Source: an uncultured Gammaproteobacteria bacterium (GTDB taxonomy: Bacteria > Patescibacteriota > Microgenomatia > UBA10105 > UBA927). From it: 64,000 bases of DNA. Of the stretch, positions 1 to 64,000 are shown one piece after another (position 1 is the stretch's first letter; every line of letters begins with the position of its first letter). The stretch is from assembly GCA_964527425.1 (NCBI GenBank), contig CAZGOA010000002.1, positions 5,000-68,999 of the forward strand. Direction: 5' to 3'. The translations under genes were made by a program, and so were the position numbers. The notes under the pieces are model-generated. The model worked only from the letters and a program-made list of their open reading frames with translations, made no database searches and had not been told where the DNA came from.

Positions 1-335
1 AACTCTTTTACATGCCATGATACCGCTTCTCCAATTTCTGAAAGGGCTACCTTTGGTAAGGTTAATTCTCGAGAGTAAGCAAATGCTTCAGGAAATGAAA
101 CAACAACGTATGGAGTAGTAAATTTACCTTTTTCGCGTAATGTTAGAAGTGCCTGTTTAAAAATATCTCCATTTACTAACACACTTTGTGAAAATAAATC
201 TTGAGGTATCTGAACTTCTGCAGTATTTTTAACTTTCCCTGCTCTATTGATTTGAACTCCACGCAGACTCATTCGGTCAATTGAGAGACCAAAAAATTCT
301 CTTGTCGGCAGAATTAAATCGGGCAGAGATAACAT
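1..335 (-). CDS. Type IV pilus assembly protein PilM-like, N-terminal part (3' end outside window)
   Basis: My reverse-complement translation from ATG at 335: MLSLPDLILPTREFFGLSIDRMSLRGVQINRAGKVKNTAEVQIPQDLF...SFPEAFAYSREFNLPKV, which resembles the PilM N-terminal actin-like region. The ORF runs off the left edge. Confidence 0.5.
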   Translation of the reverse strand, partial: MLSLPDLILPTREFFGLSIDRMSLRGVQINRAGKVKNTAEVQIPQDLFSQSVLVNGDIFKQALLTLREKGKFTTPYVVVSFPEAFAYSRELTLPKVALSEIGEAVSWHVKE

Positions 336-396
336 ACTAGCTATATATATTCTATCAGCCTTGAGTAATTAAATTCAAAGGACGTATGATAGAGGT

Positions 397-1734
397 ATGG
401 GTACATTGTATAAAAAGAAAACCGGCTTCAGTATGGTAGAGACGATTGTCGCTATTGGAGTCTTTTCTATTTTCTTTGCTGCTATTGCGTTTATCCTGCA
501 GCAAGTATTAGAAAACGTTGGAACAGCTAGAGTAAGAGCTGTAGCTCTCTCTCTAGGACAAGAAAAAATGGAAGTTATTCGAAATCTTCCATACGATAAT
601 GTAGGTACTATCGCTGGAATACCATCTGGTCCTCTGCAACAGTCAGAAATCGTCACTATTAACTCAACACCGTTTACTGTCACCACATCTATTTTTTATA
701 TAGATGACCCTTTTGATCAAAGTGCTCCAACTGATCCAATCCCTGCTGACTATAAACGTGTCCGAGTTCAAGTAACCTGGGGAGGTCTTTTTCCTTCTCG
801 ATCACCCGTTACCCTTGTTACAAATATTGTTCCAAGAGGGCTTGAATCAAATCCTGGAGGAGGTACGCTTATTATCCAAGTGCTCAATTCGCAAGGATTA
901 CCCTTATCAAATGCAAACGTTGCTATTACAAATACTCTGGTAGTACCGCAAATTAATATTTCTACATTAAGTGATGCCTCTGGATTTGTTGTTATACCGG
1001 CTGCTCCAGCATGCATAACCTGCTATTCTATTACTGTTAGTCGGTCAGGGTATTCGACAGATAAAACATATACTACCAGTGAAGTCGCCAATCCGCTCCA
1101 GCCACTTACCACCATTATTGAAGGAGAAATTACACAAGTGTCTTTTTCTATAGATCAGATAGGTAGTATTTCTATTAGTTCGCGAAGCACGCAGGAAACT
1201 GGCTATATTCCACTAACAAACGTTATTTTTACATTAAGAGGTAGTAAAATTATAGGATATGATACGCTAGATAAACCAGTATATAAATACTCTCAACAAT
1301 TTACGACTGGAGGAGGTACTGTAGGTGTTCCTAATTTGGAGTGGGATACTTATACGGTTGATCTAACTGATTCAAACTATACACTTGCAGGTTCTAATCC
1401 CTTAAACCCAATTACTGTTTTACCTGGTGTATTTAATACTCCAATGACTATATTAGCAGATCCTAAATATGCTTCTTCTCTTTTGGTTACTATTAAAGAT
1501 AATTTAAATCAATTATTAGCTTCTGTATCTTCAACGTTAAAAAATAGCACCACCGGGACGGAAATAACGAAAATTACTGCTGCAACCGGTTCTGCAAATT
1601 TTGGACAAGTCTTTTATAACAATTTAACGCTCGGGAACTATACAGTTACGGCATCGTTGTCGGGATATCAAGTTGCAAGTCAATCTGTAACAATAAATGG
1701 TAATCAACAATTGCAAATGGTCTTGAATCCTTAA
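397..1734 (+). CDS. Large (445 aa) prepilin-like protein with class III signal (type IV pilin/pseudopilin family)
   Basis: N-terminus KKTG|FSMVETIVAIGVFSIFFAAIAF has the prepilin cleavage/methylation motif (G-1, F+1, E+5) followed by a hydrophobic helix. The Ser/Thr-rich body is far longer than canonical pilins. Confidence 0.65.
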   Translation: MGTLYKKKTGFSMVETIVAIGVFSIFFAAIAFILQQVLENVGTARVRAVALSLGQEKMEVIRNLPYDNVGTIAGIPSGPLQQSEIVTINSTPFTVTTSIFYIDDPFDQSAPTDPIPADYKRVRVQVTWGGLFPSRSPVTLVTNIVPRGLESNPGGGTLIIQVLNSQGLPLSNANVAITNTLVVPQINISTLSDASGFVVIPAAPACITCYSITVSRSGYSTDKTYTTSEVANPLQPLTTIIEGEITQVSFSIDQIGSISISSRSTQETGYIPLTNVIFTLRGSKIIGYDTLDKPVYKYSQQFTTGGGTVGVPNLEWDTYTVDLTDSNYTLAGSNPLNPITVLPGVFNTPMTILADPKYASSLLVTIKDNLNQLLASVSSTLKNSTTGTEITKITAATGSANFGQVFYNNLTLGNYTVTASLSGYQVASQSVTINGNQQLQMVLNP

Positions 1735-1738
1735 ATTC

Positions 1739-2395
1739 ATGCAGTATGACTTGAATATGAAATATCTTTTACACACTAACAGTCATAGAAAATCAACACA
1801 TGGATTTACCTTTGTTGAGGTAATTATTGCTGTATTTTTATTTACTGTCATTGTTGCATTAACGTCAGGTTTTGTTGTGTATTATTTCAGTAATTATTCA
1901 TTTACTTTTGAACAGCAGCAGCAGGTTGGTCAAGCACAATCTGCTCTAACACAGATGATTCGGGAAATACGGAAAGCCCGACCTGGAGACGATGGTTCCT
2001 GGCCATTAGTTCAAACAGATGATGCTGTATTTATCTTTTATGCTGATGTAAATGGTGATAACCGCAGTGACAGAGTTCGCTATTTTTTAAGTGGCAACGA
2101 ACTAAGAAGAGGAATTATTCAACCCACTGCAGTACCAGTTACGTATCCTGTTGCAAATGAAGTAATTACAACACTTATGACCTCTGTTGAGGCAACTTCT
2201 AGTCCAATTTTTCGATACTACAACGGCGATTGGCCTGCGGATACAACCAATAATCCACTCTCACCTGCTAACAGAATACTGAATACTCGATTCGTTAAAA
2301 TAGATGTAAGATTGAACCAAACAACAAATTTTGCTGCTGAACCGTTTGAATTAAGCAGTGGAGTGAGTATTAGAAGTATGAAAAACAACTTATAA
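1739..2395 (+). CDS. Minor pilin/pseudopilin with prepilin-type N-terminal domain
   Basis: HG|FTFVEVIIAVFLFTVIV motif. The gene starts 4 nt after the upstream pilin stop. An alternative start at 1757 (MKYLL) is possible. Confidence 0.6.
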   Translation: MQYDLNMKYLLHTNSHRKSTHGFTFVEVIIAVFLFTVIVALTSGFVVYYFSNYSFTFEQQQQVGQAQSALTQMIREIRKARPGDDGSWPLVQTDDAVFIFYADVNGDNRSDRVRYFLSGNELRRGIIQPTAVPVTYPVANEVITTLMTSVEATSSPIFRYYNGDWPADTTNNPLSPANRILNTRFVKIDVRLNQTTNFAAEPFELSSGVSIRSMKNNL

Positions 2396-2398
2396 ACT

Positions 2399-3811
2399 AT
2401 GAAATACAAAACATCAACATCAGGCAATAATAATTTCAAGAATATATATGCCGGTAGTATTTCAATATTAGTTCTTGTGTTTGGATTGATGTTTTCTGTC
2501 GCTATTGGTGGACTAGTCATTGTTGCAGAAGTTCAGCAGAATAATGCATATAGAACTGATATTTATGAACGAGCATTAACGGTAGCTCAGGCAGGTGCCG
2601 AGTATTATCGCTGGCATCTTGCTCATGCACCCACAGATTATACTGATGGTACTGGACAACCTGGACCATATGTCCACCCTCTTTCTGATCCATATGGCCA
2701 AACTGAAGGAACGTTTAGTTTAATGATTACTCCACCGGCTGCAGGCTCTTCTAACATAACCATTGAGTCTACTGGCTGGTTAAATAGCAATCCTGAAATA
2801 AAACGTAAAGTTATTGCTCGATATGGTATACCTTCTCTTGCAAGATTTTCTTTTCTCCATAATGCTAATGTATGGTTTGGTTCTGGATTAACTGTTCAGG
2901 GACCAGCATTATCCAATGGTGGAATTCGTATGGATGGGGTGAATATATCTACAATTCAAAGTGCCAGACAAACGTATACTTGTGGTACAGAAACAGGTTG
3001 TTCTCCTTCACAAATACGGAATGGCGTATGGGGGTCTGGGGGTCCATCTAATTTATGGCAATTTCCTGTTCCAGCTGTCGATTTTAATAGTTTAAATCTT
3101 GATTTCAGTACTATGAGAACTGCAGCTCAAGCGAATGGATTATATTTGCCAGCTTCGGGTAGCTTGGGATACAGAATCCAATTTCAATCAAATGGTAATT
3201 ACACTGTAAGACGAGTAACAAATGCTACGAGCAGATCTGGTTGGAGCGTTGAGAATGGATGTCAAAGCTTAGCGCAAGACATTACGAATTCTGTCAATGT
3301 TGGTACTTATTCAATTGCTCAAAGACCTATTATTTTTGCTGAAGACAATTTATGGGTTGAGGGTGTAGTTAATGGTAAAGCAACTGTAGTTGCTGCACGT
3401 TTTCCCTTAAATGTTAACTTTATGAATATTTGGATAACCAATAACTTAACCTACGTTGCAAAAGATGGTCATTCCAATCTTGGTCTGTTTGCCCAAAATA
3501 ATATTTATTTTGGACTGAATGTACCAGAAGATTTTGAAATCAATGCTGCACTACTTGCATCTCAAGGCAGAATAATCCGTCATAATTATCGTTACTCAGG
3601 ATGTAGTTATTATTCTGCAGCTGTAAAAGACAACTTAACGATTTATGGGTCTGTAATTAGTAATCAAAAATCATATTGGAATTTTGGTACTGGTCCAACA
3701 TCTGGATTTAGAGAACGCTTAATCACCTATGATAGTAACTTATATTTTGATGCTCCACCTTACTTTCCTGATCAAGGTGAATATGAATTTATATCCTGGA
3801 CGGAAGAATAA
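2399..3811 (+). CDS. PilX-like minor pilin/pilus assembly protein
   Basis: N-terminal TM helix followed by QQNNAYRTDIYERALTVAQAGAEYYRW, as in PilX_N domains. It lies 3 nt after the previous stop, in the same operon as the two prepilins. Confidence 0.45.
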   Translation: MKYKTSTSGNNNFKNIYAGSISILVLVFGLMFSVAIGGLVIVAEVQQNNAYRTDIYERALTVAQAGAEYYRWHLAHAPTDYTDGTGQPGPYVHPLSDPYGQTEGTFSLMITPPAAGSSNITIESTGWLNSNPEIKRKVIARYGIPSLARFSFLHNANVWFGSGLTVQGPALSNGGIRMDGVNISTIQSARQTYTCGTETGCSPSQIRNGVWGSGGPSNLWQFPVPAVDFNSLNLDFSTMRTAAQANGLYLPASGSLGYRIQFQSNGNYTVRRVTNATSRSGWSVENGCQSLAQDITNSVNVGTYSIAQRPIIFAEDNLWVEGVVNGKATVVAARFPLNVNFMNIWITNNLTYVAKDGHSNLGLFAQNNIYFGLNVPEDFEINAALLASQGRIIRHNYRYSGCSYYSAAVKDNLTIYGSVISNQKSYWNFGTGPTSGFRERLITYDSNLYFDAPPYFPDQGEYEFISWTEE

Positions 3812-3968
3812 TAAGTGTTGATTTGTTAAGAAAAAACACTAAAGTTTTTTAAAAAACTTATTACTCTTATGTTAGCAGAAACAAATGTATTTATGATAGA
3901 TTCAGGTTCATCTTGCCATGGTTTTATCAAACTCACTGATTGAGAAGAGTTAAAGAATGAAGGATTTG

Positions 3969-5177
3969 TTATCTTCCTGCAGCTTGTTGGAAATTACCAA
4001 CGACACTATAAATAGGAGCAATAATTGAGAGAATCATGACTCCGACTGCAACTCCTACTAATAACATCATGACTGGCTCTATGATTTGTGTTAATCCTTT
4101 AACCTCTTCTTCTACTTCTCCTTCATAAAAGGTAGCAAGATCTGCCATTGTACTATCTATTGTTGCGGTTTTCTCCCCCGCTGCTATCATTTGCACGACT
4201 AAGGATGGAAATACTTTTTGTTCTTTCATAGAACTGGCAAGCGTTCGACCTTTGCGTATTTGCTCTGGAATTGTTATTTTTAAGTTTCTATAATCTTTCC
4301 AGCTTAATAGTGAGAGCGATATTTCGAGTGCATCGGTAATGGGAACAGCACTTTTCATGAGTGTTGAAAAAATTCTTGAAAACCGTGCTAAATCTATTTT
4401 TTGAATGAGCCTTCGAATAAATGGGATTAATCCTAACGCACTCAATAACATGTCTCTTACTTGTTGCGATCGTAATGCAAAAAACCCACCAATAAGAGAT
4501 AGAACAGTTAACATAACAACTGGTATTATTTGTTTTGAAAAAGCAATACTAAGAGTAAACAGTAATCTGGTAGGAGCTGGAAGCGGCAGATTTAGGCTTA
4601 AAAATACTTTTCCGATTGAGGGCAACACGAAGAAAAACATGAGAATACCCATTCCGATCATCGCTACAAATATTATTGCAGGATACATCATTGCACCCTT
4701 AACTTTTGATGCAAGACTATACTCAGCACGCAGTTCTATTTCTAATTGCGTAAACACTTCAGCTAATTTTCCACTAATTTCGCCTGCTCTGACCAAAGTT
4801 AAAAAATATGATTCGAACACACCTGGATATTTTTCAAATATTTCTGATAACTGTTGACCTTGTTGTAATCCATATTGCATATCTTCCAATATTTTTTTCA
4901 TAACTGGATTTTTCGTTTCTCTGGAAAGCACATCAATTCCTTCTGAAAGCGATAATCCTGTTGAAAGCATAATACCCATATACCGACAAAAGGTAATTTT
5001 ATCTACAGCAGGAACTGTACCGTGCATTTGAACATTATCGATGTTTTCTTTAATAACTACGGGAGTTAAACCTTGTTTAGTCAATGAACTGGCAACTTCT
5101 TCTTTAGTTTTGGCAGAAACTACACCTTCTGTAAGGTGTTTACTACTGTCTACTGCTTTATATTTAAATGAAGCCAT
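3969..5177 (-). CDS. pilC: Type IV pilus inner-membrane platform protein PilC (GspF family)
   Basis: N-terminus MASFKYKAVDSSKHLTEGVVSAKTKEEVASSLTKQGLTPV is canonical PilC. GspF-repeat architecture with TM segments. Confidence 0.85.
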   Translation of the reverse strand: MASFKYKAVDSSKHLTEGVVSAKTKEEVASSLTKQGLTPVVIKENIDNVQMHGTVPAVDKITFCRYMGIMLSTGLSLSEGIDVLSRETKNPVMKKILEDMQYGLQQGQQLSEIFEKYPGVFESYFLTLVRAGEISGKLAEVFTQLEIELRAEYSLASKVKGAMMYPAIIFVAMIGMGILMFFFVLPSIGKVFLSLNLPLPAPTRLLFTLSIAFSKQIIPVVMLTVLSLIGGFFALRSQQVRDMLLSALGLIPFIRRLIQKIDLARFSRIFSTLMKSAVPITDALEISLSLLSWKDYRNLKITIPEQIRKGRTLASSMKEQKVFPSLVVQMIAAGEKTATIDSTMADLATFYEGEVEEEVKGLTQIIEPVMMLLVGVAVGVMILSIIAPIYSVVGNFQQAAGR

Positions 5178-5198
5178 AACAAGTTACATTAGAATTTC

Positions 5199-6875
5199 TT
5201 ACTCACGAACAACACGCAATACTTCCTCTATGCTTGTTAAACCGCCACTTGCTTTATTCAACCCATCACGTAAAAGTGGAGTCATTCCATTTCGCATTGC
5301 TTCTCTGGCAATTTCTTCTGAAGGTACTTTTTGAATGATCAATTTTCGAATTTTTTCGTTCACTTCCAGAATTTCAAAAATTCCTATTCTCCCTTTATAC
5401 CCCCTTCCCCCACATTCTTGACAACCTATCCCTTTGTAGAGTGTTTGCGGAACTTGCCATTCTGGTGCAATTTTTTGTAAATATTCGACTTGTTCTGATG
5501 GCAAAGTATAACTTTGAATACATCTCGTACACAATTTTCGAACAAGTCGTTGTGCAATAATTAAATTTAATGTTGAAGCAAGTAAGAATCCTTCGGTTCC
5601 CATATCTGTAAATCGAGGAATTGCGCCCGCGGCATCATTTGTATGAAGTGTTGATAACACCAAATGACCTGTAAGCGATGAGTGTATCGCCATTTCTGCA
5701 GTTTCTGTATCACGAATTTCTCCAACCATGATAATATCTGGATCGTGACGCAAGAGAGCTCTTAAGCCTGCTGCAAAGGTTAATCCTGCTGCTGTATTTA
5801 TTTGTGTTTGATTTACTCGTTTAATGCCATATTCTACAGGATCTTCTATAGTACACATTTTTACTTCTGTTGAATTGAGCATTGTCAAAACGCTATAGAG
5901 AGTTGTTGTTTTTCCTGATCCTGTTGGACCAGTGACGAGAATCATTCCGTGAGGTTTTACGATGTTTCTATTTACTAATTCTAAATTAAATCCAGTAAGG
6001 CCTAACTCTTCAAACGAAAGTGGACGTGCTGATTCTGCTAAAATTCGAAGTACAATATTTTCTCCGTAAAACGATGGCAAAATAGACACACGCAGTGCAA
6101 TATAGCTTTCTTTAATTTTAAATTTAAACCTTCCGTCCTGAGGTATTCGGTGTTCATCAATTTTAAGTTGCGAGAGTATCTTAATACGCGCAATAATTGC
6201 CGGATGGATCATTTTAGGTAGCTCAACAATATCTCTTAATACTCCATCTATACGAAATCTCGTCACAAATGATTCTTCCATTGCCTCAAAATGAATATCT
6301 GAAGCACCTTCTGCTACTGCATATTCTAAAACAGTATCAAGAATTCTAATTACGGGCAGATCAAGTGCCATCTTTTCACTATCTCTTCCAGCTTTTTGAC
6401 TTTCCTGAAGATTTTCTTTAATAATCTTGTCGAAAACCTCTTTTATGTTTCTTTTATATTGTCCTATGGCTTTTGTAATATCGGTATACCGGGAATATGA
6501 TATTTTTAATTTATAACCTGTTTTTCGTTTAACAAACTCTTTTGCTTCAAGATCTGAAGGGTCATCCATTGCAAGTGATAATTCATTTCCTGATAGTTCA
6601 TAGGGAATCATTTTAAACGTAGCTGCCGCTTCTTCTGGAATAAGAAGAAGCACCTCTAGAGGAATTGTTTTGTGTGATAAATCAATAAATGGAACCTTAT
6701 AATATTCTGCAATTAAGTTCCCTAAAATGTCTTCTGTTAAAAACCCTTTATATGCTAAAACGTCTGCAATATCTTTCTTGAGTTCTGTCGCAGATTTTAC
6801 TGCAGTGTCATAATCTTCTGAAGATACAAATCCAGATTTTACAACGATTTCACGTAATTGAGCAGCAGAAAGCAT
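5199..6875 (-). CDS. pilB: Type IV pilus assembly ATPase PilB (GspE family)
   Basis: Walker A LVTGPTGSGKTTTLYS, the GEIRD motif and a tetracysteine CTRC...CQECGGRGYKGRIG zinc motif. There is a 21-bp gap to pilC. Confidence 0.9.
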   Translation of the reverse strand: MLSAAQLREIVVKSGFVSSEDYDTAVKSATELKKDIADVLAYKGFLTEDILGNLIAEYYKVPFIDLSHKTIPLEVLLLIPEEAAATFKMIPYELSGNELSLAMDDPSDLEAKEFVKRKTGYKLKISYSRYTDITKAIGQYKRNIKEVFDKIIKENLQESQKAGRDSEKMALDLPVIRILDTVLEYAVAEGASDIHFEAMEESFVTRFRIDGVLRDIVELPKMIHPAIIARIKILSQLKIDEHRIPQDGRFKFKIKESYIALRVSILPSFYGENIVLRILAESARPLSFEELGLTGFNLELVNRNIVKPHGMILVTGPTGSGKTTTLYSVLTMLNSTEVKMCTIEDPVEYGIKRVNQTQINTAAGLTFAAGLRALLRHDPDIIMVGEIRDTETAEMAIHSSLTGHLVLSTLHTNDAAGAIPRFTDMGTEGFLLASTLNLIIAQRLVRKLCTRCIQSYTLPSEQVEYLQKIAPEWQVPQTLYKGIGCQECGGRGYKGRIGIFEILEVNEKIRKLIIQKVPSEEIAREAMRNGMTPLLRDGLNKASGGLTSIEEVLRVVRE

Positions 6876-6935
6876 GAATTCAATGTTGTTTGTAAAAAGT
6901 ATGCTACTTTGTAACCATGGATACTGTTTTACAAA

Positions 6936-7307
6936 CTAATTTGGTTTTACATAGGATTTAATTTTATTAACCAATTCGGTGGGGGAGATATTTGCTTTCG
7001 TTATAAATTCTGTTGCTCCTACATCAAGGGCTCGTTTTGATTCTGCTTCTTGTGCAAGATTGGAATACATTATGATTGGAGTATTTTTAAACTGTTCTTC
7101 AGCACGCAGAGTTTCAATAACTGTAAAACCATCTACTTTAGGCATCATAACATCTAATAATATTAAATCCGGACGTTCCTTTTCTGCTAATTCAATACCT
7201 TTTTCTCCATCTTCTGCAGATACTATTTCATACCCATCTGCTTTCAGACGAGTTGTATATATTTTTACAATTAAAGAATCATCTTCTACTAATAAAATTT
7301 TTGCCAT
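6936..7307 (-). CDS. Stand-alone response-regulator receiver domain (CheY/PilH-like)
   Basis: MAKILLVEDDSLIV...LILLDVMMPKVDGF...; no output domain. The start was moved to the internal Met (MAKILLV); the track ORF extends to 7355. Confidence 0.8.
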   Translation of the reverse strand: MAKILLVEDDSLIVKIYTTRLKADGYEIVSAEDGEKGIELAEKERPDLILLDVMMPKVDGFTVIETLRAEEQFKNTPIIMYSNLAQEAESKRALDVGATEFITKANISPTELVNKIKSYVKPN

Positions 7308-7377
7308 ATTACTTTTAAACAATACAAAGATACAAACTTTATAAACTTTTTTCAAACATACTTCGTATTATACATAG

Positions 7378-9507
7378 TTATTTAACAATCGGCAGAGTGA
7401 AATAGAATGTAGTTCCTTTCCCAACCTCTGAATCTAACCAGATACTTCCTCCAAGACCTTCAATAATTTTTTGAGATAGATACAGTCCTAATCCTGTTCC
7501 TCCATATGTTTTTGTATACTTTTGATCTCGTTTTACTTGAGAAAACTTTTTAAACAACAGATCAAAGTCTTCTTTATGAATACCTGTTCCTGTATCTTTG
7601 ACCTGGGTTACTACCATACCATCTTTTACTTCCGTTTTTATGGTGATACCGCCTTCAGAAGTAAACTTAAGTGCATTACTAATTAAGTTAATAACCACTT
7701 CTTTTATTTTATCTTCATCTGCAATGACTAATGGAAGCTCTCCTACTTGCTCATAGGTTATGTATAAATGTTTTTCTTTTACAGCAAGTTTTAAGTTTTT
7801 GACAACATCAGCAATAAGCTCACTTAACTGTACATGAGAAAGCGTAAAAGATAACTTGCCTGATTCTATTCGAGAAGTATTAAGTAAATTATTGACTAGA
7901 CGAATAAGTCGATCATTTTCATTGTATGCTGCAGTTAAAAATTCTCTTGAATCGTTAGAGATTGGTCCTGCATAACCCTCAAGAATTGTGGAAATTGAAC
8001 CTTTGATTGCAGCCATGGGTGTGCGCAACTCATGAGAGGCTAAAGATACAAATTCATCTTTTAATTTGTCTAGTTCCTGAAGTTGACTATTTGCTTCTTT
8101 CAGTTCTTTCGTCGCTTTTTCTACTTCTTCTTGAAGTGTAATATTAAAACGCCTTATTTCTTCATATGACCTTGCATTTTGAAATGCTATTGCAGACTCA
8201 CTTGCTAAAATTGATATGACACTCAAATCTTGTTCAGTAAAAATATCTCCTGATTCTTTTTGACCCAGTATAAAATATACTCCCAGTTCTGTCTCAGTTT
8301 TTAATTTTACCAAAATATAGATACCATACTTAATAAATAATTCTTTTACATTTCCTTCGGAAATTTCATCAAATATTTGCAGTTTGCTTTGGATACTCTG
8401 TAATAACTCAAAATCATCTTCAGACATATCTGAAACCACTTGGAAGTTTTTGTGATATGTTTGATGGATATTATTCTTTGCCAGAAGAAGTACAGCACTC
8501 TTAGTAATTTTTAAACTTTTTTCAAGTTCATTAAAGAGAGCCCCCGTCATATCTTGCAGATTTAGCGTCCCTGCCAATATTTTGCTAATTTCACTTAAAA
8601 CCTTGTCGCTGTTATAACTATTTTTGTAAAAAATTCTACTGGATACCGATTCAAATAATTTTCGAAGAGGTGTGAATGTAAACGAAGCAACAAACGTTAG
8701 AGAGATTAGGGTTGCAAATTGAATCTGTGTCAGTGATAAATCAACTAATATTGTACCAAATCCAATAACTAATAATGAATATAGTATACCAATTACTACC
8801 AACACCAAAACAAATGACACTGCCCTTACAATTATCAACCGAATATCCATGAGTCTATGTCGAATAATTGCATATGATGTGAATCCAACTAACAATAACG
8901 TGGCAGCAGGACTAAAGAAGCCAAATCTGCTTATTCCTACTGCAGGCAAAATGACACCAGTTAGTGTTACAGCAAACAAGAAAGAAAAAAATCCAAAAAA
9001 TAAAAATTTGATTTGGTTTCTTGGTCTCCCTGTACTATTTCGAAACTTTTTAAAAAGTGTAACACTACCGAATATTGCTCCAAATACTGACCATAACATT
9101 AATAGTGGATATAACACACCTAAAACCGGTTGTATTTGATCAAAGTCAGAATTTATTCCTGAAACAAATGGATGAAATGGAGTAAGAATAAGAAATAGGG
9201 CAACTGGTATTACACAAAAATAAATTAAATATTTTATGTTTAACTTGTGGCCCTCAGGAAAATGTTTAGAAAACAATATAAAACTGCTTACGCCAAAAAG
9301 ATTTCCAAAAAACAAAGTTAAATCACTCCAGAATAAGGTCTTAAACGTAAACAAGAATCCAATAGATAGTGTCCATAAAGATAGTGTTCCAGCAAAAAAA
9401 ACAAAACTTTTATTTACCCAACTATGTGAATTCCGTTGATAAACAATCAGTGCGAGAATAAAATTTATGAGAGCGATACCACCTACAAACAGTAAAAAAG
9501 GATTCAT
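7378..9507 (-). CDS. Sensor histidine kinase: polytopic N-terminal membrane domain, GAF-like region, coiled coil, HisKA, HATPase_c
   Basis: H-box SHELRTPMAAIKG. G-boxes DTGTGI...GGTGLGLYLSQ. About 8 predicted TM helices in the first 250 aa. Confidence 0.85.
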   Translation of the reverse strand: MNPFLLFVGGIALINFILALIVYQRNSHSWVNKSFVFFAGTLSLWTLSIGFLFTFKTLFWSDLTLFFGNLFGVSSFILFSKHFPEGHKLNIKYLIYFCVIPVALFLILTPFHPFVSGINSDFDQIQPVLGVLYPLLMLWSVFGAIFGSVTLFKKFRNSTGRPRNQIKFLFFGFFSFLFAVTLTGVILPAVGISRFGFFSPAATLLLVGFTSYAIIRHRLMDIRLIIVRAVSFVLVLVVIGILYSLLVIGFGTILVDLSLTQIQFATLISLTFVASFTFTPLRKLFESVSSRIFYKNSYNSDKVLSEISKILAGTLNLQDMTGALFNELEKSLKITKSAVLLLAKNNIHQTYHKNFQVVSDMSEDDFELLQSIQSKLQIFDEISEGNVKELFIKYGIYILVKLKTETELGVYFILGQKESGDIFTEQDLSVISILASESAIAFQNARSYEEIRRFNITLQEEVEKATKELKEANSQLQELDKLKDEFVSLASHELRTPMAAIKGSISTILEGYAGPISNDSREFLTAAYNENDRLIRLVNNLLNTSRIESGKLSFTLSHVQLSELIADVVKNLKLAVKEKHLYITYEQVGELPLVIADEDKIKEVVINLISNALKFTSEGGITIKTEVKDGMVVTQVKDTGTGIHKEDFDLLFKKFSQVKRDQKYTKTYGGTGLGLYLSQKIIEGLGGSIWLDSEVGKGTTFYFTLPIVK

Positions 9508-9512
9508 ATAAT

Positions 9513-10220
9513 TCAGTCTTTTTTAGTAAGAACCAATAAATAACTTTGCATATATGTTTCTTTAATAGATATTGACTTTATATTAAGATTTTTTACCATC
9601 TCTTCCCATTCTTCTTGAGAAAGAAAATGGAAACCTTTATTGTTTGCTTTTAATTTAATAATCAAATTGAAAAAAAATAAGGGAAGTGTAATAAAAAACA
9701 TTTTCACCTTCGCAAATCCCTTAACTGAATTAATAATTTCAAAATATGCTGCAGTAAATTTTGCTTTTGAGTGAGGATTAACTATCACTAATGTACCTCC
9801 CGGTTTTAAAACTCTCAATAATTCTGAAACAGTAAAAGCCGGATTACTTACAGCATATATCGAATTAATTGCAACAATACTGTCAAAATAATTCTTCTCT
9901 AAAGGTAGCTTATCATTTACACTTGCCAAAAATAAACGCATATTTGTAAAAGAACCTACTTTTTTTCTGGCTTTTGATAACATAACCTTTGAGATATCAA
10001 TTCCTACATACTCACCAAGTTTATCTTTTGCTACAAGCTCCATAAAATTACCAGTACCGCATCCCACATCTAATACACGTATGTTGGGCTTAACTAAGGC
10101 ACCCTTTTTAACATCTTGTAACAAATGTTGATATGGAGGGAGCAAACGAACTAAATCGTATACATGAGCGTATATTTGCCAAAATATTTCACTTCGTTGG
10201 TTTTTCATCTTTATCTCCAA
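9513..10220 (-). CDS. Class I SAM-dependent methyltransferase
   Basis: Motif I VLDVGCGTGNF and post-I acidic motif (VGID). It lies 5 bp from the HK start and 4 bp from the upstream gene. Confidence 0.8.
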   Translation of the reverse strand: MEIKMKNQRSEIFWQIYAHVYDLVRLLPPYQHLLQDVKKGALVKPNIRVLDVGCGTGNFMELVAKDKLGEYVGIDISKVMLSKARKKVGSFTNMRLFLASVNDKLPLEKNYFDSIVAINSIYAVSNPAFTVSELLRVLKPGGTLVIVNPHSKAKFTAAYFEIINSVKGFAKVKMFFITLPLFFFNLIIKLKANNKGFHFLSQEEWEEMVKNLNIKSISIKETYMQSYLLVLTKKD

Positions 10221-10224
10221 GCTG

Positions 10225-11748
10225 TTATTTTTTTACCCATTTTTGTTTTACACCTGGTCGAAAATACGTTGGATCTTCATAGGGCCAAAAAACTAAATTA
10301 GGAATTAATTGCTTAGAATATTCTTCATATGTTTTTCTATACTCAGAATTTTCATTTAATAAATAATATACTAGTTTTTCGATAATTTTATCTTTCACTG
10401 AATCCTCCATAGACATATCTTTTTTCATTTCTATGTGAATTATGAGTTGTTGATTTGCATTATCATCATACAACACTTGCATAGTAAACTTACCAGTAAT
10501 AAACGACTCAAATAATTCTTCCTGCAGTGCTCTTCTAATTGTTTCAGGATATATTTGAAATGCAAAGAAACTTACAGAAAAATCACTTCTTTCATACACG
10601 TATACAAAAGGTAACTTCCATATTGTGTCCTGTAAATGTCTCTTTCTCATTTCTTCCACGATATCTATTCCCATATCTTGGAGTTTACTAACAATATGAG
10701 AATACTTTCTAACTCCTCCGTTGTCTTTTAAATCATATCGTATGAGTGGTAGTCCACTGTACGCAGAACAATACAAACTACTATCAACATCCTCAAAATA
10801 AAATTGTGAGGGATTATATTGTGTCAATGTAGGTAATTTTAGGATTTGATCAAAAAGAAGAGCATATACAGATTTATTTTCCATTCCCAGTCTTCTTAAT
10901 AATACACATAGGGGTGTTTCATGGGACATTGTTCCCAAATCTACAGTACCATAATGATTCAATGTATCGACATATATATTTTTTAACCCAGTTTTCTTCT
11001 GAACATAGTCTCTAAATGATTCACTAAATGCTTCAGCAGAAAAAACAAAACCCATATTTAACTGCTTCCATTGTAATCCGTAGCGTTCACCCTCATCTAA
11101 GATATCCTTTAAAAAAGGTCCATAACTACCAATAATAATCTGATCAAATGACGATCCTAAATTTTGAACTGCTTTAATAATTTCAAGTTTATTAATTCCA
11201 GGAGTAATGATACTTAAATTATATATTCCCTTTTGTTGAATCATCGACAGTGCTTTATAAGTAAATACTCCTCCTATCCAAGCGCCCATTGGAAATCCCA
11301 CTATATATAACGTTGATCTTTCTTGAATCTTAAAATTTGTACGTAAATATAACTCTGCAGTATATGCATATTGCAAATCCTGCTCTTCTTGTCGAGGAAA
11401 ATAAAACGGATCACCTGTTGATCCTGAAGTTGTTGATATTATCCATTGAGAAGTAGAAAATTTCCCATCCCAACATAACATTTCTCTGGGATACTGACGC
11501 AGATAACTTTGCTTATCAATCGGCGGAACATGCTCAAAATCTTCTATTGTTCGTATTTTTGTGTGATCAATATGCTTTTTTTGAAGGAAATCTTTATATG
11601 CAGGAACTCTAAGAGCCATTAAATGAAATAATTCAAGTACTGAAGTTTCACCCTTACGCAACCAATACTCCTCAGATTCAGTTAGTAATGCTTGTTCTAT
11701 GGTTAGAACATCATCCTGTAAAAAAGGTGATTTGTATTTCATATCCAA
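10225..11748 (-). CDS. Adenylate-forming enzyme of the PaaK/CapK/F390-synthetase or GH3-like type
   Basis: TSGSTGDPFYFP matches the SSGTTGKP AMP-binding loop of phenylacetate-CoA-ligase-like enzymes. The N-terminal ...RVPAYKDFL...IEDFEHVPPIDKQSYLRQYP resembles the PaaK/GH3 N-domain. Length is 507 aa. Confidence 0.6.
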   Translation of the reverse strand: MDMKYKSPFLQDDVLTIEQALLTESEEYWLRKGETSVLELFHLMALRVPAYKDFLQKKHIDHTKIRTIEDFEHVPPIDKQSYLRQYPREMLCWDGKFSTSQWIISTTSGSTGDPFYFPRQEEQDLQYAYTAELYLRTNFKIQERSTLYIVGFPMGAWIGGVFTYKALSMIQQKGIYNLSIITPGINKLEIIKAVQNLGSSFDQIIIGSYGPFLKDILDEGERYGLQWKQLNMGFVFSAEAFSESFRDYVQKKTGLKNIYVDTLNHYGTVDLGTMSHETPLCVLLRRLGMENKSVYALLFDQILKLPTLTQYNPSQFYFEDVDSSLYCSAYSGLPLIRYDLKDNGGVRKYSHIVSKLQDMGIDIVEEMRKRHLQDTIWKLPFVYVYERSDFSVSFFAFQIYPETIRRALQEELFESFITGKFTMQVLYDDNANQQLIIHIEMKKDMSMEDSVKDKIIEKLVYYLLNENSEYRKTYEEYSKQLIPNLVFWPYEDPTYFRPGVKQKWVKK

Positions 11749-12797
11749 CCAAATTGTTTCATTCTATCTTCTGCCATGGTATTTGAGACGAGTAAGGGAG
11801 AGATAGAAAGTTCTTTACTTTTTGTCATGATTAAATCTACATTTTTTGAAATTGCTTGTGGGATATTTTTTATTTTTTCATCTTGAGAATCGACAAGCTC
11901 ATATTCGTTTACGACCGCCATTAAACCACCTGCATTTACAACATAATCTGGAAGATAATATATTCCTTTATTAAATAATGAATCCGCTATGGCATCGGAT
12001 GACAATTGACTATTGGCAGAACCGATTATCATTTTACACTGCAATTGAGGTGCAGTTTCTTCGTTAAGAATATTACTTAGGGCACAGGGAGAAAAAATAT
12101 CTACAGGAACTGAATAAATTTCATGCTGATTCACTACATGTATGTGTGGGAACTGTTGTTGTATTTTTTCAAGCATCGCAATATTGATATCGGTCACATA
12201 AATATCTTTTAGTTCGCTTGCTAGTTTTTCTAACACTCCAAAACCAATTTTTCCAAGTCCCTGTATTGCCATTGTTCTGTCATGTAATCTTTCATCAGAG
12301 AATACATGCTTACAACCAACTCGAATAGCTGCTATGAGCCCATCGATCGTATATGCAATCGGATCTGTCTTTATCCCCATAATATACGACGATTGACCTG
12401 CAAGTTGTTGTAATTCTTCTATAGTCATACCCACGTCGGCACCAGTTATGAATAATCCACGTAGTTCATTGACAATATCTGCATATACTGATATCCAATC
12501 TGAACGAAAAGGATTATTTGAATCTCTTAACATGATTGCTTTTGCTCCTCCGTATTTATATCCAGCCATAACAGATTTATATGTCATAATCCGTGAAAGT
12601 TTTAAAGAATCTTGTACTGCATCTTCGACATTTGGATATTGCCATATTCTGGTTGCTCCAAAGTATGGATGCATTGAATCATTTTTATGGAGCGCTATAT
12701 ACACGGAAAGATTCGTTGGCTTGTGCACATAATGAATTACACCTTTGTGTCCATTCCATTCTTTATATTCTTCTATGGATAAAGTATTTGAACTCAT
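11739..12797 (-). CDS. Leu/Phe/Val-type amino-acid dehydrogenase (Glu/Leu/Phe/Val DH family)
   Basis: Aligns by eye along its full length to Bacillus LeuDH: catalytic-Lys motif GGAKAIM, GADVGMT, Rossmann GLGKIGFG, DIFSPCAL, IGSANSQL, PDYVVNAGG. Overlaps the downstream gene by 10 bp. Confidence 0.85.
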   Translation of the reverse strand: MSSNTLSIEEYKEWNGHKGVIHYVHKPTNLSVYIALHKNDSMHPYFGATRIWQYPNVEDAVQDSLKLSRIMTYKSVMAGYKYGGAKAIMLRDSNNPFRSDWISVYADIVNELRGLFITGADVGMTIEELQQLAGQSSYIMGIKTDPIAYTIDGLIAAIRVGCKHVFSDERLHDRTMAIQGLGKIGFGVLEKLASELKDIYVTDINIAMLEKIQQQFPHIHVVNQHEIYSVPVDIFSPCALSNILNEETAPQLQCKMIIGSANSQLSSDAIADSLFNKGIYYLPDYVVNAGGLMAVVNEYELVDSQDEKIKNIPQAISKNVDLIMTKSKELSISPLLVSNTMAEDRMKQFGWI

Positions 12798-12850
12798 AAT
12801 TCTATATTATGAAATATTTACTTATTTAGATAGTATAAGCAATCGTAAAT

Positions 12851-12859
12851 TGATATAAT
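12851..12859 (+). promoter_or_regulatory. Extended -10 (TGaTATAAT) promoter for RNase P RNA
   Basis: TGATATAAT ends 7 nt upstream of the inferred rnpB 5' end at 12866. No good -35. Confidence 0.4.
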
Positions 12860-12865
12860 ATTAAT

Positions 12866-13236
12866 TCTAGCACTCGGGCTCTTGCCTTGCCTTTGGCAGG
12901 GAGGAAAGTCCAGACAGCAGTATGCAGGGGACTCAGCGCAAGCTGTGTTTCACTCACTATAAGTGGGTGAAAAGGTGCTTTATTCTTGAAAAAGAATAGA
13001 GACGATGACTGAATTAACACTCTGAGAGAGTTACAGAGACGATCCTTTGACTACTTTTAAGCTTAAGCTGCCGCTTGAGTTTGAGAATGTTGAAGGGGTG
13101 AAACGCTAACAATCCCACCTGCTGCAACCGGCGACTGTTCTGCAAAAAACCGACGCATACCGGAGTCAGAACGAAGCATACGGGCATTAGATGAATAAGA
13201 GCAATAAAACAGAATCTGGCTTATGAGGTGCTAGAA
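12866..13236 (+). ncRNA. rnpB: RNase P RNA, bacterial type A
   Basis: P1 stem 5' TCTAGCACTCGG pairs with 3' TGAGGTGCTAGA. Universally conserved GGGAGGAAAGTCCAGAC (P4 5' strand), AAGGGGTGAAACGC, and 3' ACAGAATCTGGCTTATGAGGTG (P4 3' strand). About 371 nt. Confidence 0.85.
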
Positions 13237-13463
13237 TTATTAATTATAATTATTCTACTTAGATATAATTCCAATTTCTCCTGTAAAGGAATATATTTCG
13301 GCAATACAAATTTCGCTATTTACCCAATATTGACTTACTTTTGAGAATGTTTGATAAGTCCACGGGTCTGCAATATGAAACATATTCGTATCATATCCGT
13401 TGATACTTGCAGCGTGTCAATCCGCATTACCTTTAATATCAAGATATTTTATTCAATAGGAAT

Positions 13464-14723
13464 CTAAAGCAATGTTTGAAATACAGATTCTTCTTGTTTT
13501 CCTAAATATGCAAAGCTTATTTTATTTCTGGTCATATAGTTGCTTCTAAAATGATTAAGATCATTAACTGTTATCTGGTGTAGATAAAGGATATATTCAT
13601 CTATCGTTTGTAAATTTGACGAAAGTAAAGCATTATATCCATACCAGTTTATCAACCATGAATAATCTGTAGCATTACGAATAGTATCACTAACTAATTT
13701 ATTTTTATGTAGAATTAGATTTTTTTCGCTTATTGGTGTATTTACTATTTCAAGAATGCGTGGCAATAATTCTTGTAGATTAGATCTAGTAATATTTGTA
13801 CTATATCTTTGATAACCTGTATCAGTGAGTGCTACACAATCTGGGTACATCCAATATATAAGATTGTTATCTATTCTTAATTCTTGAATAAACGAGGATG
13901 ACCATCCCCCTGAAAGGCTCGAACTTATCAGATCTTGAGTAATTTTTTCTTTATTATCCGTTATCTTAGGTCCTAATATTGAAATACTTAACTGAATAGA
14001 TTCACCCAAGTCCATTTTTTCATATACAACTTTTTTGTTTACTTGATTATATTCAAAACTTTCATCAGTTTTATTCTTATTTGGAAGATTTATTGCATTT
14101 ATATAGTCTAGTATCTCGTTAATTTTTAATGAAGAATTAATACATACAAAAGTAATATTTTTATTCGTTACATATTTACTCATAAAAACTTCAATATCTT
14201 TAAGACTAATATTCATAATTGAATCTCTCGTACCATAAAAATCTTTACCTAATTTTTTTTCATGCCAAATTCCTTTGTTAGCTAACCTCCAAATATATGA
14301 AGAAGGATCCATATGATTCTGTAGTTCCTCATTCAAAACTACATCTTTTTCAGAAATAAAAAAATCTTCATGAACTTGTGAATTTACTAGGCCTTCTATT
14401 AGCAATTTTAATGCAAATAGCGAATGCTCATGATTATGTACATAGTAATAATGTTGTGATTGTAACGTTGTGAAAGCATTAAAATACATACCTTTTTCTT
14501 CGATTGATCTAAGCATTTCAATACGATTAGGAAATGATTTCATTTTTGTAAATAATAAATGCTCAATAAAATGAGATATTCCCAAAGTTGATAACGAATC
14601 ATACCTAGAACCTGCATTTATCCATACAGAAGACGAAGAAACTGGATACTGAGGAATAGTAATACAAACTAATTTTATATTATGTTGAGTAAATGACTGT
14701 TGAATAGAGTGATTTAATAGCAT
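13464..14723 (-). CDS. M16 (pitrilysin/insulinase) family zinc peptidase
   Basis: Inverted zinc motif HFIEHLLF (HxxEH). The downstream NAFTT...Y region is typical of M16 N-domains. Confidence 0.7.
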   Translation of the reverse strand: MLLNHSIQQSFTQHNIKLVCITIPQYPVSSSSVWINAGSRYDSLSTLGISHFIEHLLFTKMKSFPNRIEMLRSIEEKGMYFNAFTTLQSQHYYYVHNHEHSLFALKLLIEGLVNSQVHEDFFISEKDVVLNEELQNHMDPSSYIWRLANKGIWHEKKLGKDFYGTRDSIMNISLKDIEVFMSKYVTNKNITFVCINSSLKINEILDYINAINLPNKNKTDESFEYNQVNKKVVYEKMDLGESIQLSISILGPKITDNKEKITQDLISSSLSGGWSSSFIQELRIDNNLIYWMYPDCVALTDTGYQRYSTNITRSNLQELLPRILEIVNTPISEKNLILHKNKLVSDTIRNATDYSWLINWYGYNALLSSNLQTIDEYILYLHQITVNDLNHFRSNYMTRNKISFAYLGKQEESVFQTLL

Positions 14724-14749
14724 TGTTGTAAATATTTGTTTAATATTTT

Positions 14750-15730
14750 TTATTCTTCTGTTTCTTTTCTGTATTCGAGAAGATTAGTTACAACAACTTG
14801 AATAACTAAGATTGCCGGAATGGCTAAAATGGCTCCTACTACACCTGCAAATCTAGCTCCAATCATGAAGGCAACGATGGTAATAATTGGTGAAAACCCA
14901 ACTGCTTTTCTCATAATGAGCGGGACTATTAAATGATTTTCAAACTGTTGAATCACAAAATACATTGCTGCAACCGATACAGCAAGAATAGGATTAACTG
15001 TTAAGGCGATTAAGACTGCTGGAACTGCAGAAACAATAGGCCCTATCATAGGAACTAATTCGAGTAAACCTGCTAATACAGCAAGTGGTAAGGCGTATTC
15101 TATTTTAAGTATTACTAAACCGATATATACCATAACACCAATCACAACCATAAGAATGAATTGACCTCTAGCCCATGCTCCTAATTTCCCTTCAACATCT
15201 TGGAGTGCGCTGTGAATTCTATCTCCTGTTTCTTCATTGGTAAATTGTTTCAATGTTTGTTTTAGTGTGTTTCTTGATAATAATAAATAGAGAGTGAATA
15301 CAAGAATTGTGACAATGTTAATGATATTGTTAAATACTTCTACGCCAACTCTTAATATATTTTGTGTAATTGGAGCAATCTCTTGTGTTATTGCTTGGAT
15401 ATTTATATCTAGAGCAGGGATTACTCGTTCGGCTAAACTGGGAAATTCTTGAATTAAACGATTTGACTGTGATGCGATACTAGGTATTGATGATGCTACA
15501 ATTCCACCCAATCCACCAAAAATTAGTATATACATTAGTAGAACAGCCATCACTCTTGGAATTTTTAAGTTAACTAATCCTTCTACCAAAGGACGCAGTG
15601 CTGTCATTAATATGTAGGAGATAAAAAGTAAATATAAAATGTCACGAATTTGTAGTACTAACCAAATACCTCCAAGAAGTACCAAAATAAAGATAATTGT
15701 TCGATGAGAAATTTCAATAGTTCTGGGCAT
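14750..15730 (-). CDS. AI-2E family transporter (PerM/YdiK-like permease)
   Basis: Polytopic membrane protein with the conserved C-terminal LELVPMIGPIVSAVPAVLIAL signature region of UPF0118/AI-2E. Confidence 0.55.
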   Translation of the reverse strand: MPRTIEISHRTIIFILVLLGGIWLVLQIRDILYLLFISYILMTALRPLVEGLVNLKIPRVMAVLLMYILIFGGLGGIVASSIPSIASQSNRLIQEFPSLAERVIPALDINIQAITQEIAPITQNILRVGVEVFNNIINIVTILVFTLYLLLSRNTLKQTLKQFTNEETGDRIHSALQDVEGKLGAWARGQFILMVVIGVMVYIGLVILKIEYALPLAVLAGLLELVPMIGPIVSAVPAVLIALTVNPILAVSVAAMYFVIQQFENHLIVPLIMRKAVGFSPIITIVAFMIGARFAGVVGAILAIPAILVIQVVVTNLLEYRKETEE

Positions 15731-15738
15731 ACATATCC

Positions 15739-16704
15739 CTAAATACTTTTTAAATTATACCATGATTGGACTTGTTTTCTTGCAATATATTCTGAATCTT
15801 TATCTGACATAGATATCCATACTATTTCTTTGTTCCGCTTAAACCAGGTCATTTGTCGCTTTGCGTACTGTATTTCATGAGTCTGCCATTGTTGAATTGC
15901 CTGATTGTACTGTATTTCTGTAGGACTATGGAGATATACGTTCCATTCTTGATAACCAATTGTTTGTAATGCCTGGATAGAAATAGAATATTTTTTTGAA
16001 ATGTACTTAATTTCTTCTAAAGCTCCTCTTTGCATTCGCTGAACTACTCTTTGTTTTATTCGTTCCTCCTGTATTTCGCTTGGAACAGTAAGACCTAACC
16101 ACAAGGTGTTGTAGTGTCGATTAGGAGATGTTTGAGGTATTTCACTTTTTACTATTTCTATTTTTCGAATTAATCGCCGGGGGTTATTTCTATCAGAGTT
16201 ATTCAATGCTTCCCAGGTTGTTGGAGAAAGAGCTTGAAGCATTTGCTGCAACTCTACAACAAACATATTATCCAGTTGTTTTCGTAATGTATTATTTTTA
16301 GGAACAGTACTCGTTTGTATTCCAGAAACAACTGCATCAAGATATAAACCTGTTCCACCAACGACTATGGGAAGCTTTCCCCGTTTATGAATATCTGCAA
16401 TCACTGCGGTTGCAAGATGTTCATACGCAGATACGCTAAATTCTTGGTCAGGAGATACAACATCATACATCCATAGCGGAATGCTATTTAAGTAAAATAC
16501 TGGAAGTGTAGTGGAATCATTGATTGTTACTATTTCTGGTTTAGGATGTTGTGGTATATCTTTGCCTGTAACGATATCCATTTCTTTATATACCTGACGG
16601 GAATCACAACTCACTATTTCACCATGAAATTCCTTTGCTAAGGTTAACGCCAGATTCGTTTTCCCAGTTGCTGTTGGTCCACAAATAATAAGAAGTTTAT
16701 TCAT
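15739..16704 (-). CDS. miaA: tRNA dimethylallyltransferase
   Basis: LLIICGPTATGKTNLAL...DSRQVYKEMDIVTGK... Confidence 0.9.
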   Translation of the reverse strand: MNKLLIICGPTATGKTNLALTLAKEFHGEIVSCDSRQVYKEMDIVTGKDIPQHPKPEIVTINDSTTLPVFYLNSIPLWMYDVVSPDQEFSVSAYEHLATAVIADIHKRGKLPIVVGGTGLYLDAVVSGIQTSTVPKNNTLRKQLDNMFVVELQQMLQALSPTTWEALNNSDRNNPRRLIRKIEIVKSEIPQTSPNRHYNTLWLGLTVPSEIQEERIKQRVVQRMQRGALEEIKYISKKYSISIQALQTIGYQEWNVYLHSPTEIQYNQAIQQWQTHEIQYAKRQMTWFKRNKEIVWISMSDKDSEYIARKQVQSWYNLKSI

Positions 16705-17963
16705 CTATATGTTCCGGCCTTTAAATTTGCTCTATTAATCATTTCTTCAAGCAGTATCCATCGCTTTTTCTTGATTGGATGGGGTACATCATCGGTGAAT
16801 ACTTTGTGTGCTGTGGTCATAAGTCTGTCTGAATAAATAGATACATACGCTTTGGAAAAGCCTACTTGTTTACATAAATCAACGGTATTATTAAATTGTT
16901 CATCAGTCTCTCCGCAAAAACCCACGATAATATCTGTTGAAATAGTTATATTTTTTACTTGTTTTCTTAATTTGGCAACTAACGCTAGATACTCTTCTTT
17001 CGTATACCAACGATTCATTTTTTTAAGCATTGCACTGTCACCTGATTGTACTGGTAAATGAATGTGACGAGTAATTTTAGGATTCTTTGCTATGGTTTCA
17101 ATCAGATCATCTGAGAAATCCCAAGGATTGCTAGATAGAAAATCTATATGTTCAATTCCTTCAATTTCACATATTGTTTTCAGTAACAATGGGAATACTG
17201 TTGGAATACGCATTCTTCCTAAATGCTTTACAAATGTCGGTTTTACTTTTTGTCCGTTTAATACATATTCTTTTGTCTCTGATTGATCTGGTGATTTAAT
17301 TGGTTCTCTGATAACGGATGCTTCATGCCTTGATTGAGCATTAAAATAGTTTTTTCCTGGTAAATCTCTCATGACTTGTATGTTTTCTGCTCCTACTAAT
17401 AAATCTGCACCATAAGAATTAACATTCTGACCGATTAAGGTTATATGGGTATACCCATTGGATGCAAGTTGTGTAACTTCTGAAACAATGTCATCAAAGG
17501 GACGACTGATTTCTCTACCCCTGGTAAACGGCACCACGCAAAAAGTACAAAAATTATTGCATCCATTAGAAATTGGCACCCATGCATGTTTGGAATCACT
17601 GCGAAGCGGGGCATGATCGAAGCCTACTTCTTCAATTGGCAAGAACTCATCAACTTGAGGCATTTTACGTTTGAGTGCTGATAACATCTTTCCTGATTTT
17701 TCTCTCATTGCCATACCAACCATACATCCTGTCACTACAATTTTGAGATTTCTTCCCTGTATTTTTTCCTGAGTTAAATTGTGAACTAATCCATATACTC
17801 TGTTTTCTGCTTTTTCTCTAATCATGCAGGTATTAATAACAATATCATCGGCTTGTTTCATACTACGTGCAGGCGTATATCCTCGAGCTTTATAAAAAGA
17901 AGCAATTCGTTCACTATCTGCTTCGTTAGCCTGACAACCAAACGTTTTAATGAAGTATTTCAT
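16701..17963 (-). CDS. miaB: tRNA-i6A37 methylthiotransferase (radical SAM)
   Basis: N-terminal FIKTFGCQANEADSE. Radical-SAM CNNFCTFCVVP. A 4-bp overlap with miaA. Confidence 0.9.
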   Translation of the reverse strand: MKYFIKTFGCQANEADSERIASFYKARGYTPARSMKQADDIVINTCMIREKAENRVYGLVHNLTQEKIQGRNLKIVVTGCMVGMAMREKSGKMLSALKRKMPQVDEFLPIEEVGFDHAPLRSDSKHAWVPISNGCNNFCTFCVVPFTRGREISRPFDDIVSEVTQLASNGYTHITLIGQNVNSYGADLLVGAENIQVMRDLPGKNYFNAQSRHEASVIREPIKSPDQSETKEYVLNGQKVKPTFVKHLGRMRIPTVFPLLLKTICEIEGIEHIDFLSSNPWDFSDDLIETIAKNPKITRHIHLPVQSGDSAMLKKMNRWYTKEEYLALVAKLRKQVKNITISTDIIVGFCGETDEQFNNTVDLCKQVGFSKAYVSIYSDRLMTTAHKVFTDDVPHPIKKKRWILLEEMINRANLKAGTYR

Positions 17964-18159
17964 GGATGTTTATTGTACCAAAATAGAGAAGATTTATCCT
18001 GTTGGGACAGAAAAATTTGTTATTAATAAATTTAAATGATACTAGTTCTTTATTATGTTCTCTTCCTTTTGATTGCAAAAAGGACCAAAATTCTATGAAC
18101 AAGCTGAAACATGAATGCTCACACTGTATGATTTTATAATCAATAATACAAGAATAAAC

Positions 18160-18909
18160 TTATATCTTTGCGAGTATAAATTTTTCGATAATTGTTGCTA
18201 CTCCATCTTGTTGGACTGGTAGGCATATAAAATCTGCTACTGCTTTTAATTCTTCTACGGCATTGCCCATCGCAAATTTAACGCCACAAGCCATGAGTAA
18301 AGGGAAATCATTATACCCATCGCCTACGCCGATACACTCCTCTTTCGTTATTTGTAGGTGTTGTTGAAGAAAAGAGATTCCATGCAGTTTTGAGGCTTGC
18401 TGATCAACCATATCAACACAAATTTTTCCTTCCTCCCAGGAAACCATTTTATAACTATTCACGCCTTGAATTTGTAATAATTCTTTGTGTAACGCATCTG
18501 CCTTATCCGGTTCAATTCCTTCATTAAAAATAACCAGTGGATTAATGTCTGTTTGACCAGTCCATTGTGTATGTCCTTTTTCATCTTGAAAATAAAAATG
18601 TGGAGAATATTTTTTAAATATCGGATAAGCTTGTTCTAATACTTGAGAGGTAAGTCTTCGTTCAAACAAGTAAGTATCTGTTTGCGGGTCATATACTTGT
18701 GTACCTCCTGTTAATATGCAAGGTGATTGAATGTCTAATTCCTCAATAATTTTTTTTACTCGATACAGTGGTCTGCCTGTTGCAAGACAAACATGCAAAT
18801 GATCTTTAACTTTTTTTATCATCTCTATCGTTTTTTTTGATGGAACCGCGTCTTTTGCATTCAGTACGGTTGTACCATCAACATCAAGTATTAAGGCTTT
18901 GTATTTCAT
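18160..18909 (-). CDS. Cof-type HAD-IIB phosphatase
   Basis: KALILDVDGTTV (DxD motif). Conserved C-terminal GDGYNDFPLL. Confidence 0.75.
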   Translation of the reverse strand: MKYKALILDVDGTTVLNAKDAVPSKKTIEMIKKVKDHLHVCLATGRPLYRVKKIIEELDIQSPCILTGGTQVYDPQTDTYLFERRLTSQVLEQAYPIFKKYSPHFYFQDEKGHTQWTGQTDINPLVIFNEGIEPDKADALHKELLQIQGVNSYKMVSWEEGKICVDMVDQQASKLHGISFLQQHLQITKEECIGVGDGYNDFPLLMACGVKFAMGNAVEELKAVADFICLPVQQDGVATIIEKFILAKI

Positions 18910-18938
18910 AGTATTTCTATTGATTTATTTAAAAAGTT

Positions 18939-19688
18939 TTATTCGTCTAAAATAAATTTTTCGATAAACACTGCTAATCCATCCTGATTGACGCTTGGAC
19001 AGATAAAGTCTGCAATAGTTTTTAATTCTGGTACAGCATTACCCATTGCTATTTTTAGACCACTGCCTAGTAACAATGGAAAATCATTATACCCATCTCC
19101 TATTCCGATAAGTTCTTCTGGATGTATGTTTTCTCTTTTAAGAATTTCGTATACACCAGACTGCTTGGTTGCACTTGCATGAGAAACTTCTAATGATTCT
19201 ACTCCTTTTACTGTCCCATTGAGACGGTGGCAAATAGCTGTAGGGAATCTTCGATCTACTGCTTCCATGATTGCTTCTATCGTTGAGACAGGGATATCTG
19301 GCATATAAAAGCTTAGGACTTTTTCATTGGGTTCTAAGACTGTTAAAGGGCGTTCTACTTCGCCATTAAATACTTGAACTGTTACACCAAAAGATAAGAG
19401 TAATTCAAACAATGGCCCAACGGATTCTTTATCCATCGCTATTTCTTTCACAATTTCTTTTGTTTTGGGGTCATAAATTTGACCCCCGTTACTGATAACG
19501 CATAAATCTCTTAAAGGAAGTTGATCTAAAATTGGTTTTAGTAAACTTAAGGGTCTTCCTGTTGCTATAGACACAAACATGTTTTCATTTGCTTTTGTTA
19601 GCGCTCTTTTGACTCGAGGTGAAATTTCATGAGAAAAGACAGGAACTGTTGTTCCATCCAGATCGATAAGAAGTGCTTTATATTTCAT
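18939..19688 (-). CDS. Cof-type HAD-IIB phosphatase (tandem paralogue)
   Basis: KALLIDLDGTTVP...GDGYNDFPLLL. Roughly 40% identical by eye to the neighbouring gene; both end in IEKFIL. Confidence 0.75.
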   Translation of the reverse strand: MKYKALLIDLDGTTVPVFSHEISPRVKRALTKANENMFVSIATGRPLSLLKPILDQLPLRDLCVISNGGQIYDPKTKEIVKEIAMDKESVGPLFELLLSFGVTVQVFNGEVERPLTVLEPNEKVLSFYMPDIPVSTIEAIMEAVDRRFPTAICHRLNGTVKGVESLEVSHASATKQSGVYEILKRENIHPEELIGIGDGYNDFPLLLGSGLKIAMGNAVPELKTIADFICPSVNQDGLAVFIEKFILDE

Positions 19689-19750
19689 AAAAAAATCGTC
19701 TTATACCACGTCACTAAAACAGAGTTGACTGGCAAGACGAAAAATACGTG

Positions 19751-20911
19751 TTACTCATTCTCACCTACTATGACACGCACATCATATGCTGAGCTTTCGG
19801 GAAGGGTTGTGTCTGTTTCTCCGATTTCGTAACTTTCTGCAATATCTTTTTGAATAGTTTCTAACTGACTTGCCAAAGATTCTTTAATAATGATATCGGT
19901 ATTTTCGTATGTGTATGCTTCTGCATTTTTCGCTTCTAACACAGTGTATCCTAATTCTTCAAGGAAACTTCTCATTCGTCCACCTGCTCCGGCAACACCA
20001 CCTCCATTGAGAACTTGAATTTTTATTTCTGTTTTATTAACCGGTACGGGAGTAGGAGTTGCTGTTGGAACAACTTGTACTTGAGTAGGAGTGGGTGAAA
20101 TAACAGCAACAGGAGTTTGTTCTTTTGAACTTCTACTTGTGAAAAGTATGAGTCCTCCACCAACTCCAAGAGCAATCGCAATCATTGTTATTGCCCAAAG
20201 AATAATTCCTCTTGTATTTGAATGATGATGAACAGTAATCTCAGGCATGACAGATTGTGAAGTTTTTCCAAATAATTCTGCAACTTGTTCTTGTTGCCTT
20301 TCACTTACTTCGGGAGCTTTGTGTACTGTTATTGGTGGTTTTACCGGCTCTGAAACTTCTTCTGAATGTTCAGGCATTGGATCTGATTGTTCGTCTGTTT
20401 CATTTTCTGTTTCTTTTGGTGATTCTTCTTTTACTACCTCTATCGTTTGTTTAACTGGTGAACTTTCAGGTATGTCATCTTCTGCATCTTCCCGTACTAC
20501 GACTGTATCGCCCTCTGGTGTTGCACTTGCAGTCACTGTCGATTCATCATCTTCATCCATGAGCTCTTGGGCTCTATCGTTCAGTTTAAATGTCGGGGCG
20601 TCATCTACTCCATCAACTACTGGTAATTCATCCATTATTGGTTCAACTGTTTGTTTAGATGGTGCTTTTACTTCTGATTTTACTTCTAGTGTTGTTTCTT
20701 CGCCCTGTTTAACAACTACACTTTGCGGCGGAATAACAATGTTAATAGGAGAAGGTGTATCTCCCGGTTTTGTTTTGGGGACTACGACTTCTACGACTTG
20801 TTTCATAGCTGGTTCTTCTTCAACTGATTCTTCTTTTACAGGCTTAGCCGCAGGTTTGGTTGCTGGGGTTGTTGGGATTGTAAAACTGGGACGTTTTCGT
20901 TTTTTTTCCAT
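19751..20911 (-). CDS. Membrane protein with extracytoplasmic LytR_cpsA_psr C-terminal (LytR_C) domain and long acidic low-complexity N-terminal region
   Basis: C-terminus KIQVLNGGGVAGAGGRMRSFLEELGYTV...DVRVIVGEN matches LytR_C. A single TM helix (GIILWAITMIAIALGV). About 230 aa of N-terminal E/P/T/V-rich sequence. Confidence 0.55.
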   Translation of the reverse strand: MEKKRKRPSFTIPTTPATKPAAKPVKEESVEEEPAMKQVVEVVVPKTKPGDTPSPINIVIPPQSVVVKQGEETTLEVKSEVKAPSKQTVEPIMDELPVVDGVDDAPTFKLNDRAQELMDEDDESTVTASATPEGDTVVVREDAEDDIPESSPVKQTIEVVKEESPKETENETDEQSDPMPEHSEEVSEPVKPPITVHKAPEVSERQQEQVAELFGKTSQSVMPEITVHHHSNTRGIILWAITMIAIALGVGGGLILFTSRSSKEQTPVAVISPTPTQVQVVPTATPTPVPVNKTEIKIQVLNGGGVAGAGGRMRSFLEELGYTVLEAKNAEAYTYENTDIIIKESLASQLETIQKDIAESYEIGETDTTLPESSAYDVRVIVGENE

Positions 20912-21028
20912 ACGTAACTAGTGTATACCAGAGTTAACTACTCGTCTAGAAATAGTTTTATAAAAATTAGTAATGCATCATTAAGTCTTGTCACTATTTT
21001 CCAGAAAGATATTTAGAAGTTTTATAAC

Positions 21029-21059
21029 AAGGAATAACTCGATTACTCGAGTTTTCCTT
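21029..21059 (-). terminator. Hairpin 3' of HU gene (candidate terminator)
   Basis: AAGGAATAACTCGA-tta-CTCGAGTTTTCCTT, a near-perfect 13-bp stem 20-50 nt past the hup stop. The downstream U-tract on the minus strand is weak. Confidence 0.35.
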
Positions 21060-21080
21060 GCAAAAATTGTTTCCGAAGAT

Positions 21081-21353
21081 TTAGCGTACAACTTTTTTCA
21101 ATGCTTTTCCGGCTGTAAATCCAGGAGTTTTGCGAGCTGGAATATTAATTGTTGCCCCAGTTTGTGGATTTCGTCCTGCTCTGGATTTGCGTGATCTGAC
21201 CATAAAGGTTCCAAATCCGGTTACAACAACTTTGTCACCTTTTTTGAGTGAATCGGTAATTGATTGAAAAACTGCTGATACTGCTTCACGTGATGCTTTT
21301 GCAGTAAGACTTGCTTTCTTTGCAACTACTTCAATTAAGTCTGCTTTTGTCAT
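21081..21353 (-). CDS. hup: Nucleoid protein HU (HU/IHF family)
   Basis: MTKADLIEVVAKKASLTAKASREAV...GFGTFMVRSRKSRAGRNPQTGATINIPA... Confidence 0.9.
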   Translation of the reverse strand: MTKADLIEVVAKKASLTAKASREAVSAVFQSITDSLKKGDKVVVTGFGTFMVRSRKSRAGRNPQTGATINIPARKTPGFTAGKALKKVVR

Positions 21354-21584
21354 ATTTTCTTCTCACCTCCCTTTGGACAGATGGATAGAACAATACAAAA
21401 TTTTTTGCAGATTGCCATAGCAACCTTGTAGGCCCAATGTAGAGAATTTAGATTGAAGTGTCAAGAAGGAAGACGATTTTGCTTTCAACTATTATTGTAT
21501 TCTTTTACTATTTAAGAATACAAAGAATTGATTTATTCCTTCAGAATGGGCTATCTCACTTGGTGAATAAACAATCACCGATAT

Positions 21585-21603
21585 TACCGATCCAGGATCG
21601 ATT
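21585..21603. repeat. 19-bp palindrome TACCGATCCAGGATCGATT, copy 1 (about 20 nt 3' of rny stop)
   Basis: Direct reading. The arms are CGATCC/GGATCG. It shares extended arms with the copy at 23904. Confidence 0.5.
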
Positions 21604-21623
21604 TGCATTCTGGATCTGTAGAG

Positions 21624-23186
21624 TTATTTTCTGTTTTCTTTACTTGAGTCAGCTGTTGCTGTTGCTCGAAGTTCACGAATGACAGAAATTTTGATACTTC
21701 CGGGAAAAGTAAGTTTTCTTTCTATTTCATCTTTAACTTGAGATGCCATGATGGTTGCTGTTGCATCATCTACCTTTCCAGGATCAACTGCGATACGCAA
21801 ATCTCTGCCCGCCTGAAATGCTATAACGTCTGTAACACCGGGATGTGACTTGGCAATATCTTCTAGATCTTTTAAGCGTTTAACGTATTCTTCGTAATTC
21901 TCATATCGTGCACCTGGTCTTGATCCTGAAATAGCATCTGATATGTATACGAGCATAGACTCACCTGATGTAAATGGTGTGTCTTCGTGGTGTTGTGCAA
22001 CACAGTCGATAACCTTCTGTGGAAGATTATATTTTCTTAATAATTCAACACCTAAATCAATATGGTTTCCATCCTTATCCATGACTACTTTTCCGATATC
22101 ATGAAGTAAACAGCCAAGTCTAACCACGTTTACGTCTGCTCCTGTTTCTTGGGCTAGTGCTATACCAATCTTTGTTTCCTCAAGGGTATGAGCTATCATG
22201 TTTTGTCCGTATGAGAAACGATATTTAAATCGTCCTAATAAGGCTACGATGGGAGCAGGTAAATTATAAACACCCACAGCGTGACATAATTTTTGACCTT
22301 CCTCAAACATGATGCGTTCGATATCTTTTTTGACCTGATCGACAATATCTTCAATACGGCCTGGTTGTATACGGCCATCTTTCATAAGTCTTTCTAGCGT
22401 TACTCGAGCAATTTCCCGCCTGACAGGATCAAAGGATGATAAACGGATTACTCCTTCTTCATCAAGGTCAACATCAACTCCAGTAGCGTTCTCAAAAGAA
22501 CGAATGTTACGGCCTTCTTTTCCGATAATTCTTCCTTTAACCTCTTCATCAGGTACTTTTACAACAGAAACTGTGTACTCTGAAACATAGTCTGTAGCAC
22601 CATGTTTCATAGCATCGATTAATATTTCCCGGGCTTTTTCTTGAGCTTCTTCTTTGGCTTTTTCAGTTGCCTGACGGATTTCCTTGGCAATTTCTTCTTT
22701 TGTTTTTAGTTTTACCTGTTCCATGATAAGATCTTTTGCCTCATCACGGGTAAGATTTGCAACTTGTTCGAGTTTGTTTAATGTCTGATCTTTAAGTGTA
22801 TCTATCTCTCGCTTCGTTTTTTCTGTTTGTTCTTCCAACACTTTTAATCTTCGTTCCTGATCTTCTATGGTGCCTTCTCTACGGGCTAGAGTTTCTGATT
22901 TTTTACGGATTTCTTCTTCTCCTTCACGGCGAATACGAAGCGCTTCGTCTTTGGCTTCAAGTATTATTTCTTTTGCTTTTGCCTGAGCTATTCGTAGTTC
23001 TGCTTCCATATCAACGGTTGGAGCTTGTACAACAGGCGTTGAGGAAATAGCAGGTACTGTTTGCGCTGGTTGTTGAGCCGTTTTTACTGGTTCTGCAACA
23101 GTAACAGGTGGTTTTACTTCTTTTGTTTTTACTCGTTGTGGCTTGGTTTTTACTAGTTCACTGAGTGTTTTAAGTACATCAAACAT
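21624..23186 (-). CDS. rny: Ribonuclease Y (KH + HD domains); lacks the usual N-terminal membrane anchor
   Basis: KH IGKEGRNIRSFENATGVDV. HD LLHDIGK. Strong SD AAGGAGG 6 nt upstream of the ATG. The N-terminal 60 aa are Pro/Ala/Thr/Val-rich, not hydrophobic. Confidence 0.9.
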   Translation of the reverse strand: MFDVLKTLSELVKTKPQRVKTKEVKPPVTVAEPVKTAQQPAQTVPAISSTPVVQAPTVDMEAELRIAQAKAKEIILEAKDEALRIRREGEEEIRKKSETLARREGTIEDQERRLKVLEEQTEKTKREIDTLKDQTLNKLEQVANLTRDEAKDLIMEQVKLKTKEEIAKEIRQATEKAKEEAQEKAREILIDAMKHGATDYVSEYTVSVVKVPDEEVKGRIIGKEGRNIRSFENATGVDVDLDEEGVIRLSSFDPVRREIARVTLERLMKDGRIQPGRIEDIVDQVKKDIERIMFEEGQKLCHAVGVYNLPAPIVALLGRFKYRFSYGQNMIAHTLEETKIGIALAQETGADVNVVRLGCLLHDIGKVVMDKDGNHIDLGVELLRKYNLPQKVIDCVAQHHEDTPFTSGESMLVYISDAISGSRPGARYENYEEYVKRLKDLEDIAKSHPGVTDVIAFQAGRDLRIAVDPGKVDDATATIMASQVKDEIERKLTFPGSIKISVIRELRATATADSSKENRK

Positions 23187-23351
23187 GAATCCTCCTTTAG
23201 AATTATGCTTTGAAGAATATTTTTAAACAGGGAGAACGCGAAGCTTAACTAAGCCCCAAATGTGTAGGTGAAGACCAATGTCTTGTTTTATTGTGTAAAT
23301 GCCTACTTAATTGATGCGTTTCTACCATGTAAATAGCCTCCAAATTGAATA

Positions 23352-23846
23352 CTACATGTTAATTTCTGTGGTTGTATTGTATGCGGATTTCCCGTATTCG
23401 TCAACCAAAGACCGTATAACTGAGCGAGAAAAGCCTCTACTTAAAAGGTAGGATTGAATGCGCCGCATACGTTTTTCTACAGATAGAGTCTTCCACAGTG
23501 GTAGCTTTTTTTGAAGAAGGAATCGCGCAGACGTTAATTCTTGCTGTTCATCGAGTGTTATGACTTTTTTAATAGTAAGTTCAGAAATATTGTGTTTTTT
23601 AAGTAATTGTTCTAAAAAGCGTCTTCCTTTTGCTTTTTTACCCTGATAGGAATCTATGACAAATTGGGCAAAGGTTTCATCATTCAGATAATTCATTTCC
23701 TGAAGTCTTTTGACGATGCGTTCAATAATCTGAGAATCTGTCGTACGCTTATGTAGATAATCGGTTACTTCTTTTGCAGATCTTGGCCTGACAGAAATAT
23801 ATCTCAATGTTTTGGCCATGGTTGAGCTATAAAGGGATTCATCCAT
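23352..23846 (-). CDS. recX: RecA regulator RecX
   Basis: Three-helix-repeat protein of about 160 aa immediately downstream of recA. SAKEVTDYLHKR...FAQFVIDSY... pattern. Confidence 0.65.
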   Translation of the reverse strand: MDESLYSSTMAKTLRYISVRPRSAKEVTDYLHKRTTDSQIIERIVKRLQEMNYLNDETFAQFVIDSYQGKKAKGRRFLEQLLKKHNISELTIKKVITLDEQQELTSARFLLQKKLPLWKTLSVEKRMRRIQSYLLSRGFSRSVIRSLVDEYGKSAYNTTTEINM

Positions 23847-23903
23847 AGTACGTAAACGAAGTATATATGATTATTTTCAGGATGTTATATGGCCTTATAG
23901 TAT

Positions 23904-23922
23904 TTCCGATCCGGGATCGGTA
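23904..23922. repeat. 19-bp palindrome TTCCGATCCGGGATCGGTA, copy 2 (4 nt 3' of recA stop)
   Basis: Direct reading. 7-bp perfect arms CCGATCC/GGATCGG. Confidence 0.5.
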
Positions 23923-23925
23923 ATG

Positions 23926-24975
23926 CTATTCTTCATCATCGTCATGAGTATTCACTACGACTTTGGTACCAGCTGCTCCCGATCGCATTGTTTTCCAGAT
24001 TTGATCGTTTAATTCTTTTACTACTTTAGGATTTTCACGCAAATACTGTCCTGCTGCGTCACGTCCTTGACCAATTGTTTGACCGTTCATTTTAATAAAT
24101 GCTCCTGCTTTTGTTAGTAAACCAAATTCTAGGGACACATCTAAAATACCGCCTTCTTTATTGATTCCTGATGCAAATACATCATATTCTGCGACTCTAA
24201 ATGGTGGAGAAACTTTGTTTTTTACTACTCTTACTCTATGTCTACTACCAATAACTTTATCCCCTTCTTTGAGTGATTCTATTTTTCTAGAATCTAATCT
24301 GACACTGGCATAGAACTTCATAGCGAGTCCGCCGGGAGTCGTTTCTGGATTGCCAAACATGACACCAATTTTTTGTCTTAATTGATTTGTAAAAATCATA
24401 ACTGTTTTTGATTTAGAAATCACTGCTGTTAGTTTTCTCAGTGCTTGTGACATGAGACGTGCCTGGACACCCATAACGCTATCGCCCATTTCTCCTTCTA
24501 TTTCTGCTCGTGGAACTAAAGCTGCCACAGAGTCAACAACAATAACATCAACTCCTCCACTGCGAATAAGTGTTTCAGCAATTTCCAGTGCTTGTTCTCC
24601 TGTGTCTGGTTGAGAAATGAGAAGATCATCAAGATTTACTCCCAGTGTTTGTGCCCATGCTGGATCTAAGGCATGTTCTGCATCGATAAATGCAGCTACT
24701 CCACCAGTACGCTGTGCTTCGGCAATTACTGATAGACAGACGGTTGTTTTTCCTGATGCTTCTGGTCCATAGATTTCTATAATTCTGCCTCGAGGAAATC
24801 CTCCAATACCTAGGGCTACATCAAGAGGCAGTATACCTGTTGGGATAGTTTCTATTCCTGTTTTGGCAGATGCTTGTTCTCCAAGTCGCATGATAGAACC
24901 TTTTCCATATTGTTTTTCTATTTGATCGAGTGCCATTTTTATTGCTTGGAGTTTTTGGTTTTGTTGATCTGCCAT
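23926..24975 (-). CDS. recA: Recombinase RecA
   Basis: [33 protein letters not shown]...[12 protein letters not shown]. The start was set at the internal Met (ATG 24975), giving 349 aa. The track ORF extends to 25038. Confidence 0.95.
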
Positions 24976-25128
24976 AGATATCCTTTCTTGTTTGATCGTG
25001 TTTGTTATATTTTTATAGTTTGCTTCATAATTACACAAAGCATGATAGAATACAAGCTAGAATCTAGCACTTTCTATAGTGACAAAGAAAGATTAAATTT
25101 TAATTAAATAATCTTAAGAGATTAATTC

Positions 25129-25202
25129 CGGGGTGTGGCGCAATTGGATAGCGCATTCGCATGGGGTGCGAAAGGCTGCACGTTCAAATCGTGTCACCCC
25201 GA
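25129..25202 (+). tRNA. tRNA-Pro (anticodon GGG)
   Basis: Hand-folded cloverleaf: acceptor CGGGGTG/CACCCCG, T8, D-stem GCGC/GCGC, anticodon stem TTCGC/GCGAA with loop ATGGGGT (G37), T-arm GCACG-TTCAAAT-CGTGT, discriminator A. CCA is not encoded. Confidence 0.8.
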
Positions 25203-25348
25203 CAACCTAAATAATCAATATAGAGTATATTTATTGTTCATATTTTATACTGAATTATTTAAATTTATTAACTTATAAGCTCTATATAAAACATGTAAAT
25301 AATATTCATATCTGCTTACAGTTACTTACTATGCAGTAAAATAATCTC

Positions 25349-25981
25349 CTATTCCTGACCACGAAGTTTATAGAGTAAGATTTGTCGTGTCACCATGTGA
25401 ATTGGTTGAAGATGTAATATATATTCTTTACCTGGAAATTGTATGATTGCTGAACGTTTAAGTAGTTGAGACTGTGATCTAAAAATGCGTATTCCTTTAA
25501 ACGTTGAACTTTGGGGAAACATTTTTGTAAGAGCAAACCATACAGGAAATGATGCATGAATGGTGTCTTGCGGTTCATCGTTCCATTCATATACTGTATC
25601 CGCATCTGCAGGATCTTTTTGTATAATAACGGCAGAATATGCTTGATTATCTGCCAATAGAGATGCCTGGGTCGCTCCAAATACTATTTGCTGTAGCGCC
25701 AGTGTTTCATTTCCTTCTAATTTGTGACGTTTGCTTTCAATTGCTGCTGCTTTATCTGACCAAACTCTAAGTATCTGAGCCTTCCTTCTCCTTACCTCAA
25801 GTGTTACATTACTGCCGGTTGCAAGAAGCTCAACTTGATTACGCAACTGTTCTTCATCGGTTAATCCAGATGAGTTGTTCAATAAAAACACAAATAAATC
25901 ACTAGTTGATGAAAGCAATTGAGGAGTTTGAACTGAATACTCCCCTACGTATATCTGATGTTCTGAATGCATATCATTCAT
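25349..25981 (-). CDS. Hypothetical protein (210 aa), no recognisable motif
   Basis: ORF only. 13 bp from the next upstream gene on the same strand. Confidence 0.4.
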   Translation of the reverse strand: MNDMHSEHQIYVGEYSVQTPQLLSSTSDLFVFLLNNSSGLTDEEQLRNQVELLATGSNVTLEVRRRKAQILRVWSDKAAAIESKRHKLEGNETLALQQIVFGATQASLLADNQAYSAVIIQKDPADADTVYEWNDEPQDTIHASFPVWFALTKMFPQSSTFKGIRIFRSQSQLLKRSAIIQFPGKEYILHLQPIHMVTRQILLYKLRGQE

Positions 25982-25994
25982 ACATGTATGGTAT

Positions 25995-26816
25995 TTATTG
26001 TTGAGTGTTTTTCGATATCAACATATCATCCTTAGTTTGTTTTACCCAGTTATTGTAATCTTGTTCGAGATGTCTTGTTATTGTTTGAGGGTCTTTCCCG
26101 GACAGAATATTTGAGAAAGGAATTTGATCTGAGAAATAGACCTTAAGTGTAGGCAATAATCTACCTAAATGAGGAATATATCGAAGGTAATCCAGTATTG
26201 AAGATCCTTGGATATATGCAAACATAACAACCGCTGAGTGATTATGGACTTGAGTTATGAGGTGGCCTACTCCCTTAAACCAAGGTGCATTTCTTTTTAC
26301 TAGTCCGGGATTGGGGAAAAACATCACAAGTTCCCCTTGGGTAATTAGGTCTGCTGCTTTTTTTATTTGTTCGCGATTATAAAGATGCGCTTCTTTGTAG
26401 TGTTTGTGAGGTATTGGTTTAATCCAACTCATTAGCTTAATGAGTACTTTACCAAGTATATCGGTAACATGATGATCTATAGAAACGGGAATTAAATACT
26501 GATCTGTGTGATGGCTTAATCCGGTAAAGAGTTCGTTTGCAACGATATGTAGTGATTTTCGTTGAGGGAGCTGTGAAATAAGTGCAGGTACTTCGTATAT
26601 ATGTGGATGATTTGAGAGTAGTAATACTGGTTTATGTTGTAAGGCATCGCTACTCTGCTGAGTAAGACGTTTTGTACTTACTTTTGAACCTGATTCTGTG
26701 ACAATCGTTTGAAACGCAACGATAAGTCCCTGGTGTAGCACGTGTTGATCAAATTGAGCTATTTTTTGCGTTATGTAGCGTTTCATAGATACTCTATGTT
26801 CTATCATACTCAACAT
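25995..26816 (-). CDS. Putative acyltransferase-like protein (divergent PlsC/LPLAT-like motifs)
   Basis: LLLSNHPHIYE (NH...acidic) and FFPNPG, resembling LPLAT motifs I and III but atypical. The start was placed at the internal Met MLSMIEH to avoid a 5' overlap with the divergent hydrolase gene. The track ORF runs to 26867. Confidence 0.3.
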   Translation of the reverse strand: MLSMIEHRVSMKRYITQKIAQFDQHVLHQGLIVAFQTIVTESGSKVSTKRLTQQSSDALQHKPVLLLSNHPHIYEVPALISQLPQRKSLHIVANELFTGLSHHTDQYLIPVSIDHHVTDILGKVLIKLMSWIKPIPHKHYKEAHLYNREQIKKAADLITQGELVMFFPNPGLVKRNAPWFKGVGHLITQVHNHSAVVMFAYIQGSSILDYLRYIPHLGRLLPTLKVYFSDQIPFSNILSGKDPQTITRHLEQDYNNWVKQTKDDMLISKNTQQ

Positions 26817-26861
26817 GCTGTCGTATTTTACAGATGCTCTATTATATCCTATAATACTACT

Positions 26862-27914
26862 ATGCACACTGACGAATTTACTAGTAGAAATATTGAATCA
26901 GGTGTAGCCTGGTCAAGGACGTCGTATGAAGTGATGGGACAACGTGTAACACTTGAGTGGAAAGATTTTTTACCACAAGAACAACCTCCTTTCACCAAAG
27001 TTAATTTTGAACCGAAAAATCTTAAAGTATATTCAGAAACTCCGATTGTTTCGTTGTTAGGATGGACTATGTATCCACAAGCTGAGATGCTTAAGGATCT
27101 TCATCAAACCTTATCCACCTATGCGAGAGCTCCTGTATATGCAATTAAAGCTAGAATTGATAGGAGTCATCCCAATTCAGCAATGTTTGAAGCAGCTGCG
27201 GTAAAAAGATTTACTGAAGATATGAATTTTGGACGGGTAAATATTCTCGGTACATCACTTGGTGGACTTCAAGCTACTCATGCAGCTGTAGCATGTGAAA
27301 AAAGTGGTATTACTGTACAAAAGATAGTACTTGTGGATTCTATGGGGTTATATGACCAATCTCTCTTTTCGCTCATGTTTAACTATGGGCGTGATTTAGG
27401 AGAGACGCAACTAAGAGTGTTATATCGTGCATTTATGAAATCTAACAATCCAGTCTTACGGTTTGTTAAAAAAACAATACTTTCTGATACATTACCACAG
27501 CCTCCCTATATCAATCATGGAGAAGTGATTAACATGCAACACTGGAGGTATATGAGAGATAGTGTATATGGCTTGCTCAAAGATATTGCAAAAACAGGCA
27601 TCATTGGTTATCCCAGAAAATTAGCTCATGAAATACAGCAAATGATATCTGTCAATGAAAGTGCAAGAAAGATAACTGCACCTGTCGTGCTTATCCATGG
27701 AATAGATGACTATATTTCAAGACCGCATCATATTATTCCTGATGGTAAAGGAGGCATAGAAAACGATTTTGAAATACGACAAGCGCTAATATCGAATTTA
27801 TATCCCCTGAGTTCTGATGCAAGGATTATTGTTGCAAGTAAATTAGGAAATCATGATTTAAGTATCGCCCGTGGGAAATCCACAGGAATAGCGATTGCTC
27901 ACTTTGTTTCATAA
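26862..27914 (+). CDS. Alpha/beta-hydrolase fold esterase/lipase
   Basis: Nucleophile elbow GTSLGG, acid LVDSMG, C-terminal His in GNHD. The start was set at the internal ATG 26862; the track ORF from 26742 would overlap the divergent gene. Confidence 0.65.
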   Translation: MHTDEFTSRNIESGVAWSRTSYEVMGQRVTLEWKDFLPQEQPPFTKVNFEPKNLKVYSETPIVSLLGWTMYPQAEMLKDLHQTLSTYARAPVYAIKARIDRSHPNSAMFEAAAVKRFTEDMNFGRVNILGTSLGGLQATHAAVACEKSGITVQKIVLVDSMGLYDQSLFSLMFNYGRDLGETQLRVLYRAFMKSNNPVLRFVKKTILSDTLPQPPYINHGEVINMQHWRYMRDSVYGLLKDIAKTGIIGYPRKLAHEIQQMISVNESARKITAPVVLIHGIDDYISRPHHIIPDGKGGIENDFEIRQALISNLYPLSSDARIIVASKLGNHDLSIARGKSTGIAIAHFVS

Positions 27915-27964
27915 GTGTAAATCACTATTGTAACCTCACAACTGACCAGCTAGGATTACTATAT

Positions 27965-28333
27965 ATGTCAGAAAAAATGATTGGATATATACTTCTTGTT
28001 GTAGGTATTGGGATTATTTTGTTTTCTGCATTTGATGTCATACTGGTGTTTACCAAAAGTAAGGAGCCAATACAGTTTTTCTCCTTTTCTGGTTTATCGA
28101 TAGATTTTGCTCGTTTTTTACCTGAGGAATTATCTCAACTGAATCAGATGAGAGGCAACACGCAAATGAATCAGGAAATCATTCCTGCAGATATGATTAA
28201 TATAACGAGTAATATCTTTATACATTTAATCTTTATGGGATTTTTTGCCTCTGTGGGAATGCGCATAGCAACGATTGGAACGTATTTATTACGATCCATT
28301 CATGTACACCTTAAAGAAGAAAAGACTAGTTGA
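27965..28333 (+). CDS. Small membrane protein (about 3 TM), hypothetical
   Basis: Hydrophobic segments ILLVVGIGIILFSAFDVILVF and IFIHLIFMGFFASVGMRIATIG. Confidence 0.4.
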   Translation: MSEKMIGYILLVVGIGIILFSAFDVILVFTKSKEPIQFFSFSGLSIDFARFLPEELSQLNQMRGNTQMNQEIIPADMINITSNIFIHLIFMGFFASVGMRIATIGTYLLRSIHVHLKEEKTS

Positions 28334-28341
28334 CCTCACGT

Positions 28342-28836
28342 TTATACTTTTGAAACGTATTTACACTGCTTAAACAGTTGACATACTTTATCTTGAACAA
28401 AGTGAATAATTATTTGGAGAATACTTACTTTTTCTGTGATTTGGATTGTTTGTTCTTCCATAACTGAGGTAGATGATGCTATTAGGATAGGACTTGGAGT
28501 AATGAATGGAGTAGTACTGATTAGTACTTCAGTATTCTCATCAGATGGTGTTGGAGTAACTATACAAGCACAGTTTTCTTTATTGGCACATTCAGGATTT
28601 CGACATGAACCTTCAAAACAGACTAGTTGATTTGGGCAGTGAGCATTAACGGTACAGGGTGTTCCACAACGAAGTAGTGGTGTTGGTGTTACTTGAGCTC
28701 GTTTACGAATATCCTGTGGTTGTTGAATAATGGTTAAAGACGCAAGTAATAATAACAAAACAAATAATAAGTACATTAGCCGCTTATCTGTAGGATTTAT
28801 TCTTGTTGTTACTTTTTTTCCGGATCGATGAGGCAT
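28342..28836 (-). CDS. Signal-anchored, cysteine-rich secreted protein (hypothetical)
   Basis: N-terminal basic segment plus hydrophobic LMYLLFVLLLLLASLTII. A 10-Cys module CGTPCTVNAHCPNQLVCFEGSCRNPECANKENCAC, followed by a T/P/S-rich linker. Confidence 0.5.
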   Translation of the reverse strand: MPHRSGKKVTTRINPTDKRLMYLLFVLLLLLASLTIIQQPQDIRKRAQVTPTPLLRCGTPCTVNAHCPNQLVCFEGSCRNPECANKENCACIVTPTPSDENTEVLISTTPFITPSPILIASSTSVMEEQTIQITEKVSILQIIIHFVQDKVCQLFKQCKYVSKV

Positions 28837-28991
28837 ACTTTTACGCTACATGAAAACACCGTCGGAAATCAATCTAAGAAACCTGTAGTGGAGAAGTAAT
28901 CAAGCACTTGTTCAATATCTGGGAACAGATTCTGTGCATAGTACTATTATTAGTGGTTTTTTGGTAGCGTAATATCAAAACTACTACTATA

Positions 28992-29504
28992 TTACCGCTT
29001 TGGACTTTGTTTTTTGGCTCGTGATTTGCCAGCATATCCTGCTTTTCGGCGTTGTCTGATTCGTGAGTCACGGGTTAAGAAACCACGCTTTTTGAGGATT
29101 GGTCTGAATTTTTCTAAATCAACTTTGGTTAGAGCTCTTGAGAGAGCTAATACTACTGAACTTAATTGACCATTTGATCCGCCGCCATTAGTGGTAATAG
29201 TGATTGCAAAACGACCAATGGTATTCGTAGTACGGAGTGGTTCCATATACGATTTTTTCATAACTTCACCTGAAAAATATTTTTCAATATCTATACCATT
29301 GACGGTCATATCGCCTTTTTTAACCTGATGACCTCGTACCGTAATTGCTCCTTCGTTTACAACATACAGACGAACTCTTGCTGTAGATTCTTTTCGACGG
29401 CCAACTGCTTCATAATATGTTGGTTTTACTGGGGTAACTTCTTCAACAGTAGGCGCTGTTTTAGGATGTGCTTTTGATTTTGCGCTGGTGGATTTCTCTG
29501 CCAT
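28992..29504 (-). CDS. rpsI: 30S ribosomal protein S9 (with about 40-aa N-terminal extension)
   Basis: GRRKESTARVRL... and C-terminal ...RKAGYAGKSRAKKQSPKR. Confidence 0.9.
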   Translation of the reverse strand: MAEKSTSAKSKAHPKTAPTVEEVTPVKPTYYEAVGRRKESTARVRLYVVNEGAITVRGHQVKKGDMTVNGIDIEKYFSGEVMKKSYMEPLRTTNTIGRFAITITTNGGGSNGQLSSVVLALSRALTKVDLEKFRPILKKRGFLTRDSRIRQRRKAGYAGKSRAKKQSPKR

Positions 29505-29515
29505 AAGGTCCTTTC

Positions 29516-29932
29516 TTAAACGAATTTCTCCTTGTATGGATGATCTTCTGTTGTATAAATATGAAGTCTGGTTATTAATCTATCGCGAAGTTTGTTTTTA
29601 GGTAGCATACCGTATACTGCTTTTCGGATTGGTTCTGTTGGTTTTTCCAGTCTTACGGTTTGTAATGGTTTTTGCTTTAGTCCTCCTGGAAAACCTGAAT
29701 AGTTACCGTAGAGTTTGGTCTGTTCTTTACTCCCTGTTACTTTATAGTCGTTACAGTTAATGACAACGACTGAGTCTCCACAATCTAAATGAGGAACATA
29801 ATACGGTTTTGACTTGCCCATGAGTTTATGAGCAATATCTGTTGCTAATCTTCCGAGTATTTTCCCTTTTGCATCAACAAGATGCCATGCGTGTGTAATA
29901 TCTTTTTCTCTTGTTGTTTTTGTATGTTTCAT
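29516..29932 (-). CDS. rplM: 50S ribosomal protein L13
   Basis: WHLVDAKGKILGRLATDIAHKLMGK... Confidence 0.9.
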   Translation of the reverse strand: MKHTKTTREKDITHAWHLVDAKGKILGRLATDIAHKLMGKSKPYYVPHLDCGDSVVVINCNDYKVTGSKEQTKLYGNYSGFPGGLKQKPLQTVRLEKPTEPIRKAVYGMLPKNKLRDRLITRLHIYTTEDHPYKEKFV

Positions 29933-29935
29933 ATA

Positions 29936-30445
29936 TTATTTTTTAGTTTTCGATACTTTTTTTTCTGTTTTCTTTTTTGTCTGCCCTTCCGCTGATTTGG
30001 CGGAGGATACTTTAGCTGATACTTCAGTTTTGACAGATTCTTTTTCTTTTTTATCTGTTTTTTTCGGTGTTACTACTTCTGTTTTTACTTCTTCATCAAC
30101 GAATCCTAGCACAACTTGTTCACTTGCATCCCCTGTTCGTACACCTAATTTTACGATTCTGGTATATCCACTGTTTCTACCTGCAAATCGTGTTTCTACC
30201 ATGGCATATAATTGTTTAACGACTTTTTTATCTGGGAGATGTGCTAAGACATCCCGCTTTGCTGCATCAGTGTTTTTCTTAGCTTTTGTAATAAGCTTTT
30301 CTATTTCACTGCGTGCTGCTTGAGCTTTAGCTTTGGTTGTTTTGATTGATCCGTGCAACACCAGACTTCGCATGAGATTGCGAATTAATGCTTTTCGCTC
30401 ATTGGCTGTTCGTGATAATTTTTTTCCAAAAATACCGTGATGCAT
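29936..30445 (-). CDS. rplQ: 50S ribosomal protein L17 (Lys-rich C-terminal extension)
   Basis: MHHGIFGKKLSRTANERKALIRNLMRSLVLHGSIKTT... Confidence 0.9.
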   Translation of the reverse strand: MHHGIFGKKLSRTANERKALIRNLMRSLVLHGSIKTTKAKAQAARSEIEKLITKAKKNTDAAKRDVLAHLPDKKVVKQLYAMVETRFAGRNSGYTRIVKLGVRTGDASEQVVLGFVDEEVKTEVVTPKKTDKKEKESVKTEVSAKVSSAKSAEGQTKKKTEKKVSKTKK

Positions 30446-30477
30446 ACATTTATTCTGCTAAACAAATAGCAATGTCA

Positions 30478-31401
30478 TTATAAAATAACAACAATTCCCT
30501 TTTCGTTTAATTTTTCTAAGACTACTTCAAGAGATTTTGAACCTAAGTTTTTCACTTTCATCATTTCTTCTTTTGAAGTATTCATGAGTTGTCCAACAGT
30601 TTCTATGCCACCTTTTGCAAGTGCATTTACGATTCTGGTTGGAATATCAAATTCTTCAATTCTCATTTTTAGTACTTCATCTGAAACTGCTTGCTGGTTT
30701 GCTGCTGGTTCTTCTGAAACACTTTCCACTTTTGGACTAATGATTTGTGTAAAATACGAAACTAAAATTTTGGCTGATTCTTTGACCGCTTCTGATGGTT
30801 TAATTGTTCCATCGGTCCAAATTTCAAGCACTAATTTATCAAGATTCGTCATTCTACCAACACGAGTTGCTTCAACTCTATAATTTACTCTCAAAATTGG
30901 TGAATATAAGGCATCAACAGGAATAACACCAATTGCTGTGTCTTGTTTTTCTTCAACAGGTACATAACCATATCCACGCTTTGCTGTTAACTGCATGTTT
31001 AATACAGCTTTTTTATCTGCGAGTGTACCTAAGACTAATTCTGGATTAACTATTGTTACTCCTGCTGGTACTTCTATGTCTCCTGCTGTAATTTCGCCAG
31101 GTCCAGATTTGGAAACAGAAAGAGATACTTCTTCTTCAGAATCAACAATTAAGCGGATCTTTTTAACATTAAGGATAAATTCTCCAATATCTTCTTTTAG
31201 CCCTGCTAATGTTGAAAATTGGTGTTTTACGCCTTCAATATGTACTGAAGTAACTGCAGCACCAGGAAGAGAACTTAAGAGTACTCTTCGCAAACTGTTT
31301 CCTAATGTTTGTCCGTATCCTTGTTCTAATGGTTCGATGATAAATCGACCAAAAGAATTTGTTTCTTGATCAGTTTTTGTTTTAAAGACAGGATCGTTCA
31401 T
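30478..31401 (-). CDS. rpoA: DNA-directed RNA polymerase subunit alpha
   Basis: FGRFIIEPLEQGYGQTLGNSLRRVLLSSLPGAAVTSVHIEGV... Confidence 0.95.
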   Translation of the reverse strand: MNDPVFKTKTDQETNSFGRFIIEPLEQGYGQTLGNSLRRVLLSSLPGAAVTSVHIEGVKHQFSTLAGLKEDIGEFILNVKKIRLIVDSEEEVSLSVSKSGPGEITAGDIEVPAGVTIVNPELVLGTLADKKAVLNMQLTAKRGYGYVPVEEKQDTAIGVIPVDALYSPILRVNYRVEATRVGRMTNLDKLVLEIWTDGTIKPSEAVKESAKILVSYFTQIISPKVESVSEEPAANQQAVSDEVLKMRIEEFDIPTRIVNALAKGGIETVGQLMNTSKEEMMKVKNLGSKSLEVVLEKLNEKGIVVIL

Positions 31402-31422
31402 ATCCTATGCCTCCTTCCACGA

Positions 31423-32043
31423 TTATCGTGAGTAATGTTCAATAATAAGTTGCATGTTGACGTCCTCTTTTACGTCATCACGCACAGGCAGCCGTAGTAT
31501 TTTACCGACTGGACCTTTTCGTTCCAGCCAGAATGGGGGTTTATACCCCTTGTCTTCCATTTGTTTTTTTACTGCAGGAATGTCTAATGCTTTTTGTTTG
31601 AATGTGACAACTTGATCAGCTTTTACCTGGTATGAAGGAATAGTGACGCGTTCTTCGTTGATAAAAACATGTCCGTGGCTGACTAATTGTCTTGCTGCTG
31701 TTCGTGTTGGTGCCATACCTAATCTATACACTGTATTATCGAGTCTTCTTTCCAGATATTCGAGTAATTTATCTCCTGTGTTGCCCCTGAGTGCTTTGGC
31801 TGCTTCAAACATTTTACGGAATTGACGTTCTAACACACCATACATTCTTTTTACTTTTTGTTTTTCACGAAGCTGATTTCCATATTCTGAAGACTTTCTT
31901 TTTCCTTTAGGACCATGAATTCCTGGAGGAACATTCAAACGCTTAAGCAAATTAGCGTGTGATTTTGTTCCAACAGTTTTAAGGCCTAAATCTATGCCTT
32001 CTTTTCTTGCTAATCTATTTTTTGGTCCTGTATACCTTGCCAT
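31423..32043 (-). CDS. rpsD: 30S ribosomal protein S4
   Basis: MARYTGPKNRLARKEGIDLG... Confidence 0.95.
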   Translation of the reverse strand: MARYTGPKNRLARKEGIDLGLKTVGTKSHANLLKRLNVPPGIHGPKGKRKSSEYGNQLREKQKVKRMYGVLERQFRKMFEAAKALRGNTGDKLLEYLERRLDNTVYRLGMAPTRTAARQLVSHGHVFINEERVTIPSYQVKADQVVTFKQKALDIPAVKKQMEDKGYKPPFWLERKGPVGKILRLPVRDDVKEDVNMQLIIEHYSR

Positions 32044-32101
32044 ACTTTTTTTAAAAAAATTTCAAACTGAACAAATATACATGTTTGTTTCGTTTGAATC
32101 T

Positions 32102-32473
32102 TTATACTCTTCTTTTCTTTTTGGGACGCAATCCGTTATGCGGAATAGGCGTAACGTCTGCAATCATCGTAATGTTCATGCCAGCTGATTTAAGTCCTCT
32201 TAATGCTGCGTCACGTCCTGCACCTGGTCCTTTTATATACACTTCGACTTCTTTCATTCCAAATCCTTGCGCTTTTCGTGCAACAGTTTCAACGGCTGAA
32301 GATGCTGCAAATGGCGTTGACTTGCGTGCTCCTTTAAATCCGGCCATTCCTGATGATCCCCAACAAACGGTATTACCATCACGGTCTGTAATAGTTACAA
32401 TCGTATTGTTAAAGGTAGCAGTAATAAATACTTTTCCGTATTCAACTGTTTTAGTTACTTTTTTTGTTGCCAT
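32102..32473 (-). CDS. rpsK: 30S ribosomal protein S11
   Basis: ...[45 protein letters not shown]... Confidence 0.95.
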
Positions 32474-32520
32474 ACTATAATTTAAATATCTATTTGATTA
32501 TCAACATACGAATGTATGTA

Positions 32521-32931
32521 TTATTTTTTGGCTGCAGGCGCTGCTGCTGCTTTTACTCTGTCGTCTTTTTTCATTGCACCTATTGTTAATCTCTTACCAC
32601 GCTTTGTACGGGCATTTGATTTTGTTCTTTGACCTCGAGCTGGTAAGCTCTTGGAATGACGCTGTCCTCTATACGAGCCGATTTCTCGTAATCTTTTTAC
32701 ATGCTCTGCAATTTGACGACGAAGATCTCCTTCGACCATAATGTTTTTCTCTATAACTTTTGAAATTTTATTTACTTCTTCGTCTGTTAATGTGTGTACT
32801 CTCCGAGAGCCATCTATTTGTGCACCATCAAGTACTTTTTGCACATTTGTTTTTCCAATTCCATAGATATAGGTAAGTGCTATATCTAATTTTTTATTTA
32901 CTGGTATATCAACTCCTGAAATTCTTGGCAT
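32521..32931 (-). CDS. rpsM: 30S ribosomal protein S13
   Basis: MPRISGVDIPVNKKLDIALTYIYGIGK... Confidence 0.95.
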   Translation of the reverse strand: MPRISGVDIPVNKKLDIALTYIYGIGKTNVQKVLDGAQIDGSRRVHTLTDEEVNKISKVIEKNIMVEGDLRRQIAEHVKRLREIGSYRGQRHSKSLPARGQRTKSNARTKRGKRLTIGAMKKDDRVKAAAAPAAKK

Positions 32932-32939
32932 ATATAGTT

Positions 32940-33053
32940 TTACCCTTGTCGTTGTTTATGCTTTGGATTTGCACAAATAACATAGAGTTTTCCTCTTCGT
33001 TTTACTATTTTACATTTATTACAAATTGGTTTTACGCTTGCTCGTACTTTCAT
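32940..33053 (-). CDS. rpmJ: 50S ribosomal protein L36 (37 aa; below ORF-track size cutoff)
   Basis: My translation of the reverse complement: [37 protein letters not shown]. This is a canonical L36 with a CxxC...C...H zinc motif, sitting between infA and rpsM as expected. Confidence 0.85.
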
Positions 33054-33061
33054 ATAGTTAT

Positions 33062-33286
33062 TTATCGCAATCTATACACAATTCTTCCTTTTGTTGCATC
33101 ATACGGTGTCATTTCTATTTTTACTTTGTCTCCTGGCATCAGACGGATGAAATGTAATCTCATCTTTCCTGATAAATGACAAAGTACCAAACGACCGTTG
33201 GGCAGTTTTACGCGAAAGAGTGTGTTTGGTAATGACTCAACCACTTCACCTTCTACTTCGATTCGCTGCGATGACGGTTGATTCAT
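33062..33286 (-). CDS. infA: Translation initiation factor IF-1
   Basis: ...[62 protein letters not shown]. Confidence 0.9.
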
Positions 33287-33377
33287 AATATATACAAAAA
33301 CACAGAAAAAACATCGGGCATTTCCTCTCTGATGTCTACCAAAGAGTAAGACCCGAGTTGTGACTATTGATTGTACC

Positions 33378-34157
33378 TTACTTAACGCCTTTGGTCAACA
33401 CCTCTGGCTCATCATTTGTTACGAGTATCGTATGTTCAAATGTGGCAGAAAGTGAACCATCTTTCGTTGTTAAAGTCCATCCATCTTCGTTTGCATACAT
33501 GATATCTCCACTTCCTTGAGCATATATCACTTCGATTGCTAAAGTCATCCCAGGTAGGAGTGGAGGGGTTTTATCCAGTGCACCCCTGATAAAACCTGGT
33601 ACTTGTGGTTTTTCATGAAGTTCTCGACCAACTGTGTGACCTACAAGTGACTTAACCACACTATACCCTGCCTGTTCAATGCCCTGCTGTATGGCTTGAG
33701 AAATATGCCCAATATGATTGCCTGCTCGAGCTTGACTGACTGCATTCCAAAACGTTTGCTGTCCAACAGATAACAATGTATCTATATCGTTTCCTGGAAC
33801 GATAGTGGTTTTGGGAGTTCGCAATACTTTTGTCCAAGCTGTATCAGTATGATATCCCTTATAAATCATTCCTACATCTATGGTTAACACATCTTCTTCT
33901 TGTAACACATAGCTTGTTGGTATGCCATGAACCACATCATCGTTTACACACAGACATGTTGCCCAGCTATACCCTTCAACTGTTTGAAAAGAAGGAGTAC
34001 CACCGGCAGCTTTTATGTATTCTTGTGATCGTTCTTCTATAGTCATGAGTGATACGCCTGGTTTTGCTATTGCTAATAAATCGAGGAGTATACCTCCCAG
34101 TTTATTTCCGCCTTCTCTTTGAGCATGTATTTTTTCGGTATCGAGCGTGGTGTTCAT
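33378..34157 (-). CDS. map: Methionine aminopeptidase, type I
   Basis: Metal ligands in ...DVVHGIP..., LTIDVG..., VGHTVG..., EVIYA..., EHTILVT. Confidence 0.9.
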
Positions 34158-34714
34158 ATTGTTGTGTATAATTGTTCTAATTGGGACTGTAAATATTGTT
34201 CGTCTTTTGTATTTACAATGGTGTAATCTGCCATCGCAATAGGTCCTGCTTTTTCTAATTTATCTATTTCTGCCAAATCTCTACTTACTGCTTGTTCTCT
34301 GGTTAATGGACGAACGGATCTGTTTTCTAGTCGTTTATAGCGCAAATGTGGAGGTGAAAAGATACTTACAATGATGATAAATGGATATTTTTCTACAAGA
34401 TACCGTCGTTCTGATTCTGAATACAGTCCATCTAAAACAACCAGAGAACTAGATTCTAACGTTTTATCTATCAAGGGTTCCATGAGTCGAGCTAGGGCAC
34501 CCATATCTTTTCCGTTCTGTCTTAATTCTTCTCGTACTATGCGCTCGTTTTGTTCGTTTACTTCCCAGCCTCTCCGCTCCACTTCTTGCTGAACAGCATC
34601 TCCAAAGCGTATTACCGGTATATGCTTTTGTTTAAAGAATTCTGCAGCACGGCTTTTACCTGAACCGGTCATTCCCACTAATGCAATAAGTTTTTTTTTA
34701 TTTTCCATGGCCAA
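34154..34714 (-). CDS. P-loop nucleotide/nucleoside kinase-like protein (dephospho-CoA-kinase-like or cytidylate-kinase-like); specific substrate unknown
   Basis: Walker A LVGMTGSGKS; 186 aa. Inserted between adk and map, with a 4-bp overlap with map and a 17-bp overlap with adk. Confidence 0.45.
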   Translation of the reverse strand: MAMENKKKLIALVGMTGSGKSRAAEFFKQKHIPVIRFGDAVQQEVERRGWEVNEQNERIVREELRQNGKDMGALARLMEPLIDKTLESSSLVVLDGLYSESERRYLVEKYPFIIIVSIFSPPHLRYKRLENRSVRPLTREQAVSRDLAEIDKLEKAGPIAMADYTIVNTKDEQYLQSQLEQLYTTI

Positions 34715-35288
34715 TGGCGTCTAAAATGTCTTGGTGAACTTTGTCTGCATCTTGATTGGCATTTACAACATGCATGATTCCTTTTTCTGTATAGTATGCT
34801 AGCACATCTTTTTCACCTTCTTTATAGATTCTTAATCTATCTTTAATTCGTTCTGGTGAGTCGTGCAGTTCTTCACTTCCTTCATACAGTGGTCTTGCTC
34901 GTTTTATCAATCGTTCATAGGAGATATCTTCTGGTAAATCCAGATAGATAACATGATCTACTTTGTAGCCGTACTTATCGATTTTATCATCTAAAAACTT
35001 TGCTTGTTCTACATTTCGTGGAAACCCATCCATAATCCAGTTGCTTTTTGCATCTTCTTCTTTAAGCCTCCACTTCCATAGGACAAACATTTCACTATCG
35101 GCAACATATTTTCCTTCTGCTAATGCCTGTCTTACTACTTCTCCAATAATACCTTTATCATTGGCTGCTGCATCTCTGACTAGGTCTCCTGAAGTTAAAA
35201 TAGGTAGATTTAGCTGTTCTGCAAGCAACTTAGCTTGTGTACCTTTACCTGATCCCTCTGGTCCATAAAAAACAATATGCATACTCAT
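34698..35288 (-). CDS. adk: Adenylate kinase (short form, no Zn lid)
   Basis: MHIVFYGPEGSGKGTQAKLLAEQLNLPILTSGDLVR... Confidence 0.9.
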   Translation of the reverse strand: MSMHIVFYGPEGSGKGTQAKLLAEQLNLPILTSGDLVRDAAANDKGIIGEVVRQALAEGKYVADSEMFVLWKWRLKEEDAKSNWIMDGFPRNVEQAKFLDDKIDKYGYKVDHVIYLDLPEDISYERLIKRARPLYEGSEELHDSPERIKDRLRIYKEGEKDVLAYYTEKGIMHVVNANQDADKVHQDILDAIGHGK

Positions 35289-35434
35289 TACAATTCGAAA
35301 CAGTAAACTCGAAATACGAAATATATAAACTATAAAAATCCGAATTACGAAAGAATAACGTTTTCGATATTCGGATTTAAAAATCTACGTTTTAATTTCG
35401 ATGATTAAAATTTCGATATGCTCCAATTACTCAA

Positions 35435-36724
35435 TTAACTTTTAACAAAACTATCGTAGTTTCTCATAACTAATTGAGCTTCAATTGATTTAATAGTTTC
35501 TAAAACAACTGACACTACAATAAGTATACCAGTCCCACCAACTAAAAGATTGGTAGAACCAGTTGCACCATTTGCAAGCGTTGGAAATATAGCAATTGTA
35601 CCTAAAAAGAGTGCTCCAGCAAGGGTAATGCGGGTAATAATATAATTAAGATATTGTGCTGTTGGGGTACCTGGTCGTATGCCAGGAACAAATCCTCCAT
35701 ATTTTTGTATTTCTCCTGATATTTTTTTAGGATCAAATGTTAAAGCAGTATAAAAGTAGGTAAAGCCAACAATAAACAAAAAATACAAAACGTTATAGGT
35801 AATTTTATTCGGATCAAACAGTGATGTTAAAAATCTTCCAATTTGTGCTGCTGTTGGATTTGCTGCCTGCCCAAGATAGTTACCTATTAAAGAAGGAATC
35901 AATACTAAGGAAACTGCGAAAATAATTGGTATCACTCCTGCTTGATTTATTTTTAATGGCAGATAAGAGGTATTTCCACCATACATTTTGTTTCCTCTGA
36001 CTCTTCGTGCATATTGAACACTGACTTTTCGTACTGCTTCGTTTATATACACTGTCCCTGCAATCATACCCAGACCAAGTAGTCCTAAAACAATAACTGG
36101 CACAAAAGAATCAGCACTGGTTGTATTTAATACTTGGCCTAATGCCACGGGAAGTCTTCCTGCTATACCTGCAAAAATTAAAATAGAGATACCATTTCCT
36201 ATACCATACTCTGTTATTAACTCACCTAACCACATAACAAAAATTGTACCTGTCACCATGGTAACTAAAATAGTAAGAAGTCCTACTGGATCAAAGGTGG
36301 TAACGATACCCTGACTGCGAAGTACAGCGTACATACCTATTGCTTGAACGATTGCTAACGGTACTGTTAAAAATCTGGTGTATTGGTTAATTTTTTCTCT
36401 CCCAAAGTCTCCTTCTTTTTGCAATTCTTCTAACTGAGGGAATACTAACGTCATCAACTGCATAATAATTGATGCGTTGATATATGGATTCATACCGAGG
36501 GCTAATACGGAAAAATTCAGTAATGTGCCTCCTGAAAAGATATCGAGCAATGCTAAAAATTGATTTTGTGAAAATAATGTGGCTAACTGTTCACGGTCTA
36601 TTCCTGGAATAGGAATATGAGCAAATAAGCGAAATACTACAAGAATTAGTCCTGTAAAAAGGATTTTGCGACGGAGAGTTGGAGTTCTCCATGCCTGTTT
36701 TATTAATGTAAAAAATTGTTCCAT
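35435..36724 (-). CDS. secY: Preprotein translocase subunit SecY
   Basis: 10-TM protein following rplO in the spc operon, with typical SecY motifs (…[14 protein letters not shown]…). Confidence 0.9.
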
Positions 36725-36783
36725 GGAGTCTTTGGTAGGGGGGTGTTCAAGTAAGATCGCTACCTGCGGATTACTCCATACTT

Positions 36784-37227
36784 TCAGGCATTCTCTTGTG
36801 TTTGAACAGTTCCTCCAGCTTTTTTAATTGATTCTTGAGCTCCCTTACTTGCTTGTACTGTAATTGTTAACTTTTGGGATACAGGTGTATTTCCAATAAG
36901 CTTAACAGATTTGTCAGACTTTTCTATTAAACCATGTTTTTGTAATGTTTCAAGACTTACTGTTTCTCCATCAGTAAACATTTGCAAACGGGAAAGTGGA
37001 ATTGCTACTGTTTTTGTTTGTTGAGAAGCATTTCGTCCCTTACCTCGTAAAAATGGAAGTCTATGAATAAGACTAACTTGTCCACCTTCAAATCCTGGCT
37101 TAATTGACCCACGTGCCTTTTGACCTTTTTGTCCTCTGCCAGCAGTTTTTACCTTACCTGATCCATGTCCGCGTCCTAATCGCTTAGAGGATTTTTGTGA
37201 AATTGATGTGAGTGTGTGTAATTTCAT
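36784..37227 (-). CDS. rplO: 50S ribosomal protein L15
   Basis: ...[26 protein letters not shown]... Directly abuts rpsE, with no rpmD/L30 gene between them. Confidence 0.9.
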
Positions 37228-37229
37228 AC

Positions 37230-37742
37230 TTATTCTTGCTCAATCTTTTGAGCTTCTCCTGTCTTTTGTGTCTTTTTATGTTCTTTCTTCACTTTAAACT
37301 GTTTTAAGGCTTCTAAAGTGGCGTACACATTTGATGCCTGATTTTTACTTCCCATAATTTTTGAGACGATATCTCTAATTCCTGCAGCATCAACTACGGC
37401 TCGTACAGCTCCTCCTGCAATAACTCCGGTTCCTGGTGGCGCTGGTTTTAGAAACACCCGTGCTGCTCCTCTTTTAAGGAATATATGATGTGGAATTGTT
37501 GTTCCTTTCATAGGAACCGTTATGAGATGTTTTTTTGCATAACTGACTGCTTTTCTGACAGCGGAAGAAACATCTGGTGCTCCTCCCAGCCCTACTCCTA
37601 CTTTTCCTTTTTTGTCACCAACAACAACAAGAACTGAAAAACCGATTTTGTTTCCTCCTTTAGTTTTTTTAGAAACACGGTTTACCTGAACAATTTTTTC
37701 TTCAAATTCTTTAGGTTGGTTGTGAAATGCATCTGGTCTCAT
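37230..37742 (-). CDS. rpsE: 30S ribosomal protein S5
   Basis: ...[34 protein letters not shown]... Confidence 0.95.
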
Positions 37743-37744
37743 AA

Positions 37745-38074
37745 TTAGAATGTAATTCCTCCCTCACGTACTGAGTCTGCAAATGCTTTGACTCGTCCAT
37801 GATACATATATCCTCCACGGTCAAATACGACAGTTGAGATCTTATGTTTTATTAATTGTTCTGCAAATTTTTTTCCTAAGTCTTGGGCTGCAGTTATGGA
37901 TTTGTTATTGGTTCGTAATCCAAAAATTGTCGCTCCTTTTACATCATCGATAACCTGTACATATAATGCCTGATTTGAACGAAATAAGGCGAGTCTTGGA
38001 CGATCTTTTGTACCGCTTATTTTTGCTCTCAGTCTTTTATGACGAATTAATCGTTGTTCATTTCTTGATTTCAT
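37745..38074 (-). CDS. rplR: 50S ribosomal protein L18
   Basis: ...[26 protein letters not shown]... Confidence 0.9.
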
Positions 38075-38077
38075 AGA

Positions 38078-38641
38078 TTATTTCCCTCCAACTGCTTTTG
38101 CAGATTTTCCAGCTTTCTTTCTGACATATTCACCCACGTATTTAATTCCTTTTCCTTTATATGGTTCTGGTGGTTTAACAGCTCTAATATTTGCCGCTGT
38201 TTGTCCGACTAATTGTTTATCATTTCCGGAAACAACTATTTTCCCATCTTGAACTGCAAAGGTGATCCCTTTAGGAGGAGTTACCACCACTGGATGAGAA
38301 AATCCAACTGATAATGTTAAATTTGTTCCTGTTAAGTTGACTCTATATCCAACTCCAACTAATTCTAGTGTTTTACTAAACCCTTCCGTAAGTCCTGTGA
38401 CATGATTTGCAAGTAAGGCTCTGGTTAATCCAAAGAGCGCTTTACCTGGTCGATCAGTTCTTTGACTTTTAATCACGAGTTGATTTTCTTCTTGGATAAT
38501 TGATATTCCTCTTGGAATTGCCATGACAGAGTCTCCTTTTGGTCCTTTGATGGTTATTGCATCAGGATTAATAGAGATTGTTACTCCATTTGGTATTGTT
38601 ATTGGCATGTTTCCTATTCGTGACATAATATTTATTGACAT
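38078..38641 (-). CDS. rplF: 50S ribosomal protein L6
   Basis: MSRIGNMPITIPNGVTISINPDAITIKGPKG... Confidence 0.9.
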   Translation of the reverse strand: MSINIMSRIGNMPITIPNGVTISINPDAITIKGPKGDSVMAIPRGISIIQEENQLVIKSQRTDRPGKALFGLTRALLANHVTGLTEGFSKTLELVGVGYRVNLTGTNLTLSVGFSHPVVVTPPKGITFAVQDGKIVVSGNDKQLVGQTAANIRAVKPPEPYKGKGIKYVGEYVRKKAGKSAKAVGGK

Positions 38642-38701
38642 TCGAATTTTTGAAATCCAGCTTTTTATTTGAATTTCGTATTCCGAATTATTTTTCAGTT
38701 T

Positions 38702-39094
38702 TCACCAAATCTCACACAATAATTCTCCGCCTATTCCTTTCTTTTGAGCATCTGTTCCGGTCATGATACCGGTTGATGTTGAAAGAATTGCTGTACCCAT
38801 ACCACCCAGTACTCTCGGAATGGCTGTGTGTGGCACATAGAATCTTCTTCCAGGTTTACTTTTACGTTTTACATCAGTAATTACTGATTTTTTATTTTCA
38901 TATTTTAAGGTTAGCAGTATCTTTTTTCTTGGCTGAGTAGTATCAACTTCAATTTTTGCGATATACCCTTCTTGAGCTAGAATTTTTGCCACTGCTTCTT
39001 TTATGTTTGAATGATCAATAAGAACGGTTGAACGTCCTGCCATAGAGGCATTTTTTATTCTTATTAACATATCTGCAATTGGATCAGAAACCAT
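38702..39094 (-). CDS. rpsH: 30S ribosomal protein S8
   Basis: MVSDPIADMLIRIKNASMAG... Confidence 0.95.
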   Translation of the reverse strand: MVSDPIADMLIRIKNASMAGRSTVLIDHSNIKEAVAKILAQEGYIAKIEVDTTQPRKKILLTLKYENKKSVITDVKRKSKPGRRFYVPHTAIPRVLGGMGTAILSTSTGIMTGTDAQKKGIGGELLCEIW

Positions 39095-39113
39095 ATATTT
39101 TATTCTCCTTCAT

Positions 39114-39299
39114 TTACCATGATGCTTTTACAACTCCTGGCAATTCTCCTTTGTGAGCCAGTTCTCTAAAACAGATTCGGCAAAGACCAAAATGGCGCAT
39201 ATAAGCACGTGCTCTTCCACAAAGGGAACAGCGGTTTCGTGCTCTTACCGAATATTTCTGTTTTTTTTCAAATTTGACTATATCTGATGTTTTTGCCAT
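39114..39299 (-). CDS. rpsN: 30S ribosomal protein S14, Zn-binding type Z (61 aa)
   Basis: ...[41 protein letters not shown]. Confidence 0.9.
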
Positions 39300-39379
39300 A
39301 ACTTTAAACTTTTAAAATTCGAAAATTTAAATGCAACTTTGTTATATTTTTGTGCTTTTAGATTTCGGATTTAATTATA

Positions 39380-39925
39380 TTAATTTGTTTTTTCAAATGG
39401 TAATCCTAATAATTCTAATAAGCGTTTTGCTTGATCTTTATTAGGTGCTGTTGTTACAAACGTTATTTCAAATCCTCGAACTTTGTCTACCATTTGATAG
39501 TCGAGTTCTGGAAATATCGTTTGTTCTTTTAAACCAAGTGTGTAATTTCCCTGCTTATCAAATCCGTTAACTGAAATTCCTCTAAAGTCTCTCACACGTG
39601 GGAGTGCCACTGACGTAAGTCTTCTGAAAAAATCATACATTTTTTCTCTTCGCAAAGTTACTTTCAGACCAATCGGTTCACCTTCTCTTAGTTTAAATGT
39701 TGAAATTGAAACTCGTGCGTATGTCACTTGTGTTTTTTGACCAGTGATTGTTCCCAATTGTGAAGCCATTTTCTCAATTACTTTTTTGTCAGAAATTGCT
39801 TCGCCCATACCACAATTGATTACAATTTTCATCAATTTTGGCACTTGCATTGGGTTTTTTATTCCAAACTCTTTCATGAGAGCTGGTATAACTGTTTTTT
39901 TGTATGTATCAGGTAAATCGTTCAT
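39380..39925 (-). CDS. rplE: 50S ribosomal protein L5
   Basis: Position and sequence (…GLKVTLRREKMYDFFRRL…) typical of L5. Confidence 0.9.
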   Translation of the reverse strand: MNDLPDTYKKTVIPALMKEFGIKNPMQVPKLMKIVINCGMGEAISDKKVIEKMASQLGTITGQKTQVTYARVSISTFKLREGEPIGLKVTLRREKMYDFFRRLTSVALPRVRDFRGISVNGFDKQGNYTLGLKEQTIFPELDYQMVDKVRGFEITFVTTAPNKDQAKRLLELLGLPFEKTN

Positions 39926-39929
39926 ATAA

Positions 39930-40235
39930 TTATACGGCTTGACCGCTTCGTTTATTTACACGTGTTTTTTCTCCTTTGCTTAAGAGAAATCCTAAGCGTG
40001 TTGGTTTTTTTGTTTTTGCATCGTAAAAACTAACTTTACTGACATTAATCGGTTTGGTGATATCAATGATTCCACCCGGGTTTTTCTCGTCTCGTTTTTT
40101 CATGTGTCGCTTAAACATATTTATGCCCGTAACAAGTACAGTGTTTTCTTTTACAAACACTTTTTCAATTTTGCCTGTTTTTCCTTTGTCTTTTCCAGAC
40201 AAAACAATAACTGTGTCACCTTTTTTTAATTTCAT
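39930..40235 (-). CDS. rplX: 50S ribosomal protein L24
   Basis: MKLKKGDTVIVLSGKDKGKTGKIEKV... The start was set at the internal Met; the track ORF extends to 40277. Confidence 0.85.
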   Translation of the reverse strand: MKLKKGDTVIVLSGKDKGKTGKIEKVFVKENTVLVTGINMFKRHMKKRDEKNPGGIIDITKPINVSKVSFYDAKTKKPTRLGFLLSKGEKTRVNKRSGQAV

Positions 40236-40281
40236 AAATACATCCTTTAGACTTTTATATGGATTTGATAACGTCAAAACA

Positions 40282-40650
40282 TTACCAAACTTCCATAGCT
40301 AAACTTACAATTTTAGGATATTTATCTTTTAATTCTCGAGCAACTGGTCCAAAGACACGTGTTCCTCGTGGTGTTGGGTCTTCTCTGCTTGCAACTACAA
40401 CACCTGCATTATCGTCAAAACGGATATATGATCCATCTTGTCTGCGTACTTCTTTTCTTGTCCTCACAATTACTACTTTTACTAATTCGTCATCTTTTAC
40501 GATTCCGTTAGGATCTGCTTTTTGCACAATACATTGAACAATATCCCCAATGGATGCAATTTTTCGATTGCCACCATAGACATGGATAACAGCCATTTCT
40601 TTGACCCCTGAATTATCTGCTACTGATAATTTGCTTCTTAATTGAATCAT
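40282..40650 (-). CDS. rplN: 50S ribosomal protein L14
   Basis: [24 protein letters not shown]... Confidence 0.95.
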
Positions 40651-40928
40651 AATGTTACTTTCTCTAACACCTTAAAGTGTTTGGTTTTACTGATTGGTCT
40701 TGTTGAGATAAGTCGAACCATGTCTCCTTCAACAATGCCGTCTAATTCATTATGTGCTGCAATAACTTTTGATTTTCGTACTGGTTTTTTGTAAATAGGA
40801 TGAACGATAAATCGTTCTACTTTTACTTGAATCGTTTGTGCTGTTTTTGTTGACACAACTATACCATTTAATATTTTGCCAACATGCTGTTTTTTATTTG
40901 TTGATTTTATGGTTTGTTGTTTTTTCAT
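40647..40928 (-). CDS. rpsQ: 30S ribosomal protein S17
   Basis: ...[27 protein letters not shown]... Confidence 0.9.
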
Positions 40929-41128
40929 GCTAGTAATTCCTTTTGTCTTACAATAGTTTTAAGTTGTGCTATTTCAAGCCGTACGAGTCTTGCTTCTCTT
41001 ACGTTTTTAGACTGTTTAGTATAGCGCTCTCGAACAATCTGAGCAAGAGATTTTTCTTTTTCTGCTATACGCTTTTCTAATTCTTGTATTGTTTGTGATG
41101 TTGCTGAATCTAAGTCTTTTCGTTTCAT
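40925..41128 (-). CDS. rpmC: 50S ribosomal protein L29
   Basis: 67-aa helical protein between rplP and rpsQ: ...[27 protein letters not shown]... Confidence 0.85.
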
Positions 41129-41131
41129 AGG

Positions 41132-41539
41132 TTATTCCTTAACAACAAATTTGCTTTTAACTGGCAATTTGGCTCCGGCAAGTCTCATTGCTTCTTTAGC
41201 CATTTCATTACTTACACCACTCATTTCAAACATCATGCGACCTGGTTTTACGACTGCAACATACTCATGCACATCACCTTTACCACTTCCCATACGTGTT
41301 TCCGGTGGTTTTTTGGTAACTGGTTTGTCTGGAAAAATCCGAATCCAGATTCTTCCACCTCGTTTGGTAAAATGAGACATTGCTCTTCGAGCCGCTTCAA
41401 TTTGGCGAGCATTTACCCAGCCAACTGTCGTTGCTTGAAGTCCGCATGTGCCAAAGTCAACTTCGTTGCCTTGTGTTGCTATCCCACGGCGTTTACCTCG
41501 GAATTGTTTTCTGTATTTGGTTCGTGCTGGTTGTAACAT
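41132..41539 (-). CDS. rplP: 50S ribosomal protein L16
   Basis: [36 protein letters not shown]... Confidence 0.95.
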
Positions 41540-41612
41540 AAATACGTTATATGTTATGGGTTGTGAGTGTTAGTATGTATTATTTTCACAACACATCACT
41601 CATAACTCACAA

Positions 41613-42281
41613 CTAATTTGTACTCCTACATATCCATACTTTTACACCGATATATCCTGATTTGGTTAACGATGGTACGTGTGCAAAATCTACTTCTTCA
41701 CGGATAGTTGATAAAGGAATACTTCCCTGTTTGTAATTTTCGCGTCTGGCAATTTCTGCTCCTGCTATACGTCCGGAAAGTCCAATTTTAACTCCTTTTG
41801 CACCTGCTCCCATGACTCGCTCCAGCGCCTGATTGCATACTCTCTTTTGAGGCATGCGTCGAGCTAGCTGATCAGCGATACTGGTTGCTACTAAGAATGC
41901 GTTAAGATTGGGCTCTTTTACTGGCTCAACCGTTAACTCAATTCTCATTTTAGGTTGCTCTTTTGATGCTTTCTTCATTTTTGTTCGAATATCTCTTAAA
42001 TGAGCTTCAATAAACTTTTTGGTTTCTTCCAGTCCACTACCACCTCGTCCGATAACAATACCTGGTTTGGCAACATGAAGAATTATCCTCATTTTGTTTA
42101 TTGATCGTTCAATCTCTACCTGAGCTAACCCAGCAGACTTCAGTCTTTTTTGTAAGGCTTTTCGTAATGTTACGTCTTCCAGGAGCAATGTTTTATAGTC
42201 ACGACTATTGGCAAACCATCGTGATGTCCATGGAAACACTGTGAGCATTCTAAAACCTTTTGGATTAACTTTTTGTCCCAT
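41613..42281 (-). CDS. rpsC: 30S ribosomal protein S3
   Basis: MGQKVNPKGFRM... KH domain. Confidence 0.95.
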   Translation of the reverse strand: MGQKVNPKGFRMLTVFPWTSRWFANSRDYKTLLLEDVTLRKALQKRLKSAGLAQVEIERSINKMRIILHVAKPGIVIGRGGSGLEETKKFIEAHLRDIRTKMKKASKEQPKMRIELTVEPVKEPNLNAFLVATSIADQLARRMPQKRVCNQALERVMGAGAKGVKIGLSGRIAGAEIARRENYKQGSIPLSTIREEVDFAHVPSLTKSGYIGVKVWICRSTN

Positions 42282-42350
42282 ACGTTTTAATTATTGAAAT
42301 GCGAATTTCGAAATCTGAATTATATTGATTTCGTATTCCGTATTTCTTAT

Positions 42351-42689
42351 TTATGTTGTTGTTTTTTCCTCCAATATAACTCGTATATGTGTCATTCTCT
42401 TTTTATATCCATGAGCCATACCTCGAGATACGGCACGCCATCTTTTCATCATTGGACCACCCATAATTTCTATTTTTTTAATGAATAGTCCATTGGTTGA
42501 TGCATTTTTTTGTTTTGCATTAGAAAGTGCAGATTTAATAACCTTAGATAACGGAACTGCAGCAAACTTTGGTGTTGCAGACAAGGCTACTAACGCTTTT
42601 TCTGCATTCATGTTTCTGACTGCGTCGGCTACTAGCCTCACTTTTCGTGTGCTCATGTGTACATATTTTGCTGTTGCTTTGTATTCCAT
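42351..42689 (-). CDS. rplV: 50S ribosomal protein L22
   Basis: MEYKATAKYVHMSTRKVRLVADAVRNMNAEKALVAL... Confidence 0.9.
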   Translation of the reverse strand: MEYKATAKYVHMSTRKVRLVADAVRNMNAEKALVALSATPKFAAVPLSKVIKSALSNAKQKNASTNGLFIKKIEIMGGPMMKRWRAVSRGMAHGYKKRMTHIRVILEEKTTT

Positions 42690-42748
42690 ATATTAATTAT
42701 TCGTTATTTGTTACTATGCATAACATTTCACCCACAACTCACACCATT

Positions 42749-43033
42749 TTATGTCTTATCCATTGTTCTCTTTGTTACTTGTCCATGTCCTCTAAATGTT
42801 CTCGTTGGTGAAAATTCTCCAAGTCTGTGTCCAACCATTCCTTCGGTTATAAACACTTCTATGTGTACGCGACCATTGTAAATTGCAATTTTGTGTCCGA
42901 CAAATTCTGGAGGAATTTGTGATGCCCTTGACCATGTTTTAATAGCTGCTCTATCGCCGCCTTGTTTTTGCTTCATGATTTTTGCCATGAGCTTTTCATC
43001 AATAAATGGTCCTTTTTTGCTTGATCGTGCCAT
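42749..43033 (-). CDS. rpsS: 30S ribosomal protein S19
   Basis: [19 protein letters not shown]...[10 protein letters not shown]... Confidence 0.95.
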
Positions 43034-43112
43034 ACTTTATAATTTTTTAAATTTCACAAACTATTCAAATAACATACTACTGTATTTGCTCAGTTTGAGA
43101 AATTTGTTTTGT

Positions 43113-43868
43113 TTACTTTCGTTTCTTTTTCCTTTCCATTATAAGTGAATCGCTATACTTTGTCGGTTTTCTTGTTTTCTTCCCTAAGGTTGGTTTACCC
43201 CATGGTGTTTTTGGAGATGGCATACCTATTCCGCTTCTTCCTTCTCCTCCTCCATGTGGATGACTTCCTGGATGTTGAGCAACTCCTCTGACTGTAGGTC
43301 TTATTCCCATAAGTCTTGCTCTTCCTGCTTTTCCGATAACTCTATTTTTCCATTCTACATTTCCTAGTTGTCCGATTGTCGCACGACAGATCGCTTTAAA
43401 CAAGCGCACTTCACTGGATGGAAGCTTGATTTGTACTGTGTCTCCTTCTTTTGAAAGGATCATAGCTACTCCTCCTGCACTTCTAATCATTTGAGCGCCT
43501 CGACCTGGTTTGATTTCTAAATTATGAATCATAGTACCAACAGGCATTGATCCAATTGGCATTGCATTGCCTACTTTTATGTCTGCTTGTTCACCTGAAA
43601 CGATTGTTGCACCTATTTTTAGGCCTACTGGGGCTAAAATATACCGTTTATCTCCATCTGCATAATGAACTAATGCAATTTGACTGCTTCGATTAGGATC
43701 GTACTCGATTGTCATAATTTTCCCTACCACTCCGTCTTTTGTTCTTTTCCAGTCTATTTCTCGGTAATAGCGTTTCTGTCTACCACCTTGATGACGGATT
43801 GAGATATGCCCTTGAGCATCTCGGCCCGATTTTTTCGGTAATATAGTTTTTAATCGTTTGTTTTGCAT
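43113..43868 (-). CDS. rplB: 50S ribosomal protein L2
   Basis: ...GRNNRGRITTRHRGGGHKRRYR-type N-terminus ([14 protein letters not shown]) and C-terminal HPHGGGEGR. Confidence 0.95.
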
Positions 43869-43872
43869 ACAC

Positions 43873-44172
43873 TTATCCCTGTTGTTGAGGTGTTACCTCA
43901 AACATGTCTAATTTTTGTCCTTTTTTTAGTTGTACTATTGTTTTTTTCCAATCTGGTTTCGTAATAGTATTCATTTTTTTCCCTACTCTTCTTACCTTAC
44001 CTGGCATTATTGATGTGCGAATATCAATGACATCTACGTTATATGCTTGTTTAAAATCGTTAATGATATCTTGTTTGCGTGCGTCTTTTGACACTACAAA
44101 TGTATACCAACCGCGGCTTGCGAGCGTTAAACTTTTTTCAGTAATGATTGGTCTTTGTATAATCGTTTTCAT
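43873..44172 (-). CDS. rplW: 50S ribosomal protein L23
   Basis: [36 protein letters not shown]... Confidence 0.9.
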
Positions 44173-44174
44173 AG

Positions 44175-44960
44175 TTAGTTCTTCGATAATTCTTGTACTG
44201 CTTCTTTTGAAAAAATAATGTACTTGTGATGCATGACGGCATATGTATTAACATCGGAAACAGGTAATACATCTACATACGTAATATTTCTCATTGCTCT
44301 GCGGATTACTAATTCATCTTTTGCAAGAAGAACTAATGTTTTTCCTGTTATTTCTATCTGGTTCAATAATTGCACGAAGGCTTTTGTTTTTAATTCCAGT
44401 TTATTCATGTTTTCTACAATCTTGATAGATCCTTCGTTATATTGAAGTGTTAATGCACTTGAAAGCGCTCTTGTTTTCATTTTTTTCGGTAATTCAAGCC
44501 TAAAAGAATGTGGTACTGGTCCTAAGGCTTTTCCTCCTCCTACAAAAATAGGAGCTCGAATGTTACCGTGTCGTGCGTTTCCGGTGCCTTTTTGTTTAAA
44601 TATTTTTCTCGATGACCCTTCTACTTGACCTCGAGTTTTGGCTGAAGCACTTCCTTCGCGTTGATTTGCAAGATACACGCGTACTGCTTGGGCAATGAGC
44701 TGCTTATTAATTTTTGCTGCAAAGTACTGTTCTGGTAATGTAAGGGTTCCTGTCTTTGCTCCTTTTATGTCATATACTTCTGTAGAAAGTCCTTTTGATT
44801 TCGTAACTTTTTTCTCTTCTTTTACAGCCATATCAGTTGCAACTGCTTCTTTTTTTACTTTTGAAGCTGTTGGTTTTGAAGCTACTTTTGTCGCTTTTTG
44901 TGTTTTGTTTTCTTTGGTAGCTTTTGGCTTGCCTGATGTAGTGTTTGCTGTTTTTGTCAT
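44175..44960 (-). CDS. rplD: 50S ribosomal protein L4 (about 55-aa Lys/Thr-rich N-terminal extension)
   Basis: Core ...KQKGTGNARHGNIRAPIFVGGGKALGP... preceded by MTKTANTTSGKPKATKENKTQKATK... Confidence 0.9.
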   Translation of the reverse strand: MTKTANTTSGKPKATKENKTQKATKVASKPTASKVKKEAVATDMAVKEEKKVTKSKGLSTEVYDIKGAKTGTLTLPEQYFAAKINKQLIAQAVRVYLANQREGSASAKTRGQVEGSSRKIFKQKGTGNARHGNIRAPIFVGGGKALGPVPHSFRLELPKKMKTRALSSALTLQYNEGSIKIVENMNKLELKTKAFVQLLNQIEITGKTLVLLAKDELVIRRAMRNITYVDVLPVSDVNTYAVMHHKYIIFSKEAVQELSKN

Positions 44961-44963
44961 AGG

Positions 44964-45587
44964 TTAATTTGTTTTGGTCATTTTTACTAAACTTTGTTTT
45001 GCTCCGGGTATAAGTCCTTTAACTGTAATAGTGCTTTTTTCGGAATTAATTGCAACGATTTTAAGTCCCTTTATGGTTATTGTGTCATTACCCATTCTCC
45101 CGGCCATTCTCAGTCCTGGATATACTCTTCCTGGTGTGGTACCGGCTCCTATTGATCCTGGAGCTCTCCATCTGTCGCTTTGTCCGTGTGTTTTTGGTCC
45201 GCCAGAAAATCCATGTCGTTTTACGACTCCGGCAAATCCTTTTCCTTTGGATACTCCTGTTATAGTTAGCGTATCTCCAACAGTGAACACCTCTTCTGGT
45301 TTTACTTCTTTACCTGCTGTTATTGTTTCATCGAACTCTTGTGTATTGGATAAACGTAAAAAGCGGGGTGCTTTCTCGACTCCCGCTTTTTTCATAATGC
45401 CTTGAATTGGTTTTGTTGTTTTTCGTTTGTTTCCAATTGCAAGAAGATATCCTTTTGATTGACTATCATTGACGATACGAGCCACGACTGTAGGCTCTAT
45501 TGATATATGAGTTACTGCAATTTGAGTACCGTCCTCCTGAAAGAGTCGGCTTTGGCCTAATTTGAATCCGAATAGTGTTGTAATCAT
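44964..45587 (-). CDS. rplC: 50S ribosomal protein L3
   Basis: MITTLFGFKLGQSRLFQEDGTQIAVTHISIEP... and ...KGKGFAGVVKRHGFSGGPKTHGQS... Confidence 0.95.
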   Translation of the reverse strand: MITTLFGFKLGQSRLFQEDGTQIAVTHISIEPTVVARIVNDSQSKGYLLAIGNKRKTTKPIQGIMKKAGVEKAPRFLRLSNTQEFDETITAGKEVKPEEVFTVGDTLTITGVSKGKGFAGVVKRHGFSGGPKTHGQSDRWRAPGSIGAGTTPGRVYPGLRMAGRMGNDTITIKGLKIVAINSEKSTITVKGLIPGAKQSLVKMTKTN

Positions 45588-45595
45588 ATTTAACC

Positions 45596-45623
45596 AAAAA
45601 AAGAGACCTCAGGTTTTGAGGTC
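45596..45623 (-). terminator. Hairpin plus U7 tract (intrinsic-terminator-like) ending 8 nt before the rplC start codon
   Basis: Minus-strand RNA: AGACCUCA-AAACC-UGAGGUCU (perfect 8-bp stem), then CUUUUUUUGG, then UUAAAU AUG of rplC. Confidence 0.5.
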
Positions 45624-45873
45624 TTTGTACTCAATTACCCGAGACTTTTGGTATTCACTTACTTTTTACTGGCAAAGTAATGTTCATGAATTTCACAATT
45701 ATACCAGAGTATCTCTTTAAGTTCAATTTCTATTTTTTCGTATCAATGTTTAGCGAATAGGTAAATATTATATCAAACTCTTGAACTTTTGTCTCTAGGA
45801 TAGTATTTCCTGAAAATGCAGCTAAAATAGTATATTTATTCATATCCTTTTTTATCGTTGTAAACAGTTATTT

Positions 45874-46392
45874 TTATTTAGATATTTCTGAAATATAGTG
45901 ACTTGCAGCACTAATACAGTTAGTTAATACCGACAATAACTCTCTATCCTTGGAATCGTTCATATGATCTGCGTTAAATTCGCCATTACGTTGAACAAAC
46001 GTTGCTGTTGATCCTGACAGTTTGACCGTTGCTGATTGCATATTTTCACCATTAAAACGAATTGTGACTTTGAATAACTCTGTAGGAGTAGGACTTACTT
46101 CTTGAATGAGGGTAGTACGAGTATGTGTAGGACCTGCAATATTTGTACCTGTGATGTTCACTTCTGTAAACACTTGTAAACTGCCATTATTATCTTTGAG
46201 TTTATCTTGCACTGCTATAACGAGCAGTTGTGGAGCTGAGTCTAGAATATGTTGTTGAGGATTACGAACGCGGATAACATCTTTTGGAATTCCGGAACTA
46301 TCACTAGATCTACTCCATGTGATTTGCTCTTCACCATTTTTTACCAGTATAGGATTTTGATTATCGATGCTTCTTAGTTGTTCAACTAGCAT
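45874..46392 (-). CDS. Hypothetical protein (172 aa) inserted between rpsJ and rplC
   Basis: ORF on the operon strand. No signal peptide or TM. No SD upstream of the ATG. No motif recognised. Confidence 0.4.
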   Translation of the reverse strand: MLVEQLRSIDNQNPILVKNGEEQITWSRSSDSSGIPKDVIRVRNPQQHILDSAPQLLVIAVQDKLKDNNGSLQVFTEVNITGTNIAGPTHTRTTLIQEVSPTPTELFKVTIRFNGENMQSATVKLSGSTATFVQRNGEFNADHMNDSKDRELLSVLTNCISAASHYISEISK

Positions 46393-46502
46393 ATGAGTAC
46401 AAAATTACATTACTGTTTGAAGAAAAGGATTGTATGTTGTTTTCACCTGGAAAGACTACTTGGGGAAGCTTGTTTTGTATTTCCCATCTTCTTCTTTCCA
46501 TA

Positions 46503-46811
46503 TTACATTTTAATTTCTACATCAACTCCTGCAGGGAGATCTAAATGCATCAGTTGATCAATCGTTTTATCTGTAGGTTCTAGAATATCAATTAATCGTT
46601 TATGTGTTTTGAGGAGAAAGTCTTCTCGACTATTGCGGTCAATAAACGTACTTTTAGCAACATTAAAATGTTGTTTATCGGTTGGAAGGGGAACAGGTCC
46701 AACAACACGTGCACCAGTTCGGACTGCTGTGTCAAGAATTTTTTGACAACAATCGTCTATGACTCTGCTGTCGTATGCTTTTAAACGTACTCTGATTCTT
46801 CCTTTTGGCAT
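46503..46811 (-). CDS. rpsJ: 30S ribosomal protein S10
   Basis: MPKGRIRVRLKAYDSRVIDDCCQKILDTAVRTGARVVGPVPLPT... The start was set at the internal Met; the track ORF extends to 46862. Confidence 0.9.
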   Translation of the reverse strand: MPKGRIRVRLKAYDSRVIDDCCQKILDTAVRTGARVVGPVPLPTDKQHFNVAKSTFIDRNSREDFLLKTHKRLIDILEPTDKTIDQLMHLDLPAGVDVEIKM

Positions 46812-46888
46812 GATGGTAATTGTTTGGCAGGTCTTTAGTGTTTTGAGGGCTTTGCTCTTCATGCAAAGCCCTCTTTATCATAAAAATC

Positions 46889-48076
46889 TTAGCTTAATAC
46901 TTTGGCAACTACTCCCGCTCCTACTGTTCGGCCACCTTCACGGATAGCAAATCGCATTCCGTCCTCTAAGGCAACTGGCGTGATAAGGGTTACTACCATT
47001 TTGGTATTGTCTCCTGGCATAACCATTTCAACTCCTTGTGGAAGTTCGATTTCTCCAGTTACGTCAGTTGTACGGATATAGAACTGTGGTCTGTATCCTT
47101 TAAAAAATGGCGTGTGTCGTCCACCTTCTTCTTTTGCAAGAATATATACTTCTGCATCGAATTTGGTATGTGGCTTAACAGACCCTGGTGCAGCCAAAAC
47201 TTGTCCGCGCTCAACTTGGTCTTTTTCAACTCCTCGGAGTAATACTCCGACGTTATCACCTGCTTGTCCCTGATCTAAGAGTTTTCTAAACATTTCAACA
47301 CCAGTTACAACAGTTGATTGTGTTGCTTTGATACCGACAATTTCAATAGTGTCGTTGACCTTTACTACTCCTCTTTCTACTCGGCCGGTAACAACTGTTC
47401 CTCGACCTTTGATAGAGAAGACGTCTTCAACTGGCATTAAGAATGGTTTATCAAGTTCACGGGTTGGAGTTGGGATGTATTCATCAACCGTATCCATAAG
47501 CTTGAGGATTGCTGCTTCTGCTTCGGCATCACCTTCAATTGCTTTGAGTGAACTTCCACGGATAACTGGAACAGTATCTCCTGGGAAACCATATTTCGTT
47601 AAGAGTTCACGAACTTCCATTTCGACTAAGTCGAGGAGTTCTTTATCTTGAACCATATCGCATTTGTTCATGTAGACAACGATAGCTGGAACTGCAACTT
47701 GCTTTGCCAAGAGAATATGTTCTCTGGTCTGTGGCATAGGACCATCTGGAGCGGAAACAACAAGAATTGCACCATCCATTTGAGCAGCTCCGGTGATCAT
47801 GTTTTTGATGTAGTCTGCATGACCAGGGGCATCTATATGAGCGTAGTGTCTGTTTTTTGTTTCATATTCTGAATGATGAATGTTAATTGTGACTCCACGA
47901 GCTTTTTCTTCAGGTGCATTGTCGATTTCATCGTATTTTAGCGCTTTAGCAAGACCTTGTTTTGCAAGTACTTGTGTAATAGCTGAAGTTGTTGTGGTTT
48001 TACCATGATCAACGTGACCAATGGTTCCAATATTTAAATGTGGTTTAGAACGATCAAATTTTTGTTGATCTGCCAT
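46889..48076 (-). CDS. tuf: Elongation factor Tu
   Basis: ...[24 protein letters not shown]... The start was set at MADQQKF; the track ORF extends to 48115. Confidence 0.95.
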
Positions 48077-48191
48077 ATATCCTCCTATAAAATTTTGTAA
48101 TACCTTATTAGCCATCCTGCTATCAAACCATTTTTGAGGTGGTCTGATGGTGGGTTGGCTAAACGTTTATGAATAATGATAATATCACAGT

Positions 48192-50297
48192 TTAGGCCGC
48201 CTTCGCAATAATCTTTTCCGTTATATTTCGTGGAACTTCTTCGTAATGGCTTGGTTCCATATAGTATGTTGCACGACCCTTGGACATACTTCGCAATGTT
48301 GTTGCATATCCTGAGAGTTCAGCTAAAGGAACTTGAGCTAATATGACAGTTGTGTGGCCTCGTTTTTGTGTGCCTTCAATCTGTGCTCTTTTTGATCCAA
48401 GATCTCCGATAATATCTCCCATGAATTCATCAGGCGTTGTAATCTCACATTTCATGATTGGTTCAAGAAGTACAGGAGCAGCGTTCTTTACTGAATTCTG
48501 AAGTGCCATAGATCCTGCAATTTTAAATGCAATTTCTGATGAGTCAACCTCATGATAGGTTCCATCATAGAGCGTAACTTTCATATCTACCAATGGGAAT
48601 CCTGCAACAACGCCATTTTCCATGGCTTCTTTGACGCCTTTTCCAACTGCTGGAATGTATTCGTTGGGAATTGCTCCACCTTTGATAGCATCGACGAATT
48701 CAAATCCTTGACCACGTGGGAGCGGTTCTAATCTGATCAGTGCATGACCATATTGTCCTCGGCCTCCTGATTGGCGAATATACTTTCCTTCACCTTCTGC
48801 ATTTTTGGTAATGGTTTCTTTGTAGGCAACTTGTGGAGCTCCGACATTTGCATCAACTTTGAATTCTCGCTTCATGCGGTCAACTAAAATTTCAAGATGA
48901 AGCTCTCCCATTCCCCAAATGATGGTTTGATTTGTTTCTTGATTAGTTTTGATTTTAAAAGTTGGGTCTTCTTCTGAAAGTCTTTGCAATGCATATCCCA
49001 TTTTTTCCTGGTCATTTTTGGTTTTTGGTTCAATGGCCAGTGAGATAACTGGATCTGGGAATGAAATTTTTTCTAAGACGATTGGATGATCCGGGTCACA
49101 AATAGTATCACCAGTAATGGTGTCTTTAAATCCTACTACTGCAACAATTTCTCCAGCATATGCTTCTTTGATTTCTTCTCGTTGGTTTGCATGCATAAGA
49201 AGAAGTCTTCCTATGCGTTCTTGCACATCTTTACTTGAGTTATAGGTATAGGAGCCTGACACTAATTTGCCTGAATATACTCTTACATATGTGATTTTAC
49301 CCACGTGTGGATCAATTTGAACTTTAAAGGCAAGTCCTGAAAATGGTTCTTCGTTAATTCTTTTTCTGATTTGTGGTTCTTCTGTTTTAGGGTGAGTACC
49401 TGCAACTGGTGGAAGGTCGATTGGGGAAGGAAGATAATCAACCACGGCATCAAGGAGTGGCTGGACACCTTTATTGCGCAAGCTGGTTCCACAGTAAATT
49501 GGAACGAGTTTGTAGGCAATAACTGCCCGGCGAAGTGCTGCTTTTAATTCTTCAACAGAAATTTCTTCACCGTTGAGGAATTTTTCCATTAACACATCGT
49601 CTGTTTCGGAAATACGTTCAATGAGTGCAAGTCGACTTGATTCTACTTCATCTTTAATATCTGCAGGGATGTCATCGGACACATCAAATGCAGCACCTAA
49701 TTCTTCACCTGTCCATACATATGCTTTTCTGCTTAAAAGATCGACAAATCCTTTGAATGTATTTTCTACTCCGATTGGAACGACCATGACAGCGGTTCTT
49801 GCACCTAATCGTTCTTCTATTGATTTGATTGTGGCTCGAAAGTCTGCTCCCAACTTATCCATTTTGTTGATGAAACAAAGACGTGGAACTTTGTATTTGT
49901 CTGCTTGGTGCCAGACTGTTTCTGATTGGGATTGAACTCCTTCTTCTGCATCAAGGACAGTGATCCCTCCATCAAGTACTCGGAGTGAACGTTCTACTTC
50001 TGCGGTAAAATCTACGTGTCCTGGTGTATCGATAATATTAAAGCGGTAGCCTTTCCAAAATGCAGTAGTTGCAGCAGATACGATGGTGATCCCTCGTTCT
50101 TTCTCTTGTTCCATCCAGTCCATTTGGGTGTTACCTTCATCGATATCACCAATTTTGTATGTTCTTCCTGTGTAATACAGAATACGCTCTGTGGTTGTGG
50201 TTTTACCAGCATCTATGTGTGCGATAATTCCAATGTTACGTACTTTATCTAGTGGTACATTACGATCTGATGTAAGAGTTGTTTGTGGGTTTGCCAT
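48192..50297 (-). CDS. fusA: Elongation factor G
   Basis: [44 protein letters not shown]... The start was set at ATG 50297; the track ORF extends to 50360. Confidence 0.95.
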
Positions 50298-50338
50298 ATA
50301 GTTTTTTTGTAATAAATATTTGTTATGTTTTAAACGAC

Positions 50339-50367
50339 AAAAAAACTGTTTCAAAGACATGAAACAG
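50339..50367 (-). terminator. Hairpin plus U7 intrinsic-terminator-like structure 42-70 nt upstream of fusA
   Basis: Minus-strand RNA: CUGUUUCA-UGUCUU-UGAAACAG (perfect 8-bp stem) followed by UUUUUUU. Confidence 0.5.
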
Positions 50368-50965
50368 TCAATGCGTACAAAAACATTTTACAAAATATTG
50401 TGTGTGTTGTCTATACGGGATGTATGTTAAAAAGGATCACCACATAAATCGTATGGCATGCATACTGGATTAGCAAATGAAGACACTACATACTCAGTGA
50501 CAAAATAACTTACGATAAATAATGAACCAAGGAATACGTAAATAAATATTTTAGAAAGAACGATGTTATGCTTATATCTTTCATAGAAATCTTGAAGAAA
50601 AATAAAAAGAATAAAGTTAATAATAGTACTAATAGTAATTAATATATTTTTTTAATGGAAACTTAAAATACCCTAAGAATGAATATACTCTTGGTTGATA
50701 CCCAGGATATCCAAATAATAAATGTATGTTTGATAACAAATATAGCAAAGAACTATAGAACTTATTCCACTTAATAACGAAATAAATCGATTATGTTTTG
50801 TAACTTTTTAAACAAGTACGTAACAGCCTATTGAAACCAAAGTAATAAATAGAATTTGTGTAACAGGAATAAGTAATACTTCAATAAAATTGATATGGAG
50901 TTTGATTATTGGCGACACTAATCCCATACTATTATATTATACTTGTAAAATCTGTATATTCATTT

Positions 50966-51970
50966 TTAATCCGCAAAGACTTGGGTAAACATTTTCCCCC
51001 AAAGGCCTGCGTCAACTACTCCGATTCCTATTCGTTTAAATTGGGGATCTAAGATATTTCGTTTGTGTCCCTCACTATTCATGAGTCCTTCGTGAGCAAT
51101 ATCAACTGTCATGGCATATGCTAAATTTTCTCCTGCTATAAGAAACTCTACTGCTCCAGCTTTTAATCTGTCTGCTGCATCTTTTCCTTGATTATCTATA
51201 TGGGCAAAGAATTTTTCTGTAAGCATGGTGCGGCTATATGCTCGTGCGACATCCTGCATTTTTACTGATGAAACAAGCGGTCCAACTCCAACTTTTGCTC
51301 GTTCATTATTTAGATATTCAAGCATAGTTGATTCACTTTGTGGATCTATTGTAAGTTTGTTGGGATCTATATAGAGAGTAAGATCAACTCGCTCTGTTGA
51401 TTTAGGTGCAACAGTAAGAAAGCGAGTAAAACGAGATGCAGAGTCTTGAAGTGCGTTAGGCAGCGATCCACCATAAGTATCAAGAATTGATAAGACAAAC
51501 GGGATGATTGTTGAGGATTGAATTGTTTCTTTTACATTGCCCTGTAGTGGAACGAGTAGTAACAAAAAGAAAAATGCACTTAAGAAAAAGACTCCAGTAA
51601 TCGCTGACATAAGCGCTCCTGCTGCTTTGTTTACTCTGGAGTGACCCAATCGAATGGTACGCACAAGTACATACCGGAAAAACGTCGACAAGAGTGCTTC
51701 AGCTAAAAATGCAATACAGAAAAACGAGATGAACATATTCCAAACAGATGGGAAAGGACTGAATGATGATATGAAGTCAGAGAGAGGATCGGTATATTTA
51801 ATGGCAACAATAAATGATACGACCAGAGTTATTAAACTAGACATTAAATAGAGAAAGCCACGATTCCATCCACGATAAAGAAAAAAGAGTAAACCTACTA
51901 TAAATACAAAATCTACTAATGAGAACATGCGGGTCATTATACGCCAATGACGTGTAAATACGAAGCTCAA
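50966..51970 (-). CDS. CvpA-like membrane domain fused to a C-terminal CAP/SCP/PR-1 (YkwD-like) domain
   Basis: N-terminus ...VDFVFIVGLLFFLYRGWNRGFLYLMSSLITLVVSFIVA is CvpA-like, with 4 TM. C-terminus ...GENLAYAMTVD...GHKRNILDPQFKRIGIGVVDAG... is a CAP-domain signature. Confidence 0.55.
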   Translation of the reverse strand: MSFVFTRHWRIMTRMFSLVDFVFIVGLLFFLYRGWNRGFLYLMSSLITLVVSFIVAIKYTDPLSDFISSFSPFPSVWNMFISFFCIAFLAEALLSTFFRYVLVRTIRLGHSRVNKAAGALMSAITGVFFLSAFFFLLLLVPLQGNVKETIQSSTIIPFVLSILDTYGGSLPNALQDSASRFTRFLTVAPKSTERVDLTLYIDPNKLTIDPQSESTMLEYLNNERAKVGVGPLVSSVKMQDVARAYSRTMLTEKFFAHIDNQGKDAADRLKAGAVEFLIAGENLAYAMTVDIAHEGLMNSEGHKRNILDPQFKRIGIGVVDAGLWGKMFTQVFAD

Positions 51971-52014
51971 GTAATTTTCGATTTACTTCAATGTATATTG
52001 GACTAATGACAGTT

Positions 52015-53148
52015 CTATTTCTTTTTAGGAAAAGGAAGATAGGTTAATCCTCCAAATCCGTATAATGTAATAACTAAGGATGTAAACCCACCGATAAACG
52101 GAATTTGTTGGAGCGCCCATAACGTAATTACGCCGAGAATAAGAGACCAGCCTAAATGACCTTTTTTGGCGTCCCAAAGTCGTTCGATGAGAAACAATCC
52201 AAGGATTATGGCTGATAATGCTCTCGCAATAAAATAGCTCAGAATAATAACACCAATCCCTATAAAAACAACGGGAATACCGATAATGGTAATTAAGAGA
52301 AGGAGTAATGATACAGGAATGAGAACGAGGAAAATTAATCCTCTTACAAGAGTCAATCCTGGAGACTGCTGCATTGTTTGAAGGAGGACGGTGGTTCTTT
52401 TTTTCATAAAAAATATGCAGAGTCCCCCAAATACTAAACTTAAAACTATAAAAGGGATTCCTCTATTTGATTCTCTTGATTTTGCAGATTCTCCTACTTC
52501 GATTCTTGCTCTATCTTTTTTTGGCGTTGATTTATTTACAACTCCAGAAACAGATGCTTGTTCATCTATTGTTGCTGAGTTTTCACTGGTATAGTGAATA
52601 TTTCCTGCAACACTGGCACCGGGAAGAAGAGATAACGAATCTACTGAAACGTCTAGATCTTGTACTGTTCCAGAAACTGTTACTGTTTCTCCTCCACCGT
52701 ACACTGATTTGAAAATGTTGCCTGCAAATGTAGCATGTTGTACTCCAAAGCCTACTTCTCCTGCTACACTCGCCTGTTTACTGATTGTAAGATTTTGCGC
52801 AAGTGCAGATACGTTTCCGGATATACTGCTTTCCAGATTAACCATTTGACCTGCTAGTCGAACATCACCTTTTACAGTACCTGTGATATCCACATTCTGT
52901 CCTGCACAGATAACATCTCCGTTTACTTGACCATTTATTTCAATATGCTGACCAACACAGAAAACATCACCATCGACATCTCCATCTACTTGAACGCGCG
53001 CACCGGTGATAAATAAAGAACCTTGACTCGTCTCTTGTTTTGTAAAAAGTGCTTGTTCTCCGGATCGTACAGTAAACGCATATGTTTTTACTGGGAATGC
53101 TAAAACGAAAATACTTAAGCAGAATAAAATAAGTCGTGTCAACTTCAT
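52015..53148 (-). CDS. Signal peptide + bactofilin-like beta-solenoid repeats + C-terminal polytopic membrane domain
   Basis: MKLTRLILFCLSIFVLAFPVKTYA signal. Repeats ...VDGDVDGDVFCVGQHIEINGQVNGDVICAGQNVDITGTVKGDVRLAG... About 5 C-terminal TM helices. Confidence 0.5.
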   Translation of the reverse strand: MKLTRLILFCLSIFVLAFPVKTYAFTVRSGEQALFTKQETSQGSLFITGARVQVDGDVDGDVFCVGQHIEINGQVNGDVICAGQNVDITGTVKGDVRLAGQMVNLESSISGNVSALAQNLTISKQASVAGEVGFGVQHATFAGNIFKSVYGGGETVTVSGTVQDLDVSVDSLSLLPGASVAGNIHYTSENSATIDEQASVSGVVNKSTPKKDRARIEVGESAKSRESNRGIPFIVLSLVFGGLCIFFMKKRTTVLLQTMQQSPGLTLVRGLIFLVLIPVSLLLLLITIIGIPVVFIGIGVIILSYFIARALSAIILGLFLIERLWDAKKGHLGWSLILGVITLWALQQIPFIGGFTSLVITLYGFGGLTYLPFPKKK

Positions 53149-53173
53149 ACAGTAAGTTAAGTATACACGATTT

Positions 53174-54028
53174 CTAACTATTTTCAGTATTGTTAATCAC
53201 TTTTTTTACCCGATCTACGTTTTTTTGATCTGGTCCGTTATTGTCAAAACCTGGCGTTTCAAGAAACATTGGTATGTTTGTAAGGTAAGGATTTGTAATA
53301 AAGGCAGATAATCCATTTAAACCAATTTTTCCTTCTCCAATATTTTCGTGCCTATCATTTTTTTTACCGAGATCTATTTTCGAATCATTAAGATGAATAG
53401 CTTTTATTTCTTGCCATCCAATTATCTGTTCTACTGCTTCTACAAACTGTTTGACTGTATCTGGTGTTCGCATATCATACCCTGCTGCAAAAGCATGCGC
53501 AGTATCGATACAAAACTTAATCTGTGAAGATGGTAAATCTTTTTTTATTTGTGCCATTTCTTCTAGTGTTGAGGGGATTTTCCCTCCACTTCCTGCACTA
53601 TTTTCAATAAGAATTGTTGAACTTTGGGGAGCATGCTCCAAGATATGTATAAATGTGTTAATCAGTTCTATGCGTTTAGTACCACTCCATTTATCTTTGT
53701 GACTTCCTAAATGCAATACTACTCCTAGTCCATCAATAGAAGATGATACTTCTAAATCTGCAATCAGTGATTCTTTAGAACGTTTGAGAATATACGATGA
53801 ATCTGATGCAAGATTTATGAGATAACATGCATGAATAAGAATTGGTTCGATGGTTTGTTCTTTTGCATAGTGTTTGAATGCGTGCAATGTTTCTGAAGAA
53901 AAACGAGGGGTCAACCACTGCTGGGGTGGGCTGGTAAAAATTTGTAATGCGTTTGCTCCGATTGAAACTGCTCTATCTACTGCTTTAGTTAGACCTCCAG
54001 CAATTGACTGATGAGCACCAATTCTCAT
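53174..54028 (-). CDS. nfo: Endonuclease IV (AP endonuclease family 2)
   Basis: MRIGAHQSIAGGL...HACYLINLAS...VLHLGSH...ILIENSAG...CIDTAHAFAAGYD...HLNDSK...DRHENIG (metal-ligand set). Confidence 0.9.
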   Translation of the reverse strand: MRIGAHQSIAGGLTKAVDRAVSIGANALQIFTSPPQQWLTPRFSSETLHAFKHYAKEQTIEPILIHACYLINLASDSSYILKRSKESLIADLEVSSSIDGLGVVLHLGSHKDKWSGTKRIELINTFIHILEHAPQSSTILIENSAGSGGKIPSTLEEMAQIKKDLPSSQIKFCIDTAHAFAAGYDMRTPDTVKQFVEAVEQIIGWQEIKAIHLNDSKIDLGKKNDRHENIGEGKIGLNGLSAFITNPYLTNIPMFLETPGFDNNGPDQKNVDRVKKVINNTENS

Positions 54029-54029
54029 A

Positions 54030-55241
54030 CTAAAGAAGGGTTGCTTGATTATTGAGGTCTTTTGTTGAGGATGGCGTTGATTCTGTTGAAACGGCTTCTT
54101 CTTCTAATAATTCTAATCCTTTAACGGTAGGAAACGACTGTCCAATAACACCACTCATTGTACCTACGAAACCTGCAGTACTCGTAAATAATTTTTGCAC
54201 CTGTGCTTCTCTTGTTTTCCATATTTTCTCAAATGCTGCTCGTTCTTTTAAGACTTGCACCTGCATATCTTTGTATACTTCAACTATTGCTTCTATATGT
54301 TGTCGAAATTCATGACTAGTGACGTATTCGTATAATTTTTCTGATGATCCTTCTTTATTTTGAATAATAAATTTCTCCCGGGCAACGTCAATTAGTTTTT
54401 GCCGTAATACCGATGCTATTGGAGTTACTAAGAGTGGACTTACCACATAAACACCATCTATAAACCCAAATCCGTTACTGGCTTCTTCGGGTAGTACTGT
54501 TGAAATAATGATAGGAATATTTGCTTTTTCTGCTCTTAAATCATCTTTTAGCTTGCGAACCCAGTCTTGTGACCAAGATTTCGTTCGTTTGGATTCCCAC
54601 AGAATTGTGCCACAGACATTACCAATTGTTGTTTTAACTACTTGGCGTATATCTGCTCCTTTTACTCCCTTTTCTACGGGAGAGATTGTGTCTGTGGGGA
54701 AGGTTTGGCGAAGCAGTTGTTCTATATCGAGTTCGGCTACTTCACCTTGAGTTTGTTGTGAACCTTGTTGAGCTTTGCGTTGTGCATCATCAAGCGCTTT
54801 TCGTAAATCACTAATGACTTTTTCTTTCTCGAGTTCTTTTAATCGATGTTGTTCAGTCACCTGACGATAGACTGATTCTTCTACTTTTTTCTTTTCTTGA
54901 TCTACTTTTCTTGCAACTTCAAGTTCCATATCTTTTTTTGCATCTTCAAGTTTTCTTTTTTCTTCTCGTAGTCTGAGTTCTTCTTGCCTCATTTCTGTAA
55001 CTTTTTGTTGGCTTTCCGTAATTTGCTTTTTTAGATCAGTTATTTCTAATGCTGTTTTTTCTTGAAGCTGTTTTTTTATTGAATCTTCTGCTGTTTTTAT
55101 AGTTTGTTCTAACTCTTGTTTATGTTTTTTTTCAATGTCTGCTAATAATTCTTCTTGTACTTGATGAACTAATGCCTGTGTTACTTCAATAGCTTTTCCA
55201 CAAGAAGGGCATGTGATTGTTGAAATCATAATACTGGTCAT
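54030..55241 (-). CDS. DUF2130-like protein: N-terminal CxxC, long coiled coil, conserved C-terminal domain
   Basis: ITCPSCGKAIEV. About 150 aa of E/K-rich heptads. C-terminal ...FPTDTISPVEKGVKGADIRQVVK...GTILWESKRTKSWSQDWVRKLKDD... resembles DUF2130 from memory. Its start codon is 2 nt from the nfo stop. Confidence 0.45.
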   Translation of the reverse strand: MTSIMISTITCPSCGKAIEVTQALVHQVQEELLADIEKKHKQELEQTIKTAEDSIKKQLQEKTALEITDLKKQITESQQKVTEMRQEELRLREEKRKLEDAKKDMELEVARKVDQEKKKVEESVYRQVTEQHRLKELEKEKVISDLRKALDDAQRKAQQGSQQTQGEVAELDIEQLLRQTFPTDTISPVEKGVKGADIRQVVKTTIGNVCGTILWESKRTKSWSQDWVRKLKDDLRAEKANIPIIISTVLPEEASNGFGFIDGVYVVSPLLVTPIASVLRQKLIDVAREKFIIQNKEGSSEKLYEYVTSHEFRQHIEAIVEVYKDMQVQVLKERAAFEKIWKTREAQVQKLFTSTAGFVGTMSGVIGQSFPTVKGLELLEEEAVSTESTPSSTKDLNNQATLL

Positions 55242-55293
55242 TCTACCATCACCAAGAAGAAGTACAATCCATCAACTGCTTACACGAATTGTG

Positions 55294-55575
55294 TTAATAG
55301 TATTTACGTTGCTTATGTAAGTGATTCATGAATCCGAATGCTGCTAATCCATGAACAATCACGCCTACTCCCCATCCTGCTCCTACAACAAAGAACATAT
55401 TTAAATCGGAAGTATAGGAATAAAAGTAAGTAAATAATCCAAACATGACTAATAAATAGATAATAAGATGAACGGCAAAGCTCTTTATTTCTTCTTGGGT
55501 TTGCTCTTTAACTTGTGAAGAAACACTACGAGATGAACTTTTTGATCGGGCAGATTTTTTCATATTTTCCTCCAA
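55294..55575 (-). CDS. Small 2TM-domain membrane protein
   Basis: ...FAVHLIIYLLVMFGLFTYF...MFFVVGAGWGVGVIVHGLAAFGF... pattern of the 2TM family. Confidence 0.4.
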   Translation of the reverse strand: MEENMKKSARSKSSSRSVSSQVKEQTQEEIKSFAVHLIIYLLVMFGLFTYFYSYTSDLNMFFVVGAGWGVGVIVHGLAAFGFMNHLHKQRKYY

Positions 55576-55661
55576 TAACAGTATTTAGCGTATCGTAGAT
55601 TTATACTCATTGCAACATAGAAGCTTGACGAAGTGATAATAATTAGAGATTATGAAGCTAT

Positions 55662-56117
55662 ATGAAAGTATTACTCCTTTATACTACTAACTCTGGTTCT
55701 ACAGAAATGGCTGCCCAAGAAATTGTCAATCGCCTTTCTCCATCACATGAAGTGACGATGAAACGCGTTAATCAATCTACTGCTGACGATATCAAAGCGG
55801 TAGATGCAGTTATTTTAGGGTCTCCAAGTTGGGATCATGATGGAAAAGAAGGACAACCACATGATGAATTTTTTGTTTGGAAAGGAACGGTTGATCCATC
55901 TGCATTCGCAGGGAAAAAAATGGCCGTCTATGGGTGTGGAGATAGTTCCTATCAGATTTTCTGTGGAGCTGTAGATGAGCTGGAAAAATGGATCGCTGAA
56001 TGGAATGGTGTTAAAGTTGTTGATTCATTACGAATGGACAAATATTACTATAATATGGCTGAAAATGCAGGGAAAATTGAAGAGTGGTGTAAACAATTGT
56101 TGGAAACATTAAAGTAA
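55662..56117 (+). CDS. Flavodoxin (short-chain)
   Basis: MKVLLLYTTNSGSTEMAAQEI (FMN phosphate-binding T/SxTGxT loop)...VILGSPSW...MAVYGCGDSSY... Confidence 0.8.
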   Translation: MKVLLLYTTNSGSTEMAAQEIVNRLSPSHEVTMKRVNQSTADDIKAVDAVILGSPSWDHDGKEGQPHDEFFVWKGTVDPSAFAGKKMAVYGCGDSSYQIFCGAVDELEKWIAEWNGVKVVDSLRMDKYYYNMAENAGKIEEWCKQLLETLK

Positions 56118-56127
56118 ACACTTCAAT

Positions 56128-56739
56128 TTACGATGTTATTGGTAAATTATCTTTATACATCCAGAGTATTCTGCAGGCGTATGTTCTATATGGTTTCCAT
56201 TTAGCACTAATTTTTAGCATTTGATTTGTAGTGGGTTTCGTTTTAAATTTGTAGAGTTTTTGAATAGCGTTTTGTAATCCTACGTCTCCTACTGAAAAAA
56301 TATCTTCACGACCTAAGGTGAACATAAGAAACATTTCTGCAGTCCACCGACCTATCCCTTTTATTTGTGTTAATTGAGTAATGACTTCTTCATCAGTCAG
56401 ATTTTCTAAGTTAGCGATATCAAGTTTATTCTCAATAATTGCTCGAGCAATATTTTGGACATAATCTGCTTTATTCCAGGACATACCAACGTTTCTCAAA
56501 TGTTCTCTTGTTAAACGCAGTGTTTGTTCTGGTGTAACTTTTTTATCAGTATAAAGTGCAACAAATCGTTTCACGATTGTGTCACTTGCTTTAACTGATA
56601 ATTGTTGCGAGATTATTGATTCAACCAGTGAAAAGAATATATTGTTTGATTTATGTAAGTGAAAGGTTACTGAGGGCGTAATCGCTGAATGAAGTATTGG
56701 ATCTTTTATTTGGAAATAAGAATTGATTAAGTCTTTCAT
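56128..56739 (-). CDS. HhH-GPD superfamily DNA glycosylase (AlkA/3-methyladenine glycosylase II-like)
   Basis: HhH-GPD: ...LTQIKGIGRWTAEMFLMFTLGREDIFSVGDVGLQ... with catalytic Asp after the GIG hairpin. Confidence 0.7.
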   Translation of the reverse strand: MKDLINSYFQIKDPILHSAITPSVTFHLHKSNNIFFSLVESIISQQLSVKASDTIVKRFVALYTDKKVTPEQTLRLTREHLRNVGMSWNKADYVQNIARAIIENKLDIANLENLTDEEVITQLTQIKGIGRWTAEMFLMFTLGREDIFSVGDVGLQNAIQKLYKFKTKPTTNQMLKISAKWKPYRTYACRILWMYKDNLPITS

Positions 56740-57155
56740 TTTTATACCACGTTTCCCATATAATTACGGAATGGATCTGTCAATATTTCTCTAATAACTC
56801 CACATTTTCTATTGTTTCCACTAATTAAATGATTGCCATTTACTGCTTGCAACAGTGTTGTCCATTCCGCATTTATTACTGATGAGAGAACTAACTGTAT
56901 TTGTCGTGATCAATTACGTATATTTTTACCATATGAAATAACTGTATAAAACACTAGCCGTTGATCTTTCAGTATAACTGGTTTCATTGTTTCTTGAATC
57001 GTTTGATTCGATATTGTAATTGATACTATTGGAATAGCATCTTGTACAGTGATAAAAATCTGTACGGAGAGAATTATAAGGTTTCACCAATTCCATAATC
57101 TTTGGGGTATGGAATAGGCTGTATTCATTCAGACATACAGGCTATCCTTGAGTAA

Positions 57156-57629
57156 TTACCACTTGAAGTGTGCAAATGCTCTGTTTGCTTCAGCCATGCG
57201 ATGGACGGTATCTCTTTTTTTAATTGCTTCTCCTTCGCCTTTTGCGGCTGATTGAAGTTCTGCTGCTAATTTGTGTCCGAATGTTTTGTAGTCTTTATTT
57301 GATCGTTTTCTGGCAAATGTAACCATCCAGCGAATTGCAAGTGAAATTCTTCTATCTCCGCGTACTTCCATAGGTACTTGATATGATGCACCTCCAACTC
57401 TTCTGGCTTTTACTTCCATTTTTGGTCCTACATTTTGTACTGCTAATTCAAATGTTTTTATTGGGTCTTCGCCTGATTCTTTAATAAGATCTAATGCTCC
57501 GTATACTTGTTTTTGTGCGGTTGACTTCTTCCCGTCCAACATAACACGATTTATAAATCTACCTAAAAGGCGATTGCCGTAAATTGGATCTGGTTCTGAT
57601 AATTTTTTAGTTACTCGTCCTGCTCTCAT
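57156..57629 (-). CDS. rpsG: 30S ribosomal protein S7
   Basis: MRAGRVTKKLSEPDPIYGNRLLGRFINRVMLDGKKSTAQK... Confidence 0.95.
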   Translation of the reverse strand: MRAGRVTKKLSEPDPIYGNRLLGRFINRVMLDGKKSTAQKQVYGALDLIKESGEDPIKTFELAVQNVGPKMEVKARRVGGASYQVPMEVRGDRRISLAIRWMVTFARKRSNKDYKTFGHKLAAELQSAAKGEGEAIKKRDTVHRMAEANRAFAHFKW

Positions 57630-57639
57630 TGGTTACTCC

Positions 57640-58077
57640 TTAATTTGCTTTGGCTGCTTTAGGGCCACTATTACTTTTTTTACTTCCGTATCGACTTCGT
57701 CCTTGCTTTCTTGTTTCTACTCCGGTCATATCATATTTTCCTCGCACTATATGATATTTTACACCTGGAAGATCCGGAACACGTCCTCCTCGTACCAACA
57801 CGATTGCGTGTTCATTGAGCGAGTGACCAATTCCTGGAATATATGCTGTTACTTCTTGTTTATTTGATAACCGTACACGAGCGACTTTTCGAAGAGCTGA
57901 GTTTGGTTTTTTGGGTGTCATGGTTTTCACCAATGTAACCACTCCTCTTTTAAACGGTGCTGTGAGTTGTTTAGTAACTCGGTCTTTTGAGTTAAAGAAT
58001 TTTCGCAATGCTGTCGCTTTTACTTTTGCTTGCTTTTGCGTTCTTCCTTTTCTGATTAATTGATTAATTGTTGGCAT
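57640..58077 (-). CDS. rpsL: 30S ribosomal protein S12 (with an about 12-aa internal insertion and C-terminal extension)
   Basis: [12 protein letters not shown]...[19 protein letters not shown]...[21 protein letters not shown]... Confidence 0.95.
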
Positions 58078-58085
58078 ATTTTTAT

Positions 58086-61000
58086 TTAATTAACATTTAA
58101 CGCAGCGCGTTCTGGACTGACAGGAATCAGTCTGCCGATAATAACATTTTCTTTGAGTCCAAGCAATGTGTCGACTTTTCCAGCAATTGCTGCATCTGTT
58201 AAAACATTGGTTGTTTCTTGGAAAGAAGCCGCAGATAACCATGATTCAGTAAAGAGTGATGCACGGGTAATACCTAAGATCACTACTTGTGCTGTTGCTG
58301 GTTCTCCACCTTCTGCTAATACTCTTGCATTTTCATCTTCAAATCTTCTTCTATCAACTAGTTCTCCTGGAAGAAGAGTTGTATCTCCTGAGTAATCAAT
58401 GCGTACTTTATCACTCATTTTTCTAACTATTACCTCGAAATGCTTATCATTAATTGTAATACCTTGTGATTCATATACTCGTTGTACTTCATTAATCAGG
58501 TATTTTTGTGAACCTCTAAGTCCCCGTACTCTTAATACTTCTTTCAAATCTAAACTCCCTCGTGCTAATTGATCACCTGATGAAACCAATTCTCCATCTC
58601 TTACCAAAAGCTCCATTGTCCGTGGAATTATATATTCAAATTCATCAGAACCGAGTTGTTTATTCTTTATGTGAATAGTATACCCTGTATCTGTTTCTAA
58701 TACTTCGGCTGTACCAGAAATTTCTGCTATTGGTGACAAAATTCTTGGAAGTCTTGCTTCAAAAAGTTCTTCTACTCTCGGAAGTCCTTGGGTTACATCT
58801 AATCCAACGATACCTCCTGCATGTCTAACACGCATAGTAAGCTGTGTTCCAGGTTCTCCAATAGATTGAGCTGCAATAACACCAGCTGGTGTTCCCATCT
58901 CTACAAGGTGTCCGGTAGAAAAATCTCTTCCATAACACTTGGCACACAAACCTGCTTTAGCTGTACAAGCAATAGGTGAACGTATAATTACAGATTCAAT
59001 AGTATGTTCCTCAAGTAATTGAACATTATGTTCATCAATAAATACACCTGCTTCTAAAATTACTTTATTTTTATCTGTAACTACATCTTTTGCTAGATAT
59101 CGTCCAATAACACGCGCAGCTAATGATGCTTGACGATCTTCAGTTCTGCTGATTTCCCATCCTTCTGTTGTACCACAATCATCAAGTCTAATTAATGCAT
59201 CATGAGATACATCAACAAGTCTTCTTGTTAGATATCCTGCATCAGCTGTCTTAAGTGCAGAATCAGTGAGTCCTTTTCGAGAACCTCTTGTAGAAGTTAC
59301 GTATTCAAATATTGAAAGACCTTGTCGATAGTTACTTTTTGTAGGTAATTCAACGATTTTTCCAAGTGGATCAACAACTAATCCCTTTATAGCTGATAAT
59401 TGTTTTAATTGATCTTTTGAAGCACGAGCTCCTCCTGAGTCAATAATCATCTTAACGGGATTATCAGAACCTAATTTATCCCAAGTTTTATTTGCTACTG
59501 TTTCTGTAACTTCTATCCAAATATCATTAGATAAACGCTTCTTTTCTTCAAGTGTGATAAGCCCCATTTGATAATTACTATCTACTTCAGCAACTCTTTG
59601 TTCAGCTTCTTTAATAATTTCTGATTTTTCATCAATCATTTCACAATCAAATACTGAAACTGATAAACCACCACACACTGTTGCTCCCATAAAACCAATA
59701 TTTTTAATTTTATCAATTAATTCTACAACTTCTTCTTTCGTGTACAGTGAAAGTGCTTTAGTGATAATTGATTTAACAGTTGCTGCTTTTATTACTTGAT
59801 TCATGTACTGTAAACCTTCTGGAAGAATTTCATTAAACAGTATTCTACCAACTGTTGTAACTATTCTTTCTCCCTTTATGGAAACTCTTATGGGTATTCG
59901 CAACCCTAATCTTCCTGTTTGATTAGCGTATATTGCTTCTTCAGCATTTCCATACAACGCATATTCTTCATCTTTTTTACCTTCTAGTGAAGGATCGATT
60001 GTTGTTAAATAATAACAACCTAATACCATTTCTTTATTTGGAACCGTAATTGGAGATCCATCAGCTGGTTTTAATAGATTATGTGTAGGAAGCATTAAAT
60101 GAATAGCCTCTTGTTGACTACTTCCAGATAATGGAATATGAACTGCCATTTGATCCCCATCAAAATCTGCATTATATCCCGCACAGACACAAGGATGAAT
60201 TCGAATTGCAGAACCTTCAATGAGTATAGGGAAGAAGGCTTGCATACCTAATTTGTGAAGTGTTGGTGCACGATTAAGTAAAACCGGATGATTTTTCGTT
60301 ATTTCTTCTAAAATATCATACACTTCTGGTGTTCTTCGCTCTAGCACATTTTTTGCATTTTTTACGTTAGGAGCGATTCCTCGTACTATTAATTCACGTA
60401 AAACAAATGGCTTAAACATTTCTAAAGCCATATCTTTCGGAAGTCCACATTGTGTAAGTTTTAATTCTGGTCCCACAACGATAACGGAACGACCAGAATA
60501 ATCTACTCTTTTTCCTAATAAATTTTGTCGGAATCGACCTTGCTTACCTCTTAACATTTCAGAAAGTGATCGCAATGGCTGGATTACTGCTCTTGATGAT
60601 GGTCTTTGGGTGGCATCAATCAAACTATCCACTGCCTCTTGGAGCATTCTTTTTTCGTTTCTTAAAATTATTTCTGGCGCACCGAGTTCAACTAAATGGT
60701 TTAAACGGTTATTTCTATTGATAACTCTTCTATATAAATCATTTAAATCGCTTGTTGCAAAACGTCCACCAGTTAATTGAACCATAGGTCGCAAGTCGGG
60801 TGGCAATACTGGGACATTATTTAATATCATCCAGGACGGATCCATTTCTGCTTTTTTCATTCCGTCTACTACTCTAAGTCGTTTTGTAGCTTTTACATGG
60901 CGTTGACCACTTGTTTTAGAAATTTCATCGCGAAGGTTAGCCGCTGTTTTAGCTAAATCTATGTTTTTTACTACCTCTGCTACAGCCTCAGCACCCATTC

Positions 61001-61805
61001 CTGCCTCAAAAAAATCAACTGCATCATATTCCATTAGTCTTAAATATTCATCTTCAGTTAAGGTTGTTAATGGACGAATAGCTTTAACGGTGTTGACTAA
61101 CCAATTTACTATTTCTTGAATTTTATTTTTCTCTTCAGCAAACTTTGTCTCTAATTTTGCAATATCTTCTCTCTCTTTTAACTCAAGTTCTGATAATGCA
61201 AGACCTGCTGCCTCGCTGTTAGTAATTCGTTTTTTTACATCTTCTCTTTCTTTATCGTATTGTGTTTCTTTTTTAGATTTTTCATCTTGGAATCTGCGTT
61301 CTACATCTGCAAATCTTTCATCCTCTGCACCTGTTAATCGATCTAACACCTTCTGCTTTACTTCATCATTTACTGAAGTTACTAAGTATTGTGCAAAATA
61401 AATAACACCTTCCAATGCTCTTGGACTAACATCAAGTAATAATGATAATTTTGAAGGTGCCCCTTTGAAAAACCATACGTGTGCGACTGGTGCAGCAAGA
61501 GAAATGTGACCCATTCTTTCACGACGAACTTTACTTTGGGTAACTTCTACTCCACACTTATCACAGATAATACCTCTGTAACGAATTCGTTTATATTTAC
61601 CACAGTAACATTCCCAATCTTTTGTTGGACCGAAAATTCGTTCATCAAATAATCCATCTTTTTCAGGTTTTAGTGTTCTATAATTAATAGTTTCAGGCTT
61701 AGTCACTTCTCCATATGACCATGAAAGGATGTCTTCTGATGAGGCCACATTTACTTGTAAACCTGTAAAATCAATAATGTTTGCAAAATTTCCTTTTTTA
61801 TCCAT
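58086..61805 (-). CDS. rpoC: DNA-directed RNA polymerase subunit beta'
   Basis: Zn finger [23 protein letters not shown]. Catalytic [12 protein letters not shown]. Confidence 0.95.
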
Positions 61806-61872
61806 ATATTTTTATTGATCTTAATTTTGATTTAATAATTTAGCAAATGAAATTATTACTCCAAAATTGAGT

Positions 61873-64000
61873 TTAACTATTTTCTTCTTCCTCCATTGCA
61901 ACTAAATCTTCTACTGTTGGTTCTTCTACTTCTTCCTGATTTAATAATTCTTCAATTGTAGTAGCATCTGCAGCAACATCTGGAGTTTCTACTAACTGTT
62001 CTCCACTTGCTTCTGCTATCTCTTTCGCTTCATTTTTTATTTCTTCATCTTCCATATCTTCTGGTAATAATGGAGGTCCGGGTGGAGCAGGTGGTGGAAC
62101 TGGAGTCGTAACTGCACCAGTAGGTGTAACTTTTAATCCTAACGCTTGCAATTCTTTCACCAAAACTCTAAAAGACTCAGGTACAGTCGATGCTGGTATA
62201 TCACTTCCTTTTACAATAGATTCAAAAGCTTTTGCACGACCGACAACATCGTCAGATTTAATTGTCAACATTTCTTGCAGAATATAAGCAGCCCTATGAG
62301 ATTCTAGAGCCCATACTTCCATTTCTCCTAACCTCTGACCTCCCATTTGGGCTTTTCCACCTAATGGTTGTTGTGTAACTAATGAATATGGACCCGTTGA
62401 TCGAGCATGTGTCTTATCTTCTACCATATGACTTAACTTCAAAATATACCCTATTCCTACAACTACTGGCTCAGAAAATGCCTCCCCTGTTCGACCATCA
62501 TATAAAATACTTTTGCCATTCTTTGGTAATCCTGCTTGTTCTAACATCGTAGTTATTCGCTGTTCACCGACTGTTTCAAAGACTGGTACTCCTACTTTTG
62601 TGCCAATTTTTTGAGCTGCAAATCCCAAATGTGCTTCTAATAATTGACCCAAGTTCATACGTGAAAGAACGGATAAAGGAGAAATTATTACATCTACAGG
62701 AGTTCCATCAGACATATGAGGCATATCCGCTTGTGGCATAATCTTAGAAATTACCCCTTTGTTACCGTGACGTCCTGCTAATTTGTCACCTACCACAACT
62801 TTGCGACTTTGTGCGACTTTAACTATAATTTTTCTTATACAGCCAGGTTCTAATTCATCACCCTTTTCTCGATCCAATATTTTTACATCTACCACAATGC
62901 CACGCTCTCCATGTGGCATACGAAGACTCGTATCTCTAACTTCCCTCGCCTTTTCTCCGAATATTGCGCGTAATAATCTTTCTTCTGCTGTTAATTCAGT
63001 CTCACCTTTAGGTGCAATTTTACCTACTAAAATATCGTTGGGGCCTACTTCTGCTCCAACTACAATTATTCCATCCTTATCAAGATTTCGTAATGCTTCT
63101 TCTCCTACATTTGGAATATCACGGGTAGTTTCTTCTTCTCCTAATTTTGTATCAACAACTGCTGCCTCATGTTCTTCAATATTAATAGAGGTTAATACAT
63201 CTTCACGAACTAATCTATCAGAAACTACAATAGCATCTTCATAACCCAATCCATCAAAACTCATATATGCAATTACAACATTTGCTCCGAGTGCTATTTC
63301 CCCTCCATCACAAGAAGGTCCATCAATCAACACTGTACCTTCTTTTACTTTTTGACCTGTAGTTACTAATACATGTTGATTATAACTTGTAGATTGAGCG
63401 GTTCTTTTATATTTTTCAACTGAATATGTAGTTCTTTGACCATTTTTATCCTCAAAAATAACATGTGAAGCGTCAGCATAGACAACAGTTCCATCAGTCA
63501 AAGCTTTGATAACTCTCCCCATTGATTCCGCAATTGCTGCTTCCATACCAGTACCTACTATTGGAGCATCAGGACGTACTAGTGGAACGGCTTGACATTG
63601 CATGTGTGTTCCCATGAGTGCACGATTTGCTTCATCATGAGAAAGAAAAGGGATAAGTGAAGCTGGACCACCAACAACTTGTCTAGGTACTAAATCAATA
63701 TATTCTACATTAGAAACATCGCTCTCAAGGAATTCTCCTTTATATCTAACTGGTATTCTTTCCCCAATAATTACTCCATCATCAGTCATTGGTAAATCTG
63801 CGTGAGTAATATAATGATATTGTTCATCATCTGCAGATAAATATTCTATTTCACTACTTATTTTTACAATTGTTTTTTCACCTTTTGTTTCCTTAATAAT
63901 TTTTCTGTACGGTGTTTCTAGAAATCCATAATCATTAACTCTGCTATACAGCGCCATATATGTTACTAAACCGATATTAGGTCCTTCTGGACTTCGCACA
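61873..64000 (-). CDS. rpoB: DNA-directed RNA polymerase subunit beta, C-terminal about 708 aa (5' end outside window); acidic C-terminal tail
   Basis: ...GEMEVWALESHRAAYILQEMLTIKSDD... conserved C-terminal region. Ends in a Pro-rich then D/E-rich extension of about 75 aa. Confidence 0.95.
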   Translation of the reverse strand, partial: VRSPEGPNIGLVTYMALYSRVNDYGFLETPYRKIIKETKGEKTIVKISSEIEYLSADDEQYHYITHADLPMTDDGVIIGERIPVRYKGEFLESDVSNVEYIDLVPRQVVGGPASLIPFLSHDEANRALMGTHMQCQAVPLVRPDAPIVGTGMEAAIAESMGRVIKALTDGTVVYADASHVIFEDKNGQRTTYSVEKYKRTAQSTSYNQHVLVTTGQKVKEGTVLIDGPSCDGGEIALGANVVIAYMSFDGLGYEDAIVVSDRLVREDVLTSINIEEHEAAVVDTKLGEEETTRDIPNVGEEALRNLDKDGIIVVGAEVGPNDILVGKIAPKGETELTAEERLLRAIFGEKAREVRDTSLRMPHGERGIVVDVKILDREKGDELEPGCIRKIIVKVAQSRKVVVGDKLAGRHGNKGVISKIMPQADMPHMSDGTPVDVIISPLSVLSRMNLGQLLEAHLGFAAQKIGTKVGVPVFETVGEQRITTMLEQAGLPKNGKSILYDGRTGEAFSEPVVVGIGYILKLSHMVEDKTHARSTGPYSLVTQQPLGGKAQMGGQRLGEMEVWALESHRAAYILQEMLTIKSDDVVGRAKAFESIVKGSDIPASTVPESFRVLVKELQALGLKVTPTGAVTTPVPPPAPPGPPLLPEDMEDEEIKNEAKEIAEASGEQLVETPDVAADATTIEELLNQEEVEEPTVEDLVAMEEEENS

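Follow-up and report, generated by a model that had tools for sequence, protein, structure and literature searches.

Several bacterial signalling systems pair an autoinducer synthase with a sensor kinase that is polytopic in the membrane (CqsA/CqsS, LuxM/LuxN and AgrBD/AgrC), and in the agr and com pherotypes a change of biosynthetic specificity goes hand in hand with a change of sensor domain. A second body of work concerns oxazolones, made by OxzAB in Pseudoalteromonas rubra and by TyzACB and TrzAS in Mycobacterium tuberculosis (Rv2336-2338c, Rv1355c-1356c), where Rv1355c is TrzS, a cyclase-oxidase that produces an N-acyl tryptazolone (PMC12856293; also PMC10404671; bioRxiv 10.1101/2020.06.11.147165); these compounds have been suggested, though never shown, to act as signals (PMC12856293; bioRxiv 10.1101/2020.06.11.147165). 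CheY-like receivers that act on the pilus ATPase PilB are documented in Synechocystis (PMC11181946; bioRxiv 10.1101/2021.06.11.447907; review PMC11656802), and a PEP-CTERM/exosortase-associated acyltransferase (TIGR03694) accompanies the transmembrane kinase PrsK (PMC1569441).

The locus described here lies in a 64-kb stretch of DNA (‘the window’) and has its closest known parallels among these systems. We read it as a modular signalling unit built of three separately inherited layers, in which the product of a biosynthetic cassette would cue a kinase with a pilus motor as its output, a reading to which, on sequence comparison, we give a little less than an even chance.

Organization of the gene string

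Seven open reading frames, all on the minus strand, were found where the original prediction had drawn them, and all seven gene identities that it had proposed (dehydrogenase, adenylating enzyme, methyltransferase, histidine kinase, receiver, PilB and PilC) were borne out by Pfam, NCBIfam, PDB and structure matches. The claim of tight, co-directional packing also held when junctions were taken from the start codons of public gene calls and read off the sequence: the dehydrogenase and ligase genes overlap by 4 nt (ATGA), followed by gaps of 16 nt between ligase and methyltransferase (with a GGAG 5' of the methyltransferase ATG at 10208), 5 nt between methyltransferase and kinase, 70 nt between kinase and receiver, 60 nt between receiver and pilB, and 21 nt between pilB and pilC. 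The identical seven-gene order recurs on 24 or more contigs that are independent and stem from different samples; about 170 related loci made up the comparison set. Since the ligase has its relatives exclusively in Patescibacteria MAGs, the source bacterium is taken to be CPR-like, with a small genome.

The string is bounded downstream by convergent pilin genes and upstream by a previously unseen gene for a divergent and reduced RNase P RNA (12866 to 13239, plus strand), which fills a former 667-bp ‘gap’. It matches Rfam RF00010 over its full length (60.5 bits, E 7e-18) and is missed at the gathering score of 100; its position implies that the string starts within ~68 bp of the dehydrogenase ATG. 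Neither promoter-like matches (36, against 43.3 +/- 6.8 in shuffles) nor terminator-like matches (3, against 4.1 +/- 2.2) exceeded the shuffled expectation, and the terminator scan, uninformative overall, placed none at a gene junction. A -10-like hexamer, TATAAT, lies 6 nt past the kinase stop codon (7367 to 7372, minus strand), and the motif (A/G)TGTATAATA is kept at the equivalent position in L002 and L090 as well as in the window; L091 lacks it. The hexamer hints at a candidate internal promoter for the receiver, pilB and pilC genes, whose transcription may thus be uncoupled from that of the enzyme genes.

The first enzyme and its ligase

The string opens with an amino-acid dehydrogenase of 352 residues (11739 to 12797, minus strand), assigned through Pfam, NCBIfam and the PDB to the LeuDH/PheDH/TrpDH branch of the ELFV family, and its expected membership of that family was confirmed by PF00208 and PF02812. 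Its top NCBIfam match is Trp_DH_ScyB (242 bits), and in the PDB it matches LeuDH 6ACF and TrpDH 5B37 at ~192 bits each. The equivalents of the catalytic residues K68, K80 and D115 are invariant among 29 CPR orthologues, the position of LeuDH A113 is Gly in all 29, and that of V291 is Leu in 24, both as in TrpDH 5B37. This ‘first enzyme’ probably yields a 2-oxo acid from an amino acid whose side chain is bulky or aromatic.

In CPR loci the ligase is preceded by an amino-acid-deaminating enzyme, which may be a dehydrogenase, an aminotransferase or an aromatic ammonia-lyase. Of 74 loci, 68 have next to it a dehydrogenase (present in 32 loci) or an aminotransferase of a divergent class I/II type (39 loci); an aromatic ammonia-lyase fills the slot in L089 and L090, and an Asn-synthase with a DHQS-like gene does so in L091.

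The ligase itself (10225 to 11742, minus strand; 505 residues from the ATG at 11742, in a frame reaching upstream to a TTG at 11748) was recognised as a PaaK-fold adenylate-forming enzyme from structure and profile matches, a Pfam search having returned zero matches. The proposed relationship to PaaK stood at the level of fold and failed at that of family models: the AF2 model (pLDDT 87) matches PaaK1 structures 2Y27/2Y4N by Foldseek (E 3e-21, TM 0.65-0.78) and the profile matches PaaK-like 4R1L in the PDB (E 4e-6), but the ligase reaches 20 bits with the PaaK HMM TIGR02155, for which the cut-off is 646. The P-loop TSGSTG and the C-terminal K501 are invariant. With scores so far under the PaaK cut-offs, the product may still be a CoA thioester instead of an amide.

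Judged by identity, the window ligase falls in the CPR subtype whose partner is a dehydrogenase or an aminotransferase and which is highly conserved. It is 55-63% identical to all ligases with either partner, the same range that these show among themselves; PAL-linked ligases share 54% identity with one another and 29-36% with the dehydrogenase type, close relatives included. The ligase subtype tracks the first enzyme across CPR loci. Its 57-67% identity across CPR classes is unusual conservation for a secondary-metabolite enzyme.

An exchangeable tailoring slot

The third gene encodes a class I SAM methyltransferase of 231 residues (9513 to 10208, minus strand, by Pfam; frame open to 10220) that ends in a conserved hydrophobic segment. 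Its orthologues are rare, being found only in L007, L085, L086 and L087 at 40-57% identity. The best solved relative by sequence is LahSB (57 bits, Rossmann core only), a carboxylate O-methyltransferase (PMC11285071); the specificity of the window enzyme cannot be read from its sequence.

The slot that this enzyme occupies, between ligase and kinase, is in most cases taken by a ThiF-like cyclase plus a flavin oxidase (FDO), together with an alpha/beta hydrolase. The dehydrogenase, ligase and methyltransferase had been presented as a ‘triad’, and this set is not a fixed one: the methyltransferase is a rare substitute for cyclase, oxidase and hydrolase, holding the slot in six loci (the window and five others). 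In most loci the ThiF-like gene overlaps the 3' end of the ligase gene by 15 nt, and the L007 methyltransferase gene has the identical overlap. The ThiF/FDO fusions match the NCBIfam ‘Rv1355c family’ (272-342 bits) and the FDOs the ‘Acg family’ (169-217 bits), so that the usual occupants of the slot are homologous to TrzS, the oxazolone synthase of mycobacteria; ThiF and FDO genes are absent throughout the 64 kb of the window.

In L088 a non-orthologous methyltransferase (19% identity) sits in the slot beside a kinase with the same 7TM subtype as the methyltransferase-type kinases. Distant methyltransferase relatives in metagenomes lie directly 5' of HisKA_7TM/GAF kinases, and beside such pairs are found FeeM/LuxI-like N-acyl amino-acid synthases in L098 and L100, PlsC-like or LuxD-like acyltransferases in L098, L112 and L114, and in L117 a fused ThiF domain. 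The FeeM-like proteins score 50-60 bits against TIGR03694 (cut-off 112), and exosortase context was seen around none of their loci. The metagenome loci lend independent support to a recurrent pattern of acyl conjugate, methyltransferase and 7TM kinase.

A chimeric sensor kinase coupled to the ligase

In 58 of the 59 CPR loci with enough flanking sequence, a same-strand kinase lies no more than 6 kb downstream from the ligase; these loci span many CPR classes, and their outer flanks differ (murD, folD, pgk, eno and others). HisKA_7TM is carried by 63 of 66 ligase-linked kinases, among them that of the window (7378 to 9507, minus strand; HisKA_7TM, HisKA and HATPase_c by Pfam).

Its two ends have different histories. 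The N-terminal 7TM sensor (residues 1-217; 8857 to 9507, minus strand), with seven TM helices in the AF2 model, belongs to a ‘methyltransferase-type’ lineage: only the kinases of the other five methyltransferase-cassette loci come close to it (53-71% identity), and it forms a clade with them (bootstrap 100/100); the 74 others are at most 32% identical. The DHp and catalytic core (residues 471-709; 7378 to 8097, minus strand; HisKA, HATPase_c) belongs to a ‘PilB-linked’ lineage, being 62-67% identical only to L090, L002 and L091 (again bootstrap 100/100) and at most 49% identical to all others. Between them lies a cytoplasmic GAF-like domain (residues ~300-420; 8248 to 8610, minus strand), recognised from the match of the AF2 model to PDB GAF domains and divergent from both parental lineages; Pfam GAF is undetected in the window kinase and matches about half of its full-length homologues. 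The window kinase is thus a chimera whose sensor half tracks the enzymes and whose output half tracks the pilus motor.

The suggestion that the cassette produces a metabolite sensed by the adjacent kinase gains support from the conserved adjacency and from the co-variation of the 7TM sensor with the tailoring enzyme. The joint inheritance of methyltransferase and 7TM domain could nonetheless be a by-product of physical adjacency, as recombination anchored in the conserved 3' end of the ligase gene and in the kinase core would swap all that lies between, whatever its function. Co-variation is also expected of proteins that interact physically, and the kinase may, though this is unlikely, be blind to the product, with the two-component system targeting or partnering the enzymes, or with the 7TM domain acting as a membrane scaffold or exporter for the tailoring enzyme and the kinase responding to some unconnected external stimulus. 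The hydrophobic C-terminal segment of the methyltransferase could dock at the membrane or the 7TM domain, and an HTH/MmyB-like regulator near the L086, L087 and L090 modules could control the enzyme genes; against this, the receiver has no DNA-binding output and so cannot directly regulate them, and 7TM kinases also adjoin unrelated acyl-transfer and soluble enzymes, an arrangement that a shared ligand class fits better than a shared docking surface.

CPR genomes are dense and co-directional, the promoter and terminator scans were uninformative, and there may be an internal promoter 3' of the kinase gene, all of which would suit incidental neighbours, with dehydrogenase, ligase (and methyltransferase) engaged in ordinary amino-acid or aryl-acid metabolism beside a separate two-component/pilus unit. 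The persistence of ligase-kinase adjacency in CPR classes that diverged deeply and whose loci have unrelated outer flanks, and the co-variation of sensor with cassette and of ligase with first enzyme, make a merely incidental neighbourhood through genome compactness distinctly improbable.

The GAF fold raises a further reading, in which an aryl compound from the cassette is permanently bound by the GAF or 7TM domain and lets the kinase sense something else, for instance light or redox. TAL and a p-coumarate ligase supply the chromophore of photoactive yellow protein, benzylidene-oxazolones resemble the GFP chromophore, and L089 and L090 carry aromatic ammonia-lyase and ligase variants. However, the sensor region has no conserved Cys (the sole Cys of the kinase, C98, is in a TM helix), the alignments contain no invariant candidate attachment residue, and many CPR habitats are dark groundwater; such a supply role is accordingly given little credence.

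The receiver and the pilus motor

The kinase gene is followed by that for a stand-alone CheY-like receiver of 123 residues without an output domain (6936 to 7307, minus strand; PF00072 only), the frame of which is open to 7355 and the start of which, 7307, is that of public gene calls. Nearly all module-linked receivers have 120-140 residues. It is 62-66% identical to the receivers of L002, L090 and L091 and 31-44% identical to those of methyltransferase-type loci. PilB (5199 to 6875, minus strand; MshEN, T2SSE 438 bits, TIGR02538 568 bits) and PilC (3969 to 5177, minus strand; two T2SSF domains) are 67-70% and 58-63% identical, respectively, to their counterparts in the same three loci. Two prepilin-like genes (N_methyl motif, Pfam) and a gene for a 470-residue protein of unknown family converge on the string (397 to 3811, plus strand); the three are arranged alike in L090 (56-67% identity), L002 and L038, and travel with pilB-pilC. 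Receiver, PilB, PilC and pilins group, as does the kinase core, only with three relatives that share the kinase-receiver-PilB-PilC order. The recurrence of that order, beside three different enzyme cassettes, supports the proposal of a sensory pilus-motor unit.

The expectation that the enzyme set would travel with pil genes did not survive, as most CPR lineages keep enzymes and kinase without them. PilB lies near the ligase module in 1 of 59 CPR loci, roughly chance level, and a pil gene adjacent to the module is absent in Saccharimonadia, Paceibacteria and others. Pilin-like genes occur 3' of the kinase in L086 and L088, and linkage to pil genes does not extend beyond a single sub-clade. The idea of pilus chemistry, raised at the outset, has the enzymes modifying the pilin by acylation, aminoacylation or methylation, or producing a ligand bound to the pilus. 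In its favour are the one co-directional string with pilB/pilC beside pilin genes, and pil genes close to the module in L002, L038, L088, L090 and L091. It is very improbable, because nearly all other CPR loci have the ligase module with a kinase and no pil genes, because L002, L090 and L091 keep very similar pil genes (pilins 56-67%, PilB/PilC 58-70%) beside entirely different cassettes (PAL or Asn-synthase for dehydrogenase, ThiF/FDO for methyltransferase, and, in the case of L090 and L091, a ligase of only 33-38% identity), and because the enzymes co-vary with the kinase sensor and not with the pilins.

A proposed signalling route

The modular signalling unit would operate as follows. In the first layer, the dehydrogenase would turn a bulky or aromatic amino acid into a 2-oxo acid, which the matched PaaK-fold ligase would adenylate and join to an acceptor, most likely giving a conjugate of the N-acyl amino-acid type; the ligase would thereby stand in for the acyl-CoA N-acyltransferases of other bacteria (OxzA, TyzA, TrzA, FeeM-like). 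In the second, the TrzS-like cyclase and flavin oxidase of most CPR bacteria would make this conjugate an oxazolone, and in the window lineage the methyltransferase that replaces them would probably cap the same carboxylate as a methyl ester. What was observed are the gene identities, the conserved adjacency, the three patterns of co-variation and the chimeric kinase; these substrates, the acceptor and the site of methylation we infer. The hydrophobic product, as putative kinase ligand, would be recognised by the matching 7TM sensor and possibly by the GAF domain as well. In the third layer, the kinase core would phosphorylate the receiver, which has no DNA-binding domain and hence would act by protein contact, most plausibly with PilB/PilC, so that pilus extension is gated. 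The pilus motor is the likely output in the clade of the window, and the whole suggests that a self-made chemical cue, probably derived from an aromatic acid, controls the pilus.

Comparison with known systems

Around the FeeM/LuxI-like synthases the three-part scheme recurs, with another enzyme doing the acylation: L098 and L100 place a FeeM/Autoind_synth-like protein between a methyltransferase relative and a HisKA_7TM kinase, in loci outside the window that are distant relatives only. With the phenylacetate-CoA ligase PaaK and the PaaK-fold non-CoA ligases (ClxA, BT_0428) and 2-hydroxyisobutyryl-CoA ligase, the window ligase shares the two-domain ANL fold, the P-loop and the C-terminal lysine, but it has ~15% identity and ~80 extra residues, and its locus has no paa catabolic genes; this context predicts a biosynthetic coupling reaction.

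The likeness to oxazolone pathways is closest in the CPR relatives, most of which have ThiF-like and FDO (nitroreductase superfamily) genes, adjacent or fused, directly after an acyl-activating gene; the oxazolones known so far are built from aromatic amino acids, and the pocket signature of the CPR dehydrogenases is of the aromatic type. The window differs in having a methyltransferase in place of ThiF/FDO, and CPR loci in general have the PaaK-fold ligase in the position of an OxzA/TyzA-type acyl-CoA N-acyltransferase. They further contain an amino-acid-deaminating enzyme and always a sensor kinase, and often have an alpha/beta hydrolase as well, none of which is mentioned in the cited oxazolone-pathway literature.

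On the output side, a receiver-only regulator beside pilB recalls PixG/PixH and the PATAN regulators of Synechocystis and PilG/PilH of Pil-Chp, and protein contact is the only output option for such a protein (PMC11181946; PMC11656802). The window receiver, however, has no PATAN domain, its contact with PilB is putative, and its input is a classical HisKA kinase and not a CheA-type chemosensory array.

From the autoinducer/kinase pairs the locus differs entirely in its enzyme families, in the GAF domain added to the kinase, and in an output that is a receiver beside a pilus motor instead of a transcription factor or phosphorelay; no sign of secretion or density dependence was seen. It resembles them in that biosynthetic genes adjoin a multi-TM histidine kinase, that the presumed ligand is hydrophobic, and that sensor and biosynthetic specificity shift jointly.

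The gene string and its borders

The seven minus-strand reading frames at 3969-12797 lie where originally predicted, and each belongs to the family first named for it: in order, an ELFV dehydrogenase, a PaaK-fold ligase, a class I methyltransferase, a HisKA_7TM histidine kinase (HK), a receiver (RR), PilB and PilC. (The first enzyme, the ligase and the tailoring enzymes are termed here the ‘cassette’ and, together with the kinase, the ‘module’.) Their tight packing was likewise confirmed (junctions of -4, +16, +5, +70, +60 and +21 nt, with starts taken from public gene calls), and the same seven-gene order is found on at least 24 independent contigs. A consensus scan found no terminators at the six junctions, and promoter and terminator consensus matches were not above those in shuffled sequence. 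Directly 3' of the kinase stop is a conserved motif of the (A/G)TGTATAATA / TGTATAAT type, which contains TATAAT and is found in three of four related loci (window 7367-7372, minus strand; locus L002, ~16815-16830; locus L090, ~12026-12038; absent from locus L091); judged by its sequence, it is a candidate -10 element of an internal promoter for RR, pilB and pilC, in which case the seven genes may not form a single transcript. The 60-nt gap between RR and pilB holds a perfect 10-bp inverted repeat, GTTTGTAAAA ... TTTTACAAAC (window 6927-6936 and 6888-6897, minus strand, with a 29-nt spacer), which is not kept in L090 or L091, both of which have short GC-rich hairpins of their own there.

The seemingly empty 667-bp gap upstream of the string is occupied by an RNase P RNA gene (rnpB, 12866-13239, plus strand), divergent and reduced, which matches Rfam RF00010 over its full length (60.5 bits, E 7e-18). 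A scan of the whole window at Rfam gathering thresholds returned no match, RNase P RNA emerging only at an E-value threshold, so that standard annotation would overlook the gene. Because the gap contains rnpB, the idea that small reading frames within it encode precursor peptides was rejected. A 38-aa frame in the public gene calls, located inside rnpB on the opposite strand (window ~13063-13179, minus strand; 7030-7146 in loci L081-L084), is almost certainly spurious.

At its downstream border the string meets three convergent pilin-type genes. An AI-2E family transporter gene (PF01594; window 14750-15730, minus strand) is found near the module, separated from the dehydrogenase by an M16 peptidase gene and rnpB; its counterpart in L002 (7748-8758) is directly upstream of the dehydrogenase. 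Such a transporter, which is not conserved near the module in loci beyond the window and L002, could from its family and position serve as an exporter for the cassette product. The window also contains a tRNA-Pro(GGG) gene (25129-25203) and, at 28000-64000, a run of reading frames, all on the minus strand, whose sizes and arrangement read as a ribosomal-protein cluster with RNA polymerase beta and beta' genes, a housekeeping context.

Enzymes of the cassette

The dehydrogenase carries both ELFV domains (PF00208 and PF02812), in keeping with the family first proposed for it, and its catalytic lysine (K80), substrate lysine (K68) and aspartate (D115) are invariant in 29 orthologues from Patescibacteria-type (CPR) bacteria; these features place it in the Leu/Phe/Trp dehydrogenase branch. 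Against LeuDH (6ACF) and TrpDH (5B37) alike it reaches about 192 bits, and it remains below the cut-off of the ScyB tryptophan dehydrogenase equivalog (NF035922; 242 bits against 600). At LeuDH positions 113 and 291 its pocket carries Gly and Leu, matching TrpDH, a pair that also separates PheDH from LeuDH.

Across 80 genomic loci from many CPR classes, in which all reading frames were compared, the slot upstream of the ligase is filled by a dehydrogenase in 32 loci and by a divergent class I/II aminotransferase in 39 (together 68 of the 74 informative loci), the aminotransferase being the first enzyme in Saccharimonadia. In other relatives the slot holds an aromatic amino-acid ammonia-lyase (loci L089 and L090) or an Asn-synthase with a DHQS-like gene (L091). 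Dehydrogenase, aminotransferase and ammonia-lyase alike turn an amino acid into a carboxylic acid that has lost its alpha-amino group.

The 507-aa ligase had no Pfam match (AMP-binding included), and its AlphaFold model (built with 30 homologues, pLDDT 87) matched PaaK1 in Foldseek (E 3e-21, TM 0.65-0.78); the match of GH3 enzymes, named beside PaaK originally, is far poorer (TM 0.46). The protein has an ANL two-domain fold with a P-loop, TSGSTG (residues 107-112), and a C-terminal lysine, K501, that are invariant in 30 sequences. It does not reach the PaaK equivalog cut-offs (TIGR02155, 20 versus 646 bits; NF041878, 26 versus 700 bits), and no paa catabolic genes were found among the conserved neighbours of the 80 loci.

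More than 1,700 relatives of the ligase were identified, the best 120 being 56-67% identical to it, apart from the window organism's own two 100% entries; among the matches listed, all that name an organism in their source come from CPR lineages. (An alignment-based scan of the genome collection recovered ligase loci; a single-protein scan with the ligase recovered none.) Ligases linked to a dehydrogenase or aminotransferase are 55-63% identical to one another, and the window ligase shares no more than 33-38% identity with those of the window's close relatives L090 and L091; by sequence identity, ligase subtype tracks the first enzyme and not organism relatedness. Across CPR classes, the ligase linked to a dehydrogenase or aminotransferase (window 10225-11742, minus strand) keeps 55-67% identity, versus 36-44% for the ThiF-like protein, 30-44% for the kinase and 35-43% for the dehydrogenase, and conservation so far above that of its partners is unusual for a secondary-metabolite enzyme.

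A ligase-kinase module across CPR bacteria

A same-strand histidine kinase lies within 6 kb downstream of the ligase in 58 of the 59 loci that extend at least that far, and HisKA_7TM is present in 63 of 66 module kinases; module-linked regulators are nearly all stand-alone receivers of 120-140 aa. PilB adjoins the module in one of 59 loci. CPR-wide, the ligase goes with the kinase and not with pil genes. Nor do dehydrogenase, ligase and methyltransferase constitute the fixed triad that had been envisaged: they are one variant of a modular cassette, in which other loci have an aminotransferase or ammonia-lyase, and a ThiF-like protein with a flavin-dependent oxidase (FDO). Since the outer flanks vary between lineages (murD, folD, pgk, eno and others), the adjacency of ligase and kinase is not mere synteny.

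Beside the ligase in three loci (L086, 5577-6689; L087, 1649-2776; L090, 1470-2270) are HTH_3 regulators with a (weak) MmyB-like ligand-binding domain, a domain family tied in actinomycetes to small-molecule autoregulators. Many loci with typical CPR gene content and synteny (L002, L007, L008, L013, L015, L029, L054 and others) come from metagenome-assembled genomes titled ‘uncultured Gammaproteobacteria bacterium’ or ‘Polyangiaceae’; these labels are probably wrong.

The tailoring slot

The slot held in the window by the methyltransferase contains a ThiF-like gene in at least 66 of the 80 CPR loci. In most loci the start of this gene overlaps the ligase stop by 15 nt and it is accompanied by an Acg-family FDO (169-217 bits) and often by an alpha/beta hydrolase, frequently as fusions; the ThiF-FDO fusions match the NCBIfam ‘Rv1355c family’ at 272-342 bits. 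Rv1355c is TrzS, by which N-acyl-tryptophan is cyclised and desaturated to an oxazolone (PMC12856293), and TyzBC and OxzB carry out the same chemistry on N-acyl-Tyr/Phe (PMC10404671; bioRxiv 10.1101/2020.06.11.147165). There, the gene ahead of the cyclase encodes an acyl-CoA N-acyltransferase; CPR loci have the PaaK-fold ligase in that position, and we infer that the ligase is the functional equivalent of the N-acyltransferase. No acyl-CoA/ACP-dependent amino-acid N-acyltransferase (OxzA/TyzA/TrzA fold) was found among the conserved neighbours of the 80 loci, and ThiF, FDO, hydrolase and aminotransferase are all absent from the entire 64-kb window (tblastn).

Orthologues of the window methyltransferase (40-57% identity) were found only in L007, L085, L086 and L087, of which L007 retains the overlap of 15 nt with the ligase gene; the methyltransferase that fills this slot in L088 is not orthologous. 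(A word-based homologue search had made the enzyme appear near-unique, which was misleading; more loci of this type were obtained through kinase relatives and a metagenome scan.) Its best PDB match, which is weak, is the carboxylate methyltransferase LahSB (PMC11285071). From the position of the gene, the analogy with the oxazolones and that weak match, the product could conceivably be a methyl-esterified aryl-2-oxoacyl (or related) conjugate, an assignment that we nonetheless consider unlikely.

Distant relatives of the methyltransferase in metagenomes (27-35% identity) are found directly upstream of HisKA_7TM/GAF kinases, with different acyl-transfer enzymes as neighbours: FeeM/LuxI-like N-acyl amino-acid synthases (metagenomic loci L098 and L100), PlsC-like acyltransferases (L098 and L112), a FadD-like ligase (again L098) and, fused to the methyltransferase, a LuxD-like acyltransferase domain (L114). 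With such varied acylating partners, the set of acylating enzyme, methyltransferase and 7TM kinase recurs outside the ligase context. L098 (5638-13602) contains tandem units, one consisting of the FadD-like ligase, a PlsC-like protein, a methyltransferase and a 7TM/GAF kinase, and another of a methyltransferase, a FeeM/LuxI-like synthase and a 7TM kinase. In L117 (561-1985) a 474-aa protein, encoded directly upstream of a 7TM-GAF kinase, has a ThiF domain fused to a methyltransferase relative and, as read from its domains, joins two alternative tailoring activities.

A chimeric sensor kinase

The window kinase matches PF16927 (47 bits), PF00512 (57 bits) and PF02518 (100 bits), and its phospho-acceptor, H492, is invariant. 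An AlphaFold model of residues 1-480 (pLDDT 87) displays seven transmembrane helices, two more long helices, a GAF-like domain and a long signalling helix; the middle region alone gave no Pfam match, and the GAF fold is assigned from that model and from the Pfam GAF matches of about half of the full-length homologues. Covalent attachment of a chromophore to the sensor was rejected, there being no conserved Cys.

When 80 module-linked kinases were aligned, the 7TM region of the window kinase (residues 1-225) proved to be 53-71% identical to those of the five other methyltransferase-type loci (L007 and L085-L088) and at most 32% identical to the other 74. Its core (residues 471-709), in contrast, is 62-67% identical to those of L090, L002 and L091 only, which are ThiF-cassette loci that also have the order HK-RR-PilB-PilC, and at most 49% identical to everything beyond them (42-45% for the methyltransferase-type kinases). 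A sliding window places the switch point at about residue 200 to 400, the stretch between being unlike both groups. In neighbour-joining bootstraps, the methyltransferase-type clade was recovered in 100 of 100 replicates on the 7TM region (computed with capped distances) and in 0 of 100 on the core, and the PilB-linked clade in 100 of 100 on the core and 0 of 100 on the 7TM region. RR (62-66% identity), PilB (67-70%), PilC (58-63%) and the pilin genes (56-67%) all follow the core. These alignments show the kinase to be chimeric, with an input module from one lineage attached to an output module from another.

With only six methyltransferase-type loci known, the correspondence between sensor and cassette may instead reflect neutral linkage: recombination with its end points in two conserved stretches, the 3' end of the ligase gene and the kinase core, would have replaced whatever lay between them. 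Functional coupling of the enzymes and the kinase is nevertheless regarded as highly probable; that the 7TM/GAF sensor has the cassette product as its ligand is, in our judgement, as likely as not.

Gene linkage to the type IV pilus motor

PilB consists of a T2SSE domain with an N-terminal MshEN-type domain, PilC has two T2SSF repeats, and pilin genes are located nearby. Both proteins miss the equivalog cut-offs (TIGR02538, 568 versus 675.65 bits; PilC models, 222-249 versus 700 bits), as is usual for divergent CPR proteins. Although pil genes are unlinked to the module CPR-wide, they are linked to it in the window's clade, where HK-RR-PilB-PilC is combined with three different cassettes (in the window, in L002 and in L090/L091). 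In L088 PilB-PilC lies on the other side, with the receiver divergently oriented; locus L038 has a pilus cluster 3 kb upstream; and L086 and L088 have pilin-like genes immediately after the kinase or receiver. Prepilin-motif reading frames occur downstream of the kinase in 7 of 79 loci, versus 1 of 79 for the upstream control, and this excess is partly incidental; in loci L014, L015 and L029 a pilin gene is situated between putative pgk and enolase genes.

The receiver has no output domain and so must act by protein contact, and CheY-like receivers that bind PilB are known from Synechocystis (PMC11181946; reviewed in PMC11656802). We lean towards the pilus motor as the target of the two-component output in the window's clade. 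Modification of the pilin by the triad enzymes, one of the functions suggested in the original prediction, is unlikely, because the pilins are similar while the cassettes differ. A chance linkage of the pil genes, suggested by the single PilB among 59 loci, was dropped once HK-RR-PilB-PilC was found again in the kinase's nearest relatives. On an unrelated contig (L104, 140-11486), a unit of OmpR-type regulator, methyltransferase, acyltransferase-like gene and GAF kinase is separated by 3-6 kb from PilB, two receivers and an MCP-like-PDC/HAMP kinase, so that here too a pilus motor ATPase is close to such a module.

A proposed signalling circuit and its relation to known systems

Most CPR bacteria have not been cultured; their genomes are tiny, and they need type IV pili to find and hold host cells; to our knowledge, almost nothing is known of their sensing and signalling. 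Tentatively, these bacteria might possess widespread and diversifying small-molecule signals of their own making. An aryl acid derived from an amino acid would be activated by the dedicated PaaK-fold ligase, tailored either to an oxazolone (by the ThiF-like cyclase and FDO) or to a methylated conjugate, and read by the cognate 7TM-GAF kinase; in the window's clade, the circuit would gate the type IV pilus motor, which serves in attaching to hosts or in taking up DNA. Should this hold, CPR bacteria would have their first described autoinducer-like system, and oxazolones a first physiological role.

The locus offers a candidate cue, receptor and effector encoded side by side in CPR bacteria, with a ligase-kinase core that is kept across many classes. 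Comparison of loci connects the oxazolone synthase enzymes, themselves a recent discovery, with a dedicated sensor kinase; genetic support of this type for a role in signalling is lacking in the mycobacterial and proteobacterial studies. The chimeric kinase marks the division between input and output specificity, which is useful for engineering and for ligand discovery.

Each component is of a known kind, whether the two-component system, the type IV pilus motor, the ANL ligase or the oxazolone-type enzymes of relatives. The novelty lies in the combination of enzymes and its coupling to a 7TM kinase across CPR bacteria, in the co-variation of three layers, in the chimeric kinase and in the wiring to a pilus motor. 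No literature linking Patescibacteria, these enzymes, kinases and pili was found, and the oxazolone preprint (bioRxiv 10.1101/2020.06.11.147165) makes no mention of Patescibacteria or histidine kinases. The window differs from the oxazolone pathway (OxzAB/TyzACB/TrzAS) in that it contains neither the ThiF cyclase nor the FDO, and no N-acyltransferase occurs among the conserved neighbours of the 80 CPR loci. With quorum-sensing synthase/receptor-kinase pairs the module shares both the adjacency of its parts (58 of 59 loci) and, across the six methyltransferase-type loci known, the co-variation of sensor and cassette; by analogy, its overall logic would resemble that of an autoinducer synthase paired with its receptor kinase.

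Follow-up and report, generated by a model that had tools for sequence, protein, structure and literature searches.

A fast-evolving orphan gene lies between rpsJ and a conserved putative rplC leader in a Patescibacteria genome

We found that ORF172, a 172-codon open reading frame that separates the ribosomal protein genes rpsJ (S10) and rplC (L3) in a 64,000-nt stretch of DNA (the window, meaning the whole stretch that was analyzed), is a real gene. The best explanation of the locus, which we consider likely, is that ORF172 is a dispensable, fast-evolving, lineage-restricted accessory gene, a member of an old pair of tandem paralogs; that the rpsJ-rplC junction is an insertion hotspot in these Patescibacteria; and that the 286-nt noncoding stretch and its hairpin are the ancestral rplC promoter and leader and not part of the insertion. 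According to this model, the ORF172 pair would have landed at the boundary of two transcription units, fusA-tuf-rpsJ and an rplC operon that has a promoter and leader to itself, in a genome of the Patescibacteria (Microgenomatia, Gottesmanbacteria-like). The junction would tolerate insertions because it was already a transcription unit boundary.

The gene order on the minus strand is tuf, rpsJ, ORF172, 286 nt of noncoding DNA, and rplC. The features of the locus are as follows.

46503..46811, minus strand: rpsJ (S10), 102 aa from MPKGR; Pfam Ribosomal_S10 is recorded on orthologous genes.
46382..46501, minus strand: upstream ORF of 39 codons within the 110-nt rpsJ-ORF172 spacer.
45874..46392, minus strand (the operon strand): ORF172, which begins with ATG and encodes 172 aa; it is the B-type member of an orphan family with two paralogs.
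45801..45873, minus strand: variable spacer after the ORF172 stop codon.
45767..45795, minus strand: upstream promoter-like block, GAGACA, 17 nt, TGATATAAT, kept in the window, L001, L003, L090, L091, and L094.
45698..45726, minus strand: proximal promoter-like block, TTGAAC, 17 nt, TGGTATAAT.
45588..45697, minus strand: putative rplC leader RNA of ~110 nt, with just 3 variable positions across lineages in which the flanking genes have a dS of 0.4 to 0.67.
~45691-45653, minus strand: P1 hairpin of the putative leader.
45651-45638, minus strand: motif CCAAAAGUCUCGGG in the putative leader.
45643-45641 with 45632-45630, minus strand: small hairpin CUC/GAG in the putative leader.
45596..45624, minus strand: terminator hairpin and U-run, AGACCUCA-AAACC-UGAGGUCU (45624-45604), then C and U7 (45602-45596).
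45643-45638 with 45613-45608, minus strand: alternative antiterminator pairing of CUCGGG with CCUGAG.
44964..45587, minus strand: rplC (L3), 207 aa, which heads the downstream ribosomal protein cluster.

The initial annotation had described a 172-aa ORF inserted, on the strand of the operon, at the rpsJ-rplC junction, and its coordinates, 45874-46392, were confirmed. The flank on the rpsJ side is 110 nt (46393-46502), as given there; that on the rplC side is 286 nt (45588-45873) and not ~250 bp. The terminator-like hairpin that had been noted is present at 45624-45604, with a U-run that ends 8 nt before the rplC ATG. Likewise, we found no Pfam match, TM segment, or SD for ORF172. The missing SD is uninformative, because an SD-like core precedes only 8 of the 52 long ORFs of the window. 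Some gene callers extend rpsJ to 119 aa (46862). Assembly error, which had been named as a possible source of the arrangement, is ruled out, since more than 15 different sequencing runs yielded contigs with rpsJ-ORF172-rplC.

Conservation is what identifies ORF172 as a gene; length alone is indecisive, since shuffling the window 50 times produced longest open runs with a mean of 139 codons and a maximum of 191. We found orthologs in the same slot in L001 and L002 (68 to 71% amino acid identity) and in L091 (53%). The indels among them, of 3, 6, and 9 nt, all keep the frame, which is intact over 172 to 175 codons in three lineages at dS of up to 0.77. ORF172 dS (0.33 to 0.77) was close to the values of the neighboring genes, and dN/dS was 0.52, 0.50, and 0.44 in comparisons among the three lineages. 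Fisher tests against neutrality gave P values of 6e-4 (window versus L091) and 7e-5 (L001 versus L091). An absence of conservation had been put forward as the mark of a spurious ORF; we found instead that the frame and a dN/dS below 1 are kept across three lineages.

That ORF172 is spurious, either a chance open frame in an AT-rich spacer or a functionless, decaying pseudogene, is very unlikely. Shuffled open runs as long as 191 codons would allow for such a frame, and the same reading could accommodate dN/dS of 0.8 to 1.2 between the closest pairs of lineages, an in-frame stop in L090 (CAG to TAG at codon 72), and the lack of any database match to ORF172. However, it does not account for a 172- to 175-codon frame that survives this much synonymous divergence with every indel a multiple of 3, for dN/dS significantly below 1 in both comparisons tested, for a 23%-identical paralog with a matching predicted order of secondary structure, or for a confident AlphaFold2 (AF2) model from a 6-sequence alignment. 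A dN/dS of ~0.5, with 0.8 to 1.2 in the closest pairs, is also compatible with a gene that may be drifting toward loss.

The ORF172 family comprises a handful of sequences, including a tandem paralog, among 5.8 billion proteins searched. No further real members were found in those proteins, in an exhaustive HMM search of 1.84 billion representatives, or in a metagenome scan with the family alignment. One candidate, P0004, a 1789-aa repeat protein (E of 3.8e-5 over 9 stretches), is likely a spurious match to a short motif recurring in tandem repeats. Relatives whose S10 is 68 to 93% identical lacked an ORF172 homolog in 80 of 80 cases, and L010 lacks one as well. The search of related genomes that had been suggested as a check therefore returned few orthologs, limited to the narrow clade of the window, and the earlier view that an orphan gene specific to the lineage was acquired into this junction was borne out.

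A second family member, paralog A (P0007 and P0008), is present in L091 and L092 and absent from the window. In L091, paralog A starts 1 nt past the rpsJ stop codon, and the two tandem genes are paralogs of each other, with 23% identity and the same predicted order of secondary structure elements. From identity levels alone, we infer the order of events, an ancestral pair followed by loss of A as opposed to a later duplication.

ORF172 changes far faster than the genes around it. S10 and L3 are 99% identical where ORF172 is only 68% identical, its dN is ~10 to 40 times that of S10, L3, L23, and L2, and its dN/dS is 0.44 to 0.52 versus 0.01 to 0.19 for the neighbors. Every ORF172 codon change in the strain comparisons was nonsynonymous (three comparisons classified, with 1, 3, and 5 codons; 6 distinct substitutions), and the same comparisons held 0 to 1 changes in rpsJ and 0 in rplC. 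We rejected diversity-generating or adenine-specific hypermutation as a source, as the substitutions were not adenine specific when checked by eye.

The proteins of the family are acidic to neutral, with pI values of 4.5 to 6.8, and have no TM segment. ORF172 itself has a pI of 5.8 and is predicted to be soluble; the net charge of paralog A is about -15. AlphaFold2 run on 6 sequences gave ORF172 a pLDDT of 77 and a pTM of 0.76, and the predicted structure consists of a short N-terminal helix and a nine-strand antiparallel beta meander that packs against a 26-residue C-terminal helix. With 3 sequences, AF2 gave a pLDDT of 40 and no usable model.

Searches of Pfam, PHROGs, PADLOC, and NCBIfam with ORF172 and its relatives gave nothing usable; the only hits in PADLOC, Pfam, and NCBIfam had E values of 0.018 to 0.13, far short of the curated cutoffs, and no known toxin-antitoxin or defense profile was credibly matched. 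No toxin, secretion signal, or defense neighbor was found in the window, and the tandem genes of L091, being paralogs, do not have the architecture of a toxin and its antidote. A PDB sequence-profile search returned only interleukin-16 at an E value of 0.89. Foldseek found no significant match to the ORF172 model in PDB (best E, 0.013) or BFVD (best E, 0.018); TM-scores relative to the query were at most 0.24 and 0.38, respectively, and rmsd was mostly 10 to 20 Å. The START/Bet v 1 helix-grip, lipocalin, and ssRNA phage (levivirus) coat folds resemble the model in their order of short helix, beta meander, and long C-terminal helix and were among the top nonsignificant Foldseek matches; they did not superpose significantly, ORF172 has no sequence-profile match to them, and we claim no membership. 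The remote homology detection and structure prediction that had been recommended thus yielded no relatives and a confident model.

Judging from the model and composition, ORF172 is likely a small, soluble, acidic to neutral protein that does not look like an enzyme. It appears to behave like an adaptive or conflict-type binding protein and not like a ribosome component, because of its fast nonsynonymous change, all-nonsynonymous polymorphisms, tandem paralogy, gene loss, and nonsense allele.

ORF172 would have no promoter or terminator of its own and would probably be expressed as the tail of the tuf-rpsJ transcript, perhaps translationally coupled through the 39-codon upstream ORF. This ORF starts 1 nt past the rpsJ stop codon, at the TAATATGG position where paralog A starts in L091, and ends 8 nt past the ORF172 ATG. 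It is uninterrupted in the window, L003, L093, L094, and, with an in-frame indel of 3 nt, L001, and its amino acid conservation is no higher than its DNA conservation. The upstream ORF may be a translational coupling device or a vestige of paralog A; when the 110-nt spacer was searched for remains of paralog A, no similarity was found beyond the shared TAATATGG. On the other side of ORF172, we rejected a 37-aa ORF proposed by gene callers (45730-45843), which is unconserved, with ATA in place of its ATG in L001 and a 1-nt indel.

It had been suggested that ORF172 might be a ribosome-associated factor, and our results speak against this. We consider it quite unlikely that ORF172 was recruited into the S10 cluster as a ribosome-associated or translation factor specific to the lineage, even though it shares the operon strand with rpsJ and rplC, which flank it, has neither a promoter nor a terminator predicted for it, shows some purifying selection, and has a paralog whose start directly after rpsJ in L091 suggests coexpression with S10. 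The family is confined to a narrow clade and absent from the 80 relatives and L010, it has acidic to neutral members and nonsynonymous rates 10 to 40 times those of the neighbors, a sister lineage carries a nonsense codon, the window lacks paralog A, and relatives hold toxin-antitoxin modules and enzymes in the same slot. The broad conservation and strong purifying selection of ribosomal proteins were not found in ORF172.

In contrast to ORF172, the ~150 nt before rplC are nearly invariant, with 3 variable positions against a pS of 0.3 to 0.44 in the flanking genes. The leader is also present in relatives that lack the ORF. We found the promoter block, the CCAAAAGUCUCGG motif, and the terminator with its U-run directly after rpsJ in L010 and in ~26 ORF-less metagenomic relatives, and the proximal promoter-like block is homologous to the TTGAGT...GAGATACTYTGGTATACT block at that position. 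The promoter-like sites are consensus matches, and the region contains no more of them than chance would give (2 versus 6.1 expected). Of the 59 metagenomic relatives with both rpsJ and rplC, most had a detected hairpin and T-run; among GTDB loci, this combination lay within 120 nt of rplC at 6 of 76, all of them among the loci with S10 closest to that of the window. Three of these six are labeled Patescibacteria or Levyibacteria, and the others are labeled Gammaproteobacteria. No Rfam family reached its gathering score in the window. At E values of up to 10 (45500-46600), the sole match on the leader was Phe_leader, which we rejected as its identity (E of 1.1; 20.8 bits versus a gathering score of 55).

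These observations bear on the proposal that the block is a small insertion with its own transcriptional punctuation, which did not hold up: the promoter-like blocks and the hairpin belong to the rplC leader. The promoter-like sites, the canonical intrinsic terminator downstream of ORF172, and mobile-type cargo at the junctions of relatives (Replic_Relax and toxin-antitoxin pairs) are what a 915-bp mobile or selfish element bringing its own promoter and terminator would lead one to expect. Such an element is nonetheless highly improbable, as the promoter and terminator recur between rpsJ and rplC in the ORF-less relatives and are far more conserved than ORF172, the GC content matches that of the neighbors, and a tblastn search of phage and plasmid collections with ORF172 gave no match. 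The region has no mobile-type flanking direct or inverted repeats, transposase, or integrase, and a repeat search for element ends returned short matches only, probably due to chance.

The hairpin before rplC has the form of an intrinsic terminator, with an 8-bp stem with 4 GC pairs, a loop of 5, and then C and U7 (dG of -11.7 kcal/mol). The U-run ends 6 to 25 nt before the rplC ATG across loci. This leaves no room for a promoter, and therefore all rplC mRNA must pass the hairpin. Upstream sequence can form an alternative helix with the terminator. The pairing varies in a compensatory manner across groups, the variants being CUCGG/CCGAG, CUUGG/CCAAG (L010), CUCGA/UCGAG (L120), and CUCGGG/CCUGAG (window), and in distant relatives GGCUACAUAG/CUAUGUGGUCGC, GGCUGCAUA/UGUGCAGUC, and GACUAUUC/GAGUAGUC. 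Each upstream region pairs better with its own terminator than in mismatched combinations (mean z of -0.72; P = 1e-4; n = 48), by a statistic that ignores phylogeny. In alignment A7, 97% of cells were paired for the antiterminator, compared to 29 to 56% when the partner was slid. Covariation in the leader within the close group was not significant (45 to 48 of 500 shuffles reached the observed value), because the sequences are nearly invariant.

In the mechanism that we propose, the terminator would compete with the antiterminator and so attenuate transcription, and the favored candidate effector, by analogy, would be one of the ribosomal proteins that the operon encodes, for example, L4 or L3. 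Taken by itself, the idea that the rplC leader is a transcription attenuator has about an even chance of being right. The leader may represent a new class of ribosomal protein leader in Microgenomatia-type Patescibacteria, answering to L4 or L3. The ribosomal protein leaders of E. coli are narrowly distributed, and we know of no such autogenous leader RNA described in this phylum.

The S10 operon leader of E. coli reportedly mediates L4-dependent, NusA-dependent transcription attenuation as well as translational control (work attributed to Zengel and Lindahl). Like it, the rplC leader fronts the first gene of an L3-L4-L23-L2 cluster, has a stem-loop and U-run just before the start codon that every transcript passes, and has an upstream helix adjoining the terminator. 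Unlike it, the rplC leader lies after rpsJ and before rplC (that of E. coli precedes rpsJ), has a predicted explicit antiterminator alternative, and shows no sequence or covariance model similarity (Rfam, E of up to 10). The infC-rpmI-rplT leader of Bacillus subtilis is controlled by L20 through terminator/antiterminator attenuation (PMC1865079). Both cases combine a ribosomal protein operon, mutually exclusive terminator and antiterminator helices (predicted here), and a leader of 100 to 200 nt; they differ in operon, sequence, and phylum.

ORF172 lies immediately upstream of this conserved leader, and its model has a weak, nonsignificant resemblance in two libraries (E of 0.06 to 0.7; TM of 0.2 to 0.4) to ssRNA phage coat proteins, whose beta sheet binds RNA hairpins. 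It could on these grounds be a trans-acting, hairpin-binding partner of the leader that modulates attenuation. We regard this as most unlikely, since the leader is conserved in many relatives without ORF172 and is invariant where ORF172 changes fast, the protein is acidic, and the fold matches fall under any significance threshold. More generally, a functional link of the ORF172/paralog A family to translation or to the attenuator, as a new-fold factor that would exploit or tune the control point by binding S10 (NusE) or the leader RNA, is decidedly unlikely.

We return to the reading of ORF172 as an accessory gene at an insertion hotspot. The rpsJ-rplC junction had been called almost universally uninterrupted. 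This is roughly so in a broad GTDB sample, where the gap is at most 135 nt at 70 of 78 loci and above 400 nt at just 2, but not within the organism's own clade, where it is at least 440 nt at 14 of 59 loci (440 to 2147 nt). The cargo at these junctions is diverse and includes PIN toxins, HicA/HicB, a BrnT-like protein, two tandem histidine phosphatases, DinB_2, Replic_Relax, and a nucleotidyltransferase; L023 has three other genes there. The hairpin and T-run stay beside rplC in 10 of the 14 cargo-bearing loci, and therefore the cargo lies upstream of the leader, as with ORF172. A literature search on this junction in Patescibacteria found nothing specific.

As in chromosomal integration hotspots, one pair of core genes holds unrelated cargo that differs by lineage and includes toxin-antitoxin modules. 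Unlike the usual hotspots, this one is located within the gene cluster most conserved in bacteria, and the window showed neither an integrase nor a tRNA or repeat signature. In the cyanobacterial and plastid str operon (rpsL-rpsG-fusA-tufA-rpsJ), rps10 is detached from the rplC cluster. Similarly, rpsJ would close the fusA-tuf unit here and rplC would open a separate one; in our case the two units are still neighbors, and only a transcriptional boundary is proposed.

With ORF172 comes one more small orphan family, whose fold is confidently predicted and which has no known relatives. The near-invariant rplC leader is a concrete, testable candidate for a regulatory RNA through which ribosomal protein synthesis would be autogenously controlled. 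In these Patescibacteria, the gene cluster that is most conserved among bacteria appears to have a soft spot, where toxin-antitoxin modules, enzymes, and orphan genes accumulate. This variability bears on the use of ribosomal protein synteny in binning and phylogenomics of candidate-phyla genomes, and the junction is relevant to where neutral or high-expression insertions might be placed as genetic methods for Patescibacteria emerge.

We found the 172-aa open reading frame (ORF172) interrupting the junction between rpsJ, encoding S10, and rplC, encoding L3, on the operon strand, as the initial annotation had described. The features of the region are as follows.

48192-50360, minus strand: fusA
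46889-48115, minus strand: tuf
46503-46811, minus strand: rpsJ, 102 aa from MPKGR
46382-46501, minus strand: 39-codon upstream ORF, starting 1 nt past the rpsJ stop and ending 8 nt past the ORF172 ATG
45874-46392, minus strand: ORF172, 172 aa
45795-45767, minus strand: upstream promoter-like block (GAGACA, 17 nt, TGATATAAT), conserved across six loci
45726-45698, minus strand: proximal promoter-like part of a ~150-nt block (TTGAAC, 17 nt, TGGTATAAT)
45624-45604, minus strand: terminator-like hairpin (AGACCTCA/AAACC/TGAGGTCT), then C and T7, ending 8 nt from the rplC ATG
44964-45587, minus strand: rplC
3' of rplC, minus strand: rplD, rplW, and rplB, in that order

The noncoding flanks of ORF172 measure 110 nt on the rpsJ side, as first reported, and 286 nt on the rplC side, where ~250 bp had been given. 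Independently assembled contigs from >15 sequencing runs gave the same rpsJ-ORF172-rplC order, so we excluded an assembly artifact, which had been raised as a possible refutation. The GC content of the region resembles that of its neighbors. ORF172 indeed has no Shine-Dalgarno sequence, yet this carries no weight because an SD-like core precedes just 8 of the window's 52 long ORFs; rpsJ, rplC, and rplD also lack one. Upstream of fusA lies a very AT-rich stretch (50350-50950; GC, 0.22 to 0.27), and the plus strand of the window is strongly asymmetric (T, 36%, versus A, 28%).

We based taxonomic placement on the names borne by similar proteins. The S10 protein belongs to a 90% cluster in which the members that bear names come from Candidatus Gottesmanbacteria and "Patescibacteria group" MAGs. 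Among the matches listed from GTDB species representatives, the best for L3 and S10 included Woesebacteria, Levyibacteria, Dojkabacteria, "Patescibacteria group," and Chloroflexota/Dehalococcoidia MAGs and several labeled Gammaproteobacteria, with L3 identities of ≤54%. The closest among the matches listed, the ORF-less relative L010 (S10, 91%), carries the Gammaproteobacteria label, which we take to be a mislabel. In the window, rplO lies directly 3' of rpsE and the L30 gene is absent between them, a hallmark of the candidate phyla radiation.

The length of ORF172 is weak evidence alone, since open runs in shuffled windows averaged 139 codons and reached 191; the case for a gene rests on conservation. 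The homologue and context search proposed in the initial annotation found orthologs in the same slot: P0002 in loci L001/L002 (174 aa, 68 to 71% identical) and P0005 in locus L091 (175 aa, 53% identical). Every indel among the orthologs is a multiple of three. The Nei-Gojobori dN/dS was 0.52 for the window versus L001, 0.50 for the window versus L091 (Fisher P = 6e-4, pN versus pS), and 0.44 for L001 versus L091 (P = 7e-5), which argues against a spurious, nonconserved ORF. The dS values (0.33 to 0.77) were within the range of the neighbors. Between the closest lineages, dN/dS was 0.8 to 1.2. The neighbors gave 0.01 to 0.10 (S10, L3, L23, L2, and EF-Tu) and 0.13 to 0.19 (L4, the highest among the ribosomal proteins compared). 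This L4 (44175-44960, minus strand; 261 aa) has a Lys/Ala/Thr-rich N-terminal extension of ~60 residues. An AlphaFold2 model from a six-sequence alignment (pLDDT, 77; pTM, 0.76) predicted nine beta strands arranged as successive hairpins between a short helix at the N terminus and a 26-residue helix at the C terminus, with a disordered loop spanning 87-100. From these comparisons and the model, we conclude that the ORF172 product folds and that weak purifying selection acts on it.

Profile searching uncovered a second type in this family, paralog A (P0007 and P0008; 183 to 184 aa, 23% identical, net charge of ~-15). It directly follows rpsJ in L091 and L092; in L091 (region 9365-10528), it lies between rpsJ and the ORF172 ortholog, with its ATG one nucleotide past the rpsJ stop. 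The window has no copy of paralog A and no detected remnant beyond TAATATGG, common to both types. No further real members emerged when 5.8 billion proteins were searched by word index and 1.84 billion representatives exhaustively by HMM, nor did a metagenome scan or tblastn of phage and plasmid collections add any. We rejected P0004, a repeat protein, as a likely spurious match. ORF172 had no Pfam, PHROG, PADLOC, NCBIfam, or PDB sequence match. Remote homology detection and structure prediction, also proposed initially, thus yielded a confident model and no significant relative (Foldseek against PDB and BFVD; best E value, 0.013; TM relative to query, ≤0.24 and ≤0.38, respectively), and the earlier statement that ORF172 has no recognizable motif holds. 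START, lipocalin, and levivirus-coat folds appeared only as Foldseek noise. The columns invariant between the two types (M1, E4, R7, N11, P14, G20, E22, I24, N44, P45, L57, I59, G82, G87, R112, Q119, S120, F132, G137, V155, I160, and Y166) suggest no apparent catalytic motif.

The proteins of this family are soluble, with a pI of 4.5 to 6.8. In the ortholog at locus L090 (425-940), codon 72, CAG in L091, is the nonsense codon TAG, on a contig seen in two samples. Three classified strain comparisons showed 1, 3, and 5 changed ORF172 codons, all nonsynonymous (substitutions, G115S, L95P, G127D, T129I, T131A, and D149A), with 0 to 1 changes in rpsJ and 0 in rplC. The proposal that ORF172 is a ribosome-associated factor was not supported, given its weak selection relative to its neighbors, acidic to neutral pI, nonsense allele, and missing paralog A. 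In how it evolves, ORF172 looks more like an adaptive or conflict-type binding protein than a housekeeping one.

We found no promoter-like or terminator-like site between rpsJ and ORF172, which suggests that ORF172 is expressed by read-through from the strong tuf-rpsJ unit. The 39-codon upstream ORF is open in every strain, and also in L001 with a 3-nt indel; its start coincides with that of paralog A in L091. It may serve translational coupling or be a vestige of paralog A.

Upstream of rpsJ, the tuf-rpsJ spacer (46812-46888, minus strand) contains a hairpin (46845-46873) with a constant base (GAGGGCUU/AGCCCUC) and an upper stem that is compensatory between strains (UUUGC/GCAAA, UUCGAU/AUCGGA, and UUCG/CGGA). 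In this spacer, 21 to 22 of 89 positions differ between strains with identical rpsJ. The hairpin, which no U-run follows on the coding strand, may represent a further structured leader, placed before rpsJ. In some assemblies, rpsJ is called with 119 aa, its ATG lying farther upstream within the hairpin region (46812-46862, minus strand); the 102-aa form beginning MPKGR, which matches homologs, is likely the true start.

The noncoding DNA before rplC is more conserved than the genes. Between the window and L001, ribosomal protein genes are ~93% identical in DNA sequence, ORF172 is 61 to 94% identical per 100 nt, and the 200 nt preceding rplC are 98 to 100% identical. Across the window, L001, L003, L094, L090, and L091, the two conserved blocks are separated by ~35 variable nt; the second, ~150 nt from TTGAAC to the rplC ATG, has only three variable positions, and 30 to 44% of flanking synonymous sites differ. 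Several assemblies call a 37-aa ORF overlapping the promoter-like blocks (45730-45843, minus strand). It is probably not a gene, as its ATG is ATA in L001, with a 1-nt indel.

The initial annotation correctly placed a terminator-like hairpin beside ORF172, but its alternative of a small insertion with its own transcriptional punctuation misattributes the hairpin. Because ORF-less relatives carry the same elements, we assign it to an ancestral rplC leader rather than to punctuation of the ORF or a terminator that arrived with it. The ORF-less 107-nt rpsJ-rplC spacer of L010 reads GATACTCTG, hairpin, AAAAGTCTTGG, 36 nt with a terminator hairpin, T8, and ATG. In ~26 ORF-less metagenomic relatives (S10, 82 to 93% identical), the order is TTGAGT..GAGATACTYTGGTATACT, variable hairpin, CCAAAAGTCTCGGATGAG, CGACCTCAACCGAGGTCG, T-run, and ATG. 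A hairpin and T-run lie ≤120 nt from rplC in 6 of the 76 GTDB loci listed, those whose S10 proteins rank highest in identity to the S10 of the window among the matches listed, and in most of the 59 listed metagenomic relatives having rpsJ and rplC. No Rfam family matches the leader.

The U-run ends 6 to 25 nt from the rplC start codon. No promoter can fit in this interval, so every rplC transcript would pass the hairpin. A conserved CUCGG within the upstream motif is able to pair with CCGAG, the last loop bases and first 3'-arm bases of the terminator, and this pairing would block terminator formation. The segments change in step across lineages (upstream, then terminator).

Close relatives: CUCGG, CCGAG
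L010: CUUGG, CCAAG
Locus L120: CUCGA, UCGAG
Window: CUCGGG, CCUGAG
More distant relatives: GGCUACAUAG, CUAUGUGGUCGC
More distant relatives: GGCUGCAUA, UGUGCAGUC
More distant relatives: GACUAUUC, GAGUAGUC

Upstream regions paired better with the terminator segment of their own locus than with those of other loci (mean z, -0.72; t test P = 1e-4; n = 48 distinct targets, shared ancestry ignored). In a 20-sequence alignment, the terminator was 91% paired and the antiterminator 97% (slid controls, 23 to 56%); covariation was not significant there, the sequences being too similar (statistics ignore phylogeny). In addition, the motif's CUC can fold onto a GAG farther downstream (CUC-GGAU-GAG); the resulting small hairpin would leave the terminator free to form. 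Such three-way helix competition is the usual design of protein-controlled attenuators, and L4 acts on the Escherichia coli S10 leader. L20 acts on the Bacillus subtilis infC leader (PMC1865079). We liken the candidate rplC attenuator to both leaders; by analogy, an operon product would stabilize the small hairpin and promote termination. A 15-nt near-repeat, CAAAGNCCTCAAAAC (minus strand; 45613-45627 and 46840-46854), is common to the rplC-leader terminator and the pre-rpsJ hairpin; the similarity may be coincidental or reflect a shared recognition element.

In ORF-less relatives, the promoter block begins directly after the rpsJ stop. Thus, rpsJ probably closes a fusA-tuf-rpsJ unit and rplC opens a new one; ORF172 would lodge at their boundary, upstream of the rplC leader. 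Junction gaps of 440 to 2147 nt occur in 14 of the 59 listed metagenomic relatives with rpsJ and rplC, and the hairpin and T-run still adjoin rplC in 10 of these 14. The cargo varies between lineages.

L130 and L157: PIN toxin and an adjacent small ORF resembling, by look, an AbrB-type antitoxin (L130 partner without a Pfam hit)
L162: HicA and a HicB-like partner
L151: BrnT-like protein, under the Pfam cutoff
L168: two histidine phosphatases in tandem
L143: DinB_2
L149: Replic_Relax
L176: nucleotidyltransferase
L139 and L172: a common uncharacterized 135-aa protein
L023 (GTDB): three further genes

No cargo related to ORF172 was found by hmmsearch. Because the cargo differs by lineage, we regard the junction as a recurrent insertion site with ORF172 as one passenger. 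The GTDB and metagenomic relatives are those among the matches listed, and closer ones may lie beyond them. All of these data taken together make it fairly likely that ORF172 is an orphan accessory gene that evolves fast and can be dispensed with, and that it is what remains of two tandem paralogs. In this account, it occupies an insertion hotspot where two transcription units meet, and downstream of it lies an ancestral rplC attenuator leader of almost invariant sequence. On its own, ORF172 holds modest interest, and the locus gains some value from the leader and the hotspot.

Follow-up and report, generated by a model that had tools for sequence, protein, structure and literature searches.

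How did rpsG and fusA, neighbours whose adjacency ranks among the most conserved in Bacteria, come to lie apart in this genome, and what has become of the str operon that they belong to? We analysed a 64-kb stretch of DNA (the window) in which gene calls and coordinates bear out the original prediction that the two genes are separated, and that seven genes lie between them with a flavodoxin gene alone on the plus strand. The features, in the direction of transcription of the core genes, are:

57640-58077, minus strand: rpsL, upstream half of the classical str operon, 8 bp after rpoC
57156-57629, minus strand: rpsG, upstream half of the classical str operon (Ribosomal_S7, E=5e-56)
56740-57155, minus strand: gap A, the rpsG-alkA spacer, 416 bp
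56128-56739, minus strand: alkA-like HhH-GPD DNA glycosylase
55662-56117, plus strand: short-chain flavodoxin, the sole opposite-strand gene of the island
55294-55563, minus strand: 2TM protein
54030-55241, minus strand: DUF2130 protein
53174-54028, minus strand: nfo, endonuclease IV (TIGR00587, 239 bits, above cut-off)
52015-53148, minus strand: bactofilin/DUF8173 membrane protein with a signal peptide
50966-51970, minus strand: CvpA + CAP (YkwD-type) fusion
50298-50965, minus strand: gap B, from the CvpA-CAP gene to fusA, 668 bp
50427-50927, minus strand: decayed ORF for a hydrophobic protein, about 166 codons, three in-frame stops, 25% GC
50385-50413, minus strand: predicted fusA promoter, TAGACA at 50413-50408, 17-bp spacer, TG-extended TAAAAT at 50390-50385
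50298-50384, minus strand: fusA leader, hairpin CTGTTTCA/TGAAACAG at 50367-50346, U7 at 50345-50339, then a 41-nt A/U-rich spacer
48192-50297, minus strand: fusA
46889-48115, minus strand: tuf
46503-46811, minus strand: rpsJ, completing the downstream unit fusA-tuf-rpsJ

Read along the minus strand, the order is rpoC-rpsL-rpsG, the seven island genes and fusA-tuf-rpsJ. The flavodoxin gene converges on alkA, with stop codons 10 bp apart, and diverges from the 2TM gene, which is tightly spaced with DUF2130 and nfo (52 bp, then 1 bp). The 2TM gene likely starts at an ATG with a GGAGG Shine-Dalgarno (SD) sequence, for which we set aside a TTG at 55575. fusA starts at the ATG at 50297; a spurious ATG, at 50360, sits inside the hairpin loop. 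The island consists of ordinary genes, with functions in base-excision repair, redox and the envelope; a PDB sequence search with the DUF2130 protein returned chance matches only. The explanation that we consider probable, from comparative sequence analysis, is an ancient, clade-wide rpsG/fusA break in Microgenomates (CPR), with a slowly turning-over island of ordinary chromosomal genes as the spacer and two transcription units in place of one.

We measured the rpsG-fusA distance in 80 related genomes. In every member of one Microgenomates clade (labelled "Gottesmanbacteria"), the genes are 2.2 to >10 kb apart. All 17 closed intervals in this clade span 2171-7612 bp, and eight further loci exceed 10 kb; eight clade loci stop short of fusA, which could lie elsewhere in those genomes. 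In the sister clade and outgroups, by comparison, the distance is -16 to 131 bp in most cases (-1 to 131 bp in the sister clade), with non-CPR outgroups mostly adjacent. All split loci fall in one clade of a neighbour-joining tree, drawn without bootstrap values, and rpoC-rpsL-rpsG and fusA-tuf-rpsJ remain colinear in the window and at all clade loci. A motif in the rpoB leader, GGCGAACGTTCATTGTTCGC, marks the clade independently: it is present at 26 of 26 clade loci with coverage and at none outside. Several other CPR lineages have 0.4-3.3 kb between rpsG and fusA, and these inserts consist of unrelated genes, hence independent events. Since the split runs throughout one clade while its sister and the outgroups keep the adjacency, we take the distribution to show that it arose once, at the clade base, and that its content then diversified by gain and loss. 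What had been read as a discrete seven-gene insertion in this genome is thus an ancient break shared by the clade, its content since reshuffled.

Immediately upstream of fusA we predict a near-consensus promoter. The pattern T[ATG]GACA-N16-18-TAnAAT has a single match in the window, the one before fusA; in 586 kb of clade sequence the promoter pattern occurs 40 times, nearly always before fusA and rpoB. TAGACA-N17-TAnAAT, with its 17-bp spacing fixed, precedes fusA at 17 of 17 clade loci, which argues that fusA-tuf is very probably an independent transcription unit.

Downstream of this promoter lies the hairpin plus U7 that had been noted at 50339-50367; we confirmed it as a stem at 50367-50346 followed by the U-tract. 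Per-sequence constrained folding places a hairpin (dG -6.8 to -17.2) and a run of 6-8 U before fusA in all 17 clade genomes, 16-32 nt downstream of the -10 hexamer, as an element of about 45-60 nt. The U-tract ends 6-41 nt before a fusA ATG that lacks an SD; in the window, none occurs in the 41-nt A/U-rich spacer. Among loci with a measurable fusA start, a scan for hairpin plus U-tract was positive at 17/17 in the clade, 10/37 in other CPR and 1/9 outside CPR. The window's fusA leader folds with z=-2.8. RNAalifold on a MAFFT alignment of the 17 leaders returned no consensus structure, since the leaders vary in the sequence and register of their stems; structural support is therefore per-sequence rather than formal covariation. 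Compared with Rfam 15, the whole window, fusA leader and gap A included, gave no match at the gathering score, and scanning the two leaders of fusA and rpoB and gap A at permissive E-values yielded chance-level hits only (E>0.1). An alternative hairpin of the GAAGCA/TGCTTC type overlaps the 5' arm of the terminator in 13 of the 17 (dG -3.7 to -8.7). The window's own alternative pairing is negligible (-2.4 kcal/mol), and regulated attenuation would therefore be weaker here than in relatives. We infer that the hairpin and U-tract are a candidate leaky intrinsic terminator or attenuator-type leader; their position downstream of the fusA promoter favours a leader of this type over a terminator that merely ends the island.

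The U-tract could instead act in translation initiation. In that case the operon might be functionally intact: the rpoB/rpsL promoter would read through the island into fusA-tuf, the passenger genes would be co-expressed, and the hairpin and U-tract would serve translation, as a U-rich standby or S1 site for the SD-less fusA, or mRNA stability. Six of the seven island genes do share a strand, with short spacers, the SD-less fusA start lies within 6-41 nt of the end of the U-tract, and terminator-like sites in the region overall show no enrichment (10 found, 7.2 expected). However, the opposite-strand flavodoxin gene, convergent with alkA, interrupts simple read-through, and a stem abutting at least six U residues, the signature of an intrinsic terminator, immediately follows the promoter in all 17 clade genomes. 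Moreover, only two sense-strand intergenic elements of this kind occur in the 64 kb, each just upstream of a resumed core gene. An intact operon is thus unlikely, though the strongest competitor to a break with two transcription units.

Island content was compared across 31 clade loci. Between rpsG and fusA we found 33 multi-locus gene families and many singletons, in intervals of 2.2 to >10 kb, which upholds the description of the region as a hotspot of variable gene content. The AlkA family is the most persistent (23/31) and the middle of the island varies; in many relatives alkA begins 2-46 bp after rpsG, and the gene has probably extended the rpoBC-rpsLG unit at its 3' end for a long time. 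Other families are DUF2130 (13 loci), DsbD-thioredoxin (11), flavodoxin and CvpA-CAP (9 each) and Nfo (6), with PD-(D/E)XK, an Ogt-like protein, LigT, TspO and others besides. Where CvpA-CAP is present, its place is towards the fusA end: of the four complete intervals with this gene, three (the window type, L003 and L013) have no further ORF called between it and fusA, and at the remaining loci it is followed by other ORFs or the interval breaks off.

Gap B, one of two large gaps originally described as non-coding, holds a pseudogene. One frame contains three stops where 12 are expected (P=0.002), and its first stop is a strain polymorphism: in L002 and L005 the frame stays open past it, to 84 aa. 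The pseudogene call follows from this stop-codon depletion and polymorphism. The whole segment of about 420 bp is missing in L003, and no homologues of its conceptual translation were found. The final ~115 bp of the gap are the conserved promoter and leader.

Such differences in content between relatives could also point to a recent, horizontally acquired or mobile genomic island inserted into this organism's str operon. The pseudogene, AT-rich (25% GC) and strain-specific, could be foreign, and between the window and L003 the island has diverged faster than its flanks (75% against 88-92% nucleotide identity). Faster divergence is, however, expected of non-ribosomal genes. The whole clade is split, and relatives with S7 identity as low as 76% (L013, L014) carry the same genes in the same order. 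We detected no integrase, recombinase or transposase with Pfam and NCBIfam in the seven window genes and the 20 annotated multi-locus island families, no direct repeats flanking the island, and no tRNA or tmRNA in a scan of the region, the window's only tRNA being at 25129. GC content of the island (0.33-0.41) is like that of the flanks (0.36-0.43), the sole outlier being the ~420-bp pseudogene patch (0.25-0.27). We conclude from these signatures that the insertion is neither recent nor mobile; a mobile island is very improbable.

An assembly or binning artefact, or an ancestral order of the whole phylum, might be suspected from the metagenome-derived source and the 0.4-3.3 kb intervals in several other CPR, but is hardly credible, since the same gene order and junctions recur in at least 10 assemblies made independently of one another from separate runs (an identical S7 is present on 23 contigs), ruling out misassembly, the sister clade and most other CPR keep the adjacency, and the inserts in other CPR lineages consist of unrelated genes.

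Under the ancient-break explanation, the conserved signals suggest that this lineage has divided the str operon between two transcription units. The first would comprise rpoB-rpoC-rpsL-rpsG, often with alkA, behind a consensus promoter and leader before rpoB; the second would comprise fusA-tuf-rpsJ, behind its own conserved TAGACA-N17-TAnAAT promoter. The role of the hairpin and U-tract would be to block read-through transcription arriving from the island and to adjust the output of the promoter. In most relatives the GAAGCA segment may pair with the 5' arm of the terminator in an antiterminator-like manner, the window lineage keeping the terminator hairpin only. Genes would have accumulated at lineage-specific operon boundaries, insertions being tolerated between rpsG and fusA presumably because this junction was already such a boundary. 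In the unsplit relatives L052, L044 and L067, a hairpin and U-run are already present in a 49-83-bp rpsG-fusA spacer; some sister-clade genomes have merely 3-9 bp between the two genes, which means that, before the split, not all genomes had a boundary there.

Leaders of a similar hairpin-plus-U form also stand before rpoB and rplC, and a second insertion, orf172, lies between rpsJ and the rplC leader, just upstream of that leader. The conserved parts of the rplC leader are GATACTTTGG...CCAAAAGTCTCGG. Reading TGGTATAAT before rplC as a promoter alone is uncertain, since the overlapping conserved GATACTTTGG can pair with CCAAAAGTCTC; the TGGTATAAT region may therefore be RNA structure. We raise the tentative possibility that three undescribed, clade-conserved, promoter-proximal attenuator RNAs (before rpoB, fusA and rplC) split this lineage's RNA-polymerase/translation supercluster into separately tuned units, that GAAGCA (fusA), GGCGAACGTTCATTGTTCGC (rpoB) and GATACTTTGG...CCAAAAGTCTCGG (rplC) are binding sites for an operon product such as S10/NusE, L4 or S7, and that these boundaries set the sites of insertion.

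In the leader of the E. coli S10 operon, L4 mediates NusA-dependent attenuation at a hairpin and U-run upstream of rpsJ. This system, which likewise has a promoter-proximal terminator-type hairpin at the entry to a long operon of ribosomal-protein genes, comes closest in mechanism to the candidate fusA leader, and even more so to the rpsJ-rplC leader, although the sites here are before fusA and rplC rather than rpsJ and the sequences are unrelated. A terminator system in the 5' region of fusA (2009, PMC2704228) also combines a hairpin and U-stretch with possible antiterminator pairing, in a translation-gene operon with a plausible logic of autogenous control. Unlike that system, to which it has no sequence or structure similarity, the element described here matches no Rfam family, lies just 16-32 nt downstream of its own predicted promoter and is very short, at about 45-60 nt.

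The break has parallels elsewhere in the rpoBC-str-S10-spc cluster, where genes have inserted into the spacers between operons and further erosion has followed (Brandis 2021, PMC8046335). Known cases include tusDCB, found between rpoBC and str; bfd-bfr, found between str and S10; and nrdHEF, which lies inside the rpoBC operon between rplL and rsmC (2019, PMC6735719; Brandis 2021, PMC8046335). As in those cases, a few ordinary chromosomal genes have entered a spacer, the flanks remain colinear, and the order is inherited by a clade and later eroded, with variable content, sometimes larger separation and no sign of long-distance horizontal transfer. In contrast to them, the break here is within the E. 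coli-type str operon, between rpsG and fusA, in a CPR lineage; the boundary has its own conserved, predicted promoter and terminator-type leader; and the interval is far more variable (2.2 to >10 kb, 33 multi-locus families). Events of this kind are ordinary on the whole; the candidate attenuators are of modest interest. A deep CPR clade lost the adjacency in a single event, at a point where a dedicated promoter and a terminator-type leader are also predicted, which supports the idea that core-machinery clusters rearrange only at operon boundaries and that these boundaries differ between lineages, being rpoBC-rpsLG / fusA-tuf-rpsJ / rplC... in this one. For the clade, the split and the rpoB-leader motif offer inexpensive synteny markers, and all three leaders can be tested as candidate cis-regulatory elements of transcription and translation genes in unculturable organisms.

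Of the two junctions at which structured elements had been reported, both have one, and the fusA-side hairpin is conserved in 17/17 genomes whereas the repeat and TTGACA box on the rpsG side, in gap A, are unconserved. There, the arms of a long-range inverted repeat (56760-56775 and 56861-56876, 16 nt, 88% complementary) enclose the box at 56783-56778, and the RNA of 56760-56880 folds with z=-2.9. L002 retains the stem with a shift and has no TTGACA, and L003 lacks the whole element; a strain can be 99% identical and still lack the box. As an alkA promoter we rejected TTGACA, which has no acceptable -10 hexamer at 16-18 bp and is unconserved in L002 and L003. Gap A is hypervariable between strains and, as first described, has no clearly coding frame (best frame P=0.015); an 83-aa ORF after rpsG in L002 and L005 is unconserved in the window and L003, and we discounted it as a conserved gene. 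When both gaps and the orf172 region were compared by blastx and tblastx with every island protein and locus, near-identical strains gave the only matches. Just after rpsG, at 57147-57112, gap A also contains an imperfect hairpin with no U-run.

The interval between rpsG and fusA in the window holds seven genes, here called the island, flanked by two long spacers, gap A on the rpsG side and gap B on the fusA side. The order is as follows:

58086-61805, minus strand: rpoC
57640-58077, minus: rpsL
57156-57629, minus: rpsG
56740-57155: gap A, 416-bp spacer between rpsG and alkA
56128-56739, minus: alkA-like HhH-GPD glycosylase
55662-56117, plus: flavodoxin, the only plus-strand gene listed
55294-55563, minus: 2TM protein
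54030-55241, minus: DUF2130 protein
53174-54028, minus: endonuclease IV (nfo), scoring above the TIGR00587 cut-off
52015-53148, minus: bactofilin/DUF8173 membrane protein with a signal peptide
50966-51970, minus: fusion of CvpA and CAP (YkwD-type)
50298-50965: gap B, 668-bp spacer
48192-50297, minus: fusA
46889-48115, minus: tuf
46503-46811, minus: rpsJ

The genes, positions and gap sizes of the original prediction for this interval were correct apart from two small start-codon corrections. For the 2TM gene, the most likely start codon is the ATG at 55563, which comes with a GGAGG Shine-Dalgarno sequence. The start of fusA is at 50297; a longer ORF from 50360 opens within a hairpin loop. Misassembly is ruled out: an S7 identical to that of the window is found on 23 contigs, and at ten of ten inspected places (Logan assemblies and one JGI metagenome, from different sequencing runs) the gene order after rpsG is the same to the contig end, five of these contigs reaching fusA. 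One of these, L003, belongs to a more distant strain.

From species-representative genomes we retrieved 80 loci that surround an S7 homologue, located the window proteins in each, and built a neighbour-joining tree from RpoC (C-terminal part), S12 and S7. All loci with a large rpsG-fusA distance form one clade, mostly labelled "Candidatus Gottesmanbacteria", within Microgenomates/Patescibacteria. The distance is 2171-7612 bp in the 17 closed intervals of this clade, and eight further loci have no fusA within 10 kb; in the sister clade it is -1 to 131 bp, and in non-CPR outgroups the two genes are mostly adjacent. An almost invariant motif in the rpoB leader, GGCGAACGTTCATTGTTCGC, is an independent marker of the clade, present in 26 of 26 covered clade loci and in none outside. 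Together, the tree, the distances and this motif indicate that the split is a single old event. The arrangement is thus not the order of the whole phylum, nor is it private to the window genome.

We clustered the ORFs of 31 clade loci and annotated representatives. The most persistent interval gene is alkA (23 of 31 loci), often directly after rpsG and only 2-46 bp from it in several lineages, where the two are probably co-transcribed. Less widespread are DUF2130 (13 loci), a DsbD-thioredoxin fusion (11), flavodoxin (nine) and nfo (six). CvpA-CAP occurs in nine loci; four of these have a complete interval, and in three of the four no other ORF was called between CvpA-CAP and fusA. Further families are a PD-(D/E)XK nuclease, an Ogt-like DNA-binding protein, Cdd1, LigT, TspO, a MiaB-like radical-SAM enzyme, thioredoxin, SDR, PGA_cap, MerR-TipAS, an HTH protein and a signal peptidase. 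DNA repair, redox and envelope are repeated themes, and the genes themselves are ordinary. The window's seven-gene set is shared with L003, a more diverged strain, and occurs in reduced form in three other loci (L011, L013 and L014). Hence, the predicted hotspot of variable content is borne out, but not the idea of one seven-gene insertion: the interval is old and has been remodelled. The observation behind the original prediction is confirmed, and its interpretation is supported in part only.

We found no integrase or transposase among the seven window genes or the 20 annotated multi-locus island families of relatives, no direct repeats bracketing the island, and no tRNA near it. The island matches its flanks in GC content, apart from one patch of 420 bp with 25-27% GC, and DNA identity between L003 and the window is 88-92% in the flanks and 75% in the island. 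Judged from its sequence, the island is neither mobile nor recent.

Both junctions had been predicted to carry structured non-coding elements. Gap A does contain an inverted repeat (16-nt arms, 88% complementary, 85 nt apart), and the RNA that it encloses folds better than shuffled sequences (z=-2.9). The element is not conserved: L002, a near-identical strain, keeps a shifted form of the stem without the TTGACA box, and L003 lacks the whole element. We regard the repeat as an unproven candidate for a junction element. No U-run terminator was found after rpsG. Gap A as a whole is hypervariable, being barely alignable between the window, L002 and L003 although their S7 proteins are 100% identical; the AlkA of L002 is 95% identical to that of the window, and the AlkA of L003 80%. 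Between the window and L002/L005, which are ~99% identical elsewhere, a ~170-bp patch of this spacer (57054-56884) cannot be aligned, and this patch together with the 95%-identical AlkA suggests local recombinational replacement at the rpsG-alkA junction.

In gap B, the frame 50927-50427 contains only three stops against an expectation of 12 (P=0.002) and encodes a hydrophobic product, for which a homologue search found nothing. A one-base difference between the window and L002 creates or removes a TAA stop, giving an ORF of 39 or 84 amino acids, and ~420 bp of the gap are wholly missing from L003, which is alignable again from 50420 downward. We read this as a small membrane-protein gene in decay.

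Downstream of this frame lies a putative fusA promoter, TAGACA (50413-50408) and a TG-extended TAAAAT (50390-50385) separated by a 17-bp spacer. Neither strand of the 64-kb window has another match to T[ATG]GACA-N16-18-TAnAAT, and each of the 17 clade loci extending to fusA retains the promoter, with the spacing fixed and the spacer sequence divergent. The 586 kb of clade sequence contain 40 matches to the pattern, almost all of them before fusA or rpoB; a hairpin and U-run follow 33 of the 40. The -35 hexamer of fusA is TAGACA in 15 of the 17 loci and TGGACA in two, never the consensus TTGACA; the same genomes have TTGACA at rpoB, except that the subclade of the window has TTGACC or TTGACG there. 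The sequence around the fusA start codon, YTATGGC, is conserved as well, suggesting that more than sigma-factor binding is under selection.

The hairpin of the fusA leader begins 16-32 nt past the -10 hexamer. A stem that runs straight into 6-8 U is present in every clade genome (17/17), with dG values between -6.8 and -17.2 kcal/mol; its sequence falls into the classes CTGTTTCA/TGAAACAG, CTGCTTT/AAAGCAG, GCTTCCC/GGGGAGC, CCCGC/GCGGG and CTGTCCCGC/GCGGGGCAG. Outside the clade, about one in four CPR loci and one of nine non-CPR loci have a comparable element ahead of fusA. The predicted hairpin and U7 sit downstream of the fusA promoter and must therefore be more than a terminator for the island. 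We infer a leaky terminator or attenuator, which would act on read-through and promoter-initiated transcripts alike. A conserved GAAGCA-type segment that can pair with the 5' arm of the terminator (dG -3.7 to -8.7), to form a mutually exclusive hairpin, is found in 13 of 17 genomes; this pairing is negligible in the window (-2.4). No Shine-Dalgarno sequence precedes fusA in any of the 17 genomes, and the leader has no Rfam match.

The window ends inside rpoB; the rpoB leader was described from clade loci (2230-2320 in L001, and 25 others). It opens with a consensus promoter, TTGAC(A/C)-N16/17-TATAAT. Downstream of this lie a hairpin that hardly varies, GGCGAAC-GTTCATT-GTTCGC, and TTCTTTTT(G/T)TCGTT. 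This leader occurs in 26 of 26 covered clade loci and in none outside, with a compensatory change (GGTGAAC/GTTCAC) in one of them, L036. Again, Rfam gave no match.

When the whole window was scanned, only two intergenic hairpins on the sense strand had a dG of at most -8 and ran into six or more U: the fusA leader and an element directly before rplC (45625-45596). The features there are:

45874-46392, minus strand: orf172, a lineage-specific 172-aa ORF between rpsJ and the rplC leader
45588-45712, minus: rpsJ-rplC leader, also in L013, L020, L025, L026, L029, L032 and L046
45625-45603, minus: hairpin of this leader, AAGACCTCA/TGAGGTCT, with U7 at 45602-45596

The U7 ends 8 nt before the rplC ATG (45587). 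The layout, GATACTTTGGTATA(C/A)T ... CCAAAAGTCTCGG ... ACGACCTC/GAGGTCGT plus U7-9, is kept in clade relatives; its 5' segment can also be written GATACT(T/C)TGGTATA(A/C)T, followed by CCAAAAGTCTCGG. A generic hairpin and U-run is found at rpsJ-rplC in many other CPR, and the spacer is 17-18 nt in non-CPR outgroups. RNAalifold paired GATACTTTGG with CCAAAAGTCTC, and GUCUCGG can alternatively pair with the 3' arm of the terminator; hence, a multi-state attenuator is possible. This leader has no Rfam match, and orf172 matched no Pfam or NCBIfam family. orf172 is missing from every clade relative covering the spacer, where rpsJ and rplC are 117-182 nt apart, and we interpret it as a second, younger insertion within the classical S10 operon, just upstream of a hairpin and U leader.

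The island and orf172 are each closely followed, in the direction of transcription, by a hairpin-plus-U leader ahead of the resumed core gene. With the rpoB leader included, the transcription units of the core genes would be rpoB-rpoC-rpsL-rpsG(-alkA), fusA-tuf-rpsJ, and rplC onwards, with the island between the first two and orf172 between the last two. These positions resemble those in a published model in which genes invade the inter-operon spacers of the conserved transcription/translation cluster (PMC8046335, PMC6735719). The rpsG-fusA event probably belongs to a known type, in which genes accumulate at a boundary between operons of this cluster. Its site is unusual, and the event is old and extends through the clade. 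Of more interest is a by-product: conserved terminator-type leaders before rpoB, fusA and rplC, all three absent from Rfam, for which we infer a regulatory role.

Other CPR carry independent inserts of unrelated genes, smaller ones of 0.4-3.3 kb between rpsG and fusA (among loci L050-L090) and others of 0.5-4.5 kb between fusA and tuf (L042, L047, L050, L059, L065, L074-L076 and L085). The str gene set has thus been broken repeatedly across the radiation, and both junctions are recurrently permissive in CPR. Within the window, the 77-nt tuf-rpsJ spacer contains a strong 11-bp stem, GAGGGCTTTGC/GCAAAGCCCTC (46845-46873), with seven G-C pairs; it is followed on the sense strand by AAAA, with no U residues, and may serve in mRNA processing or stability.
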